Assembly (NCBI GenBank): GCA_051531975.1
Contig: JAOPTT010000002.1
Location: 473,968-537,967 of the forward strand
Reading direction: 5' to 3'
DNA: 64,000 nucleotides
DNA from: Spirochaetaceae bacterium
GTDB lineage: Bacteria > Spirochaetota > Spirochaetia > DSM-2461
Within the stretch, counting starts at the first letter, position 1. Each line of letters begins with the position of its first letter. Below the pieces are notes generated by a model. The model saw nothing but the letters and a program-made list of their open reading frames with translations, was not told where the DNA came from and did no database searches. Positions 1 through 64,000 of the stretch are shown here, in pieces. Position numbers and translations under genes: made by a program.

Positions 1-2
1 CA

Positions 3-2222
3 CTTAATAAAAAAATTCAGAAAGAGTTAGCAAGTGCTAAAACTGCTGCTGAAGAGGCGACTAAAGCAAAAAGTGATTTCCTGGCAAATATGTCCCATGA
101 AATAAGAACACCTATGAATGCTATTATTGGACTAGATTCCCTTCTTGAAAAGACTAAAATGAGTTCTAAACAGTCCGATTATGTAAAGAAAATTGGATTA
201 TCAGCTAAAAACCTGCTAGGTATAATTAATGATATTCTCGATTTTTCTAAGATCGAAGCAGGCAAACTAGACATAGAAAATATAGAATTTATAATTAACG
301 ATGTTATGGGAAACCTAACTAATATGATAGGGGAAAAATCAAAAGACCGAGGAATTGAGTTGATTTATACTCAGGATATGAATATCCCTCGAAATCTGAT
401 TGGTGATCCTCTACGGCTTGGACAAATATTACTGAATCTTACAAACAATGCAATCAAGTTTACTGAAAAGGGAGAGATTGAAGTTTCAACTAAACTAATA
501 TCTAGAACAGATAAAAAAATTATTGTGCAGTTTGATGTTAGAGATACTGGAATTGGTCTTACAGATAAACAACAAAAGAAGCTATTTAAATCATTCAGTC
601 AGGCTGATAGCTCTACAACAAGGAAGTATGGTGGTACAGGTCTTGGGCTTACAATAAGCAAAAAGCTTTCTCAGCTTATGGGTGGAGATATCGATGTTAA
701 AAGTATATCTGGCCAGGGAAGTACTTTCTATTTTACTGTACAGTTTACTGTTGGAGATCAGGAAGATATTTATTGTATCCCAGATGACCTTAAGGGGCTT
801 GATATTCTAATAATCGATGAAAACAGATCTGCTAAGTTAGCACTTACTAAATATCTGGAGTATCTAAAGTTTAATGTTACATCGGTATCTCCAAATGAAC
901 TCCGTAACAATGAAAGTAGTTATGCTTTAATGTTTATTGATAATGGTATTTCTGATACAAGTTTAGTAAATAAGATAAAAGATCGAGGAAATTCAAAGGT
1001 AATTATTACTAGTAATTCAAATAGGCCAAATACCCAGGCAGATGAGAGTTCGACTGAAGGCTTTTTAATAAAACCTATCGATCCCATGGTTCTATTAAAC
1101 AGTATATTGGAACTGTTTGGTAAAAAAACAGATACTAAAAATATAGTACAAACCTATGATTCAAAACCTGAGGATTTTGAAAAGATTATAGGTGCAAAAA
1201 TTCTTCTAGTCGAGGATAACGAAATTAATCAGCAGGTAGCAGTTGAGACACTAGAGCATGAAGGATTTTTTGTTGATATTGCAGATAATGGTAAAATTGC
1301 AGTAGATATGGTTGGTAATGGTTATGACCTTATACTAATGGATCTTCAGATGCCTATTATGGATGGTTATGAAGCAACTAGTGAAATTCGTAATCTACAA
1401 GATTATAAAGATCTTCCAATTATAGCAATGACAGCGGATGCAATGTCAGGTGTAAGGGAAGAGGTTATAAACTCAGGAATGAACGACTACGTTACAAAAC
1501 CAATTGATGCAGCGGCATTGTGGTCTGCACTGACTTTATGGATAAAACCGGGTAGTAGAAAAGCCAATACTTCAAATAAAGATGTTACTAATACAGAAGA
1601 GATTTACATTCCCCAGATTCAGGGTATCGATGTAAACGATGGCCTTAAACGTGTAGGAAATAATCGTACTTTATACAGAAAATTAATAGTTGGATTCAAA
1701 GATAATTTCTATGATTCATATAATAAGTTTACACAATTATTAAATAATGGTGATAACACAGAAGCAATTAGACTTGCCCATACAATTAAGGGTGTAGCTG
1801 GTAATATTGGAGCTGTAGGAATATTAAAAGATGCCGAATATTTAGAATCGGTATTAAAAGATGGGAAGGAAGATGAATACGATTCAGCCCTTTTGCAATA
1901 TAGTAAAAACCTGGAAGTAATTATTAAATCGATAACTGATTCTGGTCTATTAAACAGCATAGATTCAACAGCCACAAATAGTGATGTATCTAAGCCTATC
2001 TCAAGCATCGAATTGAAAAAACTATTAACACTGTTAGAAGAGGGATTAAAAAGTCGTAAACCCAAAGTATGCAATAAAAGTATAGAAGAGATAATGGGGT
2101 TCTCTACTTCTAAGGATTTACAGACTAAACTCTTAGGAATAAAAGAGCTGATAGGTAAATACAATTTTAAAGCTGCAAATGTACTTTTTAATGAAATTGA
2201 TTTAGACACTTCTGTAAAATAA
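3..2222 (+). CDS. Hybrid sensor histidine kinase/response regulator (HisKA-HATPase-REC-REC-Hpt), 5'-truncated by the window edge
   Basis: Frame is open from base 3 (..[19 protein letters not shown]-box). N-box [10 protein letters not shown]-boxes DTGIG and GGTGLGL, receiver LLVEDN..LMDLQMP, Hpt AHTIKG. Confidence 0.95.
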
Positions 2223-2253
2223 CTGTCATAAATAATTAATAGTAATAAAGAGA

Positions 2254-2368
2254 TGGGCGTTGTCTGTTCAAAAGAACAGACCTGGTCGTAACTTACACAA
2301 TCTTCCTGATCGTCGATTATGTCTGCTCGGTCAAGCAACCCGGTCGGACTATACAGCTAAACTTCTTC
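2254..2368 (-). repeat. Divergent copy of the dispersed structured element (Flavo-1-like)
   Basis: Minus strand has AAGAAGTTTAGC at the 5' end and hairpin TCTGTTC-TTTT-GAACAGA then CAACGCCC at the 3' end, matching the copies at 50.7, 52.6 and 56.2 kb. Confidence 0.6.
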
Positions 2369-2417
2369 TGTTCTAAAATAAGCATTGTACCTAAATTAGC
2401 TTTTGCTAGGGATCGAC

Positions 2418-3164
2418 CTAATATCCTGATCTCTCATCTAAGGCTTTTTGTATTAGATCATTTTCCTCGATTGCTGTTATTGATGCACCATAGTTTGGGA
2501 ATACCTGTAGTATAAATCCCTGAAACTTACGGTCTAAACCAAAACCAATTGATAGCCCTACAACGATCATAAGAATACCAAAAAACCTTTGTATCTTTTG
2601 TGTATTACCCATTAATTTAGGGAACTTATTAAGAAGTTTTCTCCCTCCTATCATTATTCCTAACATAGGAAGTGAAGTTCCTAGGGCATATGCAATAATT
2701 ATAACAACTGCACCACCATCTACGTTCTGGCTTATAGCTAAACCTATAACTGATGCCATTATTGGCCCGACGCATGGTGTCCAGATTAAACCCAGGCTTG
2801 TTCCAACCATAAAACCACCAAAAAACCCACTTTTTTGTTTTGTTGGTCTCTGTTTAATAAATCTAGAAACCAGGATTTCAAAATAGAGTTGTAGTTTAGG
2901 TATAACAAGAGTCAAACCAAATGCAATTATAATTATTATTGCTACAATTCGCATTGAATTTGGTGATATGTTAAAGGCTTTAACTATTGCAGATAATGTT
3001 AATGTAAATATACTAAAGCTCAGAATAAAACCGGATATAACTCCTAGTGGCTTACTTTTTCCGCCTATACTACCAGAGAGAACTATAGGTAATACCGGTA
3101 AAATACATGGTGATAAAATAGTAATAACCCCTGATAAAAAGGCAAAAAAAGTAATAATAACCAT
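2418..3164 (-). CDS. ccdA: Cytochrome c biogenesis CcdA/DsbD-family membrane protein
   Basis: LSPCILPVLP and WTPCVGPI motifs, multiple TM helices, adjacent thioredoxin. Confidence 0.9.
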   Translation of the reverse strand: MVIITFFAFLSGVITILSPCILPVLPIVLSGSIGGKSKPLGVISGFILSFSIFTLTLSAIVKAFNISPNSMRIVAIIIIIAFGLTLVIPKLQLYFEILVSRFIKQRPTKQKSGFFGGFMVGTSLGLIWTPCVGPIMASVIGLAISQNVDGGAVVIIIAYALGTSLPMLGIMIGGRKLLNKFPKLMGNTQKIQRFFGILMIVVGLSIGFGLDRKFQGFILQVFPNYGASITAIEENDLIQKALDERSGY

Positions 3165-3166
3165 AA

Positions 3167-3562
3167 CTACATATCTCCCTGAACCACGTTAGCGAGTAGT
3201 TCTTTTGTAGCTCCACCACTCCATTCAGCTATTGAATTGCCATTAGAATCTACCTGGATAAATGTATGCTGATATGTAACTCCATATTTAGTTTTAAGTT
3301 TTTTAGAAGTATCATAGTTAACCACAACTAGGTTTATATCTTTAAATTGATCTTTTGTAGCGCTAAACTTTTTAGCAGCAGATAAACAAGAAGAACACCA
3401 ATTTGCTTTAAAAAAGAGTACTGTTGGTTTAGTCTCTGCAAGTTCCATAACCTGTTCCATACTCTTATAGTCAATTATTGGGCCGTTATCTTTCTTATTC
3501 TCACCAAATATTGGAAGAACTGTCATAAATATTAAAACTGATATAATTGTAAACACTTTCAT
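3167..3562 (-). CDS. Exported thioredoxin-family protein
   Basis: Signal peptide; FFKANWCSSC (CxxC); YGVTYQHTF. Confidence 0.88.
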   Translation of the reverse strand: MKVFTIISVLIFMTVLPIFGENKKDNGPIIDYKSMEQVMELAETKPTVLFFKANWCSSCLSAAKKFSATKDQFKDINLVVVNYDTSKKLKTKYGVTYQHTFIQVDSNGNSIAEWSGGATKELLANVVQGDM

Positions 3563-3677
3563 CTGTCTACCTCCATTTATAATTATATATTTAAGTATAA
3601 TACCAATTGATAATTATTACTATTAGTGTTTATTGTAAATGTTTATATTTTTTAATATTGATGTAAATTTAATCGAT

Positions 3678-3773
3678 ATGTTAAAAACAATAGACCCTGA
3701 TGTCGATGGACTTCCAACTGAAGCAATTAAAAAATATACTGGGTTAACAGACGAAGAGATTAAAAAGTTATAA
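3678..3773 (+). pseudogene. Internally deleted Rpn-family C-terminal fragment (MLKTIDPDVDGLPTEAIKKYTGLTDEEIKKL)
   Basis: Hand translation; near-identical to the ends of 10259-10468 and 12276-12509. Confidence 0.7.
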
Positions 3774-3861
3774 CTAAATAACTTACTTTTATTAAACTTT
3801 GTAAAGAATCACCTTACGTATATTCAAAGATACTTTTTTCTTAGAATGAATAGTAACAATA

Positions 3862-4677
3862 TTAAATTTTTAACCAAAAAAATGGACTCTTTTTCATAAA
3901 TTCAAATCCAGATTTTAGTGCTGTTTTTTTTGATGCATTATTTGAATCAACACAATTCCACTGAGGCATAAGCTGCTTATCAATACAATTATTAACCAAA
4001 CATGTGGTTAGTATAGATGCCAAACCTCGATTTCTATGCTGTTTCTCGGTTTCTATATCAATAGGAATAATATTGTTAAATGTTGCAGTTCCAACAATAA
4101 CAGCTACAATTCTCTTTTTATATAATGCAACATATGCAATACTTTCATTTAAAAAATCTTCGTAGGATCCCCATGATTCTAGCAGACGTTCTTCCAGGAA
4201 GACTCTGTTTTGATATTCATGATGTTCTAGTTCATCAATAAACTTTGAATCTACTTTTAAAATAGAATATTCCACAGGAACTTCAAATGAAGATTTAGTT
4301 TTATCGGTTTTAATATAGAAGTATTCATCTTCACTTTCAATAATTTTGTCAGAAAACAACTCTAAAATACACTTCTGAGATTCTAAAGATTCCACTGAAA
4401 ACTCAAAAAATTCCTCACCTCTCTTTTTAAGTTTTGGAAATAGTTCTTTTATTAAGAAATTATGAAGCTGTTCATATACTGAATCTTGCCCAGGATTGCC
4501 TAAAATACAGTACCCACCAACAGCAAATGAGTATGTTAAGGCAATGGTAGGATTTTCAATGTTATTAACCCACATGCTTCCTTTGCACTTCCCTGTTACT
4601 ATTCCAGAAAAACTCGGATTATCATTAGAGACAATATTTAGACTTCTATTTTTATCAATTTTTTTGACTTTAATCAT
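3862..4677 (-). CDS. GNAT-family N-acetyltransferase
   Basis: IDIET..HRNRGLA acetyl-CoA motif; PQWNC..NNASKKTALKSGF. Confidence 0.9.
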   Translation of the reverse strand: MIKVKKIDKNRSLNIVSNDNPSFSGIVTGKCKGSMWVNNIENPTIALTYSFAVGGYCILGNPGQDSVYEQLHNFLIKELFPKLKKRGEEFFEFSVESLESQKCILELFSDKIIESEDEYFYIKTDKTKSSFEVPVEYSILKVDSKFIDELEHHEYQNRVFLEERLLESWGSYEDFLNESIAYVALYKKRIVAVIVGTATFNNIIPIDIETEKQHRNRGLASILTTCLVNNCIDKQLMPQWNCVDSNNASKKTALKSGFEFMKKSPFFWLKI

Positions 4678-4679
4678 TT

Positions 4680-5531
4680 TTAATCCTTAAGTTTTAAAGA
4701 GGAGACTGGTAATATATTCTGCATCACGAACTGGTTTTTAAGCCAACTTCTTGTAATATCATTAAAAAAACCGGGTTTTTCTATCTGCAAATTATGCCCA
4801 GCTCCATCTACTAATATATAAGTTGCTTTTGGGTAGTGTTTTAAAATATTAACAGCATCACTATATCCAACTACAGAGTCCTGTTTACCAACGATAATCA
4901 ATGTTGGTTTATCAAATAAAATATCGGAGTCAACATTGAAAGAAAATGAATAATTCTTAAATATTCTCCTAAGAAATCCCTTATCTGCAAGGTTTATACC
5001 AGTTACAATCTCAGCCATATATCTTAAATATACTTCTTTAGTCAAAACAACATTATCTCTATAAAATTTATCTTTTATATCCTCTACTAAAGTTCTGGTA
5101 AAGTCTCTATCACTCTCTACAATTATGTGTTCTGGTAGAGTCCTACTCTCTCTATCTGCATAAATTACAGGACATATTAAAAGAAGTCCTTTAACCATTT
5201 CTGGTGTTTTATTTATAATTCCTCTAGAGATATAACCACCATAGGACTGACCTACTAATAAAAACTGCTGGTTGGGTATAATGGCATCTATAAACTCACA
5301 TACTATTTCTAAAATATCATCAGAACTATTAACCATATCGTTACACTCAGACTTACCCATTCCAGGAAGATCTATATAGATCCTCTTATAATTATTTAGT
5401 TCACTAAATATAGGTTCCATACACCCAGTCATTATTCTATGGTCCACAGAAAAACCATGTATAAGAACTACTGGTTCACCCTCGCCTACTACTATGTAAT
5501 TTATTTTAAGATCTCTTATTATACATTCCAC
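4680..5531 (-). CDS. Alpha/beta-fold hydrolase
   Basis: HGF, DLPGMGKS, GQSYGG nucleophile elbow, GKQD, AGHNL. Confidence 0.93.
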   Translation of the reverse strand: MECIIRDLKINYIVVGEGEPVVLIHGFSVDHRIMTGCMEPIFSELNNYKRIYIDLPGMGKSECNDMVNSSDDILEIVCEFIDAIIPNQQFLLVGQSYGGYISRGIINKTPEMVKGLLLICPVIYADRESRTLPEHIIVESDRDFTRTLVEDIKDKFYRDNVVLTKEVYLRYMAEIVTGINLADKGFLRRIFKNYSFSFNVDSDILFDKPTLIIVGKQDSVVGYSDAVNILKHYPKATYILVDGAGHNLQIEKPGFFNDITRSWLKNQFVMQNILPVSSLKLKD

Positions 5532-5645
5532 TATTTTACCTACAATATTATTTTTAAAACATTCTATATATATTTACAACAAAAAGGATTAACAACTTTT
5601 ATGTAAAATATTAAATAATAAAGAGATGATTATAAAATTATTCTA

Positions 5646-5706
5646 TATTGATGTAAATTACATATTTTGTAACTGTGGCAGCCAGCCTCTAAGTTGTTGT
5701 TTAATA
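5646..5706 (+). repeat. ~60-bp dispersed direct repeat, copy 1
   Basis: TATTGATGTAAATTACATATTTTGTAACTGTGGCAGCCAGCCTCTAAGTTGTTGTTTAATA; also at 10279, 11580 and 13571, partial at 3656. Confidence 0.92.
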
Positions 5707-5829
5707 GTTCATGTGTAAAAAATCATAATCCAAAAGTGTATCTGTAATCATTATTTTAGTATTTATTATTTCATGGTTATACTAAAATACTTAATGAGAA
5801 AAGAAATCAGTAGTAAATGAACAGGTTCT

Positions 5830-6387
5830 TTACTTATATAATTTTATATTATTTCGGTTTTGTCGTTGTTTAATACTTTGTAAATATAGTTTCATATTCT
5901 TAAATGGTAATTTACTTTTTTTATCTAAAACCTTTGTGATAAATAAATCACAATCTTTTAAAGTCATAATGTTATTGTTGTAAGCTTGGTTTATTATATC
6001 CATGGTTGTTATATATGTGATTCTATTAGTTTCACAATATCTTCTTATGTCCCTAAGATTACTGCTAGCAATAATATTAGAGTTAAATTTTGCATAAGCC
6101 ATACACGCACTCTCCCCAGCACCAAAGTCTTCATTTAATACTATAAACTCATTTAAGATATCTTTGTCGTCTGTTGGAAAATCAATTTCTTTAATCCCTG
6201 CCTGCTTTATCATCATATCAAAGAGATGAGGATGTTTTCCAATTTTTGTAAACTCATCTTTTATTATATCTAAAAGAATTATTCGATCTTTATATAAGTC
6301 AGATAGGAGAGATAATTTATCTCCTATCTGTAGATGAATTAAAACATCGCAGTCAACTAAGATTTTTTTGTCACTATTAGAAGTCAA
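5830..6387 (-). CDS. PIN-domain-like protein (putative ribonuclease toxin)
   Basis: ILVDCDVLI at the N-terminus, GAGESACMAYA, IIASSN; TTG start overlaps the upstream peptidase gene. Confidence 0.7.
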   Translation of the reverse strand: MTSNSDKKILVDCDVLIHLQIGDKLSLLSDLYKDRIILLDIIKDEFTKIGKHPHLFDMMIKQAGIKEIDFPTDDKDILNEFIVLNEDFGAGESACMAYAKFNSNIIASSNLRDIRRYCETNRITYITTMDIINQAYNNNIMTLKDCDLFITKVLDKKSKLPFKNMKLYLQSIKQRQNRNNIKLYK

Positions 6388-7090
6388 CTAAATCACCCAT
6401 ACCTATATCTGAAAGCAGTGTTTTGTAATGGGTTTCTGATATTTTTTCATTGTTATAAAGCTTATTCGTTAATGGAATATAGTCTCCAATAATTAAATTT
6501 TCATTTCCTGGTATATATACCTCGGTAGAAAACCCATTTTTTATAGCATTCTCTTCGATTAACTGTTTATGTTGTTCTGCAAAATCTTTATCAATAAGTT
6601 TTAAATCTTTAAGTCTATGCAGCAGTGCAGATCTAGAGCATTTATATGAGCTCTCTATTTTTAACAGAGTATCAATTCCAATAGAGTTCTTTGATATTTC
6701 CTTATCTGGTATTAGTTCTAAAATCCCCTCTTCGGGCATAAGTATTAATGCTGCAAATAGATCAGCTTTTTTCTCTTCTGTTCCATTTAAGTTTTTCTCT
6801 AGTAGTATGTTTTCAAAAGTTTTATCAAAATAAAGATGATAGAGTTCGTGGGCAATTGTAAAATGTTGTCGTCCAATAGATTTATTAGAGTTTATTAACA
6901 TGTACTGAGTATTATCATCCTGTCTACAAACTATCCCTGAAATAGAATCACTTAATGGTCTAAAAAGTGTTAAAATATTTAATTTTCTTAATAATGAATA
7001 TAAGTCCACAGGTTCTTTGCTGCTTAACCCATTTATGGATCTAAAATCAGAAACATTTTTTTTTACACTTAACATATCATTAAACTGCAT
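6377..7090 (-). CDS. ImmA/IrrE-family zinc metallopeptidase
   Basis: RQHFTIAHELYH (HExxH); EKKADLFAALILMP. Confidence 0.93.
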   Translation of the reverse strand: MQFNDMLSVKKNVSDFRSINGLSSKEPVDLYSLLRKLNILTLFRPLSDSISGIVCRQDDNTQYMLINSNKSIGRQHFTIAHELYHLYFDKTFENILLEKNLNGTEEKKADLFAALILMPEEGILELIPDKEISKNSIGIDTLLKIESSYKCSRSALLHRLKDLKLIDKDFAEQHKQLIEENAIKNGFSTEVYIPGNENLIIGDYIPLTNKLYNNEKISETHYKTLLSDIGMGDLVDF

Positions 7091-7415
7091 TAGTTAGCCT
7101 TTGAATCTTGCTATAATTTTTAACAACTTTTACAAACTGGGATATAACATTAAAATCTTCTGTTGAATAACCATCTTTTCTAAAAGTAAGAGCCATTAGT
7201 GATTTATGTTTGTTCCTATCTACTTCATTAAAGTTACCAACAGAAACACCATAAAGATCTGAAAGTTTTAATAATATTTTTAAAGGAACAGATCTTTTCC
7301 CATTCTCATAATAACTAACTTCTTCCCTTGTAATAGATAAGAACTTAGCTATTTCTTCCTGAGTATAATTTAGTTTATTTCTATATTCTTTAATATTTTT
7401 TCCTATTAATCCCAT
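7080..7415 (-). CDS. XRE-family HTH regulator
   Basis: IKEYR..YTQEEIA..VSYYENGKR. Confidence 0.93.
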   Translation of the reverse strand: MGLIGKNIKEYRNKLNYTQEEIAKFLSITREEVSYYENGKRSVPLKILLKLSDLYGVSVGNFNEVDRNKHKSLMALTFRKDGYSTEDFNVISQFVKVVKNYSKIQRLTNAV

Positions 7416-7682
7416 GACTTGCCCCTAATTTAATTATCGGTTTATATGTTACATTTTACAACCAATAATAATTAATTCCATTCAAACGTAACATATATTT
7501 ACTATATAAATTATAATATGTATAGTCTTATTTTCCTTAATATGCTTTATGAATTGTATCTATTTAAATCATATAAAAGATATATCTATATTATCTTATG
7601 TATCTGAGTGGCTGTTTTTTTAGATTAAAAGTTCTGGGTTTTCTAAAAAGCAATTTCCATACTCATAAGTTCTTCCTGCTTT

Positions 7683-8084
7683 TTATCTAATAAGCTTTTT
7701 AAATTCGGAATGTTTACGCCTAGATATAATACCGTTATGTACAAGTTGATAAGCTAAAGCTTGTATTGATATACCAAAAACTTCTTTTATGGTTATTAAC
7801 TCATCTAAAAACAGAGAGTCCCGTCTGTTGCCTATATGTTTCTTTAGTTCATCTGGTGGTATTAAAAATGCTCCAGCAAAAGCGTGGCATAACTCTTCCT
7901 TATTTTTATCATCTATATCATCAAATAACAGAACAAGGTGGCCTAATTCTTGGGCGAGAGTAAATCTTTTCCTAACATTGTCACAGTTCTTATTTACTGC
8001 AATCGCAGCGACATTATTACCACTTAAACAGACACCGATAAAGTTTTTAACCTCAGAGATTTCTGTTACAACAATAGAAGTTTC
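7683..8084 (-). pseudogene. Remnant of a second ImmA/IrrE metallopeptidase (no start codon; HExxH changed to QExxH)
   Basis: Hand translation: ..AIAVNKNCDNVRKRFTLAQELGHLVL..EELCHAFAGAFLIP..FGISIQALAYQL..; bounded by in-frame stops. Confidence 0.85.
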
Positions 8085-8182
8085 CTATAGGAAAGCCCTT
8101 CCTTACTTCTAGCCATTTTAAGCCTTTTACCAAATATTAAATTATCCATAGCAGTCCAATCCTATGTTTACAATTCTAAACT

Positions 8183-8509
8183 TTATATATTCAGCTGCAA
8201 ACACAAGTAATTACTTATTTTAAAATTTAATAGTAATATAAAATATATGTGTATAAGGTTGGTTCGCCGATTCCGTAATTTTTTATTAATATGTGGATTA
8301 TTAATTGTCTTTAAAGTTTCTCTATATTTCTCTACAAACTTTATTAGATCTCTTTTTAGTCTTGGTTTTTCAAAATTTGATAGGGGAAATTCATCTGCTT
8401 CCTCTATCTGATATTCTCCATCACGATAGGTGTTCTCTGGATAACGCTTAACATTAAACACCTTTGAAGAAAAAGGTTTTGCATTCACTGTGGGGTACCA
8501 TTCCCACAA
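8183..8509 (-). other. Possible gene remnant or hypothetical ORF
   Basis: First ~70 codons look protein-like and the tail is low complexity. No family recognised. Confidence 0.25.
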
Positions 8510-8592
8510 TTCCTAACATCAAACTTTTCGATGAGGAAATGTTTGACTATTTTAGTTTAAATCTTAGCTTTATCGTTTGTTTTTATAAATTA

Positions 8593-9015
8593 CTATAAAC
8601 TTATTCCTTTAGCATTAACATAATCAGCAAACTCCCTATCTTCTTTGCTTATATGGGTAAGCCACCAATTCCGTAAAAATTCCAAAGCTGTTTGAGGGTC
8701 TCCAGTAGCAATCACCTCTTTAACAGTTTTATGTATACCTTTCATTATTTTTTTATGCATTTCGATATGTTCATCCAGATGTGGATATTCTGAAATTTTC
8801 ATTAGATGTTCTTCGGTAACAAAATGTAATTCAGCAAAATGCTGAATAAGTATGGCTCTATTTCTATTTATAATTTTATACCCTGCACCTTTTTGCAATA
8901 GAAAATGAAAAGTATTTAATATAGCAACAAAAGCTCTGTGCTGCTCATCAATAATAGGGATGTTAAGTTTATGAACTTCACTCCATTCAATATACAAAGG
9001 CTTACTCATTTTCAA
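8593..9015 (-). CDS. Bacteriohemerythrin
   Basis: W..IDEQH, HFVTEE, H..MH, WWLTHISKED iron-ligand motifs; AGGAG RBS. Confidence 0.92.
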   Translation of the reverse strand: MKMSKPLYIEWSEVHKLNIPIIDEQHRAFVAILNTFHFLLQKGAGYKIINRNRAILIQHFAELHFVTEEHLMKISEYPHLDEHIEMHKKIMKGIHKTVKEVIATGDPQTALEFLRNWWLTHISKEDREFADYVNAKGISL

Positions 9016-9249
9016 TCTACTCCTTAAAAAATATAAAATTTACATTAACAAATTCTAATATTAAATTCCTTCCTCAATTTTAAATGAAAAAACCCCAGTT
9101 AGCCAGACAAAAATATTGTGAATATTTACCATCTTCAAATAATAGTGCCTAACTTAACTTTCCTCTACCATAAAAAAATACGACGTTTATATTTATAACT
9201 ATTGTTATTCCTTAATATGGATATATCAACAAATACAATTCAACTGGTA

Positions 9250-9600
9250 TGTATTATAACACGGGCATCTGAAGTATTTGAAGACAGAGATATTGCTATC
9301 GAGTGGCTTAAAGAGCCTAATGAATCTTTAGATAACCACAAAGGCAGTATGCCGACTTATCGGGGAAGGTGCAAAACAATGGTTCATTACAAGAAACTCC
9401 AGCTTCTGAAGAACATAGTTCTCATGAAAATAGAGATACCGATATAGAAATCTCAACGGAGTTTGAAACATTTGATTTTGAGAGTGGTAATAAGTAAAGT
9501 CCCTTCCGTAATAATGCCGGACCCCTATAACTATATAGTAAATCCACTTCATCCAAATATGTCAAAAGTCTCTATAAAAAGTCCCAGGATTTTTGTTTTG
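9250..9600 (+). pseudogene. Degraded Xre/MbcA antitoxin - RES toxin pair
   Basis: RASEVFEDRDIAIEWLKEPNESL (antitoxin C-terminus), then fragments in shifting frames DLSGEGA and KVPSVIMP..NYIVNPLHP (RES domain). Confidence 0.78.
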
Positions 9601-9681
9601 ATAAAAGACTTTTTTTTTAAAAGCGTCCTTATTAGTAGTTCTAGTTATAAATAACTTCATGAATCCGAGTCACATGCTTGT

Positions 9682-10164
9682 TTATACCCTAGGTAACGTT
9701 AACTGGTTTTCAAGCCAACTTCTTGTAATATCCTTAAAAAATTCAGGTCTTTCAATCTGTAGGTTATGCCCAGCTCCATCTACTAGTTTATAAGTTGCTT
9801 TTGGGTAGTGTTTTAAAATATTAACAGCATCAGTATATCCAACTACAGAGTCCTGTTTTCCAACTATAATCAACGTTGGTTTATCAAACAAAATATCGGA
9901 GTCAACATTGAAAGAAAATGAATAATGACCAAATATTCTCCTAAGAAATCCCTTATCTGCAAGGTTTATACCAGTTACAATCTAAGCCATATATCGTGAA
10001 TATACTTCTTTAGTTAAAACAACATTATCTCTATAAAATTTATCTTTAATATCCTCTGCTAAAGTTCTGGTAAAGTCTCTATCACTCTCTACAACTATGT
10101 GTTCTGGCAGAGTCCTACTATCCCTGTCATAACAATTACATGGATCTCTTATTATACATTCCAC
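9682..10164 (-). pseudogene. Decayed duplicate of the alpha/beta hydrolase at 4680-5531
   Basis: Near-identical DNA; ~340-bp internal deletion after MECIIRD; GAG>TAG at 9982-9984. The upstream region to ~10339 is also duplicated from 5510-5706. Confidence 0.93.
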
Positions 10165-10278
10165 TATTTTACCTACAATATTATTTTTAAAACATTCTAT
10201 ATATATTTACAACAAAAAGGATTAACAACTTTTATGTAAAATAATAAATAATAAAGAGATGATTATAAAATTATTCTA

Positions 10279-10339
10279 TATTGATGTAAATTACATATTT
10301 TGTAACTGTGGCAGCCAGCCTCTAAGTTGTTGTTTAATA
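10279..10339 (+). repeat. ~60-bp dispersed direct repeat, copy 2
   Basis: Identical to 5646-5706. Confidence 0.92.
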
Positions 10340-10468
10340 ACCTATATATTAAAAACAGTAGACCCTGATGTTAATAAAACAGCCAAAAATATGAAAGCTG
10401 ATGGACTTCCAACTGAAGCAATTAAAAAATACACAGGATTAACAGACGAACAGATTAAAAAAATATAA
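10340..10468 (+). pseudogene. Rpn-family C-terminal fragment
   Basis: YILKTVDPDVNKTAKNMKADGLPTEAIKKYTGLTDEQIKKI, the typical Rpn/YhgA tail. Confidence 0.75.
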
Positions 10469-10501
10469 CTAATATATTTTATTAATTACCAACTAAAACA
10501 G

Positions 10502-10963
10502 TTAAACCTTAACATCAAAAGGAAAACTAACTACTTCTTCTGTTCTAAAATCAACGTTATACCCAACCTTGTTAAAGTGAGTGAATCCTGTATTAATCTT
10601 AACCTGGACAAAACACATTTTAGGATCTGATTCATCATTATGTGCAAAATACCAATTTGAAAATGCGACGGTTAATATATCTCGAATCTCTTTATTCTCT
10701 TCTTTTAGTGGATGCCCTATATTAAAGGCCTCACCTTGAAATTCATGTAAAGCTGCACATAGACTCACATTTCTGTTTTTTAATATCTGCTGAACCTTTT
10801 CTGACGATTCATATGTAACTATGTAGAAACTACTATTAAAGTAATATGCATCAATAATCCTTACAGTTGGTACATCATTATTACATGTAGCCAAAGCCAT
10901 ACATCTGTCTTTCCCAAATTGCCGTATTATTTTCTTATTTAATTTTTCAAATTCTTTACTCAT
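10502..10963 (-). CDS. Pyridoxamine 5'-phosphate oxidase-like (FMN-binding split barrel) protein
   Basis: MALATCNNDVPTVR, FYIVT..SEKVQQI..NVSLC. Confidence 0.85.
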   Translation of the reverse strand: MSKEFEKLNKKIIRQFGKDRCMALATCNNDVPTVRIIDAYYFNSSFYIVTYESSEKVQQILKNRNVSLCAALHEFQGEAFNIGHPLKEENKEIRDILTVAFSNWYFAHNDESDPKMCFVQVKINTGFTHFNKVGYNVDFRTEEVVSFPFDVKV

Positions 10964-10992
10964 ATAAACTCCTATTTTTTACTTACTTAACA

Positions 10993-11460
10993 TTAACAAT
11001 TAGGTGTAAATTTAAAACTGTTTAACTCATCGGTTCTAAAGTCATAGTTGTATCCAATCTTATTAGCATAAGTGAAGGCTGTATTAATCTTAATTTGTAT
11101 TAAACACATTTTAGGATCAGATTCATCATGAGAACTAAAATACCAATCAGGCATAACATCAACCAATATATCTCTAATTTCTCTGTTCTTATCTTCCAAA
11201 GGATGCCCAATTAACACAGCTTCCCCCATAAATTTATGGAAACTAGCAGAAGGACATATGCTTACATGTTTATTTTTAGTTATTTGTTCTGTTATTTTAG
11301 ATGTGACCTGGGTAACTAAATAGAAGCTTCCTTTCCAGTAATATGTAGTAACAATCTTTACAAGTGGTACATCATTAGAAGACATGGCTATATACATCTT
11401 CCTCTGCTTTCCAAATTCCTTTACAAGTATCCTAAACATTCTCTCATATTCTTTATTCAT
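10993..11460 (-). CDS. Pyridoxamine 5'-phosphate oxidase-like protein, tandem paralogue
   Basis: Colinear similarity to 10502-10963 (IGHPL..N.EIRDIL..WYF..DESDPKMC). Confidence 0.82.
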   Translation of the reverse strand: MNKEYERMFRILVKEFGKQRKMYIAMSSNDVPLVKIVTTYYWKGSFYLVTQVTSKITEQITKNKHVSICPSASFHKFMGEAVLIGHPLEDKNREIRDILVDVMPDWYFSSHDESDPKMCLIQIKINTAFTYANKIGYNYDFRTDELNSFKFTPNC

Positions 11461-11579
11461 ATAGGCTTCTCCATTATATAGTTAAATAACATATTGGTAG
11501 TAAATACTATGGTATATAACTATATAGATTATAGCTTGATATTTTTTGCATTTAGATATTTTTATTAGTTTTTTAATGA

Positions 11580-11626
11580 TGATGCAAATTACATATTTTG
11601 TAACTGTGGCACCCAGCCTCTAAGTT
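11580..11626 (+). repeat. ~60-bp dispersed repeat, copy 3 (truncated)
   Basis: TGATGCAAATTACATATTTTGTAACTGTGGCACCCAGCCTCTAAGTT. Confidence 0.88.
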
Positions 11627-11704
11627 AAAGGTAATCCAAATTTAGGACACTCACTACTTCTAAGTGATACCTCTTATCCGGTAAACCAGACAATTACGGA
11701 GTTA

Positions 11705-12103
11705 ATGTGGATTCCCGATCCATTCGAGGCCCCAGTCGAGGCACCAGTCGAGGCCCCAGTCGAGGCACCAGTCGAGGCACCAGTCGAGGCACCAGTCGAG
11801 GCACCAGTCGAGGCACCAGTCGAGGCACCAGTTAAAAACATTGAAAATTTAACTGAAACAGAACAAAAAATATTAGAAATACTAACAAAAGCTACATTAA
11901 GCAGTAAAGAGTTACTGGAATCTTTAGGATATAAGCAAAAAACAGGAAATTATAAAAAGTCGATGGCTAATCTAATTAAATATATATTAATTGAAAGGAC
12001 AATACCTGAAATACCAAACAGCAGGTTACAAAAATATAAATTAACAATAAAAGGGCAACAGCTTGTTTCCCAATTACTAAACAAGGCGAGAAAAAGTGAT
12101 TAA
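11705..12103 (+). CDS. Winged-helix domain of the type found at the C-terminus of Fic/ATP-binding proteins; probably a 5'-truncated gene
   Basis: LSSKELLESLG..LIERTIPEIPNSRLQKYKLTIKG motif, preceded by an (EAPV)9 linker. Confidence 0.7.
   Translation: MWIPDPFEAPVEAPVEAPVEAPVEAPVEAPVEAPVEAPVEAPVKNIENLTETEQKILEILTKATLSSKELLESLGYKQKTGNYKKSMANLIKYILIERTIPEIPNSRLQKYKLTIKGQQLVSQLLNKARKSD
11726..11833 (+). repeat. 12-bp tandem repeat x9 (GAGGCMCCAGTC) encoding EAPV
   Basis: 108 bp read directly. Confidence 0.97.
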
Positions 12104-12353
12104 GTTCTTCCTGGTTTTTATCTAACAACTCTGCAGCTTAAGACAGCGATATATTCAACTACTTAGGTATATATTAAATATTTATGAAAGTAGATTAAAA
12201 GAGATGCAAACAATATTTTAATGTTGTTTATTAAGCATATAAAGAATGAGAAGATGTTAATGAGCTCACTATCTGATGTTTCTTATAGCCCCTGATGTTG
12301 ATGAAACAGCAAATATACTAGAAAATATAATACATGGCGGAGGTGACCTAATT

Positions 12354-12509
12354 ATGACAGCAGCACAAAGACTTGAACTAAAAGGTGAAAAACGTGGAAT
12401 AATACAAGGGATATCTAAAACAGCAAAAAATATGAAAGCTGATGGTATATCAATTAAAACTATAAAAAAATGTACAGGTTTAACTGAAGAAGAGATTAAA
12501 AAGTTATAA
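12354..12509 (+). CDS. Stand-alone Rpn C-terminal small protein (RpnS-like, 51 aa) within an Rpn 3' remnant starting ~12280
   Basis: GGAGGTG at 12339-12345, 8 nt before the ATG; MTAAQRLELKGEKRG..TAKNMKADG..TGLTEEEIKKL. Confidence 0.65.
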   Translation: MTAAQRLELKGEKRGIIQGISKTAKNMKADGISIKTIKKCTGLTEEEIKKL

Positions 12510-12539
12510 CTAATGTATTTCACACTACACCCTGTAAAA

Positions 12540-12613
12540 ACACTTAAACCTTAATATCTATTCATAATTATGTGCAAAATACCAATTTGAAAATGCTACT
12601 ATTAATATATCTC
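12540..12613 (-). pseudogene. Collapsed fragment of the PNPOx-like gene 10502-10963
   Basis: TTAAACCTTAA (matches ~10502) joined to ATTATGTGCAAAATACCAATTTGAAAATGC (matches ~10637-10666). Confidence 0.75.
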
Positions 12614-12649
12614 TTTTACCAACAAAATGTCATATAATATATTTAGACT

Positions 12650-13423
12650 ATGAAAAAGATTTGTATTTGTATTTTATTGTCAGTGGCATCACTAACTTTT
12701 ACTCAGAATGTATTAACAGTTACATCGTGGAATGTTCTAGGTTATCCAGAGAAGTCTATAGCAGGTAGAGAGTGGTTCACAAAAAAATTATTAGAACTTA
12801 ATACTAATGTAATCTGTATTCAAGAAATTGGTAATGATAAAGATTGTGAGAATTTTATAAAGAATGAATCTGGTTTTTATAAAGGTCATTTTTCAAATAG
12901 TAGTGATCCACAAGATAATGCTATCTTTACCAATAATACCATAAATATAGTTGGATATAAAGATCCAGAAGGATTTAGACATCCACCCAAACTAGCCTAT
13001 ATCGACAAAGATGGGTTTAACTTCCTACTACTAACAATTCATCTGTCTTATGATGATAAACGTGTAAGAGAGAATGAAATTAAATTATTAAAAGATATAG
13101 TTGAATGGATGTCATCTATAGACCCTGACTATATGATTGTAGGTGATTTTAATATTCAAGGAGATGAAATAGTAGATTTAGCAACTTCTTTAGGGATGAT
13201 GCTACTAAAACCTGTTAACCAAAATAACCAAGGAACTACATATTCAAAAGATAATAACAGATACGACCACTTCTTAGTATCAAAAGATATTTATACTGAA
13301 GAGTATATAGATTTTAAAATAAACAATGTTATTCCAGAGGATGAGTTTATAGCTAGATCAGTATCAGATCATATATCTATAACAGCAACCTTCAGAACTG
13401 ATTTATTATTTAAAGATGATTAA
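12650..13423 (+). CDS. Exported endonuclease/exonuclease/phosphatase (DNase I-like) protein
   Basis: Signal peptide; SWNV, CIQEI, IVGDFN, YDHF, SDH motifs. Confidence 0.92.
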   Translation: MKKICICILLSVASLTFTQNVLTVTSWNVLGYPEKSIAGREWFTKKLLELNTNVICIQEIGNDKDCENFIKNESGFYKGHFSNSSDPQDNAIFTNNTINIVGYKDPEGFRHPPKLAYIDKDGFNFLLLTIHLSYDDKRVRENEIKLLKDIVEWMSSIDPDYMIVGDFNIQGDEIVDLATSLGMMLLKPVNQNNQGTTYSKDNNRYDHFLVSKDIYTEEYIDFKINNVIPEDEFIARSVSDHISITATFRTDLLFKDD

Positions 13424-13570
13424 TAACATAATAAATATAGTTTCAACTGTTTATATAAAAATAACTGTATAACAGCACAAGGGATATCTAAAACAGCTCA
13501 ACAAAGTAATTATAGTGCAGAATAAATATTTAAGATGTTTGTAATATTTTCAGATTATAGAACTAATTTA

Positions 13571-13631
13571 TATTGATGTAAATTACATATTTTGTAACTG
13601 TGGCAGCCAGCTTCTAAGTTGTTGTTTAATA
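13571..13631 (+). repeat. ~60-bp dispersed repeat, copy 4
   Basis: One mismatch to 5646-5706. Confidence 0.92.
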
Positions 13632-13649
13632 GTAGATTTAATGTAAAAC

Positions 13650-13810
13650 ATGGGTGTTACACGGGTAAACACAGCTTGGGTTATACTCTAAATTCCTCAG
13701 AGTAAAAGCTCTTATTGGCTGGAGTTATAACTTCAGTGCTATCCCTAACACTAAACTACTTGATCAAAGAATGTTTAGCCCGCTTTTCGATCAAGAAATA
13801 TTTGACTATT
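13650..13810 (-). repeat. Dispersed structured element (Flavo-1-like)
   Basis: Reverse complement aligns with 56156-56315 (TCGAAAAG.GGGCTAAACATTCTTTGATCAAG.AGTTTAG.GTTAGGGATAGCA...TAGAGTATA.CCC...GTAAC.CCC). Confidence 0.8.
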
Positions 13811-13873
13811 GTAATTTGAAGCTTTGCTTTATTGTTTATGAGGTATAAAAACTCAATTCATGGATCTAAAAAG

Positions 13874-13907
13874 AACTGACTACAGTATCTATCTTCTGTA
13901 GTCAGTT
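13874..13907. terminator. Inverted repeat, probable terminator
   Basis: AACTGACTACAG-10 nt-CTGTAGTCAGTT, downstream of the minus-strand operon. Confidence 0.6.
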
Positions 13908-14116
13908 ATTATTTCTATAATATATATATTATTTTTTGTAAACTAATTACATTATATATCGTATATTTAGCTAGTTTTGTCAGAAGATAAACTTCATTAT
14001 TATTAAACAAGAAGTCTTCAAACCCAACTAAATAAATTAGAATTTAATAATTATTTTTATGTGGTAACTTCAATTATCATGATGGAGAAAATATTTTCAC
14101 ATTACAAGCTCTATAT

Positions 14117-15601
14117 CTAAATACTTTTACAGTAAAAACTTATACTATCTATATATTTATTTATACTCTCTTCACTTTTTACAATTTTATATTTTGTTTG
14201 TGGGATGTCAATTATAGTATCCACTAAAAAGCCACCGATAGTATATCCAGCAAGGAAACCTACGAATGTACCTACAGGTCCAAATACAGATAAAGCTGCA
14301 CCTAATGCAGTTCCAAATGCTGTTGAAACGCCTAATCTAATAAGACTTTTCATCAAAATCGAACTATTACCTAGTCCTTTTTTATAATCAAATATTAACT
14401 TTCCTACATCATAAACATCCATGCCAATGCTCACAGCAATACCTGCAACTCCAGCTATCCTTAAAACTTTTTTGAGAACCCTAGCCCTCCTTATTCCTTT
14501 AATTGTTTTACCTGAGAGCTTTTTTATAGTACTTTTATTTATATTCGATTTTATTATCTCATCAGCTTGAATCCTAGCACCCAATATACTATTGTGGTTA
14601 GATTTTTTAAAACTACTCAATATCTCTTCAGATTTTTTAATATCAACATGCTTTTTAATTAAAATCTCAAAATCTCTATAAAACTGGTTGACCTTAAATT
14701 GCTCTTTTATTCTTACATTTGCTTTTATTGACGTAAATAGCCCCTTTTCTTGCCTTATCCTTTTAACTTCAATTTTCCTTAAATAATCATTTGACAGTTG
14801 ATGTTCAAAATCAAGAAGATCTGCTTTGTTCTTTATTTTACCTTCTTTTAAATAACGCATCATTTTGTCAGAGTTTTCTTTGCCTAGTTTAACCTCATAA
14901 TCTTTTTTGAGACTGTCTAAAACCTTCTCCCTAATCTTATTAGTATTTTCATCAAGTTTGACTGCTTCTAATTTAGAAAAAGGGATATCAAAACTTTCGA
15001 TAGTAGTTTCAACACCTTTTAAGCTTTCTATTTTTACTTTTAATTTGCCATCAATAAAGTCACCTTTTAATATTTTTGCCTTGTATACATCATTTTGAAC
15101 AAAGTACTTTGACTCTTTATATTCTCGAATTAATTTATTATACATTTTTTCTGATATTTTATTTGATTTAAATTTCTTTTCCGTTGAAGCGATTAATTCA
15201 TCGTGTTTCAATAAAATCCAGTTTTTACTCATTTGAAGATCACCATTTTTTGTGATCCTTAAGTTATTATCTTTACCAAATTTTGATTCTGTAATGAGTA
15301 TTTCTTTGGTATATCCAGAACTATGATTCTTACTGTATAGCCCATCTATTCCATTTGATCCCACTTCTCCAATTCTTTTACCATATCTTCCTTTACCAGT
15401 AAACCTAGCATCTGAAACAGCCTCTAACATATTACCATGAGTTTTGTTCATATTAGAATAACCGATATTTTCAAGTTTAGTAGCAAGACCTTGATAATCA
15501 ATTTTCTTAGCGTTTAAGTATGTTTTTAAATCAAATTCTTTCCCGTATGAATGAATACTAAAAGAGGTTAAACAAATAATAAAAATAATTTTTTTAATCA
15601 A
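14117..15601 (-). CDS. Signal-peptide protein with a PD-(D/E)xK (PoNe-like) nuclease domain and a C-terminal hydrophobic Gly-rich region
   Basis: HGNMLE..GSNGIDGLY..ILITESKF..TKNGDLQMSKNWI; C-terminal AFGTALGAALSVFGPVGTFVGFLAG. Confidence 0.6.
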   Translation of the reverse strand: MIKKIIFIICLTSFSIHSYGKEFDLKTYLNAKKIDYQGLATKLENIGYSNMNKTHGNMLEAVSDARFTGKGRYGKRIGEVGSNGIDGLYSKNHSSGYTKEILITESKFGKDNNLRITKNGDLQMSKNWILLKHDELIASTEKKFKSNKISEKMYNKLIREYKESKYFVQNDVYKAKILKGDFIDGKLKVKIESLKGVETTIESFDIPFSKLEAVKLDENTNKIREKVLDSLKKDYEVKLGKENSDKMMRYLKEGKIKNKADLLDFEHQLSNDYLRKIEVKRIRQEKGLFTSIKANVRIKEQFKVNQFYRDFEILIKKHVDIKKSEEILSSFKKSNHNSILGARIQADEIIKSNINKSTIKKLSGKTIKGIRRARVLKKVLRIAGVAGIAVSIGMDVYDVGKLIFDYKKGLGNSSILMKSLIRLGVSTAFGTALGAALSVFGPVGTFVGFLAGYTIGGFLVDTIIDIPQTKYKIVKSEESINKYIDSISFYCKSI

Positions 15602-17093
15602 AATAGGTTATTCCTCTCTTTGTTAAACTAACCGAAATCATAGCATATTCAAGCTGCTTATCTTTATTTATACTATTCCATACATCACTATACAAATTAT
15701 TATATAGCGAGCTTATAGGTAAATAAGCATATGCTAAGTCTACTTGATCTAAATCCTTAAGGATACTTATCTTGGATCTATTATATGTTTCTTTTTCTGC
15801 ATTAGAAGGAAACAACTTTTTATTTACATTTGCATTGTCATTATTACTAGAACCTTTTTTTATTAAGGTTAATATCCACACATTATACTTCTTAACCAGT
15901 TTGTTATTATTATCGATGATTCTCTGTTGTAGACTTTTTTCTAAGTCAGATATCTTTTCTTCTGTATCAGTAATAATCTTCACAAGAGAAGTAACATCTT
16001 GATTAAGAACAGTGGTCAATTCATATTTTAATGTTGAAATTTGAGATTTAATCATTGTTAGGGTAATTTCAAGATTATCATTAAATTCATTTGTAATCTC
16101 TTTAACTTGATGATTTAATAACTTAGCTTTCTTTGTAATATTATATAATGATTCATATTCAACTATTTCATAGTATGTATCTTGATATTCAACAGGGTCT
16201 TTCTCATATAAAACTAGTGCTAGTTCATGAATTGAGCTGTATAGTTCAATATCCCACAATCCATTTTCTTCATATGATTTTGTGAATAAATTATAATTAT
16301 CGTTAAATGATTTATCTAAACTATTAATCTCTTTCAAAGTAACGAATTCATCAAGCATACTAATTTTTTTTTGTACTCTATCATCTTCGCTATAAGCTAG
16401 TAGTAAATTTACAACTTCAGATATTTCACTTTCATCGACATTAATAGGACTCTTATTGAGTAATAAAGTTGATCTATTCAAGGCTTTAACAATTTCAGAC
16501 TCATATACATCTTCCATTTTTCTAGAATAAAGTAAATTGAAATTATTATACGACTCTTCTACCTGCGAATCTAACTCAGTATTAAAGTATGATAAGTCTG
16601 AATCTAGTAAATCTTTTAGTAGTGTTACTACTATTGCTAAGTTATCATTATCTTTTTCATAATAAGAAAGTATACTAATAAATTCAATTTCATACTTTAA
16701 AAGAAGTAATTCTTCCGTCTGATCTTCTTGTATCCAAGGAGGTGTTGTTGATAAGTATTTAGAAAAACGTTTTTCTAGCTGGCTTATTTTATCGAATGCT
16801 AGTTCTTTTCTAAAAGATTTTACTGCTTCTTGCATTGTAGAAACCTCAAGCATTGATTCCTCAGGAATTATAATTGGAAAAGATTCATTTAAGGCTTTAT
16901 ATATTAGTGCAGTTTGATTATGTATTTTTGTATCTGTTTCACCTATAAATTCCTTAGTCTTTTCTATGAAATCTTCTTGGGTTTGTATATTTTTGTCGAT
17001 TTTGTCTTCTTGAGTTTTCAAAAAAAACAATGACAAGAATACAAGAAGAACAAGAAAAAAAGTATTTATTGAAATTATTATTTTGTGATTCAT
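15594..17093 (-). CDS. Membrane-anchored, largely helical/coiled-coil hypothetical protein
   Basis: N-terminal TM helix; 499 aa; overlaps the next gene by 8 nt. Confidence 0.75.
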   Translation of the reverse strand: MNHKIIISINTFFLVLLVFLSLFFLKTQEDKIDKNIQTQEDFIEKTKEFIGETDTKIHNQTALIYKALNESFPIIIPEESMLEVSTMQEAVKSFRKELAFDKISQLEKRFSKYLSTTPPWIQEDQTEELLLLKYEIEFISILSYYEKDNDNLAIVVTLLKDLLDSDLSYFNTELDSQVEESYNNFNLLYSRKMEDVYESEIVKALNRSTLLLNKSPINVDESEISEVVNLLLAYSEDDRVQKKISMLDEFVTLKEINSLDKSFNDNYNLFTKSYEENGLWDIELYSSIHELALVLYEKDPVEYQDTYYEIVEYESLYNITKKAKLLNHQVKEITNEFNDNLEITLTMIKSQISTLKYELTTVLNQDVTSLVKIITDTEEKISDLEKSLQQRIIDNNNKLVKKYNVWILTLIKKGSSNNDNANVNKKLFPSNAEKETYNRSKISILKDLDQVDLAYAYLPISSLYNNLYSDVWNSINKDKQLEYAMISVSLTKRGITYFD

Positions 17094-17209
17094 TTATACC
17101 TACTATTTTTTTTAATTTATCATATGATATTATAAATAACCATCTATATTATCAAGCTAGTTTTCAATCTATAATAATTAAATGGTAAAAACCCTTTCCC
17201 CTTATTTAA

Positions 17210-19012
17210 TTATTGATTTATATAATTCTCAAAAGACGCGATAGCATCAATATAACCTAAAGTACTTCCCTTCATGTAATATTCCACGGCCTTTTTACTA
17301 TCCCCATTTTCCTCATAATATCTTCCAATCCGGGACATAGCATCATTATCTTCATGTTTAAGTGCTTTTTGATAAAGTTTAAACGCTTGCTCTTTATTTC
17401 CTTCTTTATATAACAAGTCACCTAGAAAACAATATGCTTCTGACTCCTCATTTTCTATCGCTAATTGATAATATTTCTTAGCACCTTCATAATCTTCATT
17501 TTCTTCAAGAAATTCTGCATATAAAATCATATCGGATTTATTTCCACATTCTATAGAATATAGATAAGTTTCTTTGATTTGTTCAATTTTTCCTTCTTTC
17601 TCGTAGAGTTCTACAAGCATCATTGTAGATAAATCATCAACACTTTTAATTCCTAATAAGTAGGTCTCTTTAGCCTTCTCTAACCATCCAAGTTTTTCAT
17701 AATAGCTACCTAGAAAGTAGTATGCATTTTCATCACCAATATCAATTGAAACTTGATAATATTTTATTGCTTTATCTATATTATTTTCTTTAGCATATAA
17801 TGTGGCTAGATTATAACTTGCAGATTTTTTATCGAACTCAAAATCTTTCAAAAAGTACTTTATGGCATTATCATAATCACCAACCTCCTCAAAAGCCCTG
17901 GCAAGAAAATACCATGAGGTTTCATTACCAAAATCTGCAGCTTGTTTATAATAAATTATAGCTTTATCATAATCCTCTTCTTCATAAAATATTTTACCAA
18001 GCCTGTATGATGAATACTCATTTCCATCTAATGAAGAAAGCTTATAATATCTTTTGGCAAATAAAATATTATCTTCCTCTTCAAATATGATACCTAGTTC
18101 CTTCATAGCTTCACCGTTAAAATCATTAGAGTACTTTAGAAAATATTCTTTTGCCTCTTGAGAATTACCTTCTTTCAGTAATAATTTACCCATAAAGTAA
18201 TAAGAACTATCACATCCTAGTTCTATTGCTTTTTTATACCATTTTTTGGCCTCTTCAAAATTATTTTCTTCTCCGTATATCTCTGCTAGTTTTTCTATTG
18301 AATTACAAAGTTCTAATTCAGCACTTCTTAAATAATAATTTTTTGCATCTTCTATTAAGTTTTCTTCAAATCCGATATTGCCCAGATAATATAAAGCAAT
18401 TGAGTCATCAGCTTTTGAAGCTTTGAGTAAAAACTCTTTTGCCTCTTGAACCCTGTCGTCGTAATAAAGATGTCTTCCCAAAAAAAGATGTGAACCTTCT
18501 ACATTCTGTGTAACAGCTTGTTTACAACTTTTAATAGCCTTTCCTTTCGCATCATTATCATAATAAAACTTAGTGAGAGTCATGATATACTTATCAAAAT
18601 CAAGTTCTGAAGCTTTTTCTAAATGCTTTTTAGCGTCATATTTAGAACCATGAGAATTATAGAGATTACTTAGTAAATAAAAGAGTTCAGCATTTTCTGG
18701 CTCTGTATCAATGCCTCTAAAGTAATATCTTTTGGCTTCTTCATAATTGTAATATTCATCTTCATATAGTTTAGCTAGTTCAACCATAGACTTTGTATGC
18801 CTTTGATCAGAAGCTTTTAAGAAAAATCTTTTAGCAGCTTCTATTTTTTCATTTTCTAAATACAAATTTCCTAAGGAGTACATAGAATCAATATCTCCAT
18901 TATTACTAGCTTTAAGAAGTGAAATAATATTTTCTTCTAATTGACGTTTGGTTTCTAACTCATTTTCTTGGTTGTTTTTTCGTTCTTCCATAATTATTAA
19001 CTTCCTTTTCAT
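17210..19012 (-). CDS. SEL1/TPR repeat protein
   Basis: Many ~32-aa repeats of the form A.Y.LG..Y..E....A..YY..A...G. Confidence 0.92.
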   Translation of the reverse strand: MKRKLIIMEERKNNQENELETKRQLEENIISLLKASNNGDIDSMYSLGNLYLENEKIEAAKRFFLKASDQRHTKSMVELAKLYEDEYYNYEEAKRYYFRGIDTEPENAELFYLLSNLYNSHGSKYDAKKHLEKASELDFDKYIMTLTKFYYDNDAKGKAIKSCKQAVTQNVEGSHLFLGRHLYYDDRVQEAKEFLLKASKADDSIALYYLGNIGFEENLIEDAKNYYLRSAELELCNSIEKLAEIYGEENNFEEAKKWYKKAIELGCDSSYYFMGKLLLKEGNSQEAKEYFLKYSNDFNGEAMKELGIIFEEEDNILFAKRYYKLSSLDGNEYSSYRLGKIFYEEEDYDKAIIYYKQAADFGNETSWYFLARAFEEVGDYDNAIKYFLKDFEFDKKSASYNLATLYAKENNIDKAIKYYQVSIDIGDENAYYFLGSYYEKLGWLEKAKETYLLGIKSVDDLSTMMLVELYEKEGKIEQIKETYLYSIECGNKSDMILYAEFLEENEDYEGAKKYYQLAIENEESEAYCFLGDLLYKEGNKEQAFKLYQKALKHEDNDAMSRIGRYYEENGDSKKAVEYYMKGSTLGYIDAIASFENYINQ

Positions 19013-19021
19013 GATGTAATT

Positions 19022-20734
19022 TTAAATTTGGCTTTTTATATATTCAATAATATCATTTTTATAATAAAAACCTGTATTTTTTATTGGACTCTTTTCATGT
19101 ATATCAATGGAATTAATATCTGCTCCTTTTTTAATTAGGAATTTAAAAACATCTATACTGTTACAAGCTGCATAATGTAATGGTTGCTTATCCAATATAG
19201 TTTCTGAATGAATATTTACATCATGATCTAGTAAATACTTTAGGACTGAATTACAACCCAAAAGTGCTGCAAAGTGAATAGGTTGTTCACCATCTGTATT
19301 AGTTGAATGTATATCTGCACCCTGCTCTACTAATAAATTGAAATTATTAGGGTCATCTGATTTAGCAGCAAAATGAATAGGTTGCTCACCTTTTAAGGTT
19401 TTAACATTTACATCAACTCCTTCCTCAATAAAATATTGTAAATTATCTAAAGATGAACTACACGCTGCCATGTGCATTGGTTGTTTTCCTTCAAAATCTA
19501 ATGATTTTATATCGGCTCCATTTTCAACTAGTAGCTTTATTGTATCAACTTCCATAAATAAGGATACGTCATGTATCAGCTGGTCCCCATCATTATTCTT
19601 TATATTAATATTTGTACCATTTTCAATTAGAAATCTTATAGCACCATCATCTTTATTAAAATCTGAAAAACGTATTGGTGTATTATTATTAATATTCAAT
19701 GAATTTATATTTGCTCCATTCTTTAATAGATACTCCAATATTTTAAGATCTCTATAATGTTGTACTGCATAATGAATAGGCTGTTTTCCTTTATCATCTT
19801 TTGACGAAATATTTCCACCATGGACTACTAGATACTTTAATATTTCCAGGTTATTAACAGCATAGTGTATTGGTAAACAACCATCGTTATCCTTAGAATG
19901 TATATCCGCACCCTGATCTATTAAATACTTAAAGTCAACGATGGAACCACTTGCTTGGTGATGAATTAATTGCATACCCTCATTATCTCTAAAATGAATA
20001 TCTGCGCCATTTTTAATAAGAATTTTAATAATCTCAAAATCGAATGTATCCATGAATGGAGCTTTACCATCAGTTCCTTTGGAATTAACATCAGCCCCTA
20101 AGTCTATTAAATACTTAAGAATATCAGTATTACTTAGGTTGTTAACAGCAAAATGGATAGGTTGTTGTTCATCAATTGATCTAGAATGAATATCAGCCCC
20201 CATACTTATGAGGTATTTTATAATTTCAATGCTTTCATTATCTGCACCATAATGAATTGGTTGATTTCTAAAGTTATCAATTGCAAAAATATTAGCACCC
20301 TTTTCTACCAAGTATTTAAATTTTTCTATATTCCCAAATGTAGCTGCAACATGTATAGGTTGTAAACCATTTTTATCTTTTGAGTCTATATTTGCACCTT
20401 GTTCAAGTAAAAATTTTAAGATGTCTAAATTATCATTTCTTGATGCATAGTGAACAGGTTGCTCATTTCTGCTATTTTGAGAATGTATATCAGCACCATT
20501 TTGTTCAAGATATTTAATGATACTAAGATCGTTATTCATTGCAGCTTCATGTATTAGGTTGTCCCAAGGATAAAAATATTCATTTGTAATGATCCTCTTG
20601 TTAATATCAAAGCCTTCTGATATCAAAAGTTTTAAATCTTCAAGTTCTATAGTATCTATCCTTTTTATTATTTTATAATCTTCTTCTGAAAACTTTTCAA
20701 TTGAGTTTATTTCTAATTCTTTTTTTTCTATCAT
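19022..20734 (-). CDS. Ankyrin repeat protein
   Basis: About 15 repeats of G.QPIH.A......KYL...GADI. Confidence 0.95.
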   Translation of the reverse strand: MIEKKELEINSIEKFSEEDYKIIKRIDTIELEDLKLLISEGFDINKRIITNEYFYPWDNLIHEAAMNNDLSIIKYLEQNGADIHSQNSRNEQPVHYASRNDNLDILKFLLEQGANIDSKDKNGLQPIHVAATFGNIEKFKYLVEKGANIFAIDNFRNQPIHYGADNESIEIIKYLISMGADIHSRSIDEQQPIHFAVNNLSNTDILKYLIDLGADVNSKGTDGKAPFMDTFDFEIIKILIKNGADIHFRDNEGMQLIHHQASGSIVDFKYLIDQGADIHSKDNDGCLPIHYAVNNLEILKYLVVHGGNISSKDDKGKQPIHYAVQHYRDLKILEYLLKNGANINSLNINNNTPIRFSDFNKDDGAIRFLIENGTNINIKNNDGDQLIHDVSLFMEVDTIKLLVENGADIKSLDFEGKQPMHMAACSSSLDNLQYFIEEGVDVNVKTLKGEQPIHFAAKSDDPNNFNLLVEQGADIHSTNTDGEQPIHFAALLGCNSVLKYLLDHDVNIHSETILDKQPLHYAACNSIDVFKFLIKKGADINSIDIHEKSPIKNTGFYYKNDIIEYIKSQI

Positions 20735-20828
20735 GTTGAATCCTTATATATATTTAAATAAATTTAGATAAATTAAACACAAAGTAGATTTGTTTGTAAC
20801 TTCTCAAGCAACTATTTTATTGTTTTAG

Positions 20829-20858
20829 TATAATGAAGTGTGTCGAAAGAATGTTTCG
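20829..20858 (+). promoter_or_regulatory. Candidate -10 box and operator for the WYL regulator
   Basis: TATAAT at 20829-20834, then the inverted repeat CGAAA-GAATG-TTTCG at 20844-20858 in the divergent intergenic region. Confidence 0.3.
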
Positions 20859-20908
20859 TATTAAAATTATTTGTTGAATAATACTCTTTTGAGCTATAAG
20901 CTATATTT

Positions 20909-21817
20909 ATGTCAAAAAACTATGAAGGTGTTGCTGAAAGATTTGCAATAATCCTAAATGAATTAAATATATCAGAGAAAGTACATATAAATAGATTAGT
21001 AGAGGTTACAGGAAGTGATATTCGAAATATTCAAATGGACCTTAATCAGAGATTAAAAGACCCATTTAAAATAGAAACTGATAGAAAAGGGAATTACTGG
21101 TTAGATAAAAAATATCAGGGTTTATATACATCTGAAGAATTAAAAGAGTTTGCTAAAATTGCTGGAATATCAGAGATTTTTCCAGAATTCGATAGTAATT
21201 TCCTTAGAAGCATTATTGATAAAAATATCACCAATTCATTTTTAATTAGACCTCAGTATAAAGATAGGATATATGATAATCATAATTTCAAACTGTTAGT
21301 TGATGCAATAGATAATAGATGCAATATATATTTTAGTTACATAACTAAAAAAAGAAAAACATATGATGTTAGTCCATATAAATTAGTAAATATGTATGGG
21401 CATTGGTATCTGTGTGGAACTCATAATGGAATATTAAAAACGTATAAATTTTCAAAACTTGAGAATATCCATAAAAACAATAATAAGTTTGATTTTAAAG
21501 AATCGGTATTAAATGAGATTGAAAAGTCCGACACAATCTGGATTAGCAATAGAGATGATAGGCAAAATAAGAATATAAAAATAAGAACAAAACCGGAGTT
21601 CACACAATATTTCAAGGAAAATATAACGATACCTGGAGAAATTAATAGATCTGATGAAGAAGATGGATCATTAATTATTACTTTAGAAGCCAATGTTAGT
21701 TATGAAATATTATCTATTATCAAGTGTTGGATACCACGAATAGAAATTGTAGAACCAACTGAACTTAAAGTAGAGTTAAAAGAACAACTAACTGAGTATT
21801 TAAATGAATTAAATTAG
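20909..21817 (+). CDS. WYL-domain transcriptional regulator (wHTH-WYL-WCX)
   Basis: N-terminal HTH RNIQMDLN; VSPYKLVNMYGHWYLCG; WIPRIEIVEPTELK. Confidence 0.93.
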   Translation: MSKNYEGVAERFAIILNELNISEKVHINRLVEVTGSDIRNIQMDLNQRLKDPFKIETDRKGNYWLDKKYQGLYTSEELKEFAKIAGISEIFPEFDSNFLRSIIDKNITNSFLIRPQYKDRIYDNHNFKLLVDAIDNRCNIYFSYITKKRKTYDVSPYKLVNMYGHWYLCGTHNGILKTYKFSKLENIHKNNNKFDFKESVLNEIEKSDTIWISNRDDRQNKNIKIRTKPEFTQYFKENITIPGEINRSDEEDGSLIITLEANVSYEILSIIKCWIPRIEIVEPTELKVELKEQLTEYLNELN

Positions 21818-21862
21818 ATTAGTAAATAAGAAACAGTTCGGTTATAAATTCCTTTATAATTA

Positions 21863-21896
21863 AACTGACTGCAGTATTCATGTTCTGTAGTTAGTT
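21863..21896. terminator. Inverted repeat between convergent genes, probable terminator
   Basis: AACTGACTGCAG..CTGTAGTTAGTT; 29/34 identical to 13874-13907. Confidence 0.6.
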
Positions 21897-21938
21897 TTTA
21901 AATATTTCTACAAATTATAATGTTGCATAATTTATTCA

Positions 21939-22673
21939 TCATATCTTTTTAATAATTATAATAAGTCTATTTATATCTTTTCTTAACTCTGTAATTTCAC
22001 CTAGATTACTTATCATATCATCAACAACAATTTCATTATTATCAGGATCACTAATGCAAAACTTATTTCCTACAGTATAAAAATTCCATTGATGTAAACC
22101 ATAATAACTAGCACATTCACCTTCTTTGTAGAAATGGTTTAAATAGAAGAAATGATCAGATTTTAATACCTTTAGACACTCTTTTATAGTGTAGATAGGA
22201 TTGTAAGTATGATCTATAGAATTCCTTGCATGTACTAAATCAAAAGAGTTTTCTTGAAATAAATCAGTTAGAGACTCTCCTAATCCATATTCAGTATAGA
22301 CCGGTGGAATCAGTTTCAAGTTATCTAGTATCCTTCTATATTTTGTAGCTTGCGGATCAATAGGAATTAATACAATTGGTTTATTCATGTAAGTTTTACC
22401 TACCTTACTAATTGGTCCTGCACCTATATCTAAGACTTGAGGAGGCGTTTCGTAATCATGATTATCTAATAGTTCGACAAGATCATTTTGAAGTGGTGAA
22501 TCTTCTTTAAAATGAACCGAAAGCTTCTTTATATTCTTTACTAAGTTTAATTCATGGAACTCAGATCCAACTAACAAAATAGCTAGCTTCCACTTAATGT
22601 ACTTGCTAAGACTTGACGGTATAAGATATGGGAAAATATATTTATATAAAATCAAATAAAGTCTATTTTTCAT
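21939..22673 (-). CDS. Class I SAM-dependent methyltransferase
   Basis: VLDIGAGP; SFDLVHARNSIDH; LKVLK. Confidence 0.88.
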   Translation of the reverse strand: MKNRLYLILYKYIFPYLIPSSLSKYIKWKLAILLVGSEFHELNLVKNIKKLSVHFKEDSPLQNDLVELLDNHDYETPPQVLDIGAGPISKVGKTYMNKPIVLIPIDPQATKYRRILDNLKLIPPVYTEYGLGESLTDLFQENSFDLVHARNSIDHTYNPIYTIKECLKVLKSDHFFYLNHFYKEGECASYYGLHQWNFYTVGNKFCISDPDNNEIVVDDMISNLGEITELRKDINRLIIIIKKI

Positions 22674-22688
22674 AAATTCTCTATCATC

Positions 22689-25676
22689 CTATTTCATAGG
22701 TTTATCTAGTTGTAGTAACCTAGAAACAATATCTTTTCTTATTCTTTTATTAGCATTACTCTTTGGATTTTTTTGATCATAAAAATATAGATAATCATCA
22801 ATTTCAACAACCTTATTAGCCATCTCTACAATTGGTAACATAGTAATCATGTCTGTTGCATAAGGAGAATAAGAATCATTAAAATAGAAATAATCTTCCG
22901 GTATTTTATCAAATAGTTTTTTAGCAAAACTAAGTAGATGTGCCCAGTTATTTCCAATATCAGGCTTTCTTAAGTCGTATAGCCTTCTTTGGTATATCTT
23001 TAGTGGTTTATCAGGTCTGTACATTCCTCCTAACACCACATCGGCTCCATTCTCAAACTCTTCAGATACCTGAGTAAGTACCTCACTATTAAAAAAAGCA
23101 TCATCAGAATCTAAAATTACAATTCTTGAGTGCGGGTTAATGCATATAGTTTTTATGGCAAAAATTAAGTTTTCTAATCTACCTTTAGCAAATGAATTTC
23201 TAATTAGTGTAATATTCTTTAGTAGCGGTTGGACCTTATATAGTAAATCCTTTTGGAATTGTAAGTTCGAAGCATCATCTATTATTACAGCTCCCCAGCT
23301 TCTATATGTCTGTGATTTTAGACTGGTAAAGAATCTTTCGAAATCTATTATATTCTGATTACCACCAATCGATATAACGATTAAATCTTCTTCTCTATGA
23401 GAATAGCTCCAATCGGTAAGAGATCCTTTCAGATTCCATTCATTAAACTGTGTAGAAGGGAAGTATCCCTGCTCTACCAAATCTTGTATTTGTAAATAAC
23501 TACTTTTGTCTACTTTATGTTTATTTTCTGGATGTATGCAGTAAGTTCTAGGATCACCACCCCTTAATGACTTCCAACCTGTTTCATTTTGAAATTTCTC
23601 GATAGACCTATGCCACATAAGTTTTAACAAATCACCATCCATACTATTTGGTAATGGTCTTATACTTTTTAATTTATCTAGATCTATTAGACAGAGAGGA
23701 ATATCAGGGGCATACTCCCCTTCTTCTGCAAAATAGGAAACAATAGGATCATCAATGTATTTAGCTGTATTAAGTCCACAACTTATAGTGTTACTCTCCT
23801 GTAAAGCTGATCTCATAGGTCCTAAATAGTCAATCCACTCTTCAGAACGGAAAACTAGCATATCTACATCCACTTGTAAAAGAAAAGATGTCCTTATATT
23901 GTCAAATGCCCATAACTGAGAAAATAGAGGTGCATTTGAACTTGTATGAGTTTTAGTTGAGTCTAAACAATACCAATTAATATATGTTTCAGCTATCTTT
24001 GTATTATCATCATTAGGTGCAATAATATATTCATCTATTATCTGCATAGATTTAAGTCTTTCTAAGGTATCTAATAAGTACGAATAATTCCCATCTCTAT
24101 ACTGTCTTAGAAAGTTGTTTTTTTTGGGATCGACCAAAACTATAATTGATTGAAAATTATGTCTTCTTCCTAATTGATTAGTTAAATGAACAATTTGATT
24201 TTCTACTAGATGACTATCCATAGCACATGTTTTTATTAAAAAAGTTGTATCAAGATAGTCATAAATGGCCTTAGTTGATGGACATTCATTCGAACTGATA
24301 TTATCCTTAAAAATTAAATCTAAAGTACTTCTATAAAAATCTTCAAAACCATAAATACATTTCAATTCTGTCTCATCATTTCTAAAAATATGAGTACGAA
24401 CCTTTAAAGTAAAATCATCATCTTCCAGGATAAACAGTTGATATAACCTTGCGCACATATCCCTAAAATATTTCATTTTGAAATTATTGATATCTAATCC
24501 TAAATCAATATAGATTAAATCCCCATTATCAGTAACTCTTATATTTTTATATGCGATATTATGGCAAACAACTCTGGCTTCATAACAATTTTTAATAAAT
24601 TCAGTAACTTTTATATTGGATATATTAGTAACTGTCTTAGTATTTATATAATCATAACTAATAGTTTGAGATCTATTATCCGCAGAAATATTAGGATAGA
24701 AGTGATCAAGTTTTTTATATAAATCTATCCTACTAGTTATGAAGTTAAATGAATCTCTTTTATATATTTTTTTTGTGACTCTTCCACACTCATAAGAAAC
24801 TATACCTTCACAACCCCATCCTAAGATGATCTTATCAGACTTAGGGATACTGCCATTAATCCAATATTTAGCAGATTTCATCAGCTTAGTTCTAATATCT
24901 TTATATAAATTATTACATCTGTTACTTGTTGTTATATCACCATTTAGGGTGTAATTAGAATAAATAACATCATCTAATAGAAGACCATATTTTTTATAGT
25001 TTATTAAAAGAAAAGCTAATAGGAAGTGATCTTCAGCACTGGCGATATCAGGATATAATAAACCTAAATCTCTATGAAGCCATAAATTGCATGAACATAA
25101 CTCAGCCTCACATTTTAGAATCCTCATATCATCTAACCTATTTAATAAATATTTATCATCTGTTAGATCTTGTATTGCCATGTTAGGAATTTCCAGAACC
25201 TTACCATTAATATTTTGCACATTCCCTGAAAGCACCCAGTAAATATTTCCTTTATTACGATTAATATGTTTGTAACAATTTTCTATTGAGTTCTCATCAT
25301 ACAAAGTATCATCTGAGTCTAATCTTGAGAACCAAATAGCATCTGGGAAAAACTCTTTAGATTTCTCTAAAAGATTATTTCTAACATTAAATACAGAATC
25401 AAAAACTCCACTTAAAATTACAACTTTAGAATTTGGTAATAGGTCAGCTATACAATCCTTCCAATTATCAGTTGAATCATCATCTGCAATAAGTAAGGCT
25501 ATATGTTTAGTGGAGATTTGATTTAATACTGACAATATTGAGTTTCGAACTGTTTTTATGGAGTTATGAACTGCCATGCATACTACGTGATCAGCATTAA
25601 AAACTCTACTATCACTCCATTCTAATAATCCTTTACAAGAAGAGTTTGAAGAAATCAAAATATCTCTACTTCTCAC
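22689..25676 (-). CDS. Multidomain protein: GT2 - kinase-like - GT-A-like - GT2
   Basis: N-terminal MAVHN..IADDDSTD..RLDSDD; LGWGCEGIV..HNIAYKNI..IYIDLG; central LQVDVD; C-terminal IIDDAS..ILDSDD. Confidence 0.78.
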   Translation of the reverse strand: MRSRDILISSNSSCKGLLEWSDSRVFNADHVVCMAVHNSIKTVRNSILSVLNQISTKHIALLIADDDSTDNWKDCIADLLPNSKVVILSGVFDSVFNVRNNLLEKSKEFFPDAIWFSRLDSDDTLYDENSIENCYKHINRNKGNIYWVLSGNVQNINGKVLEIPNMAIQDLTDDKYLLNRLDDMRILKCEAELCSCNLWLHRDLGLLYPDIASAEDHFLLAFLLINYKKYGLLLDDVIYSNYTLNGDITTSNRCNNLYKDIRTKLMKSAKYWINGSIPKSDKIILGWGCEGIVSYECGRVTKKIYKRDSFNFITSRIDLYKKLDHFYPNISADNRSQTISYDYINTKTVTNISNIKVTEFIKNCYEARVVCHNIAYKNIRVTDNGDLIYIDLGLDINNFKMKYFRDMCARLYQLFILEDDDFTLKVRTHIFRNDETELKCIYGFEDFYRSTLDLIFKDNISSNECPSTKAIYDYLDTTFLIKTCAMDSHLVENQIVHLTNQLGRRHNFQSIIVLVDPKKNNFLRQYRDGNYSYLLDTLERLKSMQIIDEYIIAPNDDNTKIAETYINWYCLDSTKTHTSSNAPLFSQLWAFDNIRTSFLLQVDVDMLVFRSEEWIDYLGPMRSALQESNTISCGLNTAKYIDDPIVSYFAEEGEYAPDIPLCLIDLDKLKSIRPLPNSMDGDLLKLMWHRSIEKFQNETGWKSLRGGDPRTYCIHPENKHKVDKSSYLQIQDLVEQGYFPSTQFNEWNLKGSLTDWSYSHREEDLIVISIGGNQNIIDFERFFTSLKSQTYRSWGAVIIDDASNLQFQKDLLYKVQPLLKNITLIRNSFAKGRLENLIFAIKTICINPHSRIVILDSDDAFFNSEVLTQVSEEFENGADVVLGGMYRPDKPLKIYQRRLYDLRKPDIGNNWAHLLSFAKKLFDKIPEDYFYFNDSYSPYATDMITMLPIVEMANKVVEIDDYLYFYDQKNPKSNANKRIRKDIVSRLLQLDKPMK

Positions 25677-27342
25677 AAACTTCTCCTTTTGAATATAGAT
25701 ACTTCCAAGTTTTTGATATAACTCTTTTATTCTTAGTTAAGCTAAGTTGTTTGGGTATATATTCTTGATTATTGAATTTTCCACAATATTTACAAAACTT
25801 ATTTAATAAATCTTCCATATTATCATCTGGTTTGGGAAGTTTTACTCTACCATAACTCCAATCAAAGAAACGATCGATACTACCTGACACAGCACAAGGA
25901 TAATACCTACCATTTGGAGACAATCCTAGACCGCAATAGTGAATATTTGAGCAACCATTTCTGTAGTTATGTAAGTGATGTGAAATTTTGTCCTTTGGAG
26001 CATCGTTAAAATTATAGAAATGATTTGTTTGCTTCATATGTTTTTTAGAATTTTCAATAAAGAAATATTTAGGAGTACTTAATAATTTCCTTTCAACATC
26101 ATTACCACTACCATTAGTAACAATGTCAATCTGAGTTGATGGGTATTTTAGCTTGTATTCTGTTAATATATCTAATACCTCAAAGTATTTTGAATGCAGA
26201 GTAGGTTCTCCCCCAAGGATACGAATTCTCTCCCAGACTCTATTATGCGTTATTGAGTCATGGACAAAATTTCTTAAAACCTGGGTATTCATCTCTATAA
26301 AAGATTTAATTTCATCACATGACCTATTACAACTAGTACAACTTAAATTGCAGTTATATGTAATATCAATTTCAATCTGTTTATGATTAACACTATATTT
26401 TCTTGGTACTAAAACATTGAGTTTAGATACTCTTATTTTAGACATAAAGTTCAGTGATCTATATTTTAAGTAATTTAATAGTTTTGATTTATTAGAGTTA
26501 TTTTTTATTGGAAAATAATCTTCTACATCAGAATTAATTGCTTCTAAAAAGAATAAAGCTCTTGGTACTAGAAACTTATCTTCAGCTCTATCCAAAAACC
26601 CCTGTTTTATCTCTTCACTCATTTTGGAGTTATGTTTTCTCCAAAATTGTAACAACCCAGCTTTCTTAGAAGGACTACCTTTTGTTGTTAATACAGTCCT
26701 ACCTGAATCAATTCTATAAAACATTGTTCTAACTCTAGTAACAGTACCTGAAAAGTTTTTATGTGAAATTGATCGTACTGCTAAGTCCCGATCATGTGTT
26801 GAAACTTGTTTCTCATCAAAACTTCCAACTTCTTTTAGAAAACTTAACTTCATGAATGTATTTGAACCCTGCCATCCAGGATTACCTTTTAAGAAATCGT
26901 TTACATCAATGTTTTGAACAATATTTTGACAACAACTAAAATTATCTTTAGTAACTTCAGTTCCACTAATAACTGTATTTATATCACTCTTTATATGACT
27001 TTCACATATGCTAATATGGTTATTGGTCCACTCATCATCATCATCTAAAATAGCAACCCAACCAGTTTCATCCATAAAATATAAAAAATCAATTCCAGTA
27101 TTCCAGTTTCCTGCCGCTCCAGGTGTATGAGAATTTTCTAAGTAAGTAATATTGAAATCAGAAAGCTCTTCTTGAAAAATCCTCTTATTAGCTGATTTAA
27201 CATCTTGATCAGTAGAATCATCTACTAAGACTACATAATCCGGTCTTCTATCTTGATTCAAAACTGATTTTAATGACCTATTTTTTAATAGTTCAGTTCT
27301 ATTAAATGTAGTTATTAAAACGTAGATCTTTTGTTTGTACAT
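25666..27342 (-). CDS. GT2 glycosyltransferase - radical SAM fusion
   Basis: ITTFNR..LVDDS..AILDDDD..HDRDL; then CNLSCTSC (CxxxCxxC), GGEPTLH, VTNG and a C-terminal Cys cluster (YPC..CKYC). Confidence 0.88.
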   Translation of the reverse strand: MYKQKIYVLITTFNRTELLKNRSLKSVLNQDRRPDYVVLVDDSTDQDVKSANKRIFQEELSDFNITYLENSHTPGAAGNWNTGIDFLYFMDETGWVAILDDDDEWTNNHISICESHIKSDINTVISGTEVTKDNFSCCQNIVQNIDVNDFLKGNPGWQGSNTFMKLSFLKEVGSFDEKQVSTHDRDLAVRSISHKNFSGTVTRVRTMFYRIDSGRTVLTTKGSPSKKAGLLQFWRKHNSKMSEEIKQGFLDRAEDKFLVPRALFFLEAINSDVEDYFPIKNNSNKSKLLNYLKYRSLNFMSKIRVSKLNVLVPRKYSVNHKQIEIDITYNCNLSCTSCNRSCDEIKSFIEMNTQVLRNFVHDSITHNRVWERIRILGGEPTLHSKYFEVLDILTEYKLKYPSTQIDIVTNGSGNDVERKLLSTPKYFFIENSKKHMKQTNHFYNFNDAPKDKISHHLHNYRNGCSNIHYCGLGLSPNGRYYPCAVSGSIDRFFDWSYGRVKLPKPDDNMEDLLNKFCKYCGKFNNQEYIPKQLSLTKNKRVISKTWKYLYSKGEVCEK

Positions 27343-27351
27343 TTTTTCCTT

Positions 27352-27966
27352 TTAGCTTTCTTGTTTTATTTTTTTTAAAAATGAATATCTTATTAGATAT
27401 AAAAATGGAGTTAATAGTATTGCAAGACTAAATTTGATAATTATCTGCCCCATTATCATTGGTAATATGTTAATAGAAGAATAAAAAGCAATAAAAATAA
27501 ATAATATTGAGTCTATAATCTGTGAAATAGTAGTAGAACCTATCGATCTCAACCATAGATATTTGTTGTTAGTGAGTCTTTTAAAGAAATGAAACAACCA
27601 AACATCATTATATTGTGAAACGATGTATGCAATTACAGAAGCTATAATTATTCTACTATTAGTACCTATAAATGAATCAAAAATTTCATGATCATTCCAA
27701 AATGGTGCTGCTGGTAGTACTCTACTAACATGAGATAGTACCATACTGACAAGTAAGACAATAAATCCCATTTGTACAACAGATTTTGAAACCTTAGTCC
27801 CATATATTTCTGATATAACATCAGTTATTAAGTAAGTTATAGAGTATGCAATAATACCTGCGGGAGCATAGAAACCTGCTATATCAATTGTTTTATATGC
27901 TATAAAAGATGCTGTTATTAATGATGCTGAAAATATACCAGTCAAGTAAAGAAGTTTTCCATCCAA
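27352..27966 (-). CDS. Queuosine precursor transporter (VUT/YhhQ/QPTR family)
   Basis: TDVISEIYG, RIIIAS..AYIVSQYND, WLRSIGSTTISQIIDS; TTG start with a GGAG RBS. Confidence 0.92.
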   Translation of the reverse strand: MDGKLLYLTGIFSASLITASFIAYKTIDIAGFYAPAGIIAYSITYLITDVISEIYGTKVSKSVVQMGFIVLLVSMVLSHVSRVLPAAPFWNDHEIFDSFIGTNSRIIIASVIAYIVSQYNDVWLFHFFKRLTNNKYLWLRSIGSTTISQIIDSILFIFIAFYSSINILPMIMGQIIIKFSLAILLTPFLYLIRYSFLKKIKQES

Positions 27967-28136
27967 TTTTTATATCTCCATTTTAAATAATAATTTATCG
28001 TATAATAAATGTAGAAAATCGTCAAATTGAAAGTTCACTATTTTTTTTTGAATATTGTAATAGATATCAAAGTAACAATAATTTTTTAGCTTTAAGATAT
28101 TATATTTTAAGAATATGGCTATCACAAAAATACTAA

Positions 28137-29114
28137 CTATTTCTTAGAAACATTCTGTCCCTTAATTTTTACCAAACCACGCTTTTCAGCAGCCTCAACT
28201 AACTTTTTTATCTTAGAATATCCATATGAACCTATATTAATTTTATTGTCTTTCAATTTTTGAGCTAGTAAAGAAAAATTTACACAATCTTTATTCGATT
28301 TAGCTAGAAGAGAATTCAAATGTTTAATTACTAATTTAAAAATAACAGGAATTGTTTCTACATTTTTTCCTATTTGAATAATATGACCCTTATCTTCACT
28401 AATTAATTTAATATCACTATATCTTTTCGTTAATTCAATGATTAAACTCTTCCATGTTTTATGATTAAGATCTTTCTCATTAAAATTTTCATTTAATAAT
28501 TTAACCCTTACTTTTACTGCACCCAATAAAGGTTTTTTATTTTTTTGTAACAACATTGCTACAGATTCTCGAACATTTTCAGCGGCTATATCATATGTTA
28601 ATTTTACATTATCACTATTATCTTGTCCCAGACTATCTTCTTCATTATTATTATCATAATCATCAGGGATGAGATCTCTATAATCTTTGTATGTATCTGC
28701 TAATTGTAATAAATCTTCACTTGCTGATTGAGAATCACAAATAATAACAATCTCTTTACCATGCTTTCTAAGTGTTATCAGCAGATGTCTAAAATCAACA
28801 TCTCCAGTTACTATAATAAATTTAGTTATATGAGGATACAAAAATAAAACTTCTATGGCATTTGAAACTAATTTATGATCGCTACTATTTTTTTTAGCAT
28901 TTGGAACATGAATCATTTCAAATGATTTATCAGCTAAAATTTCTGTTGTTTTTGAAACTTGTGATTTTGTCCAGTCAGCAAAAGCCGTTGCTAGTGTTAA
29001 CTTACCCATTTCACTGACATAATCTAATAAACCATGAACAAAGTCAGAATCAGTACTTGGTGTTACATTTTCAACATCCCAAAATATCGCAATGTTATCT
29101 AATTTCTCTTTCAT
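28137..29114 (-). CDS. NYN-domain ribonuclease with C-terminal OST-HTH/LOTUS domains
   Basis: AIFWDVENV, KNSSD, IVTGDVDF; YGYSKIKKLV. Confidence 0.9.
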   Translation of the reverse strand: MKEKLDNIAIFWDVENVTPSTDSDFVHGLLDYVSEMGKLTLATAFADWTKSQVSKTTEILADKSFEMIHVPNAKKNSSDHKLVSNAIEVLFLYPHITKFIIVTGDVDFRHLLITLRKHGKEIVIICDSQSASEDLLQLADTYKDYRDLIPDDYDNNNEEDSLGQDNSDNVKLTYDIAAENVRESVAMLLQKNKKPLLGAVKVRVKLLNENFNEKDLNHKTWKSLIIELTKRYSDIKLISEDKGHIIQIGKNVETIPVIFKLVIKHLNSLLAKSNKDCVNFSLLAQKLKDNKINIGSYGYSKIKKLVEAAEKRGLVKIKGQNVSKK

Positions 29115-29150
29115 AAATACTCCAACCTCATATTGCCTAATTAGTGATAA

Positions 29151-30857
29151 TTATAGATATACTATATTGTTTTGATTTAAATAATCTATAAACTGATCGG
29201 AGGTTGTAAATGGGAGATTAATCTGAAGGGATGAACTTATTTCATCTATATTAATATTTAATTCTGTATAATCTTTCTCCATAACAGCTTTATTTATTGA
29301 ATTACTGATACTTTTATATCTAAGTTGATTTTCAGCTAATTTTTTTAATGCAGTAGTATTAAATGAAGCTGTATTACTTTGAATCTCTTTTATTCTGTTA
29401 TTGAAAATTTCTTGTATTTTATTATGTCTTTTTTCTGCTTTAACACTAAAGAAATCCATGGAATCAAAGAAATATAGAAGTAAAGCTGTAATTAATGCCG
29501 TCAAAATAGATGACAAAATAATTGATAAAGGTTCAGTAATGCCTACTTTATTTAGTAATGCTTCAACTCCAACTCCAATTAAAAGAGAAGAAGAAGCAGC
29601 AATTAACTTTAATATAGCATCACCTTTTTTAGCTTTTGATAATTGACTATTAGGTTGTTTTAGGATTTTAAAAGCCTGACTAATTATTTTAAATCCTTCT
29701 TTAATTAATCGGACAACTTGTTTGAGCATACCAACTAAACAACTAATTATTGCACTAATGATACTTTTTATTATATTTTTTATGAAGTTTAAAACTTCCC
29801 CTTTCAAGAAAACTTCAGCTTCTATTAATACAAAATCTTTTACTCTTGAGAATCTATAAACTAAAGCATCAACCTTAGATGATAACCCTACACCATATTC
29901 TAATCCATTTTTAAAGCAATCATTCACCTCATAAAATAAAGGTTTAATCATAAATAAAACGACATTACCTAATGCAGCATCTTTAGAAGCTGATTTTGCA
30001 TTTTTTAGTAATACGCTTTGAGACTCTTTATCATTTATAACATTTTTTAATACAGCTTTATTCATATTATTATTTAGTTGTTTTTGAGCATTTTTTCCAA
30101 GTTTAATCATATTATTTTTATCATTATTATTAAGGTGTGCTGCTTTATCATCATTTTTAACATAATCTTTATTAGTATCATCTCTTTTTTCATTATTAGT
30201 TTGCCTACTAGTTACAGCCAGATTATATTCAGAATTTGCTATCTCTTTAATATCGTTTTCACTTAAGAGATAATTACCTTGTGTTTGGTTGAATAAATCT
30301 TTTAGTGGAACAATATGATCACTCTCAGCAGAATTGTTCACTGAAGCATTATGTTCTCTAGATAAAACTCTTCCAATCTCATATTCATCATTTATATTAC
30401 CATCTTTAGATTTATTATTCTTATAATTATCCATTTTATGTTTATTTTCATAATCTTTTCTTATATATTCGGAACGTTCAGTTTCTGTAAATTCTTTATT
30501 AAAATCACGTTGATTAATTTCTTCAGAATAGCTATCTAGAGAAGTAGTTATATTCCCTGATTTACTGTAAGTAAAGTTTTCACATTCATTTAATATCCTC
30601 GATGCTGTTACACCACTTTTCCCTCCAAGTTTGAATGCCCTAATCACACCATCAGCTAAACCTAAGAAAGTAGGTTTAACAACTGATTCTGTTATACTAC
30701 CACCATCTTTTTCAAATTCCGCATATACTTCTTCAATTATAGTTTGTGCCTCTTTCATGTCATGTAATTCACTTTCAATTAATAAAGATCCTAACTCTAG
30801 AGGTGAAGATGTTTCTATATCATGTTTTAATTTATCTATATCTATAATATTTTCCAT
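29151..30857 (-). CDS. Hypothetical protein with an HNH-like nuclease motif and C-terminal TM helices
   Basis: ESDHIVPLK..NLAVTSRQTNNEK; hydrophobic segments at about aa 360-380 and 415-465. Confidence 0.65.
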   Translation of the reverse strand: MENIIDIDKLKHDIETSSPLELGSLLIESELHDMKEAQTIIEEVYAEFEKDGGSITESVVKPTFLGLADGVIRAFKLGGKSGVTASRILNECENFTYSKSGNITTSLDSYSEEINQRDFNKEFTETERSEYIRKDYENKHKMDNYKNNKSKDGNINDEYEIGRVLSREHNASVNNSAESDHIVPLKDLFNQTQGNYLLSENDIKEIANSEYNLAVTSRQTNNEKRDDTNKDYVKNDDKAAHLNNNDKNNMIKLGKNAQKQLNNNMNKAVLKNVINDKESQSVLLKNAKSASKDAALGNVVLFMIKPLFYEVNDCFKNGLEYGVGLSSKVDALVYRFSRVKDFVLIEAEVFLKGEVLNFIKNIIKSIISAIISCLVGMLKQVVRLIKEGFKIISQAFKILKQPNSQLSKAKKGDAILKLIAASSSLLIGVGVEALLNKVGITEPLSIILSSILTALITALLLYFFDSMDFFSVKAEKRHNKIQEIFNNRIKEIQSNTASFNTTALKKLAENQLRYKSISNSINKAVMEKDYTELNINIDEISSSLQINLPFTTSDQFIDYLNQNNIVYL

Positions 30858-30875
30858 TGATTATCCTTATCAAGT

Positions 30876-31757
30876 TTAAGCTGCAAGTAAAACTTCTATC
30901 TCTTTATACTTCTCTGTTACAATAGCGAGGTCTTTTTTTTCAATCTCTACATTGGAATTACTTAAATACCTTAGTCGAGATAATTCTCCAAGTATAATCG
31001 CTACTGAAAAAGTAGCTCTAAGTTGTTCTAAAATTTGTGTAGGAAGAAAAGACGCATCTAATTTTTTATTCTTCATTGGGAAACCAAGCATAATATGGTG
31101 AGAGAGTAAATAATTAGTCGCGAAATCACAATCATCAATTAGATTTGAGAATATACTTATTAGATCATTAAAATATTTTTCAACTTGTTCTATAGATTTA
31201 ACAGTTAGTTTTATTTTATTAACCTCTGAATCCATTTTTGCATAAATTTCTTTCGCTTTTAATTCTTCTTCTTCAACACGTAATAGGGTTTCCTTTGCCC
31301 TTTTTCTTGTCAAAAATCCTAAAGTAAAAACAGCTTGAGCATTAGTTTTAAATTTATGATTATCAAAATCAATTAGAAATAAATCACTTTTACTTTTTAA
31401 TGATTCTTTCGTTTTAATTTCATAATCGAAGATTTCGCATATTTCGGTTTCTTTAATACCAATATTGTGAAAATTTTTCATTTTATCAGTAAATAAAGGG
31501 AAATATTGGTTATGAATTAGTTTTTTATTATTATTTATTGATTTAAGAGATGTTTTTATTTTCTGGGTTTCTATATCAATATCATTTTCGAACCTATTCT
31601 TTTTTAATTCAAATTCAGCTTTTAATGCTTCATATCGACGTTTAGCTTCATCATGATCCGTTTTACCAGAAAATGAACCCCAACAATTAGATACAACACT
31701 TTTAACTTTCTTGGTAGCAGCTGATACTTTTTCTTTTATCCAACCAAACAACCCCAT
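30876..31757 (-). CDS. Coiled-coil hypothetical protein with an amphipathic N-terminus
   Basis: MGLFGWIKEKV..; heptad-rich; translationally coupled to the upstream gene. Confidence 0.75.
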   Translation of the reverse strand: MGLFGWIKEKVSAATKKVKSVVSNCWGSFSGKTDHDEAKRRYEALKAEFELKKNRFENDIDIETQKIKTSLKSINNNKKLIHNQYFPLFTDKMKNFHNIGIKETEICEIFDYEIKTKESLKSKSDLFLIDFDNHKFKTNAQAVFTLGFLTRKRAKETLLRVEEEELKAKEIYAKMDSEVNKIKLTVKSIEQVEKYFNDLISIFSNLIDDCDFATNYLLSHHIMLGFPMKNKKLDASFLPTQILEQLRATFSVAIILGELSRLRYLSNSNVEIEKKDLAIVTEKYKEIEVLLAA

Positions 31758-32167
31758 TACTTCACCTTCTCATTTGTAATCAAACTATATCCATAATTAA
31801 TAATTGTGTTAAAATTATTTACCCATTCTACTGCTTCTTCTATAAGGGCTTCTGATAGATTCCATTCTTTAGCTATAACATTCAAAAAGTCTTTTTCTTT
31901 ATCAGCAAAAATATCATCACATAAAAGTATACCCAAAAGTTCAATCAATATAATTTTTTTTTCCTTCAGAGTTATATTTTTTAAATCATTTAATACATCG
32001 GAACTAGGAATCTCTCCAGGGATGTACTCATTAAGTTGTACTTCAGACTTTAGGTTATCAAAGATATTGAGTTCTTCATCTGCAATAACACCATCAACTA
32101 TAATTGAGTTATATGCTAATTGTAAAAAACTTTTATGATATTCTTTTTTTAACATTGTTAGATACAT
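31757..32167 (-). CDS. TerB-like protein
   Basis: FLQLAY..IVDGVIADEE and CDDIFADKEKDFL paired acidic motifs. Confidence 0.75.
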   Translation of the reverse strand: MYLTMLKKEYHKSFLQLAYNSIIVDGVIADEELNIFDNLKSEVQLNEYIPGEIPSSDVLNDLKNITLKEKKIILIELLGILLCDDIFADKEKDFLNVIAKEWNLSEALIEEAVEWVNNFNTIINYGYSLITNEKVK

Positions 32168-33108
32168 TAGTTAGCTACCCCACAATACCGTTTCTTTTCA
32201 GAACCATCTTTATTAAATTCTATTGATATATGAATATCACCATCTTTATAGATAAACTCATATCTTTTTGTTCCATCAATGGTGCTCACACTTTTAATAA
32301 GTGAATCTTCTTCATATATATTTTCAATTATTGAATTTGTAATATTATCTTCGATCCTGACGATTCTACTGTCATCACGAATAACTTTAATACTATCCGA
32401 ATCGATGTTACCATCCCCTAACAAACTACTATTTAATAATTTATTAAAAAATTCACATTGCAAGTTATTTGAAAAGTCTAGTACCATTAATGATTTGATT
32501 TGGTCCATTCTCAACTCATTTAAAACTTTCACTTTATCATGTTCATTACTTGAAAGGGCAGAGAATGAACGACTTATATTTTTGTTTTCTTTATCTATAT
32601 TCTCAATTAAACTCTCTAAAGTTATAAATCCTTTACCAATTTTATTAAACATCTCGTTAGACATATTATTTGATGAACTTAATGATTCAAAAAATGTTTC
32701 AAACTGTTCTGCAGTGGATTTACTGATAAATTCTAGATCGCTTTTTAAAACTGCAACACTTGAGGATACAGCATTACTAGATAGTTTTAAAGTTTCTAAT
32801 TTATCAACAATAGAATCATTTGAATTTTCTATTGTAGCTTCAATAAACTTTTTTGATGAATCGATACTATCAGATAACGTGTCAATTTTCTTAGAAATTA
32901 ACGCTATAATATTATTAGTATCTGTCAATTGTTTATTCACATTTAGATACTTTTCATGATAATCCAACTTTATATAAAAGATAAAAAGTATAATTGTTGG
33001 GATACACAACAACATTCCAATTATGGTTGTTATTTGTGGTTGTACTTTCATTACTGCTAAAACAAAACTTATTACAGTCAATGACAAACTAAAGATTGAT
33101 TTTTTCAT
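32167..33108 (-). CDS. Two-TM coiled-coil hypothetical protein
   Basis: Two N-terminal TM helices; GGAG RBS; TAATG coupling to the TerB-like gene. Confidence 0.75.
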   Translation of the reverse strand: MKKSIFSLSLTVISFVLAVMKVQPQITTIIGMLLCIPTIILFIFYIKLDYHEKYLNVNKQLTDTNNIIALISKKIDTLSDSIDSSKKFIEATIENSNDSIVDKLETLKLSSNAVSSSVAVLKSDLEFISKSTAEQFETFFESLSSSNNMSNEMFNKIGKGFITLESLIENIDKENKNISRSFSALSSNEHDKVKVLNELRMDQIKSLMVLDFSNNLQCEFFNKLLNSSLLGDGNIDSDSIKVIRDDSRIVRIEDNITNSIIENIYEEDSLIKSVSTIDGTKRYEFIYKDGDIHISIEFNKDGSEKKRYCGVAN

Positions 33109-33717
33109 TTAAACTCCATTTAAATATATATTATTAATTATTTAATATTAACATAAATTATATTTTATGCAAAAACATTTCTAATTTTTTTTTAATAATA
33201 GTCGTAAATATAAAACTAATATTCTTATTGGTTCAATGATTTCAAAATTATATATGGTTACATTAGAAATTACTTAGAAGATTATCTTTTTTATAAATTA
33301 ATGGACTAATATTTCAGAAAGGGATTTTGTATTATAATAATTTTCTAGTAAATTTAAATTCTCATCATTATTAAATGATCGAACCTGCCTCCATATTTAC
33401 TCTATTTTTACATTATCATAGTCACTCATATTTAATTTGAAACTCCTTTCTTTACAAATATACTTTTTGATACTTAGTATTTAACAATAAAACATAATTA
33501 GATATAAACATCTGAAAGTTTACCATTAAGCCTATTATAAACTATTTCACTAATATTGTGAGCAATTTTTAATCCACCAATCTCTGATGGTTCTATAGGC
33601 GGATACTGTAGAATAATCTTCTTCGTCGGTACATATTTTTCTTAAATCTAATTGGAAATGGAAAGTACTTTTCCCTATAAAATTGTAAATTTGTTTCCCT
33701 AACTAATATAAAAAAAA

Positions 33718-34458
33718 TTACTCCTCCTTCCTTTGTTTAATTCTATAAGAATCTCCACTAATGGAGAAAACTCTAGCATGGTGTAAAAGCCGATCTAACA
33801 TGGCCGTTGTCATTATCTCATCGCCCATCATCTCAGACCACTGATCGAATCCTTTATTTGATGTTATAATTATTGATGATGTCTCATATAATTCGCTAAC
33901 TAAGTTAAAGAATAAGTTAGCTTCTTTCCTATCAATAGGTGTGTATCCTATTTCATCAATAATCAGTAGAGATGATTTCATTATTCTGTTTAATCTAAAT
34001 GCACTCGAACGCTGGTATTCAGATGTTTTAAGTAATTTAACAAGATTAGATGCTCTTTCAAAACATACTTTGTAACCACTCTCTAAAGCTTTCAGCCCAA
34101 GGCTAACAGATAGATGAGTTTTTCCAACTCCCGGAGGTCCTAAAAACATTAGATTTTCATTGTTATCAATCCATCTAAAATCTAGTAGATTATTTATATC
34201 TTCTTCCAGGATCCCATCTACTCTGGAGAAATCAAAAGCTTCCAGTTCTTTAATAGTTGGTAGATGAGCCCCAGCAAGGTTTCTCTTAAGTTTTCTCTCG
34301 TTTCTATCATCTATTTCTATACTGAGGAATTCTTTTAAACATTCCAAATATGACATTTTATTATTTTGTGCTCTATCCAATACAGCATCTAAAGATTCGA
34401 GAATACCTTTTAGTTTTAAAGTTGATAATGCATTTTGGCAGTATTCTAGATTACTCAT
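33718..34458 (-). CDS. istB: IS21 helper ATPase IstB
   Basis: GPPGVGKT, LIIDEIGY, IITSN, LDRLLHH, GDSYR. Confidence 0.97.
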   Translation of the reverse strand: MSNLEYCQNALSTLKLKGILESLDAVLDRAQNNKMSYLECLKEFLSIEIDDRNERKLKRNLAGAHLPTIKELEAFDFSRVDGILEEDINNLLDFRWIDNNENLMFLGPPGVGKTHLSVSLGLKALESGYKVCFERASNLVKLLKTSEYQRSSAFRLNRIMKSSLLIIDEIGYTPIDRKEANLFFNLVSELYETSSIIITSNKGFDQWSEMMGDEIMTTAMLDRLLHHARVFSISGDSYRIKQRKEE

Positions 34459-36008
34459 AATACACCTCCAATAATACTTATTAGAGAAGTGTAATACTGT
34501 AGGTTTCTCCGTTGTATTTCAGGAGAGGATGTCCTTCGGACTGTTTTAAGAAGTGCTGGTATTACATCTGCAATAACTTCTTTTCTTTTACCTTCACAGT
34601 AGTTGTATGCTTCTTTTAAATTAGTAGCAGAGTAACTATCCAGATCGAAACATTGTTCAATTGCTTCTTCTAATATTCCAATGTCAGGATCTGTCTCCAG
34701 AAACGTCATAATCATAGGATGCTGATCTCGGTAATATCTAGTATATTTGCGATAATGCATTTGGACAAACTCTAGCCATAACTTTGAATCGATTGATTTT
34801 TCTAACTTTACAACAAGAGCAGCAGGACTTTCTGCAAATGATCTAAAGTGTTGTTTATCAATGATAGTAGCTCCAGGAGTGAGGGAGATGCTATGCTCAG
34901 CTACTAAATCACCTGTAATACCATTGTAAATAAATAATTTTGTATCTGTGTTATAGATCCATACGTTCTTTTTTAAGTATTTTTTAGGCACGGAATAGTA
35001 ACAGGAGTTTACCGAGATCATTGATTTACCGGAGACTCTTCTAGACTGTGTATCAACTACTCTTTCTGTACGATATATAGACATTCTGAGAGGCAATAAT
35101 TCTTCTCTTTCCATTCGTATTAGATCACTTGGAATACAACCATTTGCCTGACTGATTTTACCATTTGCTCTTCTATCCATCCAACTCTCAAGCCGACTAG
35201 GAATATCTTTAAATGATTTAAACTCTCTAGCTGAAAAGAAGCTTGTTTTAACATATTTTACAAGGTTTTCAACTTTACCTTTTGTTTCTGGATCAGCTTT
35301 TCTACAGACAAAAAGAGAAAATCCCTGTTCCTTCTTAAAATCAGAAAATGCTTTAGTTAATATAACAGCACCATAATTCTCTTTCACAATCATAACCTTA
35401 TCCTGATCAATAGCTATTTCCTTTGGTATCCCACCAATACAGTCAAAACAATCCAATAAATGCCTAATTACATCTACTGTTGTAAATGGTTTATCCTGTA
35501 CAGACACATATTTAAATCTGCTTGCGGAGAGAACTGTAGTAAAGATATAAGCCTTCTCCCCAGATTGTATTTTCGTCTCGCCAAAATCCAATTGGAGCTG
35601 TTTCCCAAAAGGTAAATCTTCAACGGGAGTATAAAGTCTTACTCCTTTGCTTAAATCGAAGTCATTGGACTGTTTTAAGTATGAAATATAGTTCCTTAAT
35701 GTTCGTTCTCCTCCAGGTAGAACACCATGAATTTCTTCTAAGACATCAAATATTGATGATGTGAAAACCTTATGATTCTTGATACCTTTATTCACTTCGA
35801 GGATAGCCAAAAGCTCATCTTTATATGGTTCAAAAACCTTTATTTTATCTTCTAGGCTTATCTTGTAATCTAAATATTCTTTTTCAGACATATTCCAATA
35901 TTTCCTAACAGTTTTTGGGTCTAAACCAGTTTCTGCTGCAGCATTCATTTTACTGTACTTTTGTTTCTTGCAATTTTGTATTTTTTGATACATATTCATA
36001 ATTATCAC
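34455..36008 (-). CDS. istA: IS21 transposase IstA
   Basis: KTVRKY HTH, QLDFG, GGIPKEIAID, TKGKVE (DDE). Confidence 0.96.
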   Translation of the reverse strand: MIIMNMYQKIQNCKKQKYSKMNAAAETGLDPKTVRKYWNMSEKEYLDYKISLEDKIKVFEPYKDELLAILEVNKGIKNHKVFTSSIFDVLEEIHGVLPGGERTLRNYISYLKQSNDFDLSKGVRLYTPVEDLPFGKQLQLDFGETKIQSGEKAYIFTTVLSASRFKYVSVQDKPFTTVDVIRHLLDCFDCIGGIPKEIAIDQDKVMIVKENYGAVILTKAFSDFKKEQGFSLFVCRKADPETKGKVENLVKYVKTSFFSAREFKSFKDIPSRLESWMDRRANGKISQANGCIPSDLIRMEREELLPLRMSIYRTERVVDTQSRRVSGKSMISVNSCYYSVPKKYLKKNVWIYNTDTKLFIYNGITGDLVAEHSISLTPGATIIDKQHFRSFAESPAALVVKLEKSIDSKLWLEFVQMHYRKYTRYYRDQHPMIMTFLETDPDIGILEEAIEQCFDLDSYSATNLKEAYNYCEGKRKEVIADVIPALLKTVRRTSSPEIQRRNLQYYTSLISIIGGVL

Positions 36009-36125
36009 GAGTTTGTCCTTGTCTTAGTTTTGTGGTTATTACTAAGTTATCGGACAGACTCTTTTTTTTATTTCAGTAGGGAATTAAATTTACCGTTCCG
36101 TAGGGAATTCAGGATACCATTTCCA

Positions 36126-36449
36126 CTACCTCTATCAATTGGTTCTGATAAAATAATATCAAAAGAGATTAACTGTTATATGGTTAATAGTGAAAATGCA
36201 AAATAATTTGTAAATAAGTTTAATAAAGTTTTTTGTGGTAAATATGGATTTTATTTTCATAAAAATTTCAGATGGGATTTTCATGAGTTCAGAGATTTTA
36301 TTATAGATAATTTCACCTCTGATAGTGGAGTAATTGGTGATGATATGGTTAATGAGTTTGAACGTAAAAGAAAGAAAGTTAGACTTGAAATTAGAGATAT
36401 TATTGGTAGTACAGATTTTATGACTATGAATACGATCTCAAAAAAATAG
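36126..36449 (+). pseudogene. 3' remnant of a gene truncated at the IS21 end
   Basis: 108-codon frame starting exactly at the IS boundary, with a single internal TAA. Confidence 0.5.
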
Positions 36450-36494
36450 TTCTCGTAAAAACAAAAGTTAATAATTAAAATGTTTAAAATATAT

Positions 36495-37781
36495 TTAAAT
36501 AATAAACTTACTTATTCTTTTTAAAAATCCATCTATTTGTATTTCATGTTCTTTAACTATAGGACCATCTGCAAAAAAATGTGTACCGCCTGAGTTATCA
36601 AATAGCTTTTTAGGAAGTATTTTAGATTCATCTATTGTATTTGTAGTTACTGGATAGATCAAACCACCTAGTATCACTTTACCTTTTTGCTGTAAGTATG
36701 AAATATATGTATGTATTTGAAAGAAGTCATCACGATCTAGATCTGTAAATCCATCCCTATATTCCATTTTTTTATATTTTGCATCAAACACACAATAATT
36801 ATCACCTTTTTTTAAAACGATATCCGGAATAATTTTTCGATGATAAAATCTATCGGGATATAGTAAAAAATCAGAATCTACTAAATGCCAGCCATATAAT
36901 AAAAAATGTCTTTTTATAAAACTTCTAACATAGTTTTCCCAGATCTCAGCCATATCCAGAAAAAAACCTGAAATATGCTTATTTTGTCCCATGATATTAA
37001 ATCCTTTATCTGAATTTATTATCTGCCAGGAATAATCCACTACATCTTTAAACTTATGATACATAGGGTGATATTTTATAGACTTGTATTCATGGAAAGA
37101 TACTTTTTTTAGTTTCCCATAATTTGTATCAAACTGATGTATCGCTTCCATTGCGTTATCTGGTATGTTAAGCATACCTAACTGATAATTATGCTTAAGT
37201 ATTGTATGAGCCTGATGTAAAATATTTATTACTGTTTTATCTAACTCTTTTTCCTTATTTGAAGTTACAATTTTTCCATTATTGTAGATTTCTCTTAAGG
37301 TAGGCTTAACCAATAAACGCCCTTTTAATGTATAACTAATATGCTTTATCTGTTTTTTAACCTGTGGTAATCCATGGCGGTTAGCGTTAGTTAATTTTTG
37401 CAGCCAGATAAATGAGATAAGCATTTTTAAATAGTATGAGTTACTTTCAGTATCTAATGACGATGAGCCTTTACTAAATTTTATATTGAAAAGTTCTTCA
37501 AACATTTTAAATAATATAGGATCACCAAAACGCGGTTTTATATTTATTGTTTCTTCTATATTCTTATTTTTAAAGGATATAGAACCAATATACCGCCCTG
37601 CGTACCACTTTTTATCCTGATAATTGAAACTAATTAATGGTTCTTTATCAGCTTTGGTAGGTTCAAGATTAAATACGGATATATACTGATTGCTCTTTGA
37701 GAATTCCCATAAGATATCATTCCATTGCACATCGAAAGCTAAACAGTCTTTAGCCTCAATTAGTTTATTATTTTTTCTCAT
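36495..37781 (-). CDS. mcrC: McrC-family restriction subunit
   Basis: DMAEIWENYV, IIPDIV..FDAKYK, DFFQIHTY. Confidence 0.92.
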   Translation of the reverse strand: MRKNNKLIEAKDCLAFDVQWNDILWEFSKSNQYISVFNLEPTKADKEPLISFNYQDKKWYAGRYIGSISFKNKNIEETINIKPRFGDPILFKMFEELFNIKFSKGSSSLDTESNSYYLKMLISFIWLQKLTNANRHGLPQVKKQIKHISYTLKGRLLVKPTLREIYNNGKIVTSNKEKELDKTVINILHQAHTILKHNYQLGMLNIPDNAMEAIHQFDTNYGKLKKVSFHEYKSIKYHPMYHKFKDVVDYSWQIINSDKGFNIMGQNKHISGFFLDMAEIWENYVRSFIKRHFLLYGWHLVDSDFLLYPDRFYHRKIIPDIVLKKGDNYCVFDAKYKKMEYRDGFTDLDRDDFFQIHTYISYLQQKGKVILGGLIYPVTTNTIDESKILPKKLFDNSGGTHFFADGPIVKEHEIQIDGFLKRISKFII

Positions 37782-39531
37782 TTAGTAGTATTTTTTTCAA
37801 AATTTCTAATTGATCTTTCTTTTGTTCATCACCTAGATTTCCAAAGAAAGCATCCAATATAGGTTCTATTGATATATCCCATAGGGTTTCAACAGGACCT
37901 CCCTCCTTAAAGATTGGTATGCCCATTATATAACTAGGACGACCTTTAAAACCTGATGCGATATCAATAAGTTCTGCAAAAAAAGTATGTCCTATCTGGT
38001 ACTGTTTCCCCAGATCTTCAATTTCTGTGATCTTTTCATTTAACTGACTTGCATTATCAATAAACTGATCTATTATATTCTCATCAATTTTATCTAACTT
38101 CAAAACTCTCTTCTTTTCATCAATCATAGATATTAAAGCATCAACATCAAATTCATAAAAGAACCATACAAATCGACGACGTAGAGCAAAATCCAAGCGT
38201 TCTAAGGAGAAGTCTATCTCGTTCATAGTGCCTATAATATAGAGATTATCAGGAACCTTTAGCTTAAAACCTTTAATCGATAGATCTAATTCAGATTCTC
38301 TATTTTCTATTCCTGAAAATGCTTCACCAAAAAGTCTAGAAAGATCAACTCTGTTAATCTCGTCCAAGATTAGCACGTATGGTGATTTGTCTTCGTCTTC
38401 ATCTATCTCATTACATAAATCAAGAAAATATCCTTCTTTGGGATTAGTTTCACCATTAACAAGTTGTATTCCAATAATAAAATCTTCATAGCTATAATTT
38501 GAATGTAACTGTAATTTTTTTATACGATTTTTAATCTTTATTTTACCCTCTATAAAATCCTTAACCTTTGTTTTATCATTTTTAATTATTTGCTGATAAA
38601 TAAATGATGTTGCAAGACTATTAGCATTATATGTTTTACTAGTCCCAGGAGGTCCATAAAGAATGATGTTCTTTTTAAAGGTTAATCCTTGTATTTCATT
38701 ATATTCAGCTTTAGATTGTTGGGTATTCCAAAGACCTTTTATTTCTTCATCGTAAAAATCAAATTCGGACTTATACTTTTCTATATTATTTCTTATGTTA
38801 TAGATCTTTTCATCGTTATTTTTAAAATCATCATCTTCAAGCAATGAACTAAAACTATCTACTATTTTTTGCTTATGTCCATTAGAAGATATTCTCTCAT
38901 AACTTTCTGGGTTACATAGATAAAGAAGTATATTGAACATAGCACAGCTTTTTTTAATTTCTTTTATATCATTTTGCCACTCTTGAGTATGACTTGTTGA
39001 TTCATCATATTTTGCATATAGAGCAATTTCCTCTATTCGATTTTTAATATCAGCAGTTTTTTTTAGTTTTTCTTTTTGTAGATATTTAAATATTCTAAGT
39101 ATCGATACTATTTCCCAGTATTTATTTTGTTTATGATATGTACCAGCATGACCAAATCCCTCATCAGGAAAAATATCCAACTCTTTAAATTCATCATTTA
39201 TTTCTATTTCATCAGAAACACATATTTCAACAGAATGAGCCTTACCGTTATAATTCATATCACTTACTGAGAATGACCATAACCAATTAGCATGTGCAAA
39301 GAGCATTTTGACAGCATCAGATGAACCTTCGAATTGCTCCTGAATTTTTTCGTAATAATTTCTTTTATCTTCTTTAGAATCATCAATAAATCTATCAATA
39401 CATTTTGCTATATTATCTTCATTAAAGACATCTCTGGAATCATCCAACATACTATGCCCTTTAATAATAAATTGTTCTAAAAAAGCATCAAATAGTTCAT
39501 AAAGAAATTGATGTTCATCCATAAATGCCAT
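37768..39531 (-). CDS. mcrB: McrB-family AAA+ GTPase
   Basis: GPPGTSKT, YSYEDF, LDEINR, GTMNEID, DFALRRRF. Confidence 0.94.
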   Translation of the reverse strand: MAFMDEHQFLYELFDAFLEQFIIKGHSMLDDSRDVFNEDNIAKCIDRFIDDSKEDKRNYYEKIQEQFEGSSDAVKMLFAHANWLWSFSVSDMNYNGKAHSVEICVSDEIEINDEFKELDIFPDEGFGHAGTYHKQNKYWEIVSILRIFKYLQKEKLKKTADIKNRIEEIALYAKYDESTSHTQEWQNDIKEIKKSCAMFNILLYLCNPESYERISSNGHKQKIVDSFSSLLEDDDFKNNDEKIYNIRNNIEKYKSEFDFYDEEIKGLWNTQQSKAEYNEIQGLTFKKNIILYGPPGTSKTYNANSLATSFIYQQIIKNDKTKVKDFIEGKIKIKNRIKKLQLHSNYSYEDFIIGIQLVNGETNPKEGYFLDLCNEIDEDEDKSPYVLILDEINRVDLSRLFGEAFSGIENRESELDLSIKGFKLKVPDNLYIIGTMNEIDFSLERLDFALRRRFVWFFYEFDVDALISMIDEKKRVLKLDKIDENIIDQFIDNASQLNEKITEIEDLGKQYQIGHTFFAELIDIASGFKGRPSYIMGIPIFKEGGPVETLWDISIEPILDAFFGNLGDEQKKDQLEILKKILLNEKK

Positions 39532-39579
39532 TATTTTCTCCTAATTATTAAACATATCTATAACTTTAAGAAATCAATA

Positions 39580-40953
39580 TTAAACAGTTTCTCCATACTT
39601 CCGAACTGGCTCTGCAACCATAGATTCTCTAATTCTTTCTTCAGCTTCTTTAACAGTTATTTGTCCATTCATGATCATTGGTAGTAACCAGTCTCTTAGT
39701 TTTTTTAGATTTTGGTTTTCTTTTAAATTTACTTGAATTTTAGCATTCATTGCATTTACTTTGTTATAAAACAGTTTCATTATTTGTGTTTCTGGTTGAC
39801 AAGTTTGGAAATCATTAATAAAGGAATCAAATAAAAGGTTTTTAATTCCACTAGTTTTACCTTCCCATCCAAATAAAACACCAGCATCGTATAGCCTTTT
39901 CCATAAGTATACGAAGTTATATAATGAATGTTTATCTAGTAGTGTAATGGCTTTACAAAAATTGGAACAAATTATTGGTTCACCAAATCTTTCTAGAGTT
40001 TCTTGTATAATATAAGTCATACGACCAGTAGATTGAGTTGGACTACCTCCGGATATTTCAATAATTAAATCTCCTACTTCTAGGATCTTATGGTTATTTT
40101 TTTCTAAAATGAACCTGATAGGAGATTTTACTTCTGCAGTTCCATTTATACCATTTATATCTGCCCCTCTAATACAAGATACTTGTTGAACATAATTACC
40201 TTGTTTAATATCCTTACCCCAATCACCACTTTTGTCATTCTTAATCCAATCTGCAATTGTAATATTTAGCCATCCAACAGGAATCTTTTTTTTCAAATCT
40301 TTATTGTAAACCATCTTCCCTCCGGAAGATTTGTAAGGTTTACCATTTGCATCAGGAAAATCAAACTGTACAAACCAATAATCATAAATCAGTTTAGCCA
40401 TTGATTCTAATTCTGTATTAATTTTATTGTTGAGCACTATTTTGCAATTCAAATCATTTAATATTTTTACAAGTTTTTCTTGCTCGTTAATCTCAGGAAT
40501 ATTTATAATCATAGTCTTTGCTGAACCAACATTAAAATGCTGTTGAATCGCACCGACTTTATGATTCCCGACATATTTTTTTGCTGTGGAATTGAAAAAG
40601 AATGATAAATAATAAGGGTTTATCTTGTTAATATCTGGTCGTATGATAACTAGATCAGAACAATTTAAATTCTTATACCCTTTAGGTATCACGCAAGAAG
40701 TCCCTGGTTGCCCAGTTCGCACAATAACAACATCGCCTTCAGTAAGAGCTGACTTTGATATTTTTTTATGAAATTCCTTTGACACGTACTTCAATGAATC
40801 CATATTTAATGAGTAAGGCTTTATATTTAAAGATCTTAGTAAAGGAACGCCAACATTAACATATTCCTTAGTCATTGCACCAACAAAACCTACTGTAATC
40901 TCACTGCATAAGTCTTTTAACAGGTAAGAAGAATAATTCTTATTATTTAACAT
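39580..40953 (-). CDS. hsdS: Type I RM specificity subunit
   Basis: Two TRDs with conserved spacers (EQEK..LESMAKLIYDYWFVQFDFP; LRDWLLPM). Confidence 0.95.
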   Translation of the reverse strand: MLNNKNYSSYLLKDLCSEITVGFVGAMTKEYVNVGVPLLRSLNIKPYSLNMDSLKYVSKEFHKKISKSALTEGDVVIVRTGQPGTSCVIPKGYKNLNCSDLVIIRPDINKINPYYLSFFFNSTAKKYVGNHKVGAIQQHFNVGSAKTMIINIPEINEQEKLVKILNDLNCKIVLNNKINTELESMAKLIYDYWFVQFDFPDANGKPYKSSGGKMVYNKDLKKKIPVGWLNITIADWIKNDKSGDWGKDIKQGNYVQQVSCIRGADINGINGTAEVKSPIRFILEKNNHKILEVGDLIIEISGGSPTQSTGRMTYIIQETLERFGEPIICSNFCKAITLLDKHSLYNFVYLWKRLYDAGVLFGWEGKTSGIKNLLFDSFINDFQTCQPETQIMKLFYNKVNAMNAKIQVNLKENQNLKKLRDWLLPMIMNGQITVKEAEERIRESMVAEPVRKYGETV

Positions 40954-42571
40954 GATTCAAGACCTTTAAATTATTCAGAATCTCCTTTTCTAAATCCTTA
41001 GATTCGGAAAATAGACGAGTAAAATTATCTTCATAGCTCTTAAGTTTCGTATTGAAATCATCTTGGGTGATATCTACATACTCAATTTTCACTTCAAAAT
41101 ACTGACCAGCACTTAATGAGAAATTTTTGTTTTTAATATCATCATAACTAACAACTACGGAGAAATCATTTGTTTGCTTCTTATTGTTAAAAGTATCAAT
41201 AATTTGATTTTCTTCTGAGTGGCTTAAAACAATTTTTTGATTTTTACCTTCTTTAATCTTTGTACCTAAATTTGAAGCATCTATTAATATCACATCTTTA
41301 TTATTCTCTTTATCAAGAAATAAAATTGATACATTAGTTCCTGTACTAGCAAATATATTTGAAGGCATACTTACAACACCAGCAAGCATTTTATTCTCAA
41401 TTAACCATTGACGAATCTTTTTATCTATTCCACTTTGTGCTGTGATAAAACCTGTTGGAACAACAACAGCGGCCTTACCTGATTTTTCTTTCATTGAGTG
41501 GATAATATGCTGTAGAAACAGTAAATATATTGCCATAGATTCTTTCTTTTTAGCTGGAATTTTTGGAATTCCAGCAAAGAATCTCTCTTTGTTAGCTTTA
41601 GTATCTAGATTATCACTGAAGTCAGAGAAATCTAATTTAAATGGGGGATTAGAGACTATATAATCAAATTTTTCTAAATTCCCATCTTTATCTTTATGGT
41701 AAGGATCTAAAATGGTATTACCTTTTATTATATTTGGAATAGAGTGTACCAGATCATTTAATATTAAGTTTAAACGTAATAAGCTAGATGATTTCTGAGA
41801 AATATCCTGTGAGTAAATAGTACATTTATCTTCACCTATCTGGTGAGCTAAATTCATTAAAAGAGTACCAGAACCCGCTGAAGGATCGTAACAAGTTACA
41901 TTGCTAACATTGTTATGAACTAGACACTTAGCCATTATTTTAGAAACTGCATGTGGTGTAAAATACTCAGCGTATTTACCTCCACTATTGGTGTTATAAT
42001 CCTTAATTAAATATTCAAATATGGTAGCATAGAAGTCGAATTTCTCATGGAATATATGTTCGAAACTAAAACCGATAAGTTTATTAATAATAGCTCTGCA
42101 GAAATCATCCCTTTTATCAGTTACATACTTACTTATATTCTCAAAAAGGTTAATTTTTTCACCACCCTCAGTTAAAACAGAAAAAATTTCGCTATTCTCT
42201 TTTGCAATATCTAAAAGTGTATTATCAAAGATATCTGCAAAATTAGCTTCATTCTGCTTTTCATAAAGTGAAGTTATAAAATGATCTTTACTAATAGCAG
42301 CTGTATTTTCATCAAGTCCTAAAATAAGCATTTCATATTCATCATCACTATATGATTTAAGAACATCTTCCCAATTATCAGCTTGAGCAATCTTTTGATC
42401 GGCTTTTTTTACTGCATGAATAAATTTATCATTAATAAACTTATATAAAAAAACCTGTGTAATTATTTTAAACTCATTTCCATCGTTACCAAGTCCATAG
42501 TTTGCACATACACTTTTTAAATCGTCTATAAGTATTTTAGTCTGTTTTTCAAACTCTACAGTTTTTGTCAT
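40943..42571 (-). CDS. hsdM: Type I RM N6-adenine methyltransferase
   Basis: EYFTP, YDPSAGSG, VSNPPF. Confidence 0.96.
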   Translation of the reverse strand: MTKTVEFEKQTKILIDDLKSVCANYGLGNDGNEFKIITQVFLYKFINDKFIHAVKKADQKIAQADNWEDVLKSYSDDEYEMLILGLDENTAAISKDHFITSLYEKQNEANFADIFDNTLLDIAKENSEIFSVLTEGGEKINLFENISKYVTDKRDDFCRAIINKLIGFSFEHIFHEKFDFYATIFEYLIKDYNTNSGGKYAEYFTPHAVSKIMAKCLVHNNVSNVTCYDPSAGSGTLLMNLAHQIGEDKCTIYSQDISQKSSSLLRLNLILNDLVHSIPNIIKGNTILDPYHKDKDGNLEKFDYIVSNPPFKLDFSDFSDNLDTKANKERFFAGIPKIPAKKKESMAIYLLFLQHIIHSMKEKSGKAAVVVPTGFITAQSGIDKKIRQWLIENKMLAGVVSMPSNIFASTGTNVSILFLDKENNKDVILIDASNLGTKIKEGKNQKIVLSHSEENQIIDTFNNKKQTNDFSVVVSYDDIKNKNFSLSAGQYFEVKIEYVDITQDDFNTKLKSYEDNFTRLFSESKDLEKEILNNLKVLNHVK

Positions 42572-45500
42572 GCAACCCTTCCATTATATTCATTCATATA
42601 TTCTCTTACCACCATTGTGTTTATTCTTTTAGTTGAAGCTGCATCCAATGGTATATGCTGTTTGTTTTTAAATTGATCAATTACTAACCGCATCACCATT
42701 TTTTTTACGTAGTTCTCATTGTCTAATATTTTTGCTTTATGTAGTATCTGCTCATCGATCTCTTTTTTCAACCCATTAAGAGCTTCAAATAGCTTACTTT
42801 CACTATCTGTAAGTGGATCTTTTTCCATTAACCTTTTATGTAACCTAGCGTATTTCTCATCATTATCATATTTTGCCCTTAATAATTGGTTTTTCCTTTC
42901 TAATTCCTTACCTTTTGTATAGATCTTTTCTAAATCAGCAATATTACTTTCCATCTCTTCTTTTGTTACTTCAGTTAAATTCTTTTTTTTGAAAAGACGT
43001 TCAAGTTCTTCTTTTAATGATATAAATACAGGATCTCTTGGATCAAAATTCCCACCAAGAATCTCCCTTGTTTTTTGTAAAGTATTTTTTAAATTATCAG
43101 CTAGTACTAATTCTGACTCGTCAATTTTTGTAAATGCAAATATTACATCTTCAAGAGCTATGTTTAAAAGGTTTACTGTATCAACATTATTCTCTAAGGC
43201 TTCCTTTGCATTTATTATCATTAAATGGTTATTTGCTTCTCTGGATAAAGCTGTAAGTTTGTTAAAATCAAGTTTTGATAAAAGTTCATGTTTTCCAGAG
43301 AGACGTATGAGGTTATACAGACTCTTTGCATTATTTAGTGCTCTGGTAATTTTAAGTATTTCAGCACGATCCTGGATTTCAGTTATCTGCCTAGAAAATA
43401 TTTCAGCGTTTTGGGTATCGTAGTGGAATAATACATCTTTTATTTCTTGAATCTCTGTTTCAATTTCCTCAGGAGTTTTAAATAGATTTGAGTAGTGTTC
43501 CATCTCATTCCCCAACTCAGCTTGGAGTTCTTTAAAATAAGCCTTATTGGTTTTATCAAATTCTTTTTTAATATCTGCAAAATCTACAACATAGCCGTAT
43601 TTGAATTTATTATATGTTCTATTTACCCTTGTAAGTGCCTGTAATAAGTTATGGGATTTAATGACTCTCCCTAAATAGAGTTTTTTTAATCTTGGAGAAT
43701 CAAAACCGGTTAACAGCATATTAAATACAAAAAGCAGATCAATCTTACCAGATTTGAAATCATCAATATTGTCTTTCCGTTCTTTTTTAGTTCCAACATC
43801 ATGTAGAATCACTGCTGCTGTTTTAACTTTACTTTTTGTCCTTAAATTTAAACCATAACTTGGTAGTGTTTGTGCACCGACCTCTTGATAAAAATTACGA
43901 TTTAGAGCCGAATATTTACCATTAAATATTTTATAGAGTTCTTTTGCCTGTTCAGAGGAGTCACAAATAACCATTCCACCAATACTATTATCATTCATTG
44001 TTACTCTGGCGTGCTCAAAATCCTTAACAATATAATCCAGCATAGGTTCAACAAATTTATGGTGAGCATAAACTGCATTTTTGTCACTATTTCCTTTAAT
44101 TATTTCAATCTCTTCAAGAGCCTTTTGTAAAGTAATCTTGTAGCTTGTCTCTATCTCTTCACGGATTAATCGTAATGTATAACCATCAATTATTGATTTA
44201 TTATAGTAATATTTGTGTATATAATCCCCAAATATTGATTTTGAATTAAACTTCATGTCTTTATTTTTAATAGACTTAAGTAGCTGTTCTGAACTTAGAA
44301 TTAACGGGGTTCCAGTTAAACCTATTTTTATTGCATTTGTATCTGTTTGTTCCAAATTGGCTAGAAAACTTCCTTCGGGATTGTAACTTCTATGAACTTC
44401 ATCTAGAAAGAAAACTCTTTGAATATTTAACTGATAATCCCTATTTTGAATCACGTCTGGATCGTCTTTGAACTTTTGTATATTTACGACTGTAATTTCA
44501 GCCTTTCCTGAATCATTATGGATTGCTCCAACTGATTTAATATCCTTTGCAAAATCATCTCTGGAACTTATGTGGTGTACTGTCAAACCCCTACTTTTAA
44601 ATTCTCTAGATGCCTGTATTAATAAATCCAACCGGTCCACTACAAAATAGAACTTTGGAACTAAAGTTTTAGTTTTAAAATAGTTTGTAAGATATTTCAC
44701 ATTATAAAAAGCTAATGCTGTTTTTCCACTTCCTTGGGTATGCCAAATTATTCCTTTTTTTACACCTTTTTCAAGTTTTTTTTCAATTGCTTTTGTTGCA
44801 AAAAACTGCGGATAACGCATTATATGTTTTTGCAATCCTTTTTCACCTTTCACATAGGCAAAAGCATATTCTAAGATAAATGCTAATCTATCTTTTTGGA
44901 GAAGAGATGTACAAATCTTATTTGTGGGAGTATTCGGATTTTTATTAGTTTTAAATTCCGAAGAGTTTTTTATTCCTATTAAGTTATTATCTAATAAAAC
45001 TCTATTTTCTGTTTCATCATCAATATTTAAAAGGAGTGTATTTAAGTCAAACTCCTCTTCTTCCCTAAAGTAGTTAAACTTTGGTTCGTCATATGATGCA
45101 GAAGAATAGAAAGCACCTTCTAATGGTAGTGAAGAATTATCGTCATAATTCATATTATTAGAAAAAATCATCAATTGAGTTATATTTACAAACTTTCTAA
45201 AGTTCTTGTTTTTAAATCTAGTGACAATTCGCTTTTGCTCTGCTAAAATTCCGTTTTTATTGTTTGGTTTTTTAACCTCAATAAATATTAAGGGCATCCC
45301 ATTTATTAATAAAGTTATATCAGGACGAAATTCTTCATCATCTTTTTTATACGTTAGCTCAGTAACAACATGGAAAGAGTTATTATTAAAATTATCAAAA
45401 TCGATTAGACGTATACCTGATCTATTGATAATTTTTTCATAAAAAGCTTTACCAAGATCTTCGTTTTCTAAACTAAGAGATACTTTATCACAATGTTGCT

Positions 45501-45678
45501 GCAAATCAATTTCTGGAGTATTTAAATTAAGTCTTTTTATACTATCGAATAATATGTCAGTAAATATGTTTGTAGAATTATCCCAATTACTATCTTTTAG
45601 TGATAGGTAATTGTAACCAAGCCGTACAAGATGGAGAATTGTAGGTATTTTTACTCTTGCATCCTCGTTAAATTTCAT
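42568..45678 (-). CDS. hsdR: Type I RM restriction subunit
   Basis: RPD..FIEVK, HTQGSGKT, DEVHRS, MLLTGFD, QALTRVNR. Confidence 0.96.
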   Translation of the reverse strand: MKFNEDARVKIPTILHLVRLGYNYLSLKDSNWDNSTNIFTDILFDSIKRLNLNTPEIDLQQHCDKVSLSLENEDLGKAFYEKIINRSGIRLIDFDNFNNNSFHVVTELTYKKDDEEFRPDITLLINGMPLIFIEVKKPNNKNGILAEQKRIVTRFKNKNFRKFVNITQLMIFSNNMNYDDNSSLPLEGAFYSSASYDEPKFNYFREEEEFDLNTLLLNIDDETENRVLLDNNLIGIKNSSEFKTNKNPNTPTNKICTSLLQKDRLAFILEYAFAYVKGEKGLQKHIMRYPQFFATKAIEKKLEKGVKKGIIWHTQGSGKTALAFYNVKYLTNYFKTKTLVPKFYFVVDRLDLLIQASREFKSRGLTVHHISSRDDFAKDIKSVGAIHNDSGKAEITVVNIQKFKDDPDVIQNRDYQLNIQRVFFLDEVHRSYNPEGSFLANLEQTDTNAIKIGLTGTPLILSSEQLLKSIKNKDMKFNSKSIFGDYIHKYYYNKSIIDGYTLRLIREEIETSYKITLQKALEEIEIIKGNSDKNAVYAHHKFVEPMLDYIVKDFEHARVTMNDNSIGGMVICDSSEQAKELYKIFNGKYSALNRNFYQEVGAQTLPSYGLNLRTKSKVKTAAVILHDVGTKKERKDNIDDFKSGKIDLLFVFNMLLTGFDSPRLKKLYLGRVIKSHNLLQALTRVNRTYNKFKYGYVVDFADIKKEFDKTNKAYFKELQAELGNEMEHYSNLFKTPEEIETEIQEIKDVLFHYDTQNAEIFSRQITEIQDRAEILKITRALNNAKSLYNLIRLSGKHELLSKLDFNKLTALSREANNHLMIINAKEALENNVDTVNLLNIALEDVIFAFTKIDESELVLADNLKNTLQKTREILGGNFDPRDPVFISLKEELERLFKKKNLTEVTKEEMESNIADLEKIYTKGKELERKNQLLRAKYDNDEKYARLHKRLMEKDPLTDSESKLFEALNGLKKEIDEQILHKAKILDNENYVKKMVMRLVIDQFKNKQHIPLDAASTKRINTMVVREYMNEYNGRVA

Positions 45679-45903
45679 TGTGGTTTCCCTTGTAATATAT
45701 TTTTAACTCTCTATATAATAACAGAGAAATATGAGTATTCACATACATATTTGTAAATGGTTCAATTTAATAAACACAAATAAGATGGAAAATGTAATTC
45801 CTTTCAATAATATGTGAATATTTCTGCTTTGTTCTATCTTTTAGATAGTTTAACGACTCTTTTATCTATGGCAGTTACAAGTAATAGAACCTTATATATA
45901 ACT

Positions 45904-46299
45904 TTAAACTTTAGCAATATGATATTCAACTATGGGCATGTTATCACGAAAACTATATTTACTAAGTTCACTATTTATTTTTTTTACTGAGTAGTTTTTT
46001 TCTTCTATTTGTAATATATCTTCTAATTGATATGTCGTTATTAGAAACGGTTCTATTTGTATTGGACACATTCTTTTAGATTTTGTGTCTATGTTATTAT
46101 AACCACTATATTTAGCATAATGTTTTTTATCATCTTTTTCGAGATTACACTGTTTTATACCACAAAAGACACAGCTAATGCCATTTATACTATTACCATT
46201 TTGTTTAGTGAATTCTGCACCATTTAACGGCTTTAATAATAACAGACCTTCTTCATCCGGTCTTAATTCATAGTTTTCTTCTACTTTGATACTTTTCAT
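45904..46299 (-). CDS. Hypothetical protein
   Basis: GAGGTG RBS; co-oriented within the operon; no family recognised. Confidence 0.65.
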   Translation of the reverse strand: MKSIKVEENYELRPDEEGLLLLKPLNGAEFTKQNGNSINGISCVFCGIKQCNLEKDDKKHYAKYSGYNNIDTKSKRMCPIQIEPFLITTYQLEDILQIEEKNYSVKKINSELSKYSFRDNMPIVEYHIAKV

Positions 46300-46311
46300 A
46301 AATCACCTCTT

Positions 46312-47037
46312 TTATATTTTTTTTAATGAATTAATCTTGAAAGACATAAGGTTGTTCCCTTGTATGCCAGTAATGATTTCATTCGAAAGATTTCTGACTT
46401 TATTATCCCACGATTTTTCGTAATCAATTTGTATATCCTTTCTATTTATTTTTAAATCAACAAAGGACAGACCAATCTTATTACCCGTAAGCTTTGCCAT
46501 AATGGATAGATTCTCAATATAATATTTTTTCATCTTGTCAGTAGTATTAAAACATAAATATAAGATTTCAATATTTTTAACATTTAAAGCACATGCAGAG
46601 GCAATTCTGTGGATCATTTGATAAGGAACATTTTGGATATCATTTAATGAAATATCTTGTCCTATATAACTACTGATATATTCTAACCAACCATCAAGGA
46701 TTTTTGTCCTATTCTCACTTCCATTATCCCATTTTCCAACAGTAATATATTTAGGTTCAGTTCTTTTTGCTTCAACTATAACCGATTTATTATTAGAAAT
46801 TACTAATAAATCAGAATATGAATAAGAACCTTTCCCATACTTAAATGGTGTTGCATACTCAAATGTTAAGCTTTCTATATATTCTAATTGAATAACTCTT
46901 TTGAACAATTCACTTTGATCTTTTATTAAAACAATTAATGGGATTGTAGACCGATATGGTGATTTAAACTCATTTAATGGAAAAGATTTAATAACTTCAT
47001 TCATAGTCTGACATTTATGTTTTTTGAAATATAACAC
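46312..47037 (-). CDS. PD-(D/E)xK nuclease-fold protein (DUF6946-like)
   Basis: FEY..SYSDLLV..IVEAKRTEP; YQMIHRIASA. Confidence 0.7.
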   Translation of the reverse strand: MLYFKKHKCQTMNEVIKSFPLNEFKSPYRSTIPLIVLIKDQSELFKRVIQLEYIESLTFEYATPFKYGKGSYSYSDLLVISNNKSVIVEAKRTEPKYITVGKWDNGSENRTKILDGWLEYISSYIGQDISLNDIQNVPYQMIHRIASACALNVKNIEILYLCFNTTDKMKKYYIENLSIMAKLTGNKIGLSFVDLKINRKDIQIDYEKSWDNKVRNLSNEIITGIQGNNLMSFKINSLKKI

Positions 47038-47095
47038 TTAACACATCCTTTAATTATTAAGTTTGTTCATAATAATTATTCCTTTTTTAGATACA

Positions 47096-48802
47096 CTATT
47101 TCACCAAGTCAATAAATAATGATGGTTTCCAGTTGTGAAGAATAATAAGTATTTTACGTGCCCTACTAACTGCTACATAAAATAAAGTTCTACCATTTTC
47201 TAATGAGTCTTCAGTTAATGTTTCCCAGTCCCAAGGGCTTCTACTAATGCATTTCTGATACGGAATTCTATTCTCATTAATACCGTTTAATATCACTGCA
47301 TCAAATTCTAATCCTTTAGATTTATGAATTGTATCACTAAATATTCCCTTTTTTCCCGTCAAAACCTTTAAATATTGCCCCACTTGCCATAGTTCTTTTT
47401 CTTCGTTTGGTATTAATTCTAAAATTTCTTCAAATACAGAGTGTTTTATATGAAATGCATCATTAAATATTTTTTGTATGGAAGATATTCCTTTAATCAA
47501 GGTAAAATCTTCCTTAACTGTTAGAAAGTTACTTATTAATAAGTTAGTTTTTTTTTCAAGACTCGATTTTGAATATTGAAGTCCATTCTCAAGTATATGC
47601 ATTTCTATATTTCTTTTTATACTTCTAATAGCTGAGATTTCTGGATTGAAATAACATCTAGCTAAAGATTTTAAGAGACTGAACGTTGAATTGCTTAAAT
47701 TTTTATGTGGCAATGCCCCAGAGCCAACAATGTTATATTCATGACGTAGAGATCGACTAATATTGGTCGCATCTCTCCAGCTAGTAGACAAAATAGCAAT
47801 TTCTGATAGTTCTATATTATATTTTTGTACAAGTCTATCAACAATGCGGTGCAATTTGTCGTCATGGTTGCCACGGTTTGTTTCAAAAAACTGAACTCCG
47901 ACTCCAAAATATTTATTTTCAGAACTATTTATAATCTCAGGATGATTTTCAAATAATTTTGAATATGTATTAACTATATGATCAGAAGATCGATAAGTTT
48001 CTATCAACTCTTCATTAACTGCATTAAAATCCTTTTTCGCCATTTCAAAAGAATCTTCGATTGCTCCTGCAAATGAGAAAATTCGTTGTTTTTCATCACC
48101 TACCATAAAAAAAGAACATGATCCAATGGCACTTATTTTTTTTAGGATTTCATACTGATAAATATTAGTATCTTGAAATTCATCAACAAGTATTTCATAA
48201 AATTTTGAAGATAAAGATTTGGTTACAAAGTTATTTTCATTACATATTTTATATGATCGATATAAGATTTCATTGAAATCAATAACTTTTAACATAGATA
48301 AATATTCATAGTAGATATCTGCAACAGTTTTAATATCAACCTCATGATTCCACTCTACATCACAATCTAATTCTCCATTTAATTTCTTTTTTATTTTACT
48401 TAATTCATCAAATATATTTTGACCATTATCATCGAGTCCCAGGTTATTGTAATTCTCGATAAACTCTTTTAATTGTTCATAACTAATAATCTTAGGATAA
48501 TCCCAATTATATATCCAGCTAAAAGGTCTAAGAATATATTCGAGACAAAAACTATGTATAGTTCCAATAAAAACTTCTTTTTCAGTAGCTAACCTAGAAG
48601 AAATTTCATCAGCACCAGCATTTGTATAAGTAATCAGAGCAATTGTTCTATTTCTTGGTGATTCATCAACTTTTTGTAATGCTCTAGAGACGAGAGTTTT
48701 AGTTTTTCCTGAACCAGGAGAGGCTGAAATTATCGAATTCCCTTTTAGATCAAAAACTGCAATTTTCTGTTTCTCATTTAACTTCATTGATTGTTTTCTC
48801 AA
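47096..48802 (-). CDS. gajB: UvrD-like helicase, Gabija GajB-type
   Basis: ASPGSGKT, LVDEFQD, VGDEKQ, TIHKSKGLEFD, YVAVSRAR; overlaps the OLD nuclease gene. Confidence 0.85.
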   Translation of the reverse strand: MRKQSMKLNEKQKIAVFDLKGNSIISASPGSGKTKTLVSRALQKVDESPRNRTIALITYTNAGADEISSRLATEKEVFIGTIHSFCLEYILRPFSWIYNWDYPKIISYEQLKEFIENYNNLGLDDNGQNIFDELSKIKKKLNGELDCDVEWNHEVDIKTVADIYYEYLSMLKVIDFNEILYRSYKICNENNFVTKSLSSKFYEILVDEFQDTNIYQYEILKKISAIGSCSFFMVGDEKQRIFSFAGAIEDSFEMAKKDFNAVNEELIETYRSSDHIVNTYSKLFENHPEIINSSENKYFGVGVQFFETNRGNHDDKLHRIVDRLVQKYNIELSEIAILSTSWRDATNISRSLRHEYNIVGSGALPHKNLSNSTFSLLKSLARCYFNPEISAIRSIKRNIEMHILENGLQYSKSSLEKKTNLLISNFLTVKEDFTLIKGISSIQKIFNDAFHIKHSVFEEILELIPNEEKELWQVGQYLKVLTGKKGIFSDTIHKSKGLEFDAVILNGINENRIPYQKCISRSPWDWETLTEDSLENGRTLFYVAVSRARKILIILHNWKPSLFIDLVK

Positions 48803-50525
48803 TTATGAATTTTAATGCCTCTGTTATATAGCTAGGTATAACAAAATCTTTATCAAGGTTAATTGCTAGCTCTTGAGCAAACCGACCTTTTTTTACAGTA
48901 CCATCAATCCTCTTTAAAAGTTCATCTTTCCAATTAGTAGATGTCTCCATTAAATTCTTAAATGATTTTGCATGATTTAAATTTTCAAAACATGTTTTTA
49001 AATATTGATTGTTTAAATCTTTATCAGGAAATAAATCAGTCTCAAGAGTATTAATGCCATCAAAAACTTTGACTCTATATGCAACTTCCAAAGACTTGGC
49101 ATTATTTACAGCTGTTGTTGATTCATCATCTTTATGTTCTTTTGAATCACCATCAATTATAACACATGCAAAGATCTCAAACCTATCATTCTGGAAGAGC
49201 TTCATAAATGGATCAAAATATCTACTGTGTATTGGAATAACAGATATATTATATTCAGTTAAATTTACATTAAATATATTTTTTGCAATAGCTGGAATTA
49301 GAAATTGTTCCGCAACTCCTTCAACAAAAATGACACCAGAAGAAAAGAATAGTTCAGATCTTGTAGCATCTATATATCTTTTTAAAAGTAATTGCTCCCT
49401 TTTTTCTTTTTTATCAACCAATGTTTCAATAAATGGAGAAAATGACTTTGTTATACTATCAAAATTTTTGTATATAATATTTAGATTTTTATAATCACAG
49501 TCACTAGCTATATGTGTAGAATGGGAAGACATGAATACTTGAGTATTTACTAAACCACTCAAGTTTGAAAATAAAATTTTTTGTAGTTGTGGATGCAGAT
49601 GGGCTTCAGGTTCCTCAATTAGAAGTAAATTTATTTCATTATTATCTTCTATATTAATTAACTTAGATAAAAACAGGCTTAAATATAAAAGATTTTTTTG
49701 TCCTAATCCAAGAACTTTTACAGGTATGTGTTTATCTGACTTTGGATTAAAAAATATTTTTAATTGACTCCAAACCTCATTTTCATTATTAGCTAAAAAA
49801 CCTAAACTTATTGGAAATGAAAAATGCTTACCAGCTATTTCATTATTCTTAGATTTTATTGTTTCTGAAATATCAGGAATAAAGCTCAATTTATTTAAGT
49901 TTTCTGTTGTATGATTAAGTACTGCTCTAACAATATCTACTTCTTTTTCAGATTTATCTCTCGTTTTACAATATTCACTAAGTAAAGATTTTGAACTACC
50001 GAATAAATCAGAATTTATATTTCTAAAGCCTGAAATATAAAATAAATTAATTCCTTCTATATCTCTAAAACTGATCCGACTTAACTTATGAAACGTTTCT
50101 AAATTAAACTCTTCACCTCCCCCATATAGTTGCCACACAAAATCTTTTAATTCTATTTTTTCAAATATTTCTTCAGTAGAAGACATCTTTGATTTATGGA
50201 TATATAAATAGGAAATTCTAACAGTATTATCAGAAGTTTTTAAAGCATGTAGATTTGGTATACTGGCTAAATTATCACCATATATAATAATACTTATTGA
50301 AATATATGAATCTAATGTTAGCTCCTGAAAATCATGAAAATCCTGTTCTTCTAAATTACGAGTATTATATGAAAGGTCTTTATCTAATAGTAGACGTATT
50401 GCCCAGTATAAATTACTTTTACCTATATTATTTTCACCAATAAGTGTCTGAAATCCTTTCGTAAAATCAATAGAAAAATTTGAAAAGTTTCTAAAATTAT
50501 TTATCTCAATTCTTTTTATATGCAT
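48774..50525 (-). CDS. gajA: OLD-family ABC-ATPase/TOPRIM nuclease, Gabija GajA-type
   Basis: GENNIGKS, LIEEPEAHLHP, SSHS, FVEGVAE, IDGD. Confidence 0.88.
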   Translation of the reverse strand: MHIKRIEINNFRNFSNFSIDFTKGFQTLIGENNIGKSNLYWAIRLLLDKDLSYNTRNLEEQDFHDFQELTLDSYISISIIIYGDNLASIPNLHALKTSDNTVRISYLYIHKSKMSSTEEIFEKIELKDFVWQLYGGGEEFNLETFHKLSRISFRDIEGINLFYISGFRNINSDLFGSSKSLLSEYCKTRDKSEKEVDIVRAVLNHTTENLNKLSFIPDISETIKSKNNEIAGKHFSFPISLGFLANNENEVWSQLKIFFNPKSDKHIPVKVLGLGQKNLLYLSLFLSKLINIEDNNEINLLLIEEPEAHLHPQLQKILFSNLSGLVNTQVFMSSHSTHIASDCDYKNLNIIYKNFDSITKSFSPFIETLVDKKEKREQLLLKRYIDATRSELFFSSGVIFVEGVAEQFLIPAIAKNIFNVNLTEYNISVIPIHSRYFDPFMKLFQNDRFEIFACVIIDGDSKEHKDDESTTAVNNAKSLEVAYRVKVFDGINTLETDLFPDKDLNNQYLKTCFENLNHAKSFKNLMETSTNWKDELLKRIDGTVKKGRFAQELAINLDKDFVIPSYITEALKFIIEKTINEVK

Positions 50526-50700
50526 TTTTCAACCTTAAATGAATTATTTTATACTAACAGAAAATTAATAAGGGTTACATTTAAATACTCTACGTTATAT
50601 CTCTGATAAAAAATGCATAACTGTCTAAAATGTAACTTTTATATAACCTTTCTATACGTAAAACTACTATTATTACTATGTAATATTATTTATTAGCAAA

Positions 50701-50833
50701 CAAAATAAAGCGTAGCTTTAAACCTTACGTTAGGGATAAAGAGGGTTGCGCAGCAAAACTCACGTTAGTGAGGTCGAAGCAAAGCGAAGCCCAGGATAGC
50801 CCGACCTGTTCTTTGAACAGGAAACGCCCAAAA
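50701..50833 (+). repeat. Dispersed structured element (Flavo-1-like ncRNA or REP-like)
   Basis: CGTTAGGGATA..CTCAC-GTTA-GTGAG..TAGCCCGA-CCTGTTC-TTT-GAACAGG-AAACGCCC. Confidence 0.8.
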
Positions 50834-50951
50834 CACTATTTAATAACACCATAACCTAAATACAAAACCTACACTTCCAACAATTACACACCTATTTCAT
50901 CACCACGTTTTATCATTCCAACAACATCCCCAATCACAATATAATCCCCCA

Positions 50952-51611
50952 ACAGATAACAAAACATCTCAATTCTACAATAATAACTCTAAGCTACTAC
51001 AAGGTAGATATAGTAACACAACACCTAAGTACATTAATCTATTCCAGAGGTTCTTTAATGTTAGTTCTACTGTTCTAGATATAGGTTGTGGTTCTGGTCG
51101 TGATATTAATATACTGCTTAACCTTGGTTATGATACCTATGGTTTAGAACCTTCTAATAATATGATTAAAACTTCTGTTTCTTATTACAAAGATATTAAA
51201 GACAGAGTCTTTCTAGGAAGCCTTCCCTGTGGTTATCCACCTACTCTACCCTATGGTGTTATATCAGGTGATGAATCTAAGTACTGGGATAATATATTAG
51301 CTGCTGCAGTATTACAACACATACCAGATTCTAACCTGTTTGATTTCCTGTTCTCTATTTTTAATAGATTAAAAGTAGGTGGTAATCTGTTATTATCAGT
51401 TCCTACTAAATATCCCTTTGTTGTAGATAATAGGGATAGGTCTGGTAGGCTCTTTTATATAAGGTCTAAGGTTGATTATTTGCTTTTGTTGTAGAGAATA
51501 GGGTTTGTATTAATTCATGAGATGGTGGCTGATGATGTCTTAGGTAGGGATGAGACTGTTTGGACTACGTTGGTTCTTAAAAAGACGTTTGTTGGTGATA
51601 AGAGTGCATAA
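50952..51611 (+). pseudogene. Class I SAM methyltransferase copy 1 (no canonical start; TAG at 51492-51494)
   Basis: The frame upstream of the listed ORF encodes VLDIGCGSGRD; GAG>TAG relative to copy 2. Confidence 0.85.
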
Positions 51612-51647
51612 TATTCTTGATGATTTATAGTAAATTTATTTAATAAA

Positions 51648-52544
51648 TTACTTAAGGTTATTTATCTCGTCTAAACTTAAACCTGTAATTTTAGAAACAA
51701 AGTCGATTTCAGAACCAGCTTCTAATAATTTTTTAGCAGTGTCTATTTTACCTTCAAGTCTAGCGTCTTCACGACCTTCTTTACGACCTTCATCTCTAGC
51801 ATACTCAAGTGCTCCCCTGTCAGAAGCTAGATCTTCTAAGTATTTGTTATAGGCTCTTTGTTTTTGAGGTGTCATAGATATATAATCAAGTTTTTCACTC
51901 ATCTCTTTAATTCCTGGAGCTTTAAAGCCCTCTTTCACTTCATGGTTTTTAAAAGAGTAGATCCATTGATCTAAAATATCATCTACACGGTTATCAAAGA
52001 TACCCATTGATATGATAAAGTATTCTGGGAATATGTTAATCTGCTCTTCTCTATTAATATCATACCCAACTAAAAAGTTACTGTCTATATTTACCCGCTT
52101 ACTATTATGTAATCCTGTAAATTCTACTTTACCGTGATATACATAATCTGTATGTTTTGAATCATTGTTATTTGCTTCTACATCAAAATAAATTAGACTT
52201 ACAGAGTAGACTTTTTTTACATTAGAATAATCTTCACCAGATTTAATGTTATCTGTAATATCCTTGCTCGTACCATATAGAAGCCTCTTAAAGTAGTTTT
52301 TCTCTGGTGCATACTGAACTTCAATAATAACATGTTCACCTTTAGAATTAACAGCTATTAGATCTACACGGTTAAATTTCATATCTCTGCTTTCTTGATT
52401 ACTTTCACTCTCTAGAAGGCTTTCAATTACTATCTTTTCCCCTAATAGTGCAAATAAAAAGCCCTCTAGTACTACAAAGTTAGCTTTGTCCCTTAAAATA
52501 TACTTAATTGCCCAGTCAAAACTGACTATTTCTCTACTTCCCAT
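51648..52544 (-). CDS. Rpn-family PD-(D/E)xK nuclease / putative transposase
   Basis: SFDWAIK, NRVDL..IIEVQ, KKVYSVS, C-terminal EGRKEG..TAKKLL..ISKITGLS-type tail. Confidence 0.92.
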   Translation of the reverse strand: MGSREIVSFDWAIKYILRDKANFVVLEGFLFALLGEKIVIESLLESESNQESRDMKFNRVDLIAVNSKGEHVIIEVQYAPEKNYFKRLLYGTSKDITDNIKSGEDYSNVKKVYSVSLIYFDVEANNNDSKHTDYVYHGKVEFTGLHNSKRVNIDSNFLVGYDINREEQINIFPEYFIISMGIFDNRVDDILDQWIYSFKNHEVKEGFKAPGIKEMSEKLDYISMTPQKQRAYNKYLEDLASDRGALEYARDEGRKEGREDARLEGKIDTAKKLLEAGSEIDFVSKITGLSLDEINNLK

Positions 52545-52593
52545 GTTATCTATATGGGTAGTATTTTATTAATACTTCAATTTTTTTTATTAA

Positions 52594-52725
52594 CAAAATA
52601 AAGCGAAGCTTTAAACCTTACGTTAGGGATAGAAAGGGTTGCGTAGCAAAACTCACTTTAGTGAGGTCGAAGCAAAGCGTAGCCCGGAATAGCCCGACCT
52701 GGGTTTACCCAGGTAACGCCCTAAA
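52594..52725 (+). repeat. Dispersed structured element (Flavo-1-like)
   Basis: Highly similar to 50701-50833; the terminal hairpin is replaced by CCTGGGT-TT-ACCCAGG. Confidence 0.82.
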
Positions 52726-52804
52726 AATCTTCAACAAATATCCCACAAGCAAACGGATATCCTATCATTTCACTCCCCAACCCCACTCATGATATAATCC
52801 CCCA

Positions 52805-53455
52805 ACAGATAACAAAACATCTCAATTCTACAATAATAACTCTAAGCTACTACAAGGTAGATATAGTAACTCAACACCTAAGTACATTACTCTATTCCAA
52901 AGATTCTTTATTGTTAGTTCTACTGTAATAGACATAGGTTGTGGTTCTGGCCGGGATATTAATATACTGCTTAACCTTGGTTATGATACCTATGGTTTAG
53001 AACTATCTATTAATATGATTAAGACTTCTGTTAACCAGTACAAAAATATTAAAGATAGAGTCTTTCTAGGAAGCCTTCCCTTAGGTTATCCACCTACTCT
53101 ACCCTATGGTGTTTTATCAGGGGATAAATCTAAGTCTTGGGATAATGTATTAGCTGCTGCAGTATTACAGCACATACCAGATTCTAACCTGTTTGATTTC
53201 CTTCTCTCTATTTTTAATAGGTTAAAAGTAGGTGGTAATCTGTTATTATCTGTTCCTACTAAATATCCTTTTGTTGTAGATAATAGGGATAAGTCTGGTA
53301 GGCTCTTTTATATAAGATCTAAGGATGAGTATCTACTCTTATTAGAGAGAATAGGGTTTGTATTAATTCATGAGATGGTGGCTGATGATGTCTTGGGTCG
53401 GGATGATACTGTTTGGACTACATTAGTTCTTAACAAGAAGTTTGAAGTTATTTAA
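52805..53455 (+). CDS. Class I SAM methyltransferase copy 2 (open frame but no canonical start before motif I; possible pseudogene)
   Basis: In-frame ..KTSQFY..VIDIGCGSGRD.. lies upstream of the ATG at 53015; AVLQHIP; LKVGG. Confidence 0.7.
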   Translation, partial: TDNKTSQFYNNNSKLLQGRYSNSTPKYITLFQRFFIVSSTVIDIGCGSGRDINILLNLGYDTYGLELSINMIKTSVNQYKNIKDRVFLGSLPLGYPPTLPYGVLSGDKSKSWDNVLAAAVLQHIPDSNLFDFLLSIFNRLKVGGNLLLSVPTKYPFVVDNRDKSGRLFYIRSKDEYLLLLERIGFVLIHEMVADDVLGRDDTVWTTLVLNKKFEVI

Positions 53456-53825
53456 GGTTATTAATCTCTTCTATACTTAAACTTGTAATTTTAGAGATGA
53501 AACCGATTTCACAACCTTCTTTTAACATATTTCTTGCACACTTTAGTATTCCTATAAGTATACCTTCAAAAAATCCCTTTTTAAAACCTTCTGATTTTGC
53601 AAGTACTAGTGCCACACTATCTGAAGCTAGATTTTCTAGATAATTATCATAGAGTCTTTGGTGCTGTGCTGTAATAGATATGTAATTAAGACTGGTCGTA
53701 TTCTCTGAATACTGCTCACCTATGCATCCTAGTTTTTCACTCATCTCTTTATTCCTTCTTCTATTAATATCATAACCAACTAAAAAGTTACTATCTATAT
53801 TTACAGGCTTACTATTATGTAATCA
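53448..53825 (-). pseudogene. Deleted duplicate of the Rpn gene 51648-52544; C-terminal ORF 53448-53744 retained
   Basis: 53760-53825 matches ~52050-52115; MSEKL..YLENLASD..ISKITSLSIEEINNLK. Confidence 0.85.
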
Positions 53826-53835
53826 GGGTTGTCAC

Positions 53836-54165
53836 TCAACTATCCTTCAGCTCTTCTAACTCAAAATCTTTAATTATTTTTGCTACACATTGATCCATAT
53901 TTTCTTGGCTAATTAAATAGGTGTAAGATTCTATTTTTGATGATTTTTTAACATATATATCTATAACATCAAAGACTTCCTGATACCCCAATGTTATGTC
54001 TAATGTAACCAGTTCTTTTTTAGTATTTTTAATTTCCAGATCAAAACATCTGTTTCCCGGGGTTATCAGTAACTGAAACTCCGGTATTGAATTGTTAATA
54101 CTTTTAATTAAACATTCTTTTACTTTATTGCAAACTTCTATATTCATAGACACTCCAACTAGCAC
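53836..54165 (-). CDS. Hypothetical protein (start may be MNIEV, 54147)
   Basis: ORF with a GGAG before the internal ATG; no family recognised. Confidence 0.55.
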   Translation of the reverse strand: MLVGVSMNIEVCNKVKECLIKSINNSIPEFQLLITPGNRCFDLEIKNTKKELVTLDITLGYQEVFDVIDIYVKKSSKIESYTYLISQENMDQCVAKIIKDFELEELKDS

Positions 54166-54197
54166 TGTGAGTACGAGTATGCTATACTAACAGAAGG

Positions 54198-54536
54198 TTG
54201 TCAAGTATGGTTTATGAACATAGGATTTACTATATGGAAAAGACTATTAGTTACCTAAAACAGAATGTCAGAGACTATCGAAAACTATTAAATCTTAGCC
54301 AACAAGAGTTAGCAGAAAAAAGTGATATTAGTACTTCTTTTGTACAGGAGATTGAGCTAGGCAGGAAGCAACCTTCTTTAACCACTCTAGATAAACTTGC
54401 TAATGCTTTAGATATTGAAGTATTTCAATTATTAATGAATCCAGAAAAGAATAACCACGATATTGTAAAAGATTTCTCAGCCAAACTTAAAGAGAAGTTG
54501 AATAATGATATTGATGATCTTATGAATAGGTACTAA
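54198..54536 (+). CDS. XRE-family HTH regulator (start possibly 54234)
   Basis: LSQQELAEKSDISTSFVQEIELGRKQPSL. Confidence 0.9.
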   Translation: MSSMVYEHRIYYMEKTISYLKQNVRDYRKLLNLSQQELAEKSDISTSFVQEIELGRKQPSLTTLDKLANALDIEVFQLLMNPEKNNHDIVKDFSAKLKEKLNNDIDDLMNRY

Positions 54537-54771
54537 TAACGATATAAAACAATCTTTACTAAGGAAATAATTCTCCTGGTATATCTAATTCCCATCTTCT
54601 TTTTAATATATGAATCATAAATTATTACTTATTCCTTAATAATCCTAAGAAAGCTGAATTTATAGACAAATAGATTCTATGAGATTTTTAACAGCCTGCT
54701 TTCTGTACGCTAATTCAATATGGCTGTATAGCGATCAGTAACCTAGTTACGACTAAGTCTGGCTTAAAGGA

Positions 54772-55833
54772 ATGATAATGAATGAGATAGCCGATAACAA
54801 CATCTATAAAAGAATACTTAGTATCATCGATGAATCTAGATCCAATGTAGTTAGGACAGTAAATCACGAAATGGTGAAAGCTTACTGGTTTATTGGTAAA
54901 GAAATCGTAGAAGAACAACAAAATGGTAAAGAGCGAGCTGAGTATGGTGATAAATTAATAGAACTATTATCTAAGAAATTAACCAATAATTTAGGAAAAG
55001 GGTTTTCTGCTACAAACTTGAAATATTTTAGATTGTTTTACAAAACATATTCTAATGATAAACGAATTCGTCACCCATTGGGTGACGAATTCAAACCGAA
55101 CCTCTCATGGTCACATTACCGAAATTTAATTAAAGTTGATAATGATAACGCTAGATCATTTTATGAGGTCGAAACATCTAAAAATAGATGGAATAAAAGA
55201 GAACTAGAGAGACAGATTTCAACGGGGCTATTTGAGAGAGTTTCAAAAGGTAAATCCAAAGAGCAGATAATAAAACTATCTACAGAAGGTAATATAATTC
55301 AAAACCCAATAGATATAATTAAAGATCCTTTAATTTTAGAGTTCCTGAACCTTCCAGAATCAAATAGGTTAGTAGAATCTAAACTAGAAGAGGCTTTAGT
55401 ATCTAACTTACAGGCCTTTTTGTTAGAGTTAGGTTCTGGTTTTGCCTTTTTAGGAAGACAAAAAAGAATTACCTTAGATAACGATCATTTCTATGTTGAT
55501 CTTGTGTTCTACCATACAAAACTTAAATGTTATGTAATTGTAGATATTAAAACAGAGAAACTTTCCCATGGTGACTTAGGTCAAATTCAGTTATATGTAA
55601 ACTATTACGATAGAGAGATAAAAGAAGAGGAAGATAACCCTACCCTTGGTCTTGTTTTATGTACCGATAAAAATGATGAGATGGTTAGATACCTCTTAGG
55701 AGATAATAACAACAATATATTCACATCTAAATATAAGGTATACCTACCGGATCAAAAACAACTAGAAGAGGAACTAAAACGGGAAGTTACTCTTTTAACA
55801 GGTAATCCAACAACAGGGAATGAGAATGAATAA
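54772..55833 (+). CDS. YhcG/DUF1016 family PD-(D/E)xK nuclease
   Basis: YWFIGKEI, LSWSHY, IKDPLILEFL, FLLELGSGFAF, VDLVFY, DLGQIQLYVNY. Confidence 0.95.
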   Translation: MIMNEIADNNIYKRILSIIDESRSNVVRTVNHEMVKAYWFIGKEIVEEQQNGKERAEYGDKLIELLSKKLTNNLGKGFSATNLKYFRLFYKTYSNDKRIRHPLGDEFKPNLSWSHYRNLIKVDNDNARSFYEVETSKNRWNKRELERQISTGLFERVSKGKSKEQIIKLSTEGNIIQNPIDIIKDPLILEFLNLPESNRLVESKLEEALVSNLQAFLLELGSGFAFLGRQKRITLDNDHFYVDLVFYHTKLKCYVIVDIKTEKLSHGDLGQIQLYVNYYDREIKEEEDNPTLGLVLCTDKNDEMVRYLLGDNNNNIFTSKYKVYLPDQKQLEEELKREVTLLTGNPTTGNENE

Positions 55834-55843
55834 GAAAATTACT

Positions 55844-56134
55844 ATGAATTCCATTTTGAGATTTGACTCTATAACCAACCGATATAATTACATCCAAGTT
55901 TTAGTGTTCAACATGGTACGTTTTATCATCAGTGCCAGTTGTCGCAAAACTTGCGACAACTGAATCCTTGGTTTGAACTGTCGCATAATTTGCGACAGTT
56001 CAATCTATTGTTAATTAACCTTCAGTAAAAATATTATTAATATACTTACCTATTGTTTTAACATCTCGCTTGAATAGAGTTGCTATTTGATTCCTATTTA
56101 GCCAAACAGTATCGTTATCTAGTTTAAGTTCAAC
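55844..56134 (-). pseudogene. RhuM-family (virulence protein-like DNA-binding) pseudogene
   Basis: Hand translation DTVWLNRNQIATLF.RDVKTIGKYINNIFTEG*..VVASFATT..*NLDVIISVGYRVKS; three in-frame stops. Confidence 0.88.
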
Positions 56135-56155
56135 AAGTGAATTATTAAACTTTAG

Positions 56156-56320
56156 AAGTCAAACATTTTCTCATCGAAAAGTGGGCTAAACATTCTTTGA
56201 TCAAGAAGTTTAGCGTTAGGGATAGCAGCGGTACCATACTGAAGCTTGCTTCGAGGCAATGTGCATACATCTGTAGAGTATAGCCCGGACTGTTCTTCGA
56301 ACAGGTAACGCCCTAAAAAT
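56156..56320 (+). repeat. Dispersed structured element (Flavo-1-like), followed by a methyltransferase 5' scrap at 56351-56381
   Basis: GCGTTAGGGATAGC..TAGCCCGGA-CTGTTC-TTC-GAACAG-GTAACGCCC; the tail TAAAAATCTTCAACAAATATCC is shared with 52722. Confidence 0.82.
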
Positions 56321-56550
56321 CTTCAACAAATATCCAAAATAGAAATATTAACTCTAAGGTACTGCAAGGTAGATATAGTAATTCATCATTTATTACAGGT
56401 TAAATGACTATTATATGCACTTTTTTTATCAATTACATAAGTATTGCCCATATCACAATATTTTTAGTTCATTTCTAACTATAAAGCTCATATAATTGGA
56501 CAAACGGTTAATAGTAAATGTAGTAATATTGAACAAGGGGTTGTTTATTT

Positions 56551-57531
56551 ATGAAACTAAAAAAAGTAACTATAAAATTGTTGTTGATTACAATTCTGAC
56601 AGGAGGCTGTTTTATTACAGGATGCTCAAGCACTCCAGAGTTTGTAGAAGAGCGTGAAATATTTAATGGTGCCCTGCTAAACAATCGGTTAACTATATTT
56701 GGTGAAACTTTAATTTTACCTGAAGGTTGGGTTTTTATTCCAAATCCCTCTACTAGTGGAACTTTATTTAACTTTCGTTCTCCAGAAGGGATAGAAGGTG
56801 GGTTAGAAGTTATAGATTTCGAATATGATATTGAATTCAGTAAATTAATCGGTTTTTATGAGGATTATGTATTTGAATCAGATGAGAAAATAAAAACTCA
56901 GGTAATAGAACATGAACGTTTTGGAACTGTTGCCGTATTTAATGGTATTGATGAAGACCTTAATTTAAAAAGTCTACTTGTAGCAGATGGAAACAATGTA
57001 GTTTTTTTACATTTAACACATAATATTGATACAGCGTTTACACAAGAAGAAGCACTGCTTATATTAGAAACATATAAGAAGGATGAACGTAATTGGGTTT
57101 CTTTCAGGGATAAAGTAGATGCTCCACAGTTTACTAGTATAGATAACAAATGGTACTGGGATGGTGATTTTAAAAATGGTTATTATATGGCAAAAAAAGG
57201 TATAAACTCTATTCCAGATGTAATTACCTGTCTTTGGACAATTAGTTTAGAAGAAATTGATGAGCTAAAAACTAATACAGAATTTGATATAGAACCATTT
57301 AAGTTTACCTTAAGAGTACAGAATAAGTCGACTGATTTTACTGTATATGGTTTTATGAATAAGAGTAGATCATCAAGATTATATACGGTTTTTGAGTTTA
57401 ATGAAGTTACTTATTGTCTCTACCTAATTCAAAAATCAATATATAAAGAAGACAACCCAAAAGTACTTTTAGAGAATCAAGAGATTCAAGACCTTCTTGA
57501 TTTTAATCTTCTTTTTAGTGGAGATAGCTAA
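56551..57531 (+). CDS. Putative lipoprotein
   Basis: Basic N-terminus, hydrophobic core, ITGC lipobox-like sequence. Confidence 0.7.
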   Translation: MKLKKVTIKLLLITILTGGCFITGCSSTPEFVEEREIFNGALLNNRLTIFGETLILPEGWVFIPNPSTSGTLFNFRSPEGIEGGLEVIDFEYDIEFSKLIGFYEDYVFESDEKIKTQVIEHERFGTVAVFNGIDEDLNLKSLLVADGNNVVFLHLTHNIDTAFTQEEALLILETYKKDERNWVSFRDKVDAPQFTSIDNKWYWDGDFKNGYYMAKKGINSIPDVITCLWTISLEEIDELKTNTEFDIEPFKFTLRVQNKSTDFTVYGFMNKSRSSRLYTVFEFNEVTYCLYLIQKSIYKEDNPKVLLENQEIQDLLDFNLLFSGDS

Positions 57532-57532
57532 G

Positions 57533-59125
57533 GTGAGTAGAATACTTTTTCTATCTTTTGTATTTATTATATCTATATCTCTTTTTGCCCAATCTAAACC
57601 TATAGTTCAGATTGATCCAGTAATAAACCTATCAGGAGAGACATGGCTAGATCCAGTTTGTATCTCTTCAACCAATGGGGTAAGTTTAATACTTAGTCTA
57701 CTAGGAAGATTTGAAGTAAATAGGGATGAGACTGAAGTATTAGAAGTTCTTGATACTTCAATATTAAAAGAAAGAGCTGAAACAATGGGCTACGATAATA
57801 TAATATTTGGTTCTTGTACTATAAAAGATGAAGCTTTTATTATTACTATGAGTGCATATGATCGTTCTCTTGATAAGATAACCTACTCAGGTTCAACTGT
57901 TGTGGAATCTATATTTGATACATTTGATGCTGTAGACCAGATAACCTATGAACTAGTTGAAGGCTTTTCAGGAATTCATGTTACATACGGAAGCCTTGTT
58001 TTAATTCCACCAGTAACTGGTGAACCATTTAACTTTACACTTGATGGAGTTGCACTACCAAAAGGTGTTTTCTCAATAGATAAAATGCCTTCAGGAACCC
58101 ATAAACTGGCAGTCTCACAGGAAAGACCTTTAGGTTTGTATGAAAAAGTTCACGACATTGTTGTTGCTGAAGAGGTAATAAACAACATAGCTATTCCCTT
58201 ACCTCTTATTGCAGGAGAAGAAATCCCAATATTTAATAGAGTTGATAAGGAATTAAGATTAGCTGCAATAGAAGGTAAATCAGATATAGATCCAGTTATG
58301 GATAATATTAACAACTTATTATTAAATCCATTTTTCCAGCAATATAGAAAAGGATTAGTTGAAAAATATAAAAAGTGGGAAATATCTATTAAAGGAAAAC
58401 CTGCACAAATTGTAGAATCTGTGAAGTTTAAATTAAAATATTCGAAGGATTCCTTGTGGGATTCCTCTAAATATAAAGGTGTATTTAATAATAGGCTTAG
58501 TCTGTCATCACAATATCGTATCAACTTTAACAATAAAGTTGACTTTACTTCAAATAATAATCTATTGGCTGATATTAGAACCATTAAAGTTGATGGATCT
58601 AGCGATGATTGGGAATCAGTTGCTGATTCAATCATTGACCCTGTTGGAGATCTTAAATCTGGAAATATCAAACCAGATGGTAAAGATTTAATTGAAGTAA
58701 AAGCAGCAATTGATAATAAATATTTATATCTAATGATGAGAACACAAGATATGAAATATAATTATCCAAACAATGTTTATAGCTTTCATATAGGTAATAA
58801 TCCTAATATTTTAATTCATTATGTTCCATATACAAATGAGTTTTGGGTAAACAAGCATTATAACGATTCTAATAATAAACCTTGGGAAAGTATAATTAGT
58901 AAAGCTAAATTTAAGACTGGTGATATTTATGAGTTATCACTTCCTTTAAAAGATCTTTTAGAAAATACTGAGATGGGGGAAAATACTGATATATCCTTTG
59001 ATGTAACCTATGATGGTGACAATTCGGGATGGATTCGGGTTGATGATAATGGTGGAACTTTGTTACTACCTATTACTCAAGCTTTAATAGAAAAACCCAA
59101 TAATATCGAAATATTAAATAAATAA
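57533..59125 (+). CDS. Exported hypothetical protein (PEGA-like and C-terminal carbohydrate-binding/DOMON-like regions)
   Basis: GTG start right after the upstream stop; signal peptide ..SLFAQ; IKVDGSSDDW..DPVGD..YLYLM..YELSLP. Confidence 0.65.
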   Translation: MSRILFLSFVFIISISLFAQSKPIVQIDPVINLSGETWLDPVCISSTNGVSLILSLLGRFEVNRDETEVLEVLDTSILKERAETMGYDNIIFGSCTIKDEAFIITMSAYDRSLDKITYSGSTVVESIFDTFDAVDQITYELVEGFSGIHVTYGSLVLIPPVTGEPFNFTLDGVALPKGVFSIDKMPSGTHKLAVSQERPLGLYEKVHDIVVAEEVINNIAIPLPLIAGEEIPIFNRVDKELRLAAIEGKSDIDPVMDNINNLLLNPFFQQYRKGLVEKYKKWEISIKGKPAQIVESVKFKLKYSKDSLWDSSKYKGVFNNRLSLSSQYRINFNNKVDFTSNNNLLADIRTIKVDGSSDDWESVADSIIDPVGDLKSGNIKPDGKDLIEVKAAIDNKYLYLMMRTQDMKYNYPNNVYSFHIGNNPNILIHYVPYTNEFWVNKHYNDSNNKPWESIISKAKFKTGDIYELSLPLKDLLENTEMGENTDISFDVTYDGDNSGWIRVDDNGGTLLLPITQALIEKPNNIEILNK

Positions 59126-59155
59126 TTTTTTTGCAACAGAAGGCCAACAATTCAT

Positions 59156-59370
59156 ATATTGAAGTATTTCAATTATTAATGAATCCAGAAAAGAATAACC
59201 ACGATATAGTGAAAGGTTTCTCATCCAAACTTAAAGGGAAGTTACTCTTTTAACAGGTAAACCAACAACAGAGAATGAGAATGAAAAAGAAAGACCCTGT
59301 AAATTACATTTTGGTTCATATTGAGCCAAACAGTATCGTTATCGAACTAAACTTTAACAGGTGAATTAAT
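59156..59370 (+). repeat. Collapsed copy of 54412-56146 (XRE 3' end + yhcG 3' end + rhuM scrap)
   Basis: Three consecutive segments match 54412-54499, 55781-55858 and ~56095-56144. Confidence 0.88.
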
Positions 59371-59409
59371 ATCGTCTGATTGGAATACTTCTAGGTATTA
59401 TCTATTTTA

Positions 59410-60276
59410 CTATATATTACTAAGCATAAAATCTACTAACTCTTTTCCTTCTGTGGAGATTGTCTTGTCATTATATGCAACAGCAAAATTTATAGATTCT
59501 CTTTTTCTTCCACCAATTATAGCTAGATTAAATACATCTATAAAGTGAATTAGTTCCTGATTTATTAACATGTAGGAGTCAGAATTTTTTACCTGTTCTA
59601 ATAATATTAAATGGTTATTTATTCTAAAAACTGGAGCATTAGGTAATTTTGTACCGTGTGAATCTTCTAGTAGATGGTAAGTTATATATGGGTATTGTTT
59701 TATCATTTTATACTGATTATCTTTAGACTCTTTAAATACAGGATGATCCTTTCTGGCTACCATAAAAAGGTCATGTTTAACATATCTATTTATAGTTAAC
59801 CACTCTGCCATTTTTAGTGTATCTTCACTGCCTATTATAATTTCTAGAAACCCGTGTTCAATTTCGCTTAATAAATTTCTAGCACTTGCAATTTTCTCAT
59901 TAAAAACAATATCTTCGTGGATTTTTCTATACTCTGTAAATTGTTTATTTACTGTGTAACAACAACCATGACCTACTCCAATATTTAATAGTGTTCTACT
60001 ACTAGATGGTAAAAACTCGGCATCTAAAAATATACTGTCAACTTCATCGATTATAGACAGTGCTCTTTTATATAATTTATACGAAAAATCAGTAGGTATT
60101 AAACCTTCTGAACTTCTAATAAACAGCTCAATTCCTAGTTCAATTTCTAAATTGTGAATACTTCTGGTTATTGTAGGTTGGGATGTATTAAGGATTCTTG
60201 ATGCACCTGAAATGCTTCTTTGTTTAAATACTGTGGTAAAAATATTTAACAATCTCATGTCGCTTAAATAATTCAT
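59410..60276 (-). CDS. LysR-family transcriptional regulator
   Basis: SISGASRILNTSQPTITRSIHNLE..LFIR; divergent from the tct operon. Confidence 0.93.
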   Translation of the reverse strand: MNYLSDMRLLNIFTTVFKQRSISGASRILNTSQPTITRSIHNLEIELGIELFIRSSEGLIPTDFSYKLYKRALSIIDEVDSIFLDAEFLPSSSRTLLNIGVGHGCCYTVNKQFTEYRKIHEDIVFNEKIASARNLLSEIEHGFLEIIIGSEDTLKMAEWLTINRYVKHDLFMVARKDHPVFKESKDNQYKMIKQYPYITYHLLEDSHGTKLPNAPVFRINNHLILLEQVKNSDSYMLINQELIHFIDVFNLAIIGGRKRESINFAVAYNDKTISTEGKELVDFMLSNI

Positions 60277-60400
60277 AATTCTCCTTTAAATACTTCAAAA
60301 TAATAACTTTTATTTTTAAGTATACCCCCTATACATATTTAGTATTCGACAGTTCACATGAACAAGCATAACATGGAAACCATACAAAGGAGATTCATTT

Positions 60401-61348
60401 ATGAAAAAGTTATTTTTATTATTAATTTGTGTAATATGCCTTAATGGTATGCTATTTGCAAATGGTGCATCAGAAAAAAACGAGGGTATTTTCCCAACTG
60501 AAGCAGTGACACTTATTATTCCTTACAAAGCTGGAGGAGGAATGGATACTACAGCCAGAGCATTAGCAGCTGTTAGTAAAAAACACCTTGGTGTTCCACT
60601 TGTAATTATTAATAAAACAGGTGGTGCTGGAACTATCGCAGCTTCTACAGCGTATAATTCAAAAGCTGATGGATATACACTATTTATGGTCGATATAGGT
60701 GCCATGGGTGTTACACCAGTTAAGCAAAAAGTAGATTATTCTATAGATGGGTTTGATTTTATTAGTGGTATAAATGTAAATGATATTATAATTGTAACAA
60801 ATAGTGATTCCCCATATAAAACCCTTAGTGACCTAACAAGTTCTACTGAAAGAATTCGTTATGGAACTACTGGAGCAGGAAGTATACTTCATGGTGTTGC
60901 TACATCATTTGTAGAACAATCAGGTATTTCTGCAACTAATATTCCATTTGGTAGTACAACCGATACAGTAACAGCGGTTTTAGGTGGCCATATAGAAATA
61001 GGAATTGCTCATCCAAACCAGGCTAGATCAGGATTAGCTGATGGATCTTTACGGGTTTTAGCTGTTTTTTCTGAAAATAGAGTTAAAAGCCTACCAGAGA
61101 TACCAACAATGAAAGAGATGGGATACGACATATCTGTTCAGGTTTCTAACTTTCTATTGGCTCCAAAAGGTGTAGACCCTGAAAAACTAACTATATTAAG
61201 GGATGCATTTGTTAACATGCTAAACGATCCTGCTGTACTTGATAATGCTAAAAATAGAAATCTTTTATTATGGGATGCTAAGGGTGTAGAGGCTGAAAAA
61301 ACTATATTAGCAAACATTGAAATCCTTCAATCAATATTTTCAAAATAA
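60401..61348 (+). CDS. tctC: Tripartite tricarboxylate transporter substrate-binding protein
   Basis: IIPYKAGGGMD..NKTGGAG..ADGYTL..PEIPTMKE. Confidence 0.93.
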   Translation: MKKLFLLLICVICLNGMLFANGASEKNEGIFPTEAVTLIIPYKAGGGMDTTARALAAVSKKHLGVPLVIINKTGGAGTIAASTAYNSKADGYTLFMVDIGAMGVTPVKQKVDYSIDGFDFISGINVNDIIIVTNSDSPYKTLSDLTSSTERIRYGTTGAGSILHGVATSFVEQSGISATNIPFGSTTDTVTAVLGGHIEIGIAHPNQARSGLADGSLRVLAVFSENRVKSLPEIPTMKEMGYDISVQVSNFLLAPKGVDPEKLTILRDAFVNMLNDPAVLDNAKNRNLLLWDAKGVEAEKTILANIEILQSIFSK

Positions 61349-61368
61349 CCAGATGTATGAGGTAACAC

Positions 61369-61821
61369 ATGGATAAAACAGTCAAAGATTTTTTATCTGG
61401 AATCTTATTTTTCAGCTTTGGTGTCTTTGTTCTCATACTGCTTCCTTCCCAAATAATGGGGGAAGGGGCATATGGTGAAGATGTCGGACCGGATTTTATT
61501 CCAAAGGTTATGGCCTTAGCCATGATAATTTTTAGTACGCTACTAATTATTAAATCCGTTATTAAAAAAGAGTTCCGAGACGCAGTTAAACTACTTCGGT
61601 TTAAATTACCCCCTATAGAGATCCCTGCAGTTATTTTGTTAATAACAGCCTGGGTATGTAGTCTTTTTTATGTGAACTATTTAGTGGTAACAATTCCATT
61701 TGTAATGCTCTCCCTTGCTCTATTTAAGAATAAGAAAAAAAGTACTTACATTATAGCTGTTGGTTTCGTTTTACTTCTTTTTGTAGTATTTCGTTTTTTA
61801 CTAAATGTAAGATTACCATAG
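61369..61821 (+). CDS. tctB: Tripartite tricarboxylate transporter small membrane subunit
   Basis: GPDFIP; C-terminal VFRFLLNVRLP; position in the operon. Confidence 0.9.
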   Translation: MDKTVKDFLSGILFFSFGVFVLILLPSQIMGEGAYGEDVGPDFIPKVMALAMIIFSTLLIIKSVIKKEFRDAVKLLRFKLPPIEIPAVILLITAWVCSLFYVNYLVVTIPFVMLSLALFKNKKKSTYIIAVGFVLLLFVVFRFLLNVRLP

Positions 61822-61832
61822 AAGGAGGTATT

Positions 61833-63314
61833 ATGTTACAAGATATATTAATAGGCCTTAAAGGGTCGTTATCTATGGGTGCTTTAATATCTATAAATAT
61901 CGGAGTACTTGCCGGTATTATTATGGGTGCTCTTCCTGGACTAGGTGTTGCAATGGCTGTAACTGTTATTCTGCCACTGGTTTTTGGAATGGAAACTGCA
62001 AACGGTTTATTACTACTGTTAGGAGTATATTGTGGAGGAACATATGGTGGTTCTATTACTGCTATATTAATAAAAACTCCTGGTGCCGCAGCTTCAATTA
62101 CAACAGCAATTGATGGGTATGAACTTACAAAAAAAGGTCACTCAAAAAAAGCATTAGATATGGCTATAACTGCCTCTACTGTTGGTGGAATAATAAGTGC
62201 TATAACATTGGTTCTATTTGCTCCGGTTTTAGCAAAATTTGTATTAAAATTTGGACCACCAGAATATTTCTCATTAGCTGTGTTTGGTTTAACAATTATA
62301 GCATCTGTTAGTGGAGATAGTATTTTAAAAGGTCTAATATTAGGTGCATTTGGTGTCTTTATTTCTACTATTGGCTTAGACCTTATACATGGTATTCCTC
62401 GTTTTACTTTAGGAACCCAATATTTAAAAGGTGGCATTGGTATAGTTCCAGCAATTGTTGGTGTTTTCTCTATTGCAGAGATTCTTGTAAAAGCCCCTAA
62501 ATTAAAAAATATGAAACCCTATGGGGATATGACAATAAGCGAGGATAATGGTCTCACTAAAAAGGATATGAAAAAATCCTGGAAAACAATATTAAGATCT
62601 TCGGGCATTGGTACTGTTATAGGTGCTATTCCGGGAGCAGGAGCTGTTATAGCTGCTTTTATTGGTTATGCCCAGGCAAAGCGAGCATCAAAAAATCCTG
62701 AAGAGTTTGGTAAAGGTAGTATCGAAGGTGTGGCAGCAGCTGAAGCCGCAAATAATGCCGTAACAAGTTCGTCTCTTATTCCTATGTTAACACTTGGGGT
62801 TCCTGGATCTGTAGTTTCCGCTATTGTTATGGGTGCTTTAATAATGAATGGTTTAGTCCCTGGTGCAAATCTGTTTACAGAGCAAAAACCTCTAACATAT
62901 ACAGTAATGGTTGGAATGATTATTATTAATATATTTATGTTTATCCAAGCTAAAGGTTTTATTAAGTTATTTGTTAAAGTAACAAAGATTCAGCCATCTC
63001 TATTAATGGTTCTTGTAATGGCTATGGCTTTAACTGGAACATATGCTGTTAACAATACGTTACTAGATATTTTTATTGTAATAATATTTGCGATTATTGG
63101 GGTTATTCTAATTAAACTTGATTTTGCATTACCACCACTTATATTAGGTTTAGTACTGGGTCCTATTGCAGAAAATACTATGCGGCAATCACTTTTAATG
63201 TCAGGTGGTGAGATGTCCATTTTTGTTACTAGACCTATTTGTATAATATTTTTAAGTGTTGCTCTGTTGTCTGTAGTTACTACAGCTATTAAAAGATGGA
63301 GGGAGCAAAAGTGA
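61833..63314 (+). CDS. tctA: Tripartite tricarboxylate transporter large membrane subunit
   Basis: GALPGLG, YGGSITAIL, AEAANNA, PMLTLGVPGS. Confidence 0.95.
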   Translation: MLQDILIGLKGSLSMGALISINIGVLAGIIMGALPGLGVAMAVTVILPLVFGMETANGLLLLLGVYCGGTYGGSITAILIKTPGAAASITTAIDGYELTKKGHSKKALDMAITASTVGGIISAITLVLFAPVLAKFVLKFGPPEYFSLAVFGLTIIASVSGDSILKGLILGAFGVFISTIGLDLIHGIPRFTLGTQYLKGGIGIVPAIVGVFSIAEILVKAPKLKNMKPYGDMTISEDNGLTKKDMKKSWKTILRSSGIGTVIGAIPGAGAVIAAFIGYAQAKRASKNPEEFGKGSIEGVAAAEAANNAVTSSSLIPMLTLGVPGSVVSAIVMGALIMNGLVPGANLFTEQKPLTYTVMVGMIIINIFMFIQAKGFIKLFVKVTKIQPSLLMVLVMAMALTGTYAVNNTLLDIFIVIIFAIIGVILIKLDFALPPLILGLVLGPIAENTMRQSLLMSGGEMSIFVTRPICIIFLSVALLSVVTTAIKRWREQK

Positions 63315-64000
63315 AACCTAATATAATTTTTTTGTTTCCAGATCAATGGAGAGGGGATTGGTTTAGCACTTCTAAAATAGGGAAAATGTTAAATATTCCT
63401 ACTTTAAATAGTTTAGCTGATAATGGTGTTAAGTTTAATAACGCTTTTACTCCATCCCCACTTTGCGCTCCTGCTAGGGCATGTATTGCCACAGGAATGG
63501 AGTATCCAGCATATGGTGTAGTTAATAATAGTATGGATCTGCCTGCAGAAGCTGCTACTGTTTATCATAAATTACGTGATAATGGATATCATGTAATGGG
63601 CTGTGGAAAGTTTGATCTTCATAAAGCTTCTTATTCATGGGGTAAAGATGGTGGTCATTTAATGAAAAAATGGGGCTTTTCCGATGGTATTGATAACGAA
63701 GGAAAGGTTGATGGCGTAACATCGTATAAGCAAAATAAAGTTGGTCCTTATATGGATTTTCTTAAACAGCAAGATAAGGTAGAGACACATATTAAAGACT
63801 TTGATAAAAGAGGAAAATATGGAACATTCCCTACAGAATTAAATGATGATGAATATTGTGATAACTGGGTTACAAATAATGCTATTAAATTGATTGATAG
63901 AGCACCTAAGAAAAAACCCTTGTTTCTTCAGGTTAATTTCACAGGACCACACGACCCTTTTGATATTACAGACAAAATGTCGACCTGGTACAAAGATGTA
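63311..64000 (+). CDS. Formylglycine-dependent sulfatase, 3'-truncated by the window edge
   Basis: GTG overlapping the tctA stop; MKPNIIFLFPDQWR..PLCAPARACIATG (CxPxR), GKFDL, PHDP. Confidence 0.93.
   Translation, partial: MKPNIIFLFPDQWRGDWFSTSKIGKMLNIPTLNSLADNGVKFNNAFTPSPLCAPARACIATGMEYPAYGVVNNSMDLPAEAATVYHKLRDNGYHVMGCGKFDLHKASYSWGKDGGHLMKKWGFSDGIDNEGKVDGVTSYKQNKVGPYMDFLKQQDKVETHIKDFDKRGKYGTFPTELNDDEYCDNWVTNNAIKLIDRAPKKKPLFLQVNFTGPHDPFDITDKMSTWYKDV

Follow-up and report, generated by a model that had tools for sequence, protein, structure and literature searches.

A mobile glycosyltransferase module in a spirochaete defence island and its possible link to 7-deazaguanine metabolism

Results

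A compact four-gene module among defence genes

The window analysed here is a 64,000-nt stretch of a Spirochaetaceae contig. ORF calls placed four genes on its minus strand, from 27966 to 21939, encoding a transporter (P0001), a GT2-radical SAM fusion (P0002), a 995-aa protein (P0003) and a SAM methyltransferase (P0004). P0001 and P0002 are separated by 9 nt, P0002 and P0003 overlap by 11 nt, and P0003 and P0004 are 15 nt apart, which reproduces the packing reported in the first-pass annotation at the same coordinates.

27352..27966, minus strand: P0001, Vut_1/YhhQ-type queuosine-precursor transporter, accessory paralogue (204 aa, TTG start)
25666..27342, minus strand: P0002, GT2 glycosyltransferase and radical SAM fusion (558 aa)
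26560..27333, minus strand: P0002 GT2 (GT-A) domain, residues 4-261, invariant DDDDEW
25774..26397, minus strand: P0002 radical SAM core and C-terminal Cys-rich part, residues 316-523
22689..25676, minus strand: P0003, four-domain protein (995 aa, GTG start)
24852..25598, minus strand: P0003 N-terminal GT-A domain, residues 27-275
24267..24851, minus strand: P0003 kinase-like domain, residues 276-470
23427..24263, minus strand: P0003 middle GT-A domain, residues 472-750, invariant Q601, D603 and D605
22692..23393, minus strand: P0003 C-terminal GT2 domain, residues 762-995, invariant D856, D858 and D859
21939..22673, minus strand: P0004, class I SAM methyltransferase, occasional module accessory (244 aa)
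28137..29114, minus strand: NYN-domain protein (325 aa, Pfam NYN E 3.7e-24), possible accessory, membership uncertain
20909..21817, plus strand: HTH-WYL-WCX regulator, convergent with the module, possible regulator, membership uncertain
33718-36008: IS21
36495-39531: McrBC
39580-45678: type I restriction-modification (RM)
47096-50525: Gabija

Judged from the spacing alone, the four genes may be co-transcribed. A sequence scan detected no terminator-like sites between them, and a promoter scan returned 72 sites against 92 expected. The regulator matched WYL (E 1e-8) and WCX (E 1.6e-7) in Pfam and WYL in PADLOC (E 4.6e-24), and a 170-nt gap separates the NYN gene from P0001. The Pfam and PADLOC scans bear out the first-pass description of WYL, NYN, RM and Gabija surroundings, and Pfam scans of the 47 window ORFs found no tgt, que or dpd family, also as described there.

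Domain composition of the module proteins

P0001 matched Vut_1 in Pfam (E 2.1e-47; 161.8 bits against a cut-off of 27.2) and the NCBIfam model TIGR00697, 'queuosine precursor transporter' (153.9 bits, cut-off 50.95), confirming its earlier identification as a transporter of this family. It is 30% identical to the second Vut_1 copy of the host genome, on contig C16, and no orthologue was found among 40 relatives (best match 39%). By sequence comparison, P0001 is an extra, non-orthologous Vut_1 paralogue in this host.

The proposed union of GT2 and a CxxxCxxC radical SAM domain in P0002 was corroborated by Pfam matches to GT2 (E 4.7e-13) and Radical_SAM (E 2.3e-5; 25.1 bits, under the 29.5 cut-off) and by the motif CNLSCTSC. 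P0002 has 37 full-length homologues at 37-43% identity, and eight cysteines, the three of the cluster motif (C331/C335/C338) and C464, C470, C483, C517 and C520 further on, are invariant in 28/28 aligned sequences. Profile searches with the radical SAM part returned only generic N-terminal radical SAM matches; PADLOC pVip matched weakly (E 8.9e-10, residues 323-412) and NCBIfam viperin scored 29.7 bits against a cut-off of 180. The protein was modelled by AlphaFold (pLDDT 85.3, pTM 0.84). In a fold search, the solved structure closest to its GT2 domain was AvpGT, in a tie with the unrelated GT2s SpsA and WrtF, and identity to AvpGT, NucGT and ScaGT is 16-18%.

P0003 matched GT2 in two stretches (Pfam E 1e-19), and 423 representatives were recovered at E<=1e-30 among 1.84 billion proteins. 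Its AlphaFold model (pLDDT 86.9, pTM 0.78) and fold matches covering residues 27-275, 472-750 and 762-995 support the predicted order GT-A/kinase-like/GT-A/GT-A, consistent with the GT2-kinase-like-GT-GT2 layout first proposed. The best two-domain fold matches, to residues 400-995, were K4CP, heparosan synthase PmHS2 and LARGE1; matches of the module GTs also include TarS, TarP and RmlT. The putative kinase-like assignment derives from motifs and sub-threshold profile matches: AKT2 and Aurora A matched at E ~0.1 with the Gly loop, catalytic loop and DFG aligned, and ABC1 matched weakly in 7/36 members. The domain keeps the Gly-rich loop, Lys302, Asn378 and Asp391, and its catalytic-loop Asp is replaced by Asn373 (HNIAYKN). 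Across 36 sequences (alignment A4), residues G, G, E, G, K, N and D are invariant and the consensus NIKRxN has Asn at the catalytic Asp position in at least 90% of members, so that the loss of this Asp, noted earlier, is real and family-wide.

P0004 matched Methyltransf_31 (28 bits, cut-off 27) and Methyltransf_11 (24.2 bits, cut-off 21.2) in Pfam, as expected for a SAM methyltransferase as the fourth gene.

The module is conserved and horizontally mobile

We compared 160 fetched loci, 80 from genomes and 80 from metagenomes. The module core, GT2 plus a P0003-like protein, was present in 146 of the 160, with hosts among proteobacteria, myxobacteria, planctomycetes and marine group II archaea, and a radical SAM gene accompanied it in 95 of these 146. 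GT2 and P0003-like genes lie side by side in 66/80 genome and 73/80 metagenome loci and occur together with radical SAM in 41/80 and 52/80, the parts being variously fused or split. The invariant core comprises a GT2 and a protein of ~1000 aa that carries three GT-A domains together with a kinase-like domain lacking the catalytic Asp. The module is conserved, horizontally mobile and previously undescribed; the literature searched contained no description of such a gene set.

The module mostly sits among restriction, defence and mobile-element genes. Type I RM genes lie nearby in L024, L025, L026, L031, L065, L160, L175, L184 and L194, GmrSD in L043, L064 and L175, BrxL in L041, AbiE in L052, Cas3/Cse1 in L061, Tn7-like or CAST-like genes in L022 and L163, and TrwC relaxase in L160 and L165; in L045, McrB-like and McrC genes sandwich the module. 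WYL genes are again found near it in L038, L050, L056, L065, L175 and L191. The GT genes occur mostly without the transporter (159/160), but in these contexts rather than in ordinary polysaccharide loci. The module was absent from the phage contigs searched. The anti-phage role put forward in the first-pass annotation is suggested by the neighbourhood only. In PADLOC the four module proteins matched no family, except that pVip weakly hit the core of the radical SAM part.

Two of the four window genes are occasional companions across the fetched loci. Vut_1 adjoins the module in one of them (L089), where it is 38% identical to P0001 and lies 3 nt upstream of a GT2-P0003-rSAM fusion (1580 aa). 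P0004 homologues (44-50% identity) adjoin the module in 4/160 loci (L025, L230, L194 and L184), and other methyltransferases adjoin it in L034, L051 and L060 or are fused into it in L058. The transporter therefore does not hold as a conserved member of the system, nor the methyltransferase as a regular one. These counts would fit a reading in which the four genes do not function as a unit: their close packing would stem from the compaction of an AT-rich island, with transporter and methyltransferase working independently of the GTs. We consider this very unlikely: the genes follow one another closely on a single strand, no terminator-like site separates them, four distant loci again have the P0004 family at the module, a methyltransferase is fused into the module in another lineage, and in L089 Vut_1 is again immediately upstream.

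Deazaguanine genes recur at the module

QueC or a whole preQ0 operon was found at the module in 8/160 loci and, with the Vut_1 of L089, deazaguanine genes occur at 9/160 (8 if the identical pair L160/L161 is counted as one), plus the window. The link recurs in five lineages, window included. At the 3' end of the P0003-like gene, L029 and L081 carry an overlapping or abutting QueC (Pfam E 1e-61 to 1e-66), and the arrangement is alike in L154, L160/L161, L165 and L171 (local HMM E 1e-69 to 1e-74). The two clades with this QueC stand apart on the P0003 tree. L160, L165 and L171 have a common 6.3-kb GT2-rSAM-P0003-QueC segment at 93-94% nucleotide identity, their flanks being otherwise unrelated save short weak or repeat matches. 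The QueC cassette of L154 is flanked by two UbiD_C copies, and hsdR-queC-queE-queD-folE2 abuts the module in L024. In the host genome, which is 98.5% complete, QueC and QueF were not found; it has one TGT, QueA and two Vut_1 genes.

Several observations count against a deazaguanine link. The other 151 of 160 loci have no deazaguanine gene within the fetched DNA, no phosphoribosyltransferase or TGT able to place the base on a ribose or in nucleic acid was seen at any locus, and no informative relatives were found for the radical SAM and kinase-like domains. The module-linked QueC of L024, L029 and L081 and the Vut_1 of L089 are the sole copies in their genomes and may be housekeeping genes merely adjoining the module. 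The nine loci lend the deazapurine idea of the first-pass annotation independent support from comparative data.

A rather unlikely reading is that the module glycosylates a non-deazapurine target, be it protein, a polyol phosphate of the teichoic-acid type or a glycosaminoglycan-like chain produced by the polymerase-like two-domain core, with the transporter and QueC as chance or island-packing neighbours. P0001 would then simply give a salvage-dependent host, which needs preQ1 import regardless, a second importer of preQ1 for the queuosine of its tRNA. The many loci lacking deazaguanine genes fit this, as do the fold matches to chondroitin polymerase, heparosan synthase, LARGE1, TarS, TarP and RmlT. 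UDP-glucose dehydrogenase-like genes accompany the module in 8/80 and 20/80 loci, with dehydrogenase and epimerase genes beside archaeal and some bacterial forms, and would equally fit a uronic-acid glycan on another acceptor; a further gene, cl2, which from its motifs we take to be sialyltransferase-like, occurs in 23/80 and 31/80. However, no flippase, polymerase or polysaccharide export family was found among ~340 flanking ORFs scanned, and the core proteins have no Pfam membrane domains. In two separate clades the core gene ends in an overlap with QueC, which also travels with the core inside the 6.3-kb cassette, and P0001 is an acquired paralogue only 9 nt from the GT2-rSAM gene.

The enzymes might instead act on deazaguanine already within nucleic acid, as queuosine/preQ in tRNA or in DNA, with the NYN nuclease as a partner telling modified from unmodified RNA. 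Vertebrate QTGAL and QTMAN glycosylate queuosine in tRNA. The host has TGT and QueA, and a mark on nucleic acid would be in keeping with module positions like those of restriction-modification genes, one of them between hsdR and hsdM. In the archaeal loci L012, L013 and L016 an NYN gene also precedes the module, two genes upstream, and in L194 one lies ~5 kb downstream; the C-terminus of the window NYN protein is possibly an RNA-binding LOTUS/OST-HTH domain (Atlas lead 0.91). Glycosylated queuosine is present in animal tRNAs (PMC12518689). We nevertheless regard this reading as unlikely. A TGT/DpdA-like gene was found in 0/160 loci by phmmer and Pfam scans, and with only one TGT in the host genome, DNA insertion would lack an enzyme. 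Beside the module lie GmrSD and McrBC, systems that target modified DNA. The NYN linkage is weak, the window and L013 proteins sharing 28% identity over 111 aa only with differing architectures, and the core proteins showed no domain for binding nucleic acids.

Discussion

Starting from the observed gene order, domains, conservation, mobility, neighbourhoods and host pathway gaps, we infer a substrate, a series of reactions and a biological role. We tentatively propose a cytoplasmic pathway in which a substrate derived from 7-deazaguanine is glycosylated, modified and methylated; a role in conflict is suggested by context only. The substrate would be preQ0, CDG or preQ1, as base, nucleoside or nucleotide. 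In the window, supply of the base would fall to the YhhQ-type importer P0001, given that QueC and QueF are missing from the host; at other loci it would come from a QueC linked to the module or from a folE2-queD-queE-queC operon. The GT domains would add sugars and then extend them, and the kinase-like domain may bind nucleotide or phosphorylate the sugar by an atypical route. The radical SAM domain, with its auxiliary Cys cluster, could oxidise, dehydrate or rearrange the sugar or nucleoside, and capping by the methyltransferase would follow. The outcome would be a deazapurine metabolite, glycosylated and nucleoside-like, most likely used in conflict with phages or competitors. A sugar-decorated deazapurine is suggested because this host has an extra importer and the module elsewhere travels with deazaguanine-making genes.

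Among known systems, AvpGT, NucGT and ScaGT are Streptomyces GT2 nucleoside 3'-O-glycosyltransferases, and AvpGT glucosylates the 7-deazapurine nucleoside tubercidin (7-deazaadenosine; PMC11959488). AvpGT differs from the module in having a single domain, in belonging to an actinomycete antibiotic pathway, and in lacking a radical SAM fusion or P0003-like partner. Clusters of the huimycin/dapiramicin type combine preQ0 genes with HuiC, a SAM methyltransferase, and HuiG, a glycosyltransferase; huimycin is preQ0 that is O-methylated and N-glycosylated by such enzymes (PMC7439116). The likeness lies in preQ0 supply followed by free-base glycosylation and methylation (PMC7439116; bioRxiv 10.64898/2026.04.15.718813). 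However, GTs of the huimycin family are reported to be PF13439 (GT4), whereas those of the module are GT2; the clusters have no radical SAM beyond QueE, kinase-like domain or multi-GT protein; and the bioRxiv main text contains neither 'radical SAM' nor 'YhhQ'. These clusters are actinomycete and not defence-island cargo. Most module copies lack preQ0 genes.

K4CP chondroitin polymerase, PmHS2 and LARGE1 have two GT-A domains per chain, as P0003 does, which counts against a deazapurine substrate. The rmsd over both domains is 16-36 A, and the domain arrangement of P0003 therefore differs from theirs; P0003 also has a third GT-A and a kinase-like domain, and no capsule export genes lie nearby.

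Dpd 7-deazaguanine DNA-modification islands, defined by DpdA (TGT-like) and DpdB, carry deazaguanine genes in a mobile, restriction-associated setting, and the module resembles them in this respect. To our knowledge, these islands lack glycosyltransferases. DpdA and DpdB were found in no fetched locus, nor was a second TGT found in the host genome. With pVip and other modified-nucleotide defence systems, the module shares a radical SAM enzyme in a defence island. The match of P0002 to pVip is limited to the generic cluster-binding core, and its C-terminal Cys-rich part and GT2 fusion set it apart from viperins.

A four-gene run among defence genes

The four genes of the run lie on one strand, with a candidate defence gene beyond them.

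Genes of the run and the nearby defence candidate (window coordinates, strand)
27352-27966, minus: P0001, 204 aa, Vut_1 / TIGR00697 family, predicted queuosine-precursor transporter (Pfam, NCBIfam)
25666-27342, minus: P0002, 558 aa, GT2 plus radical SAM (Pfam)
22689-25676, minus: P0003, 995 aa, GT2 in two stretches (Pfam)
21939-22673, minus: P0004, 244 aa, class I SAM methyltransferase (Pfam)
29151-30857, minus: PADLOC candidate PDC-M40B protein (E 5.6e-23)

By ORF coordinates, the three junctions from P0001 to P0004 are, in order, a gap of 9 nt, an overlap of 11 nt and a gap of 15 nt, and this spacing suggests that the genes are co-transcribed. A promoter and terminator scan returned fewer promoter-like sites than did shuffled sequences. 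Window scans bore out the surroundings described by the first-pass annotation, namely a WYL-WCX regulator, an NYN gene, IS21, McrBC, type I restriction-modification (RM) and Gabija; its remark that que, tgt and dpd families are missing held for the 47 window ORFs scanned with Pfam. Flippase, polymerase and export genes (Wzx/Wzy, ABC/Kps, Wza) were likewise not found among the window ORFs scanned, and no tRNA genes or bounding repeats delimiting a cassette were found in the window. A P0002 orthologue was present in none of 40 relatives of the genome, and the cluster is therefore accessory in this host.

The candidate PDC-M40B gene belongs to a second four-gene run (29151-33108, minus strand) directly upstream of the NYN gene, where it is preceded by ORFs of 293, 136 and 313 aa, all without a family. 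Between this block and McrBC lies an intact-looking IS21 pair (33718-36008, minus strand; IstA-like, 517 aa, and IstB, 246 aa). Just past the WYL gene, the stretch 14117-20734 (minus strand) encodes a 570-aa ankyrin-repeat protein, a 600-aa TPR protein and two proteins of 494 and 499 aa with no Pfam or NCBIfam match; the ankyrin repeats, together with the 29% GC of the genome, hint at a host-associated lifestyle. Farther left in the window are an ImmA/IrrE-like pair of M78 peptidase and HTH_3 genes (6377-7415, minus strand) and a lone Fic-like C-terminal fragment (11705-12103, plus strand).

P0001 is a predicted transporter in a host that lacks QueC and QueF

The transporter P0001 scored 161.8 bits against PF02592 (cut-off 27.2) and 153.9 bits against TIGR00697 (cut-off 50.95), and fell below the E. 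coli-type equivalog PRK11212 (61.8 vs 252). Having passed the curated profile cut-offs, it is predicted to be a queuosine-precursor transporter. The host genome, which is 98.5% complete, contains a TGT (one, on another contig than the window), QueA, a PTPS and two Vut_1 genes, and neither QueC nor QueF was found in it. Since TGT and QueA are present without QueC or QueF, the host would need to import a precursor; for queuosine it seems to rely on salvage of preQ1 or a related base. P0001 shares 30% identity with the other Vut_1 copy of the genome and 38% with a Vut_1 from locus L089, one of the related loci described below. Three same-genus genomes have only the other Vut_1 type, 29-33% identical to P0001, and the best match among the 40 relatives reached 39%. 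By these sequence relationships, P0001 is an acquired extra copy.

P0002 combines a GT2 domain with a predicted radical SAM domain

The GT2 part of P0002 has a GT-A fold with an acidic DxD-type motif, as expected of the GT2 class; fold searches with the P0002 model covered residues 1-270. The second half carries the CxxxCxxC motif CNLSCTSC, and C331, C335, C338 and five C-terminal cysteines were invariant in 28/28 aligned homologues. P0002 itself scored 25.1 bits against the Pfam Radical_SAM profile, under the cut-off of 29.5; PF04055 was precomputed for 37/37 of its full-length homologues. Motif and homologue profile matches together place P0002 in the radical SAM superfamily as a predicted member. 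It gave no match to the SPASM profile in Pfam or NCBIfam, and the relatives of its radical SAM half in NCBIfam and Atlas clusters were generic only. A QueE-like identity was rejected, as similarity did not extend past the cluster motif. The 37 full-length homologues (37-43% identity) all came from metagenomes or MAGs, and none was informatively named.

P0003 has three predicted GT-A domains and an Asp-less kinase-like domain

An AlphaFold model of P0003 built from 36 homologues (pLDDT 86.9, pTM 0.78) and its fold matches indicate three predicted GT-A domains, each of which carries invariant acidic motifs. The last two together resemble the bifunctional polymerases K4CP, heparosan synthase and LARGE1, at a very large rmsd. 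GT-A matches filled the fold-search lists; residues 276-470 were assigned as kinase-like from sequence. In this region the GxGxEG motif, the beta3-type Lys, the catalytic-loop Asn and the DxG Asp were invariant in 36/36 sequences (the invariant residues include Lys302, Asn378 and Asp391). A profile of the region matched AKT2, Aurora A and CDKL5 at an E-value of about 0.1, and these weak matches coincided precisely with three elements, the Gly and catalytic loops and the DFG motif. The suspicion that P0003 contains a pseudokinase holds for the whole family, with Asn replacing the catalytic Asp in at least 90% of the 36 aligned sequences (consensus NIKRxN). P0003 additionally lacks the loop Lys (HNIAYKN); with Asn at its catalytic-loop Asp position, it is not predicted to be an active protein kinase.

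The GT2, radical SAM and P0003-like genes form a widespread module

A single-sequence P0002 search of genome contigs returned no locus, and an alignment-based search was required. We assembled 160 related loci (L-numbers): 80 from scanning genomes, one per species, with an alignment (recruited by GT2 motifs), and 80 from a metagenome scan with the P0003 alignment, recruited by P0003 motifs. Contig ends account for some of the module parts missing from the counts below.

Module parts and accessory genes in the genome and metagenome locus sets
GT2: genome 80/80, metagenome 73/80
P0003-like: genome 66/80, metagenome 80/80
Radical SAM: genome 43/80, metagenome 54/80
All three: genome 41/80, metagenome 52/80
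cl2, 250-315-aa protein family with no Pfam match: genome 23/80, metagenome 31/80
UDP-glucose-dehydrogenase-like gene: genome 8/80, metagenome 20/80
SLOG LDcluster4 gene: genome 7/80, metagenome 0/80
P0004-like methyltransferase: genome 1/80, metagenome 3/80
WYL regulator: genome 4/80, metagenome 2/80
NYN gene (local HMM): genome 3/80, metagenome 0/80
Vut_1 gene: genome 1/80 (L089), metagenome 0/80

At E<=1e-30, a set of 1.84 billion proteins contained 423 P0003-family representatives (at 50% identity). Module hosts include Vibrio, Photobacterium, Shewanella, Marinobacter, Pseudomonas, Comamonas, Zoogloea, Methylovulum, Myxococcus, Corallococcus, Planctomycetota, Fibrobacteres, a Bacteroidales MAG and marine group II archaea, and the family spans several bacterial phyla as well as archaea. 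Fusion and splitting of the parts take many forms: they occur as GT2-radical SAM fusions, as separate genes, as a 1580-aa fusion of all parts (L089) and as 1650-2040-aa giants that contain the last two GT-A domains. The archaeal form (L013, L016, L222, L224; marine group II type) is a fixed gene string: an unknown 255-aa gene, NYN, a UDP-glucose-dehydrogenase-like gene, a GT2-radical SAM fusion, P0003 fused to a second radical SAM, and an NAD-dependent epimerase/dehydratase. A GT4 gene and histidine or dual-specificity phosphatases also occur near the archaeal module. Searches of viral contigs with two homologue alignments gave only weak GT2-domain matches (A1, best E 1e-10) or no match (A2), and a phage origin of the module was rejected.

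The cl2 family, which may be sialyltransferase-like to judge by its motifs GNG..RFN, PSSG and HNW, accompanied the module in 54/160 loci (e.g. L022:8199-8948 and L025:13803-14555). Its invariant motifs are GxG..FN, PS.G and HNWL.ERR, and it is often paired with a radical SAM or methyltransferase gene. Other methyltransferases adjoin the module in three loci and are fused into it in L058. One more NYN gene was found by Pfam in L194; the window NYN protein is only 28% identical to the archaeal NYN, and we therefore regard it as an uncertain member of the system.

Deazaguanine genes recur at the module

A deazaguanine gene lies at the module in 9/160 fetched loci (8 distinct) and in the window, representing five lineages. 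L029 and L081, which share 69% nucleotide identity, have a QueC gene that overlaps or directly adjoins the end of the P0003-like gene, and QueC occupies the same position in L154, L165, L171 and L160 (identical to L161). A 6.3-kb segment of GT2, radical SAM, P0003-like and QueC genes is common to L160, L165 and L171 at 93-94% identity, and outside it these loci resemble one another only in matches that are short and weak or repetitive. QueC thus travels together with the cassette. UbiD_C copies stand on either side of the GT2-P0003-QueC cassette in L154 (1-495 and 5102-5620), an arrangement that would fit integration of an island into the ubiD 3' end with duplication of the UbiD C-terminal domain. 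The full preQ0 set was found only in L024, where an hsdR-queC-queE-queD-folE2 string converges on the module. A FastTree analysis of 115 P0003-like proteins separated the two QueC-linked groups into distinct clades and put the window protein beside L210 and the archaeal clade, with the L089 branch close by.

That the four genes lack functional unity we consider very doubtful. Vut_1 is rare at the module; against this stand the tight spacing in the window and the L089 Vut_1 located 3 nt upstream of the fused module. A point against the deazaguanine link is that some module-linked QueC and Vut_1 genes may be housekeeping genes: the module-linked QueC is the only one in the L024, L029 and L081 genomes, as is the Vut_1 in L089. 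It is quite improbable that the module acts on queuosine bound in nucleic acid. The host has a TGT; near the module, no TGT/DpdA-like ORF was found in the 160 loci (phmmer, E<1e-4) or in the Pfam-scanned flanks. Together with this result, the finding of no phosphoribosyltransferase near any module counts against the deazaguanine link as well.

Restriction, defence and mobile genes surround the module

About 340 flanking ORFs were scanned with Pfam, with the genome set taken as one representative per similarity cluster within 4 kb. Qualitatively, the module is situated among restriction, defence and mobile genes. It lies between hsdR and (Fic-)hsdM-hsdS in L025, L194 and L184, adjoins type I RM genes in L024, L026, L031, L065, L160 and L175, and in L045 (6750-16008) is flanked by an McrB-like AAA_5 gene and by McrC, on the far side of which is JetD. 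Elsewhere it is found beside BrxL and UvrD (L041), GmrSD (L043, L064, L175), Cas3/Cse1 (L061), AbiE and an integrase (L052), HipA (L064), a reverse transcriptase (L059), Tn7 TnsD/TnsE and a KAP NTPase (L022), TniQ and Csy3 (L163), TrwC relaxases (L160, L165), RepC (L074) and several IS elements. In L048 and L184 an IS21 element is inserted in the module or lies next to it, and a PDC-M40B homologue and a WYL gene occur a few kb from the module in L065 and L175. From this neighbourhood we infer a defence role. In PADLOC-DB 2.0, P0001, P0003 and P0004 matched no family, and the sole P0002 match, to pVip, was weak and confined to the cluster-binding core.

That the module targets an unrelated glycan or protein is somewhat unlikely. 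The polymerase-like pairing of GT-A domains and the UDP-glucose-dehydrogenase-like genes are compatible with such a target; polysaccharide flippase, polymerase and export families were absent from the roughly 340 flanking ORFs, and neither the window nor the scanned flanks resemble a surface polysaccharide or capsule locus.

A tentative deazaguanine-tailoring pathway and its known relatives

The best-supported reading, which we hold tentatively and at slightly less than even confidence, is that the module encodes a pathway which tailors a 7-deazaguanine-derived substrate in the cytoplasm. The base would be supplied first, several glycosyl transfers would follow, and a radical SAM step and sometimes methylation would be added, giving a product used in conflict. 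This would explain a second YhhQ in a host without QueC and QueF. SLOG genes accompany one lineage of the module, and SLOG proteins have been predicted to free bases from nucleotides (PMC7159879).

A stronger proposal, which we regard as unlikely, is that the GT2, radical SAM and tri-GT/pseudokinase module is a new immune-system class that turns a 7-deazaguanine precursor into a nucleoside analogue on infection. The precursor would be imported by YhhQ here and made by cassette-borne QueC elsewhere; the analogue, bearing sugars and edited by the radical SAM enzyme, would either mark host RNA or act as a poison of nucleic-acid synthesis in the phage. Such a system, a deazapurine counterpart of viperin-type chemical defence, would be carried in bacteria and marine archaea by type I RM loci, conjugative elements and Tn7-like or CAST-like transposons.

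No description of the module was found in the literature searched, which included YhhQ, deazaguanine, QueC, SLOG and conflict contexts. We rate it as new in the sense of deazapurine tailoring with new enzymes, hosts and context, and give a new kind of defence system a minority chance. If true, the tailoring reading would imply widespread 7-deazapurine use outside tRNA/DNA insertion and actinomycete antibiotics, and would supply the first function for a conserved radical SAM subfamily and for the Asp-less kinase-like domain; a true context-based defence reading would add a new chemical defence built from sugar-modified nucleobases. The hypothesis is directly testable with the four-gene operon, commercial bases and LC-MS.

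Known systems offer partial likenesses to the tailoring pathway favoured here. As precedents for the chemistry, AvpGT makes 3'-O-glucosyl-tubercidin (PMC11959488), and a 2026 preprint notes that genes for preQ0 and CDG are frequently found where nucleic-acid insertion enzymes are missing (10.64898/2026.04.15.718813). The Dpd deazaguanine DNA-modification system has a TGT-like DpdA, of which none was found in the 160 loci. Huimycin, a further precedent, is preQ0 that is O-methylated and N-glycosylated (PMC7439116), and its GT family, as reported in 10.64898/2026.04.15.718813, differs from the GT2 of the module. Huimycin-type clusters combine preQ0 genes with a GT and a methyltransferase; the window has a GT and a methyltransferase, and a predicted importer takes the place of the preQ0 genes.
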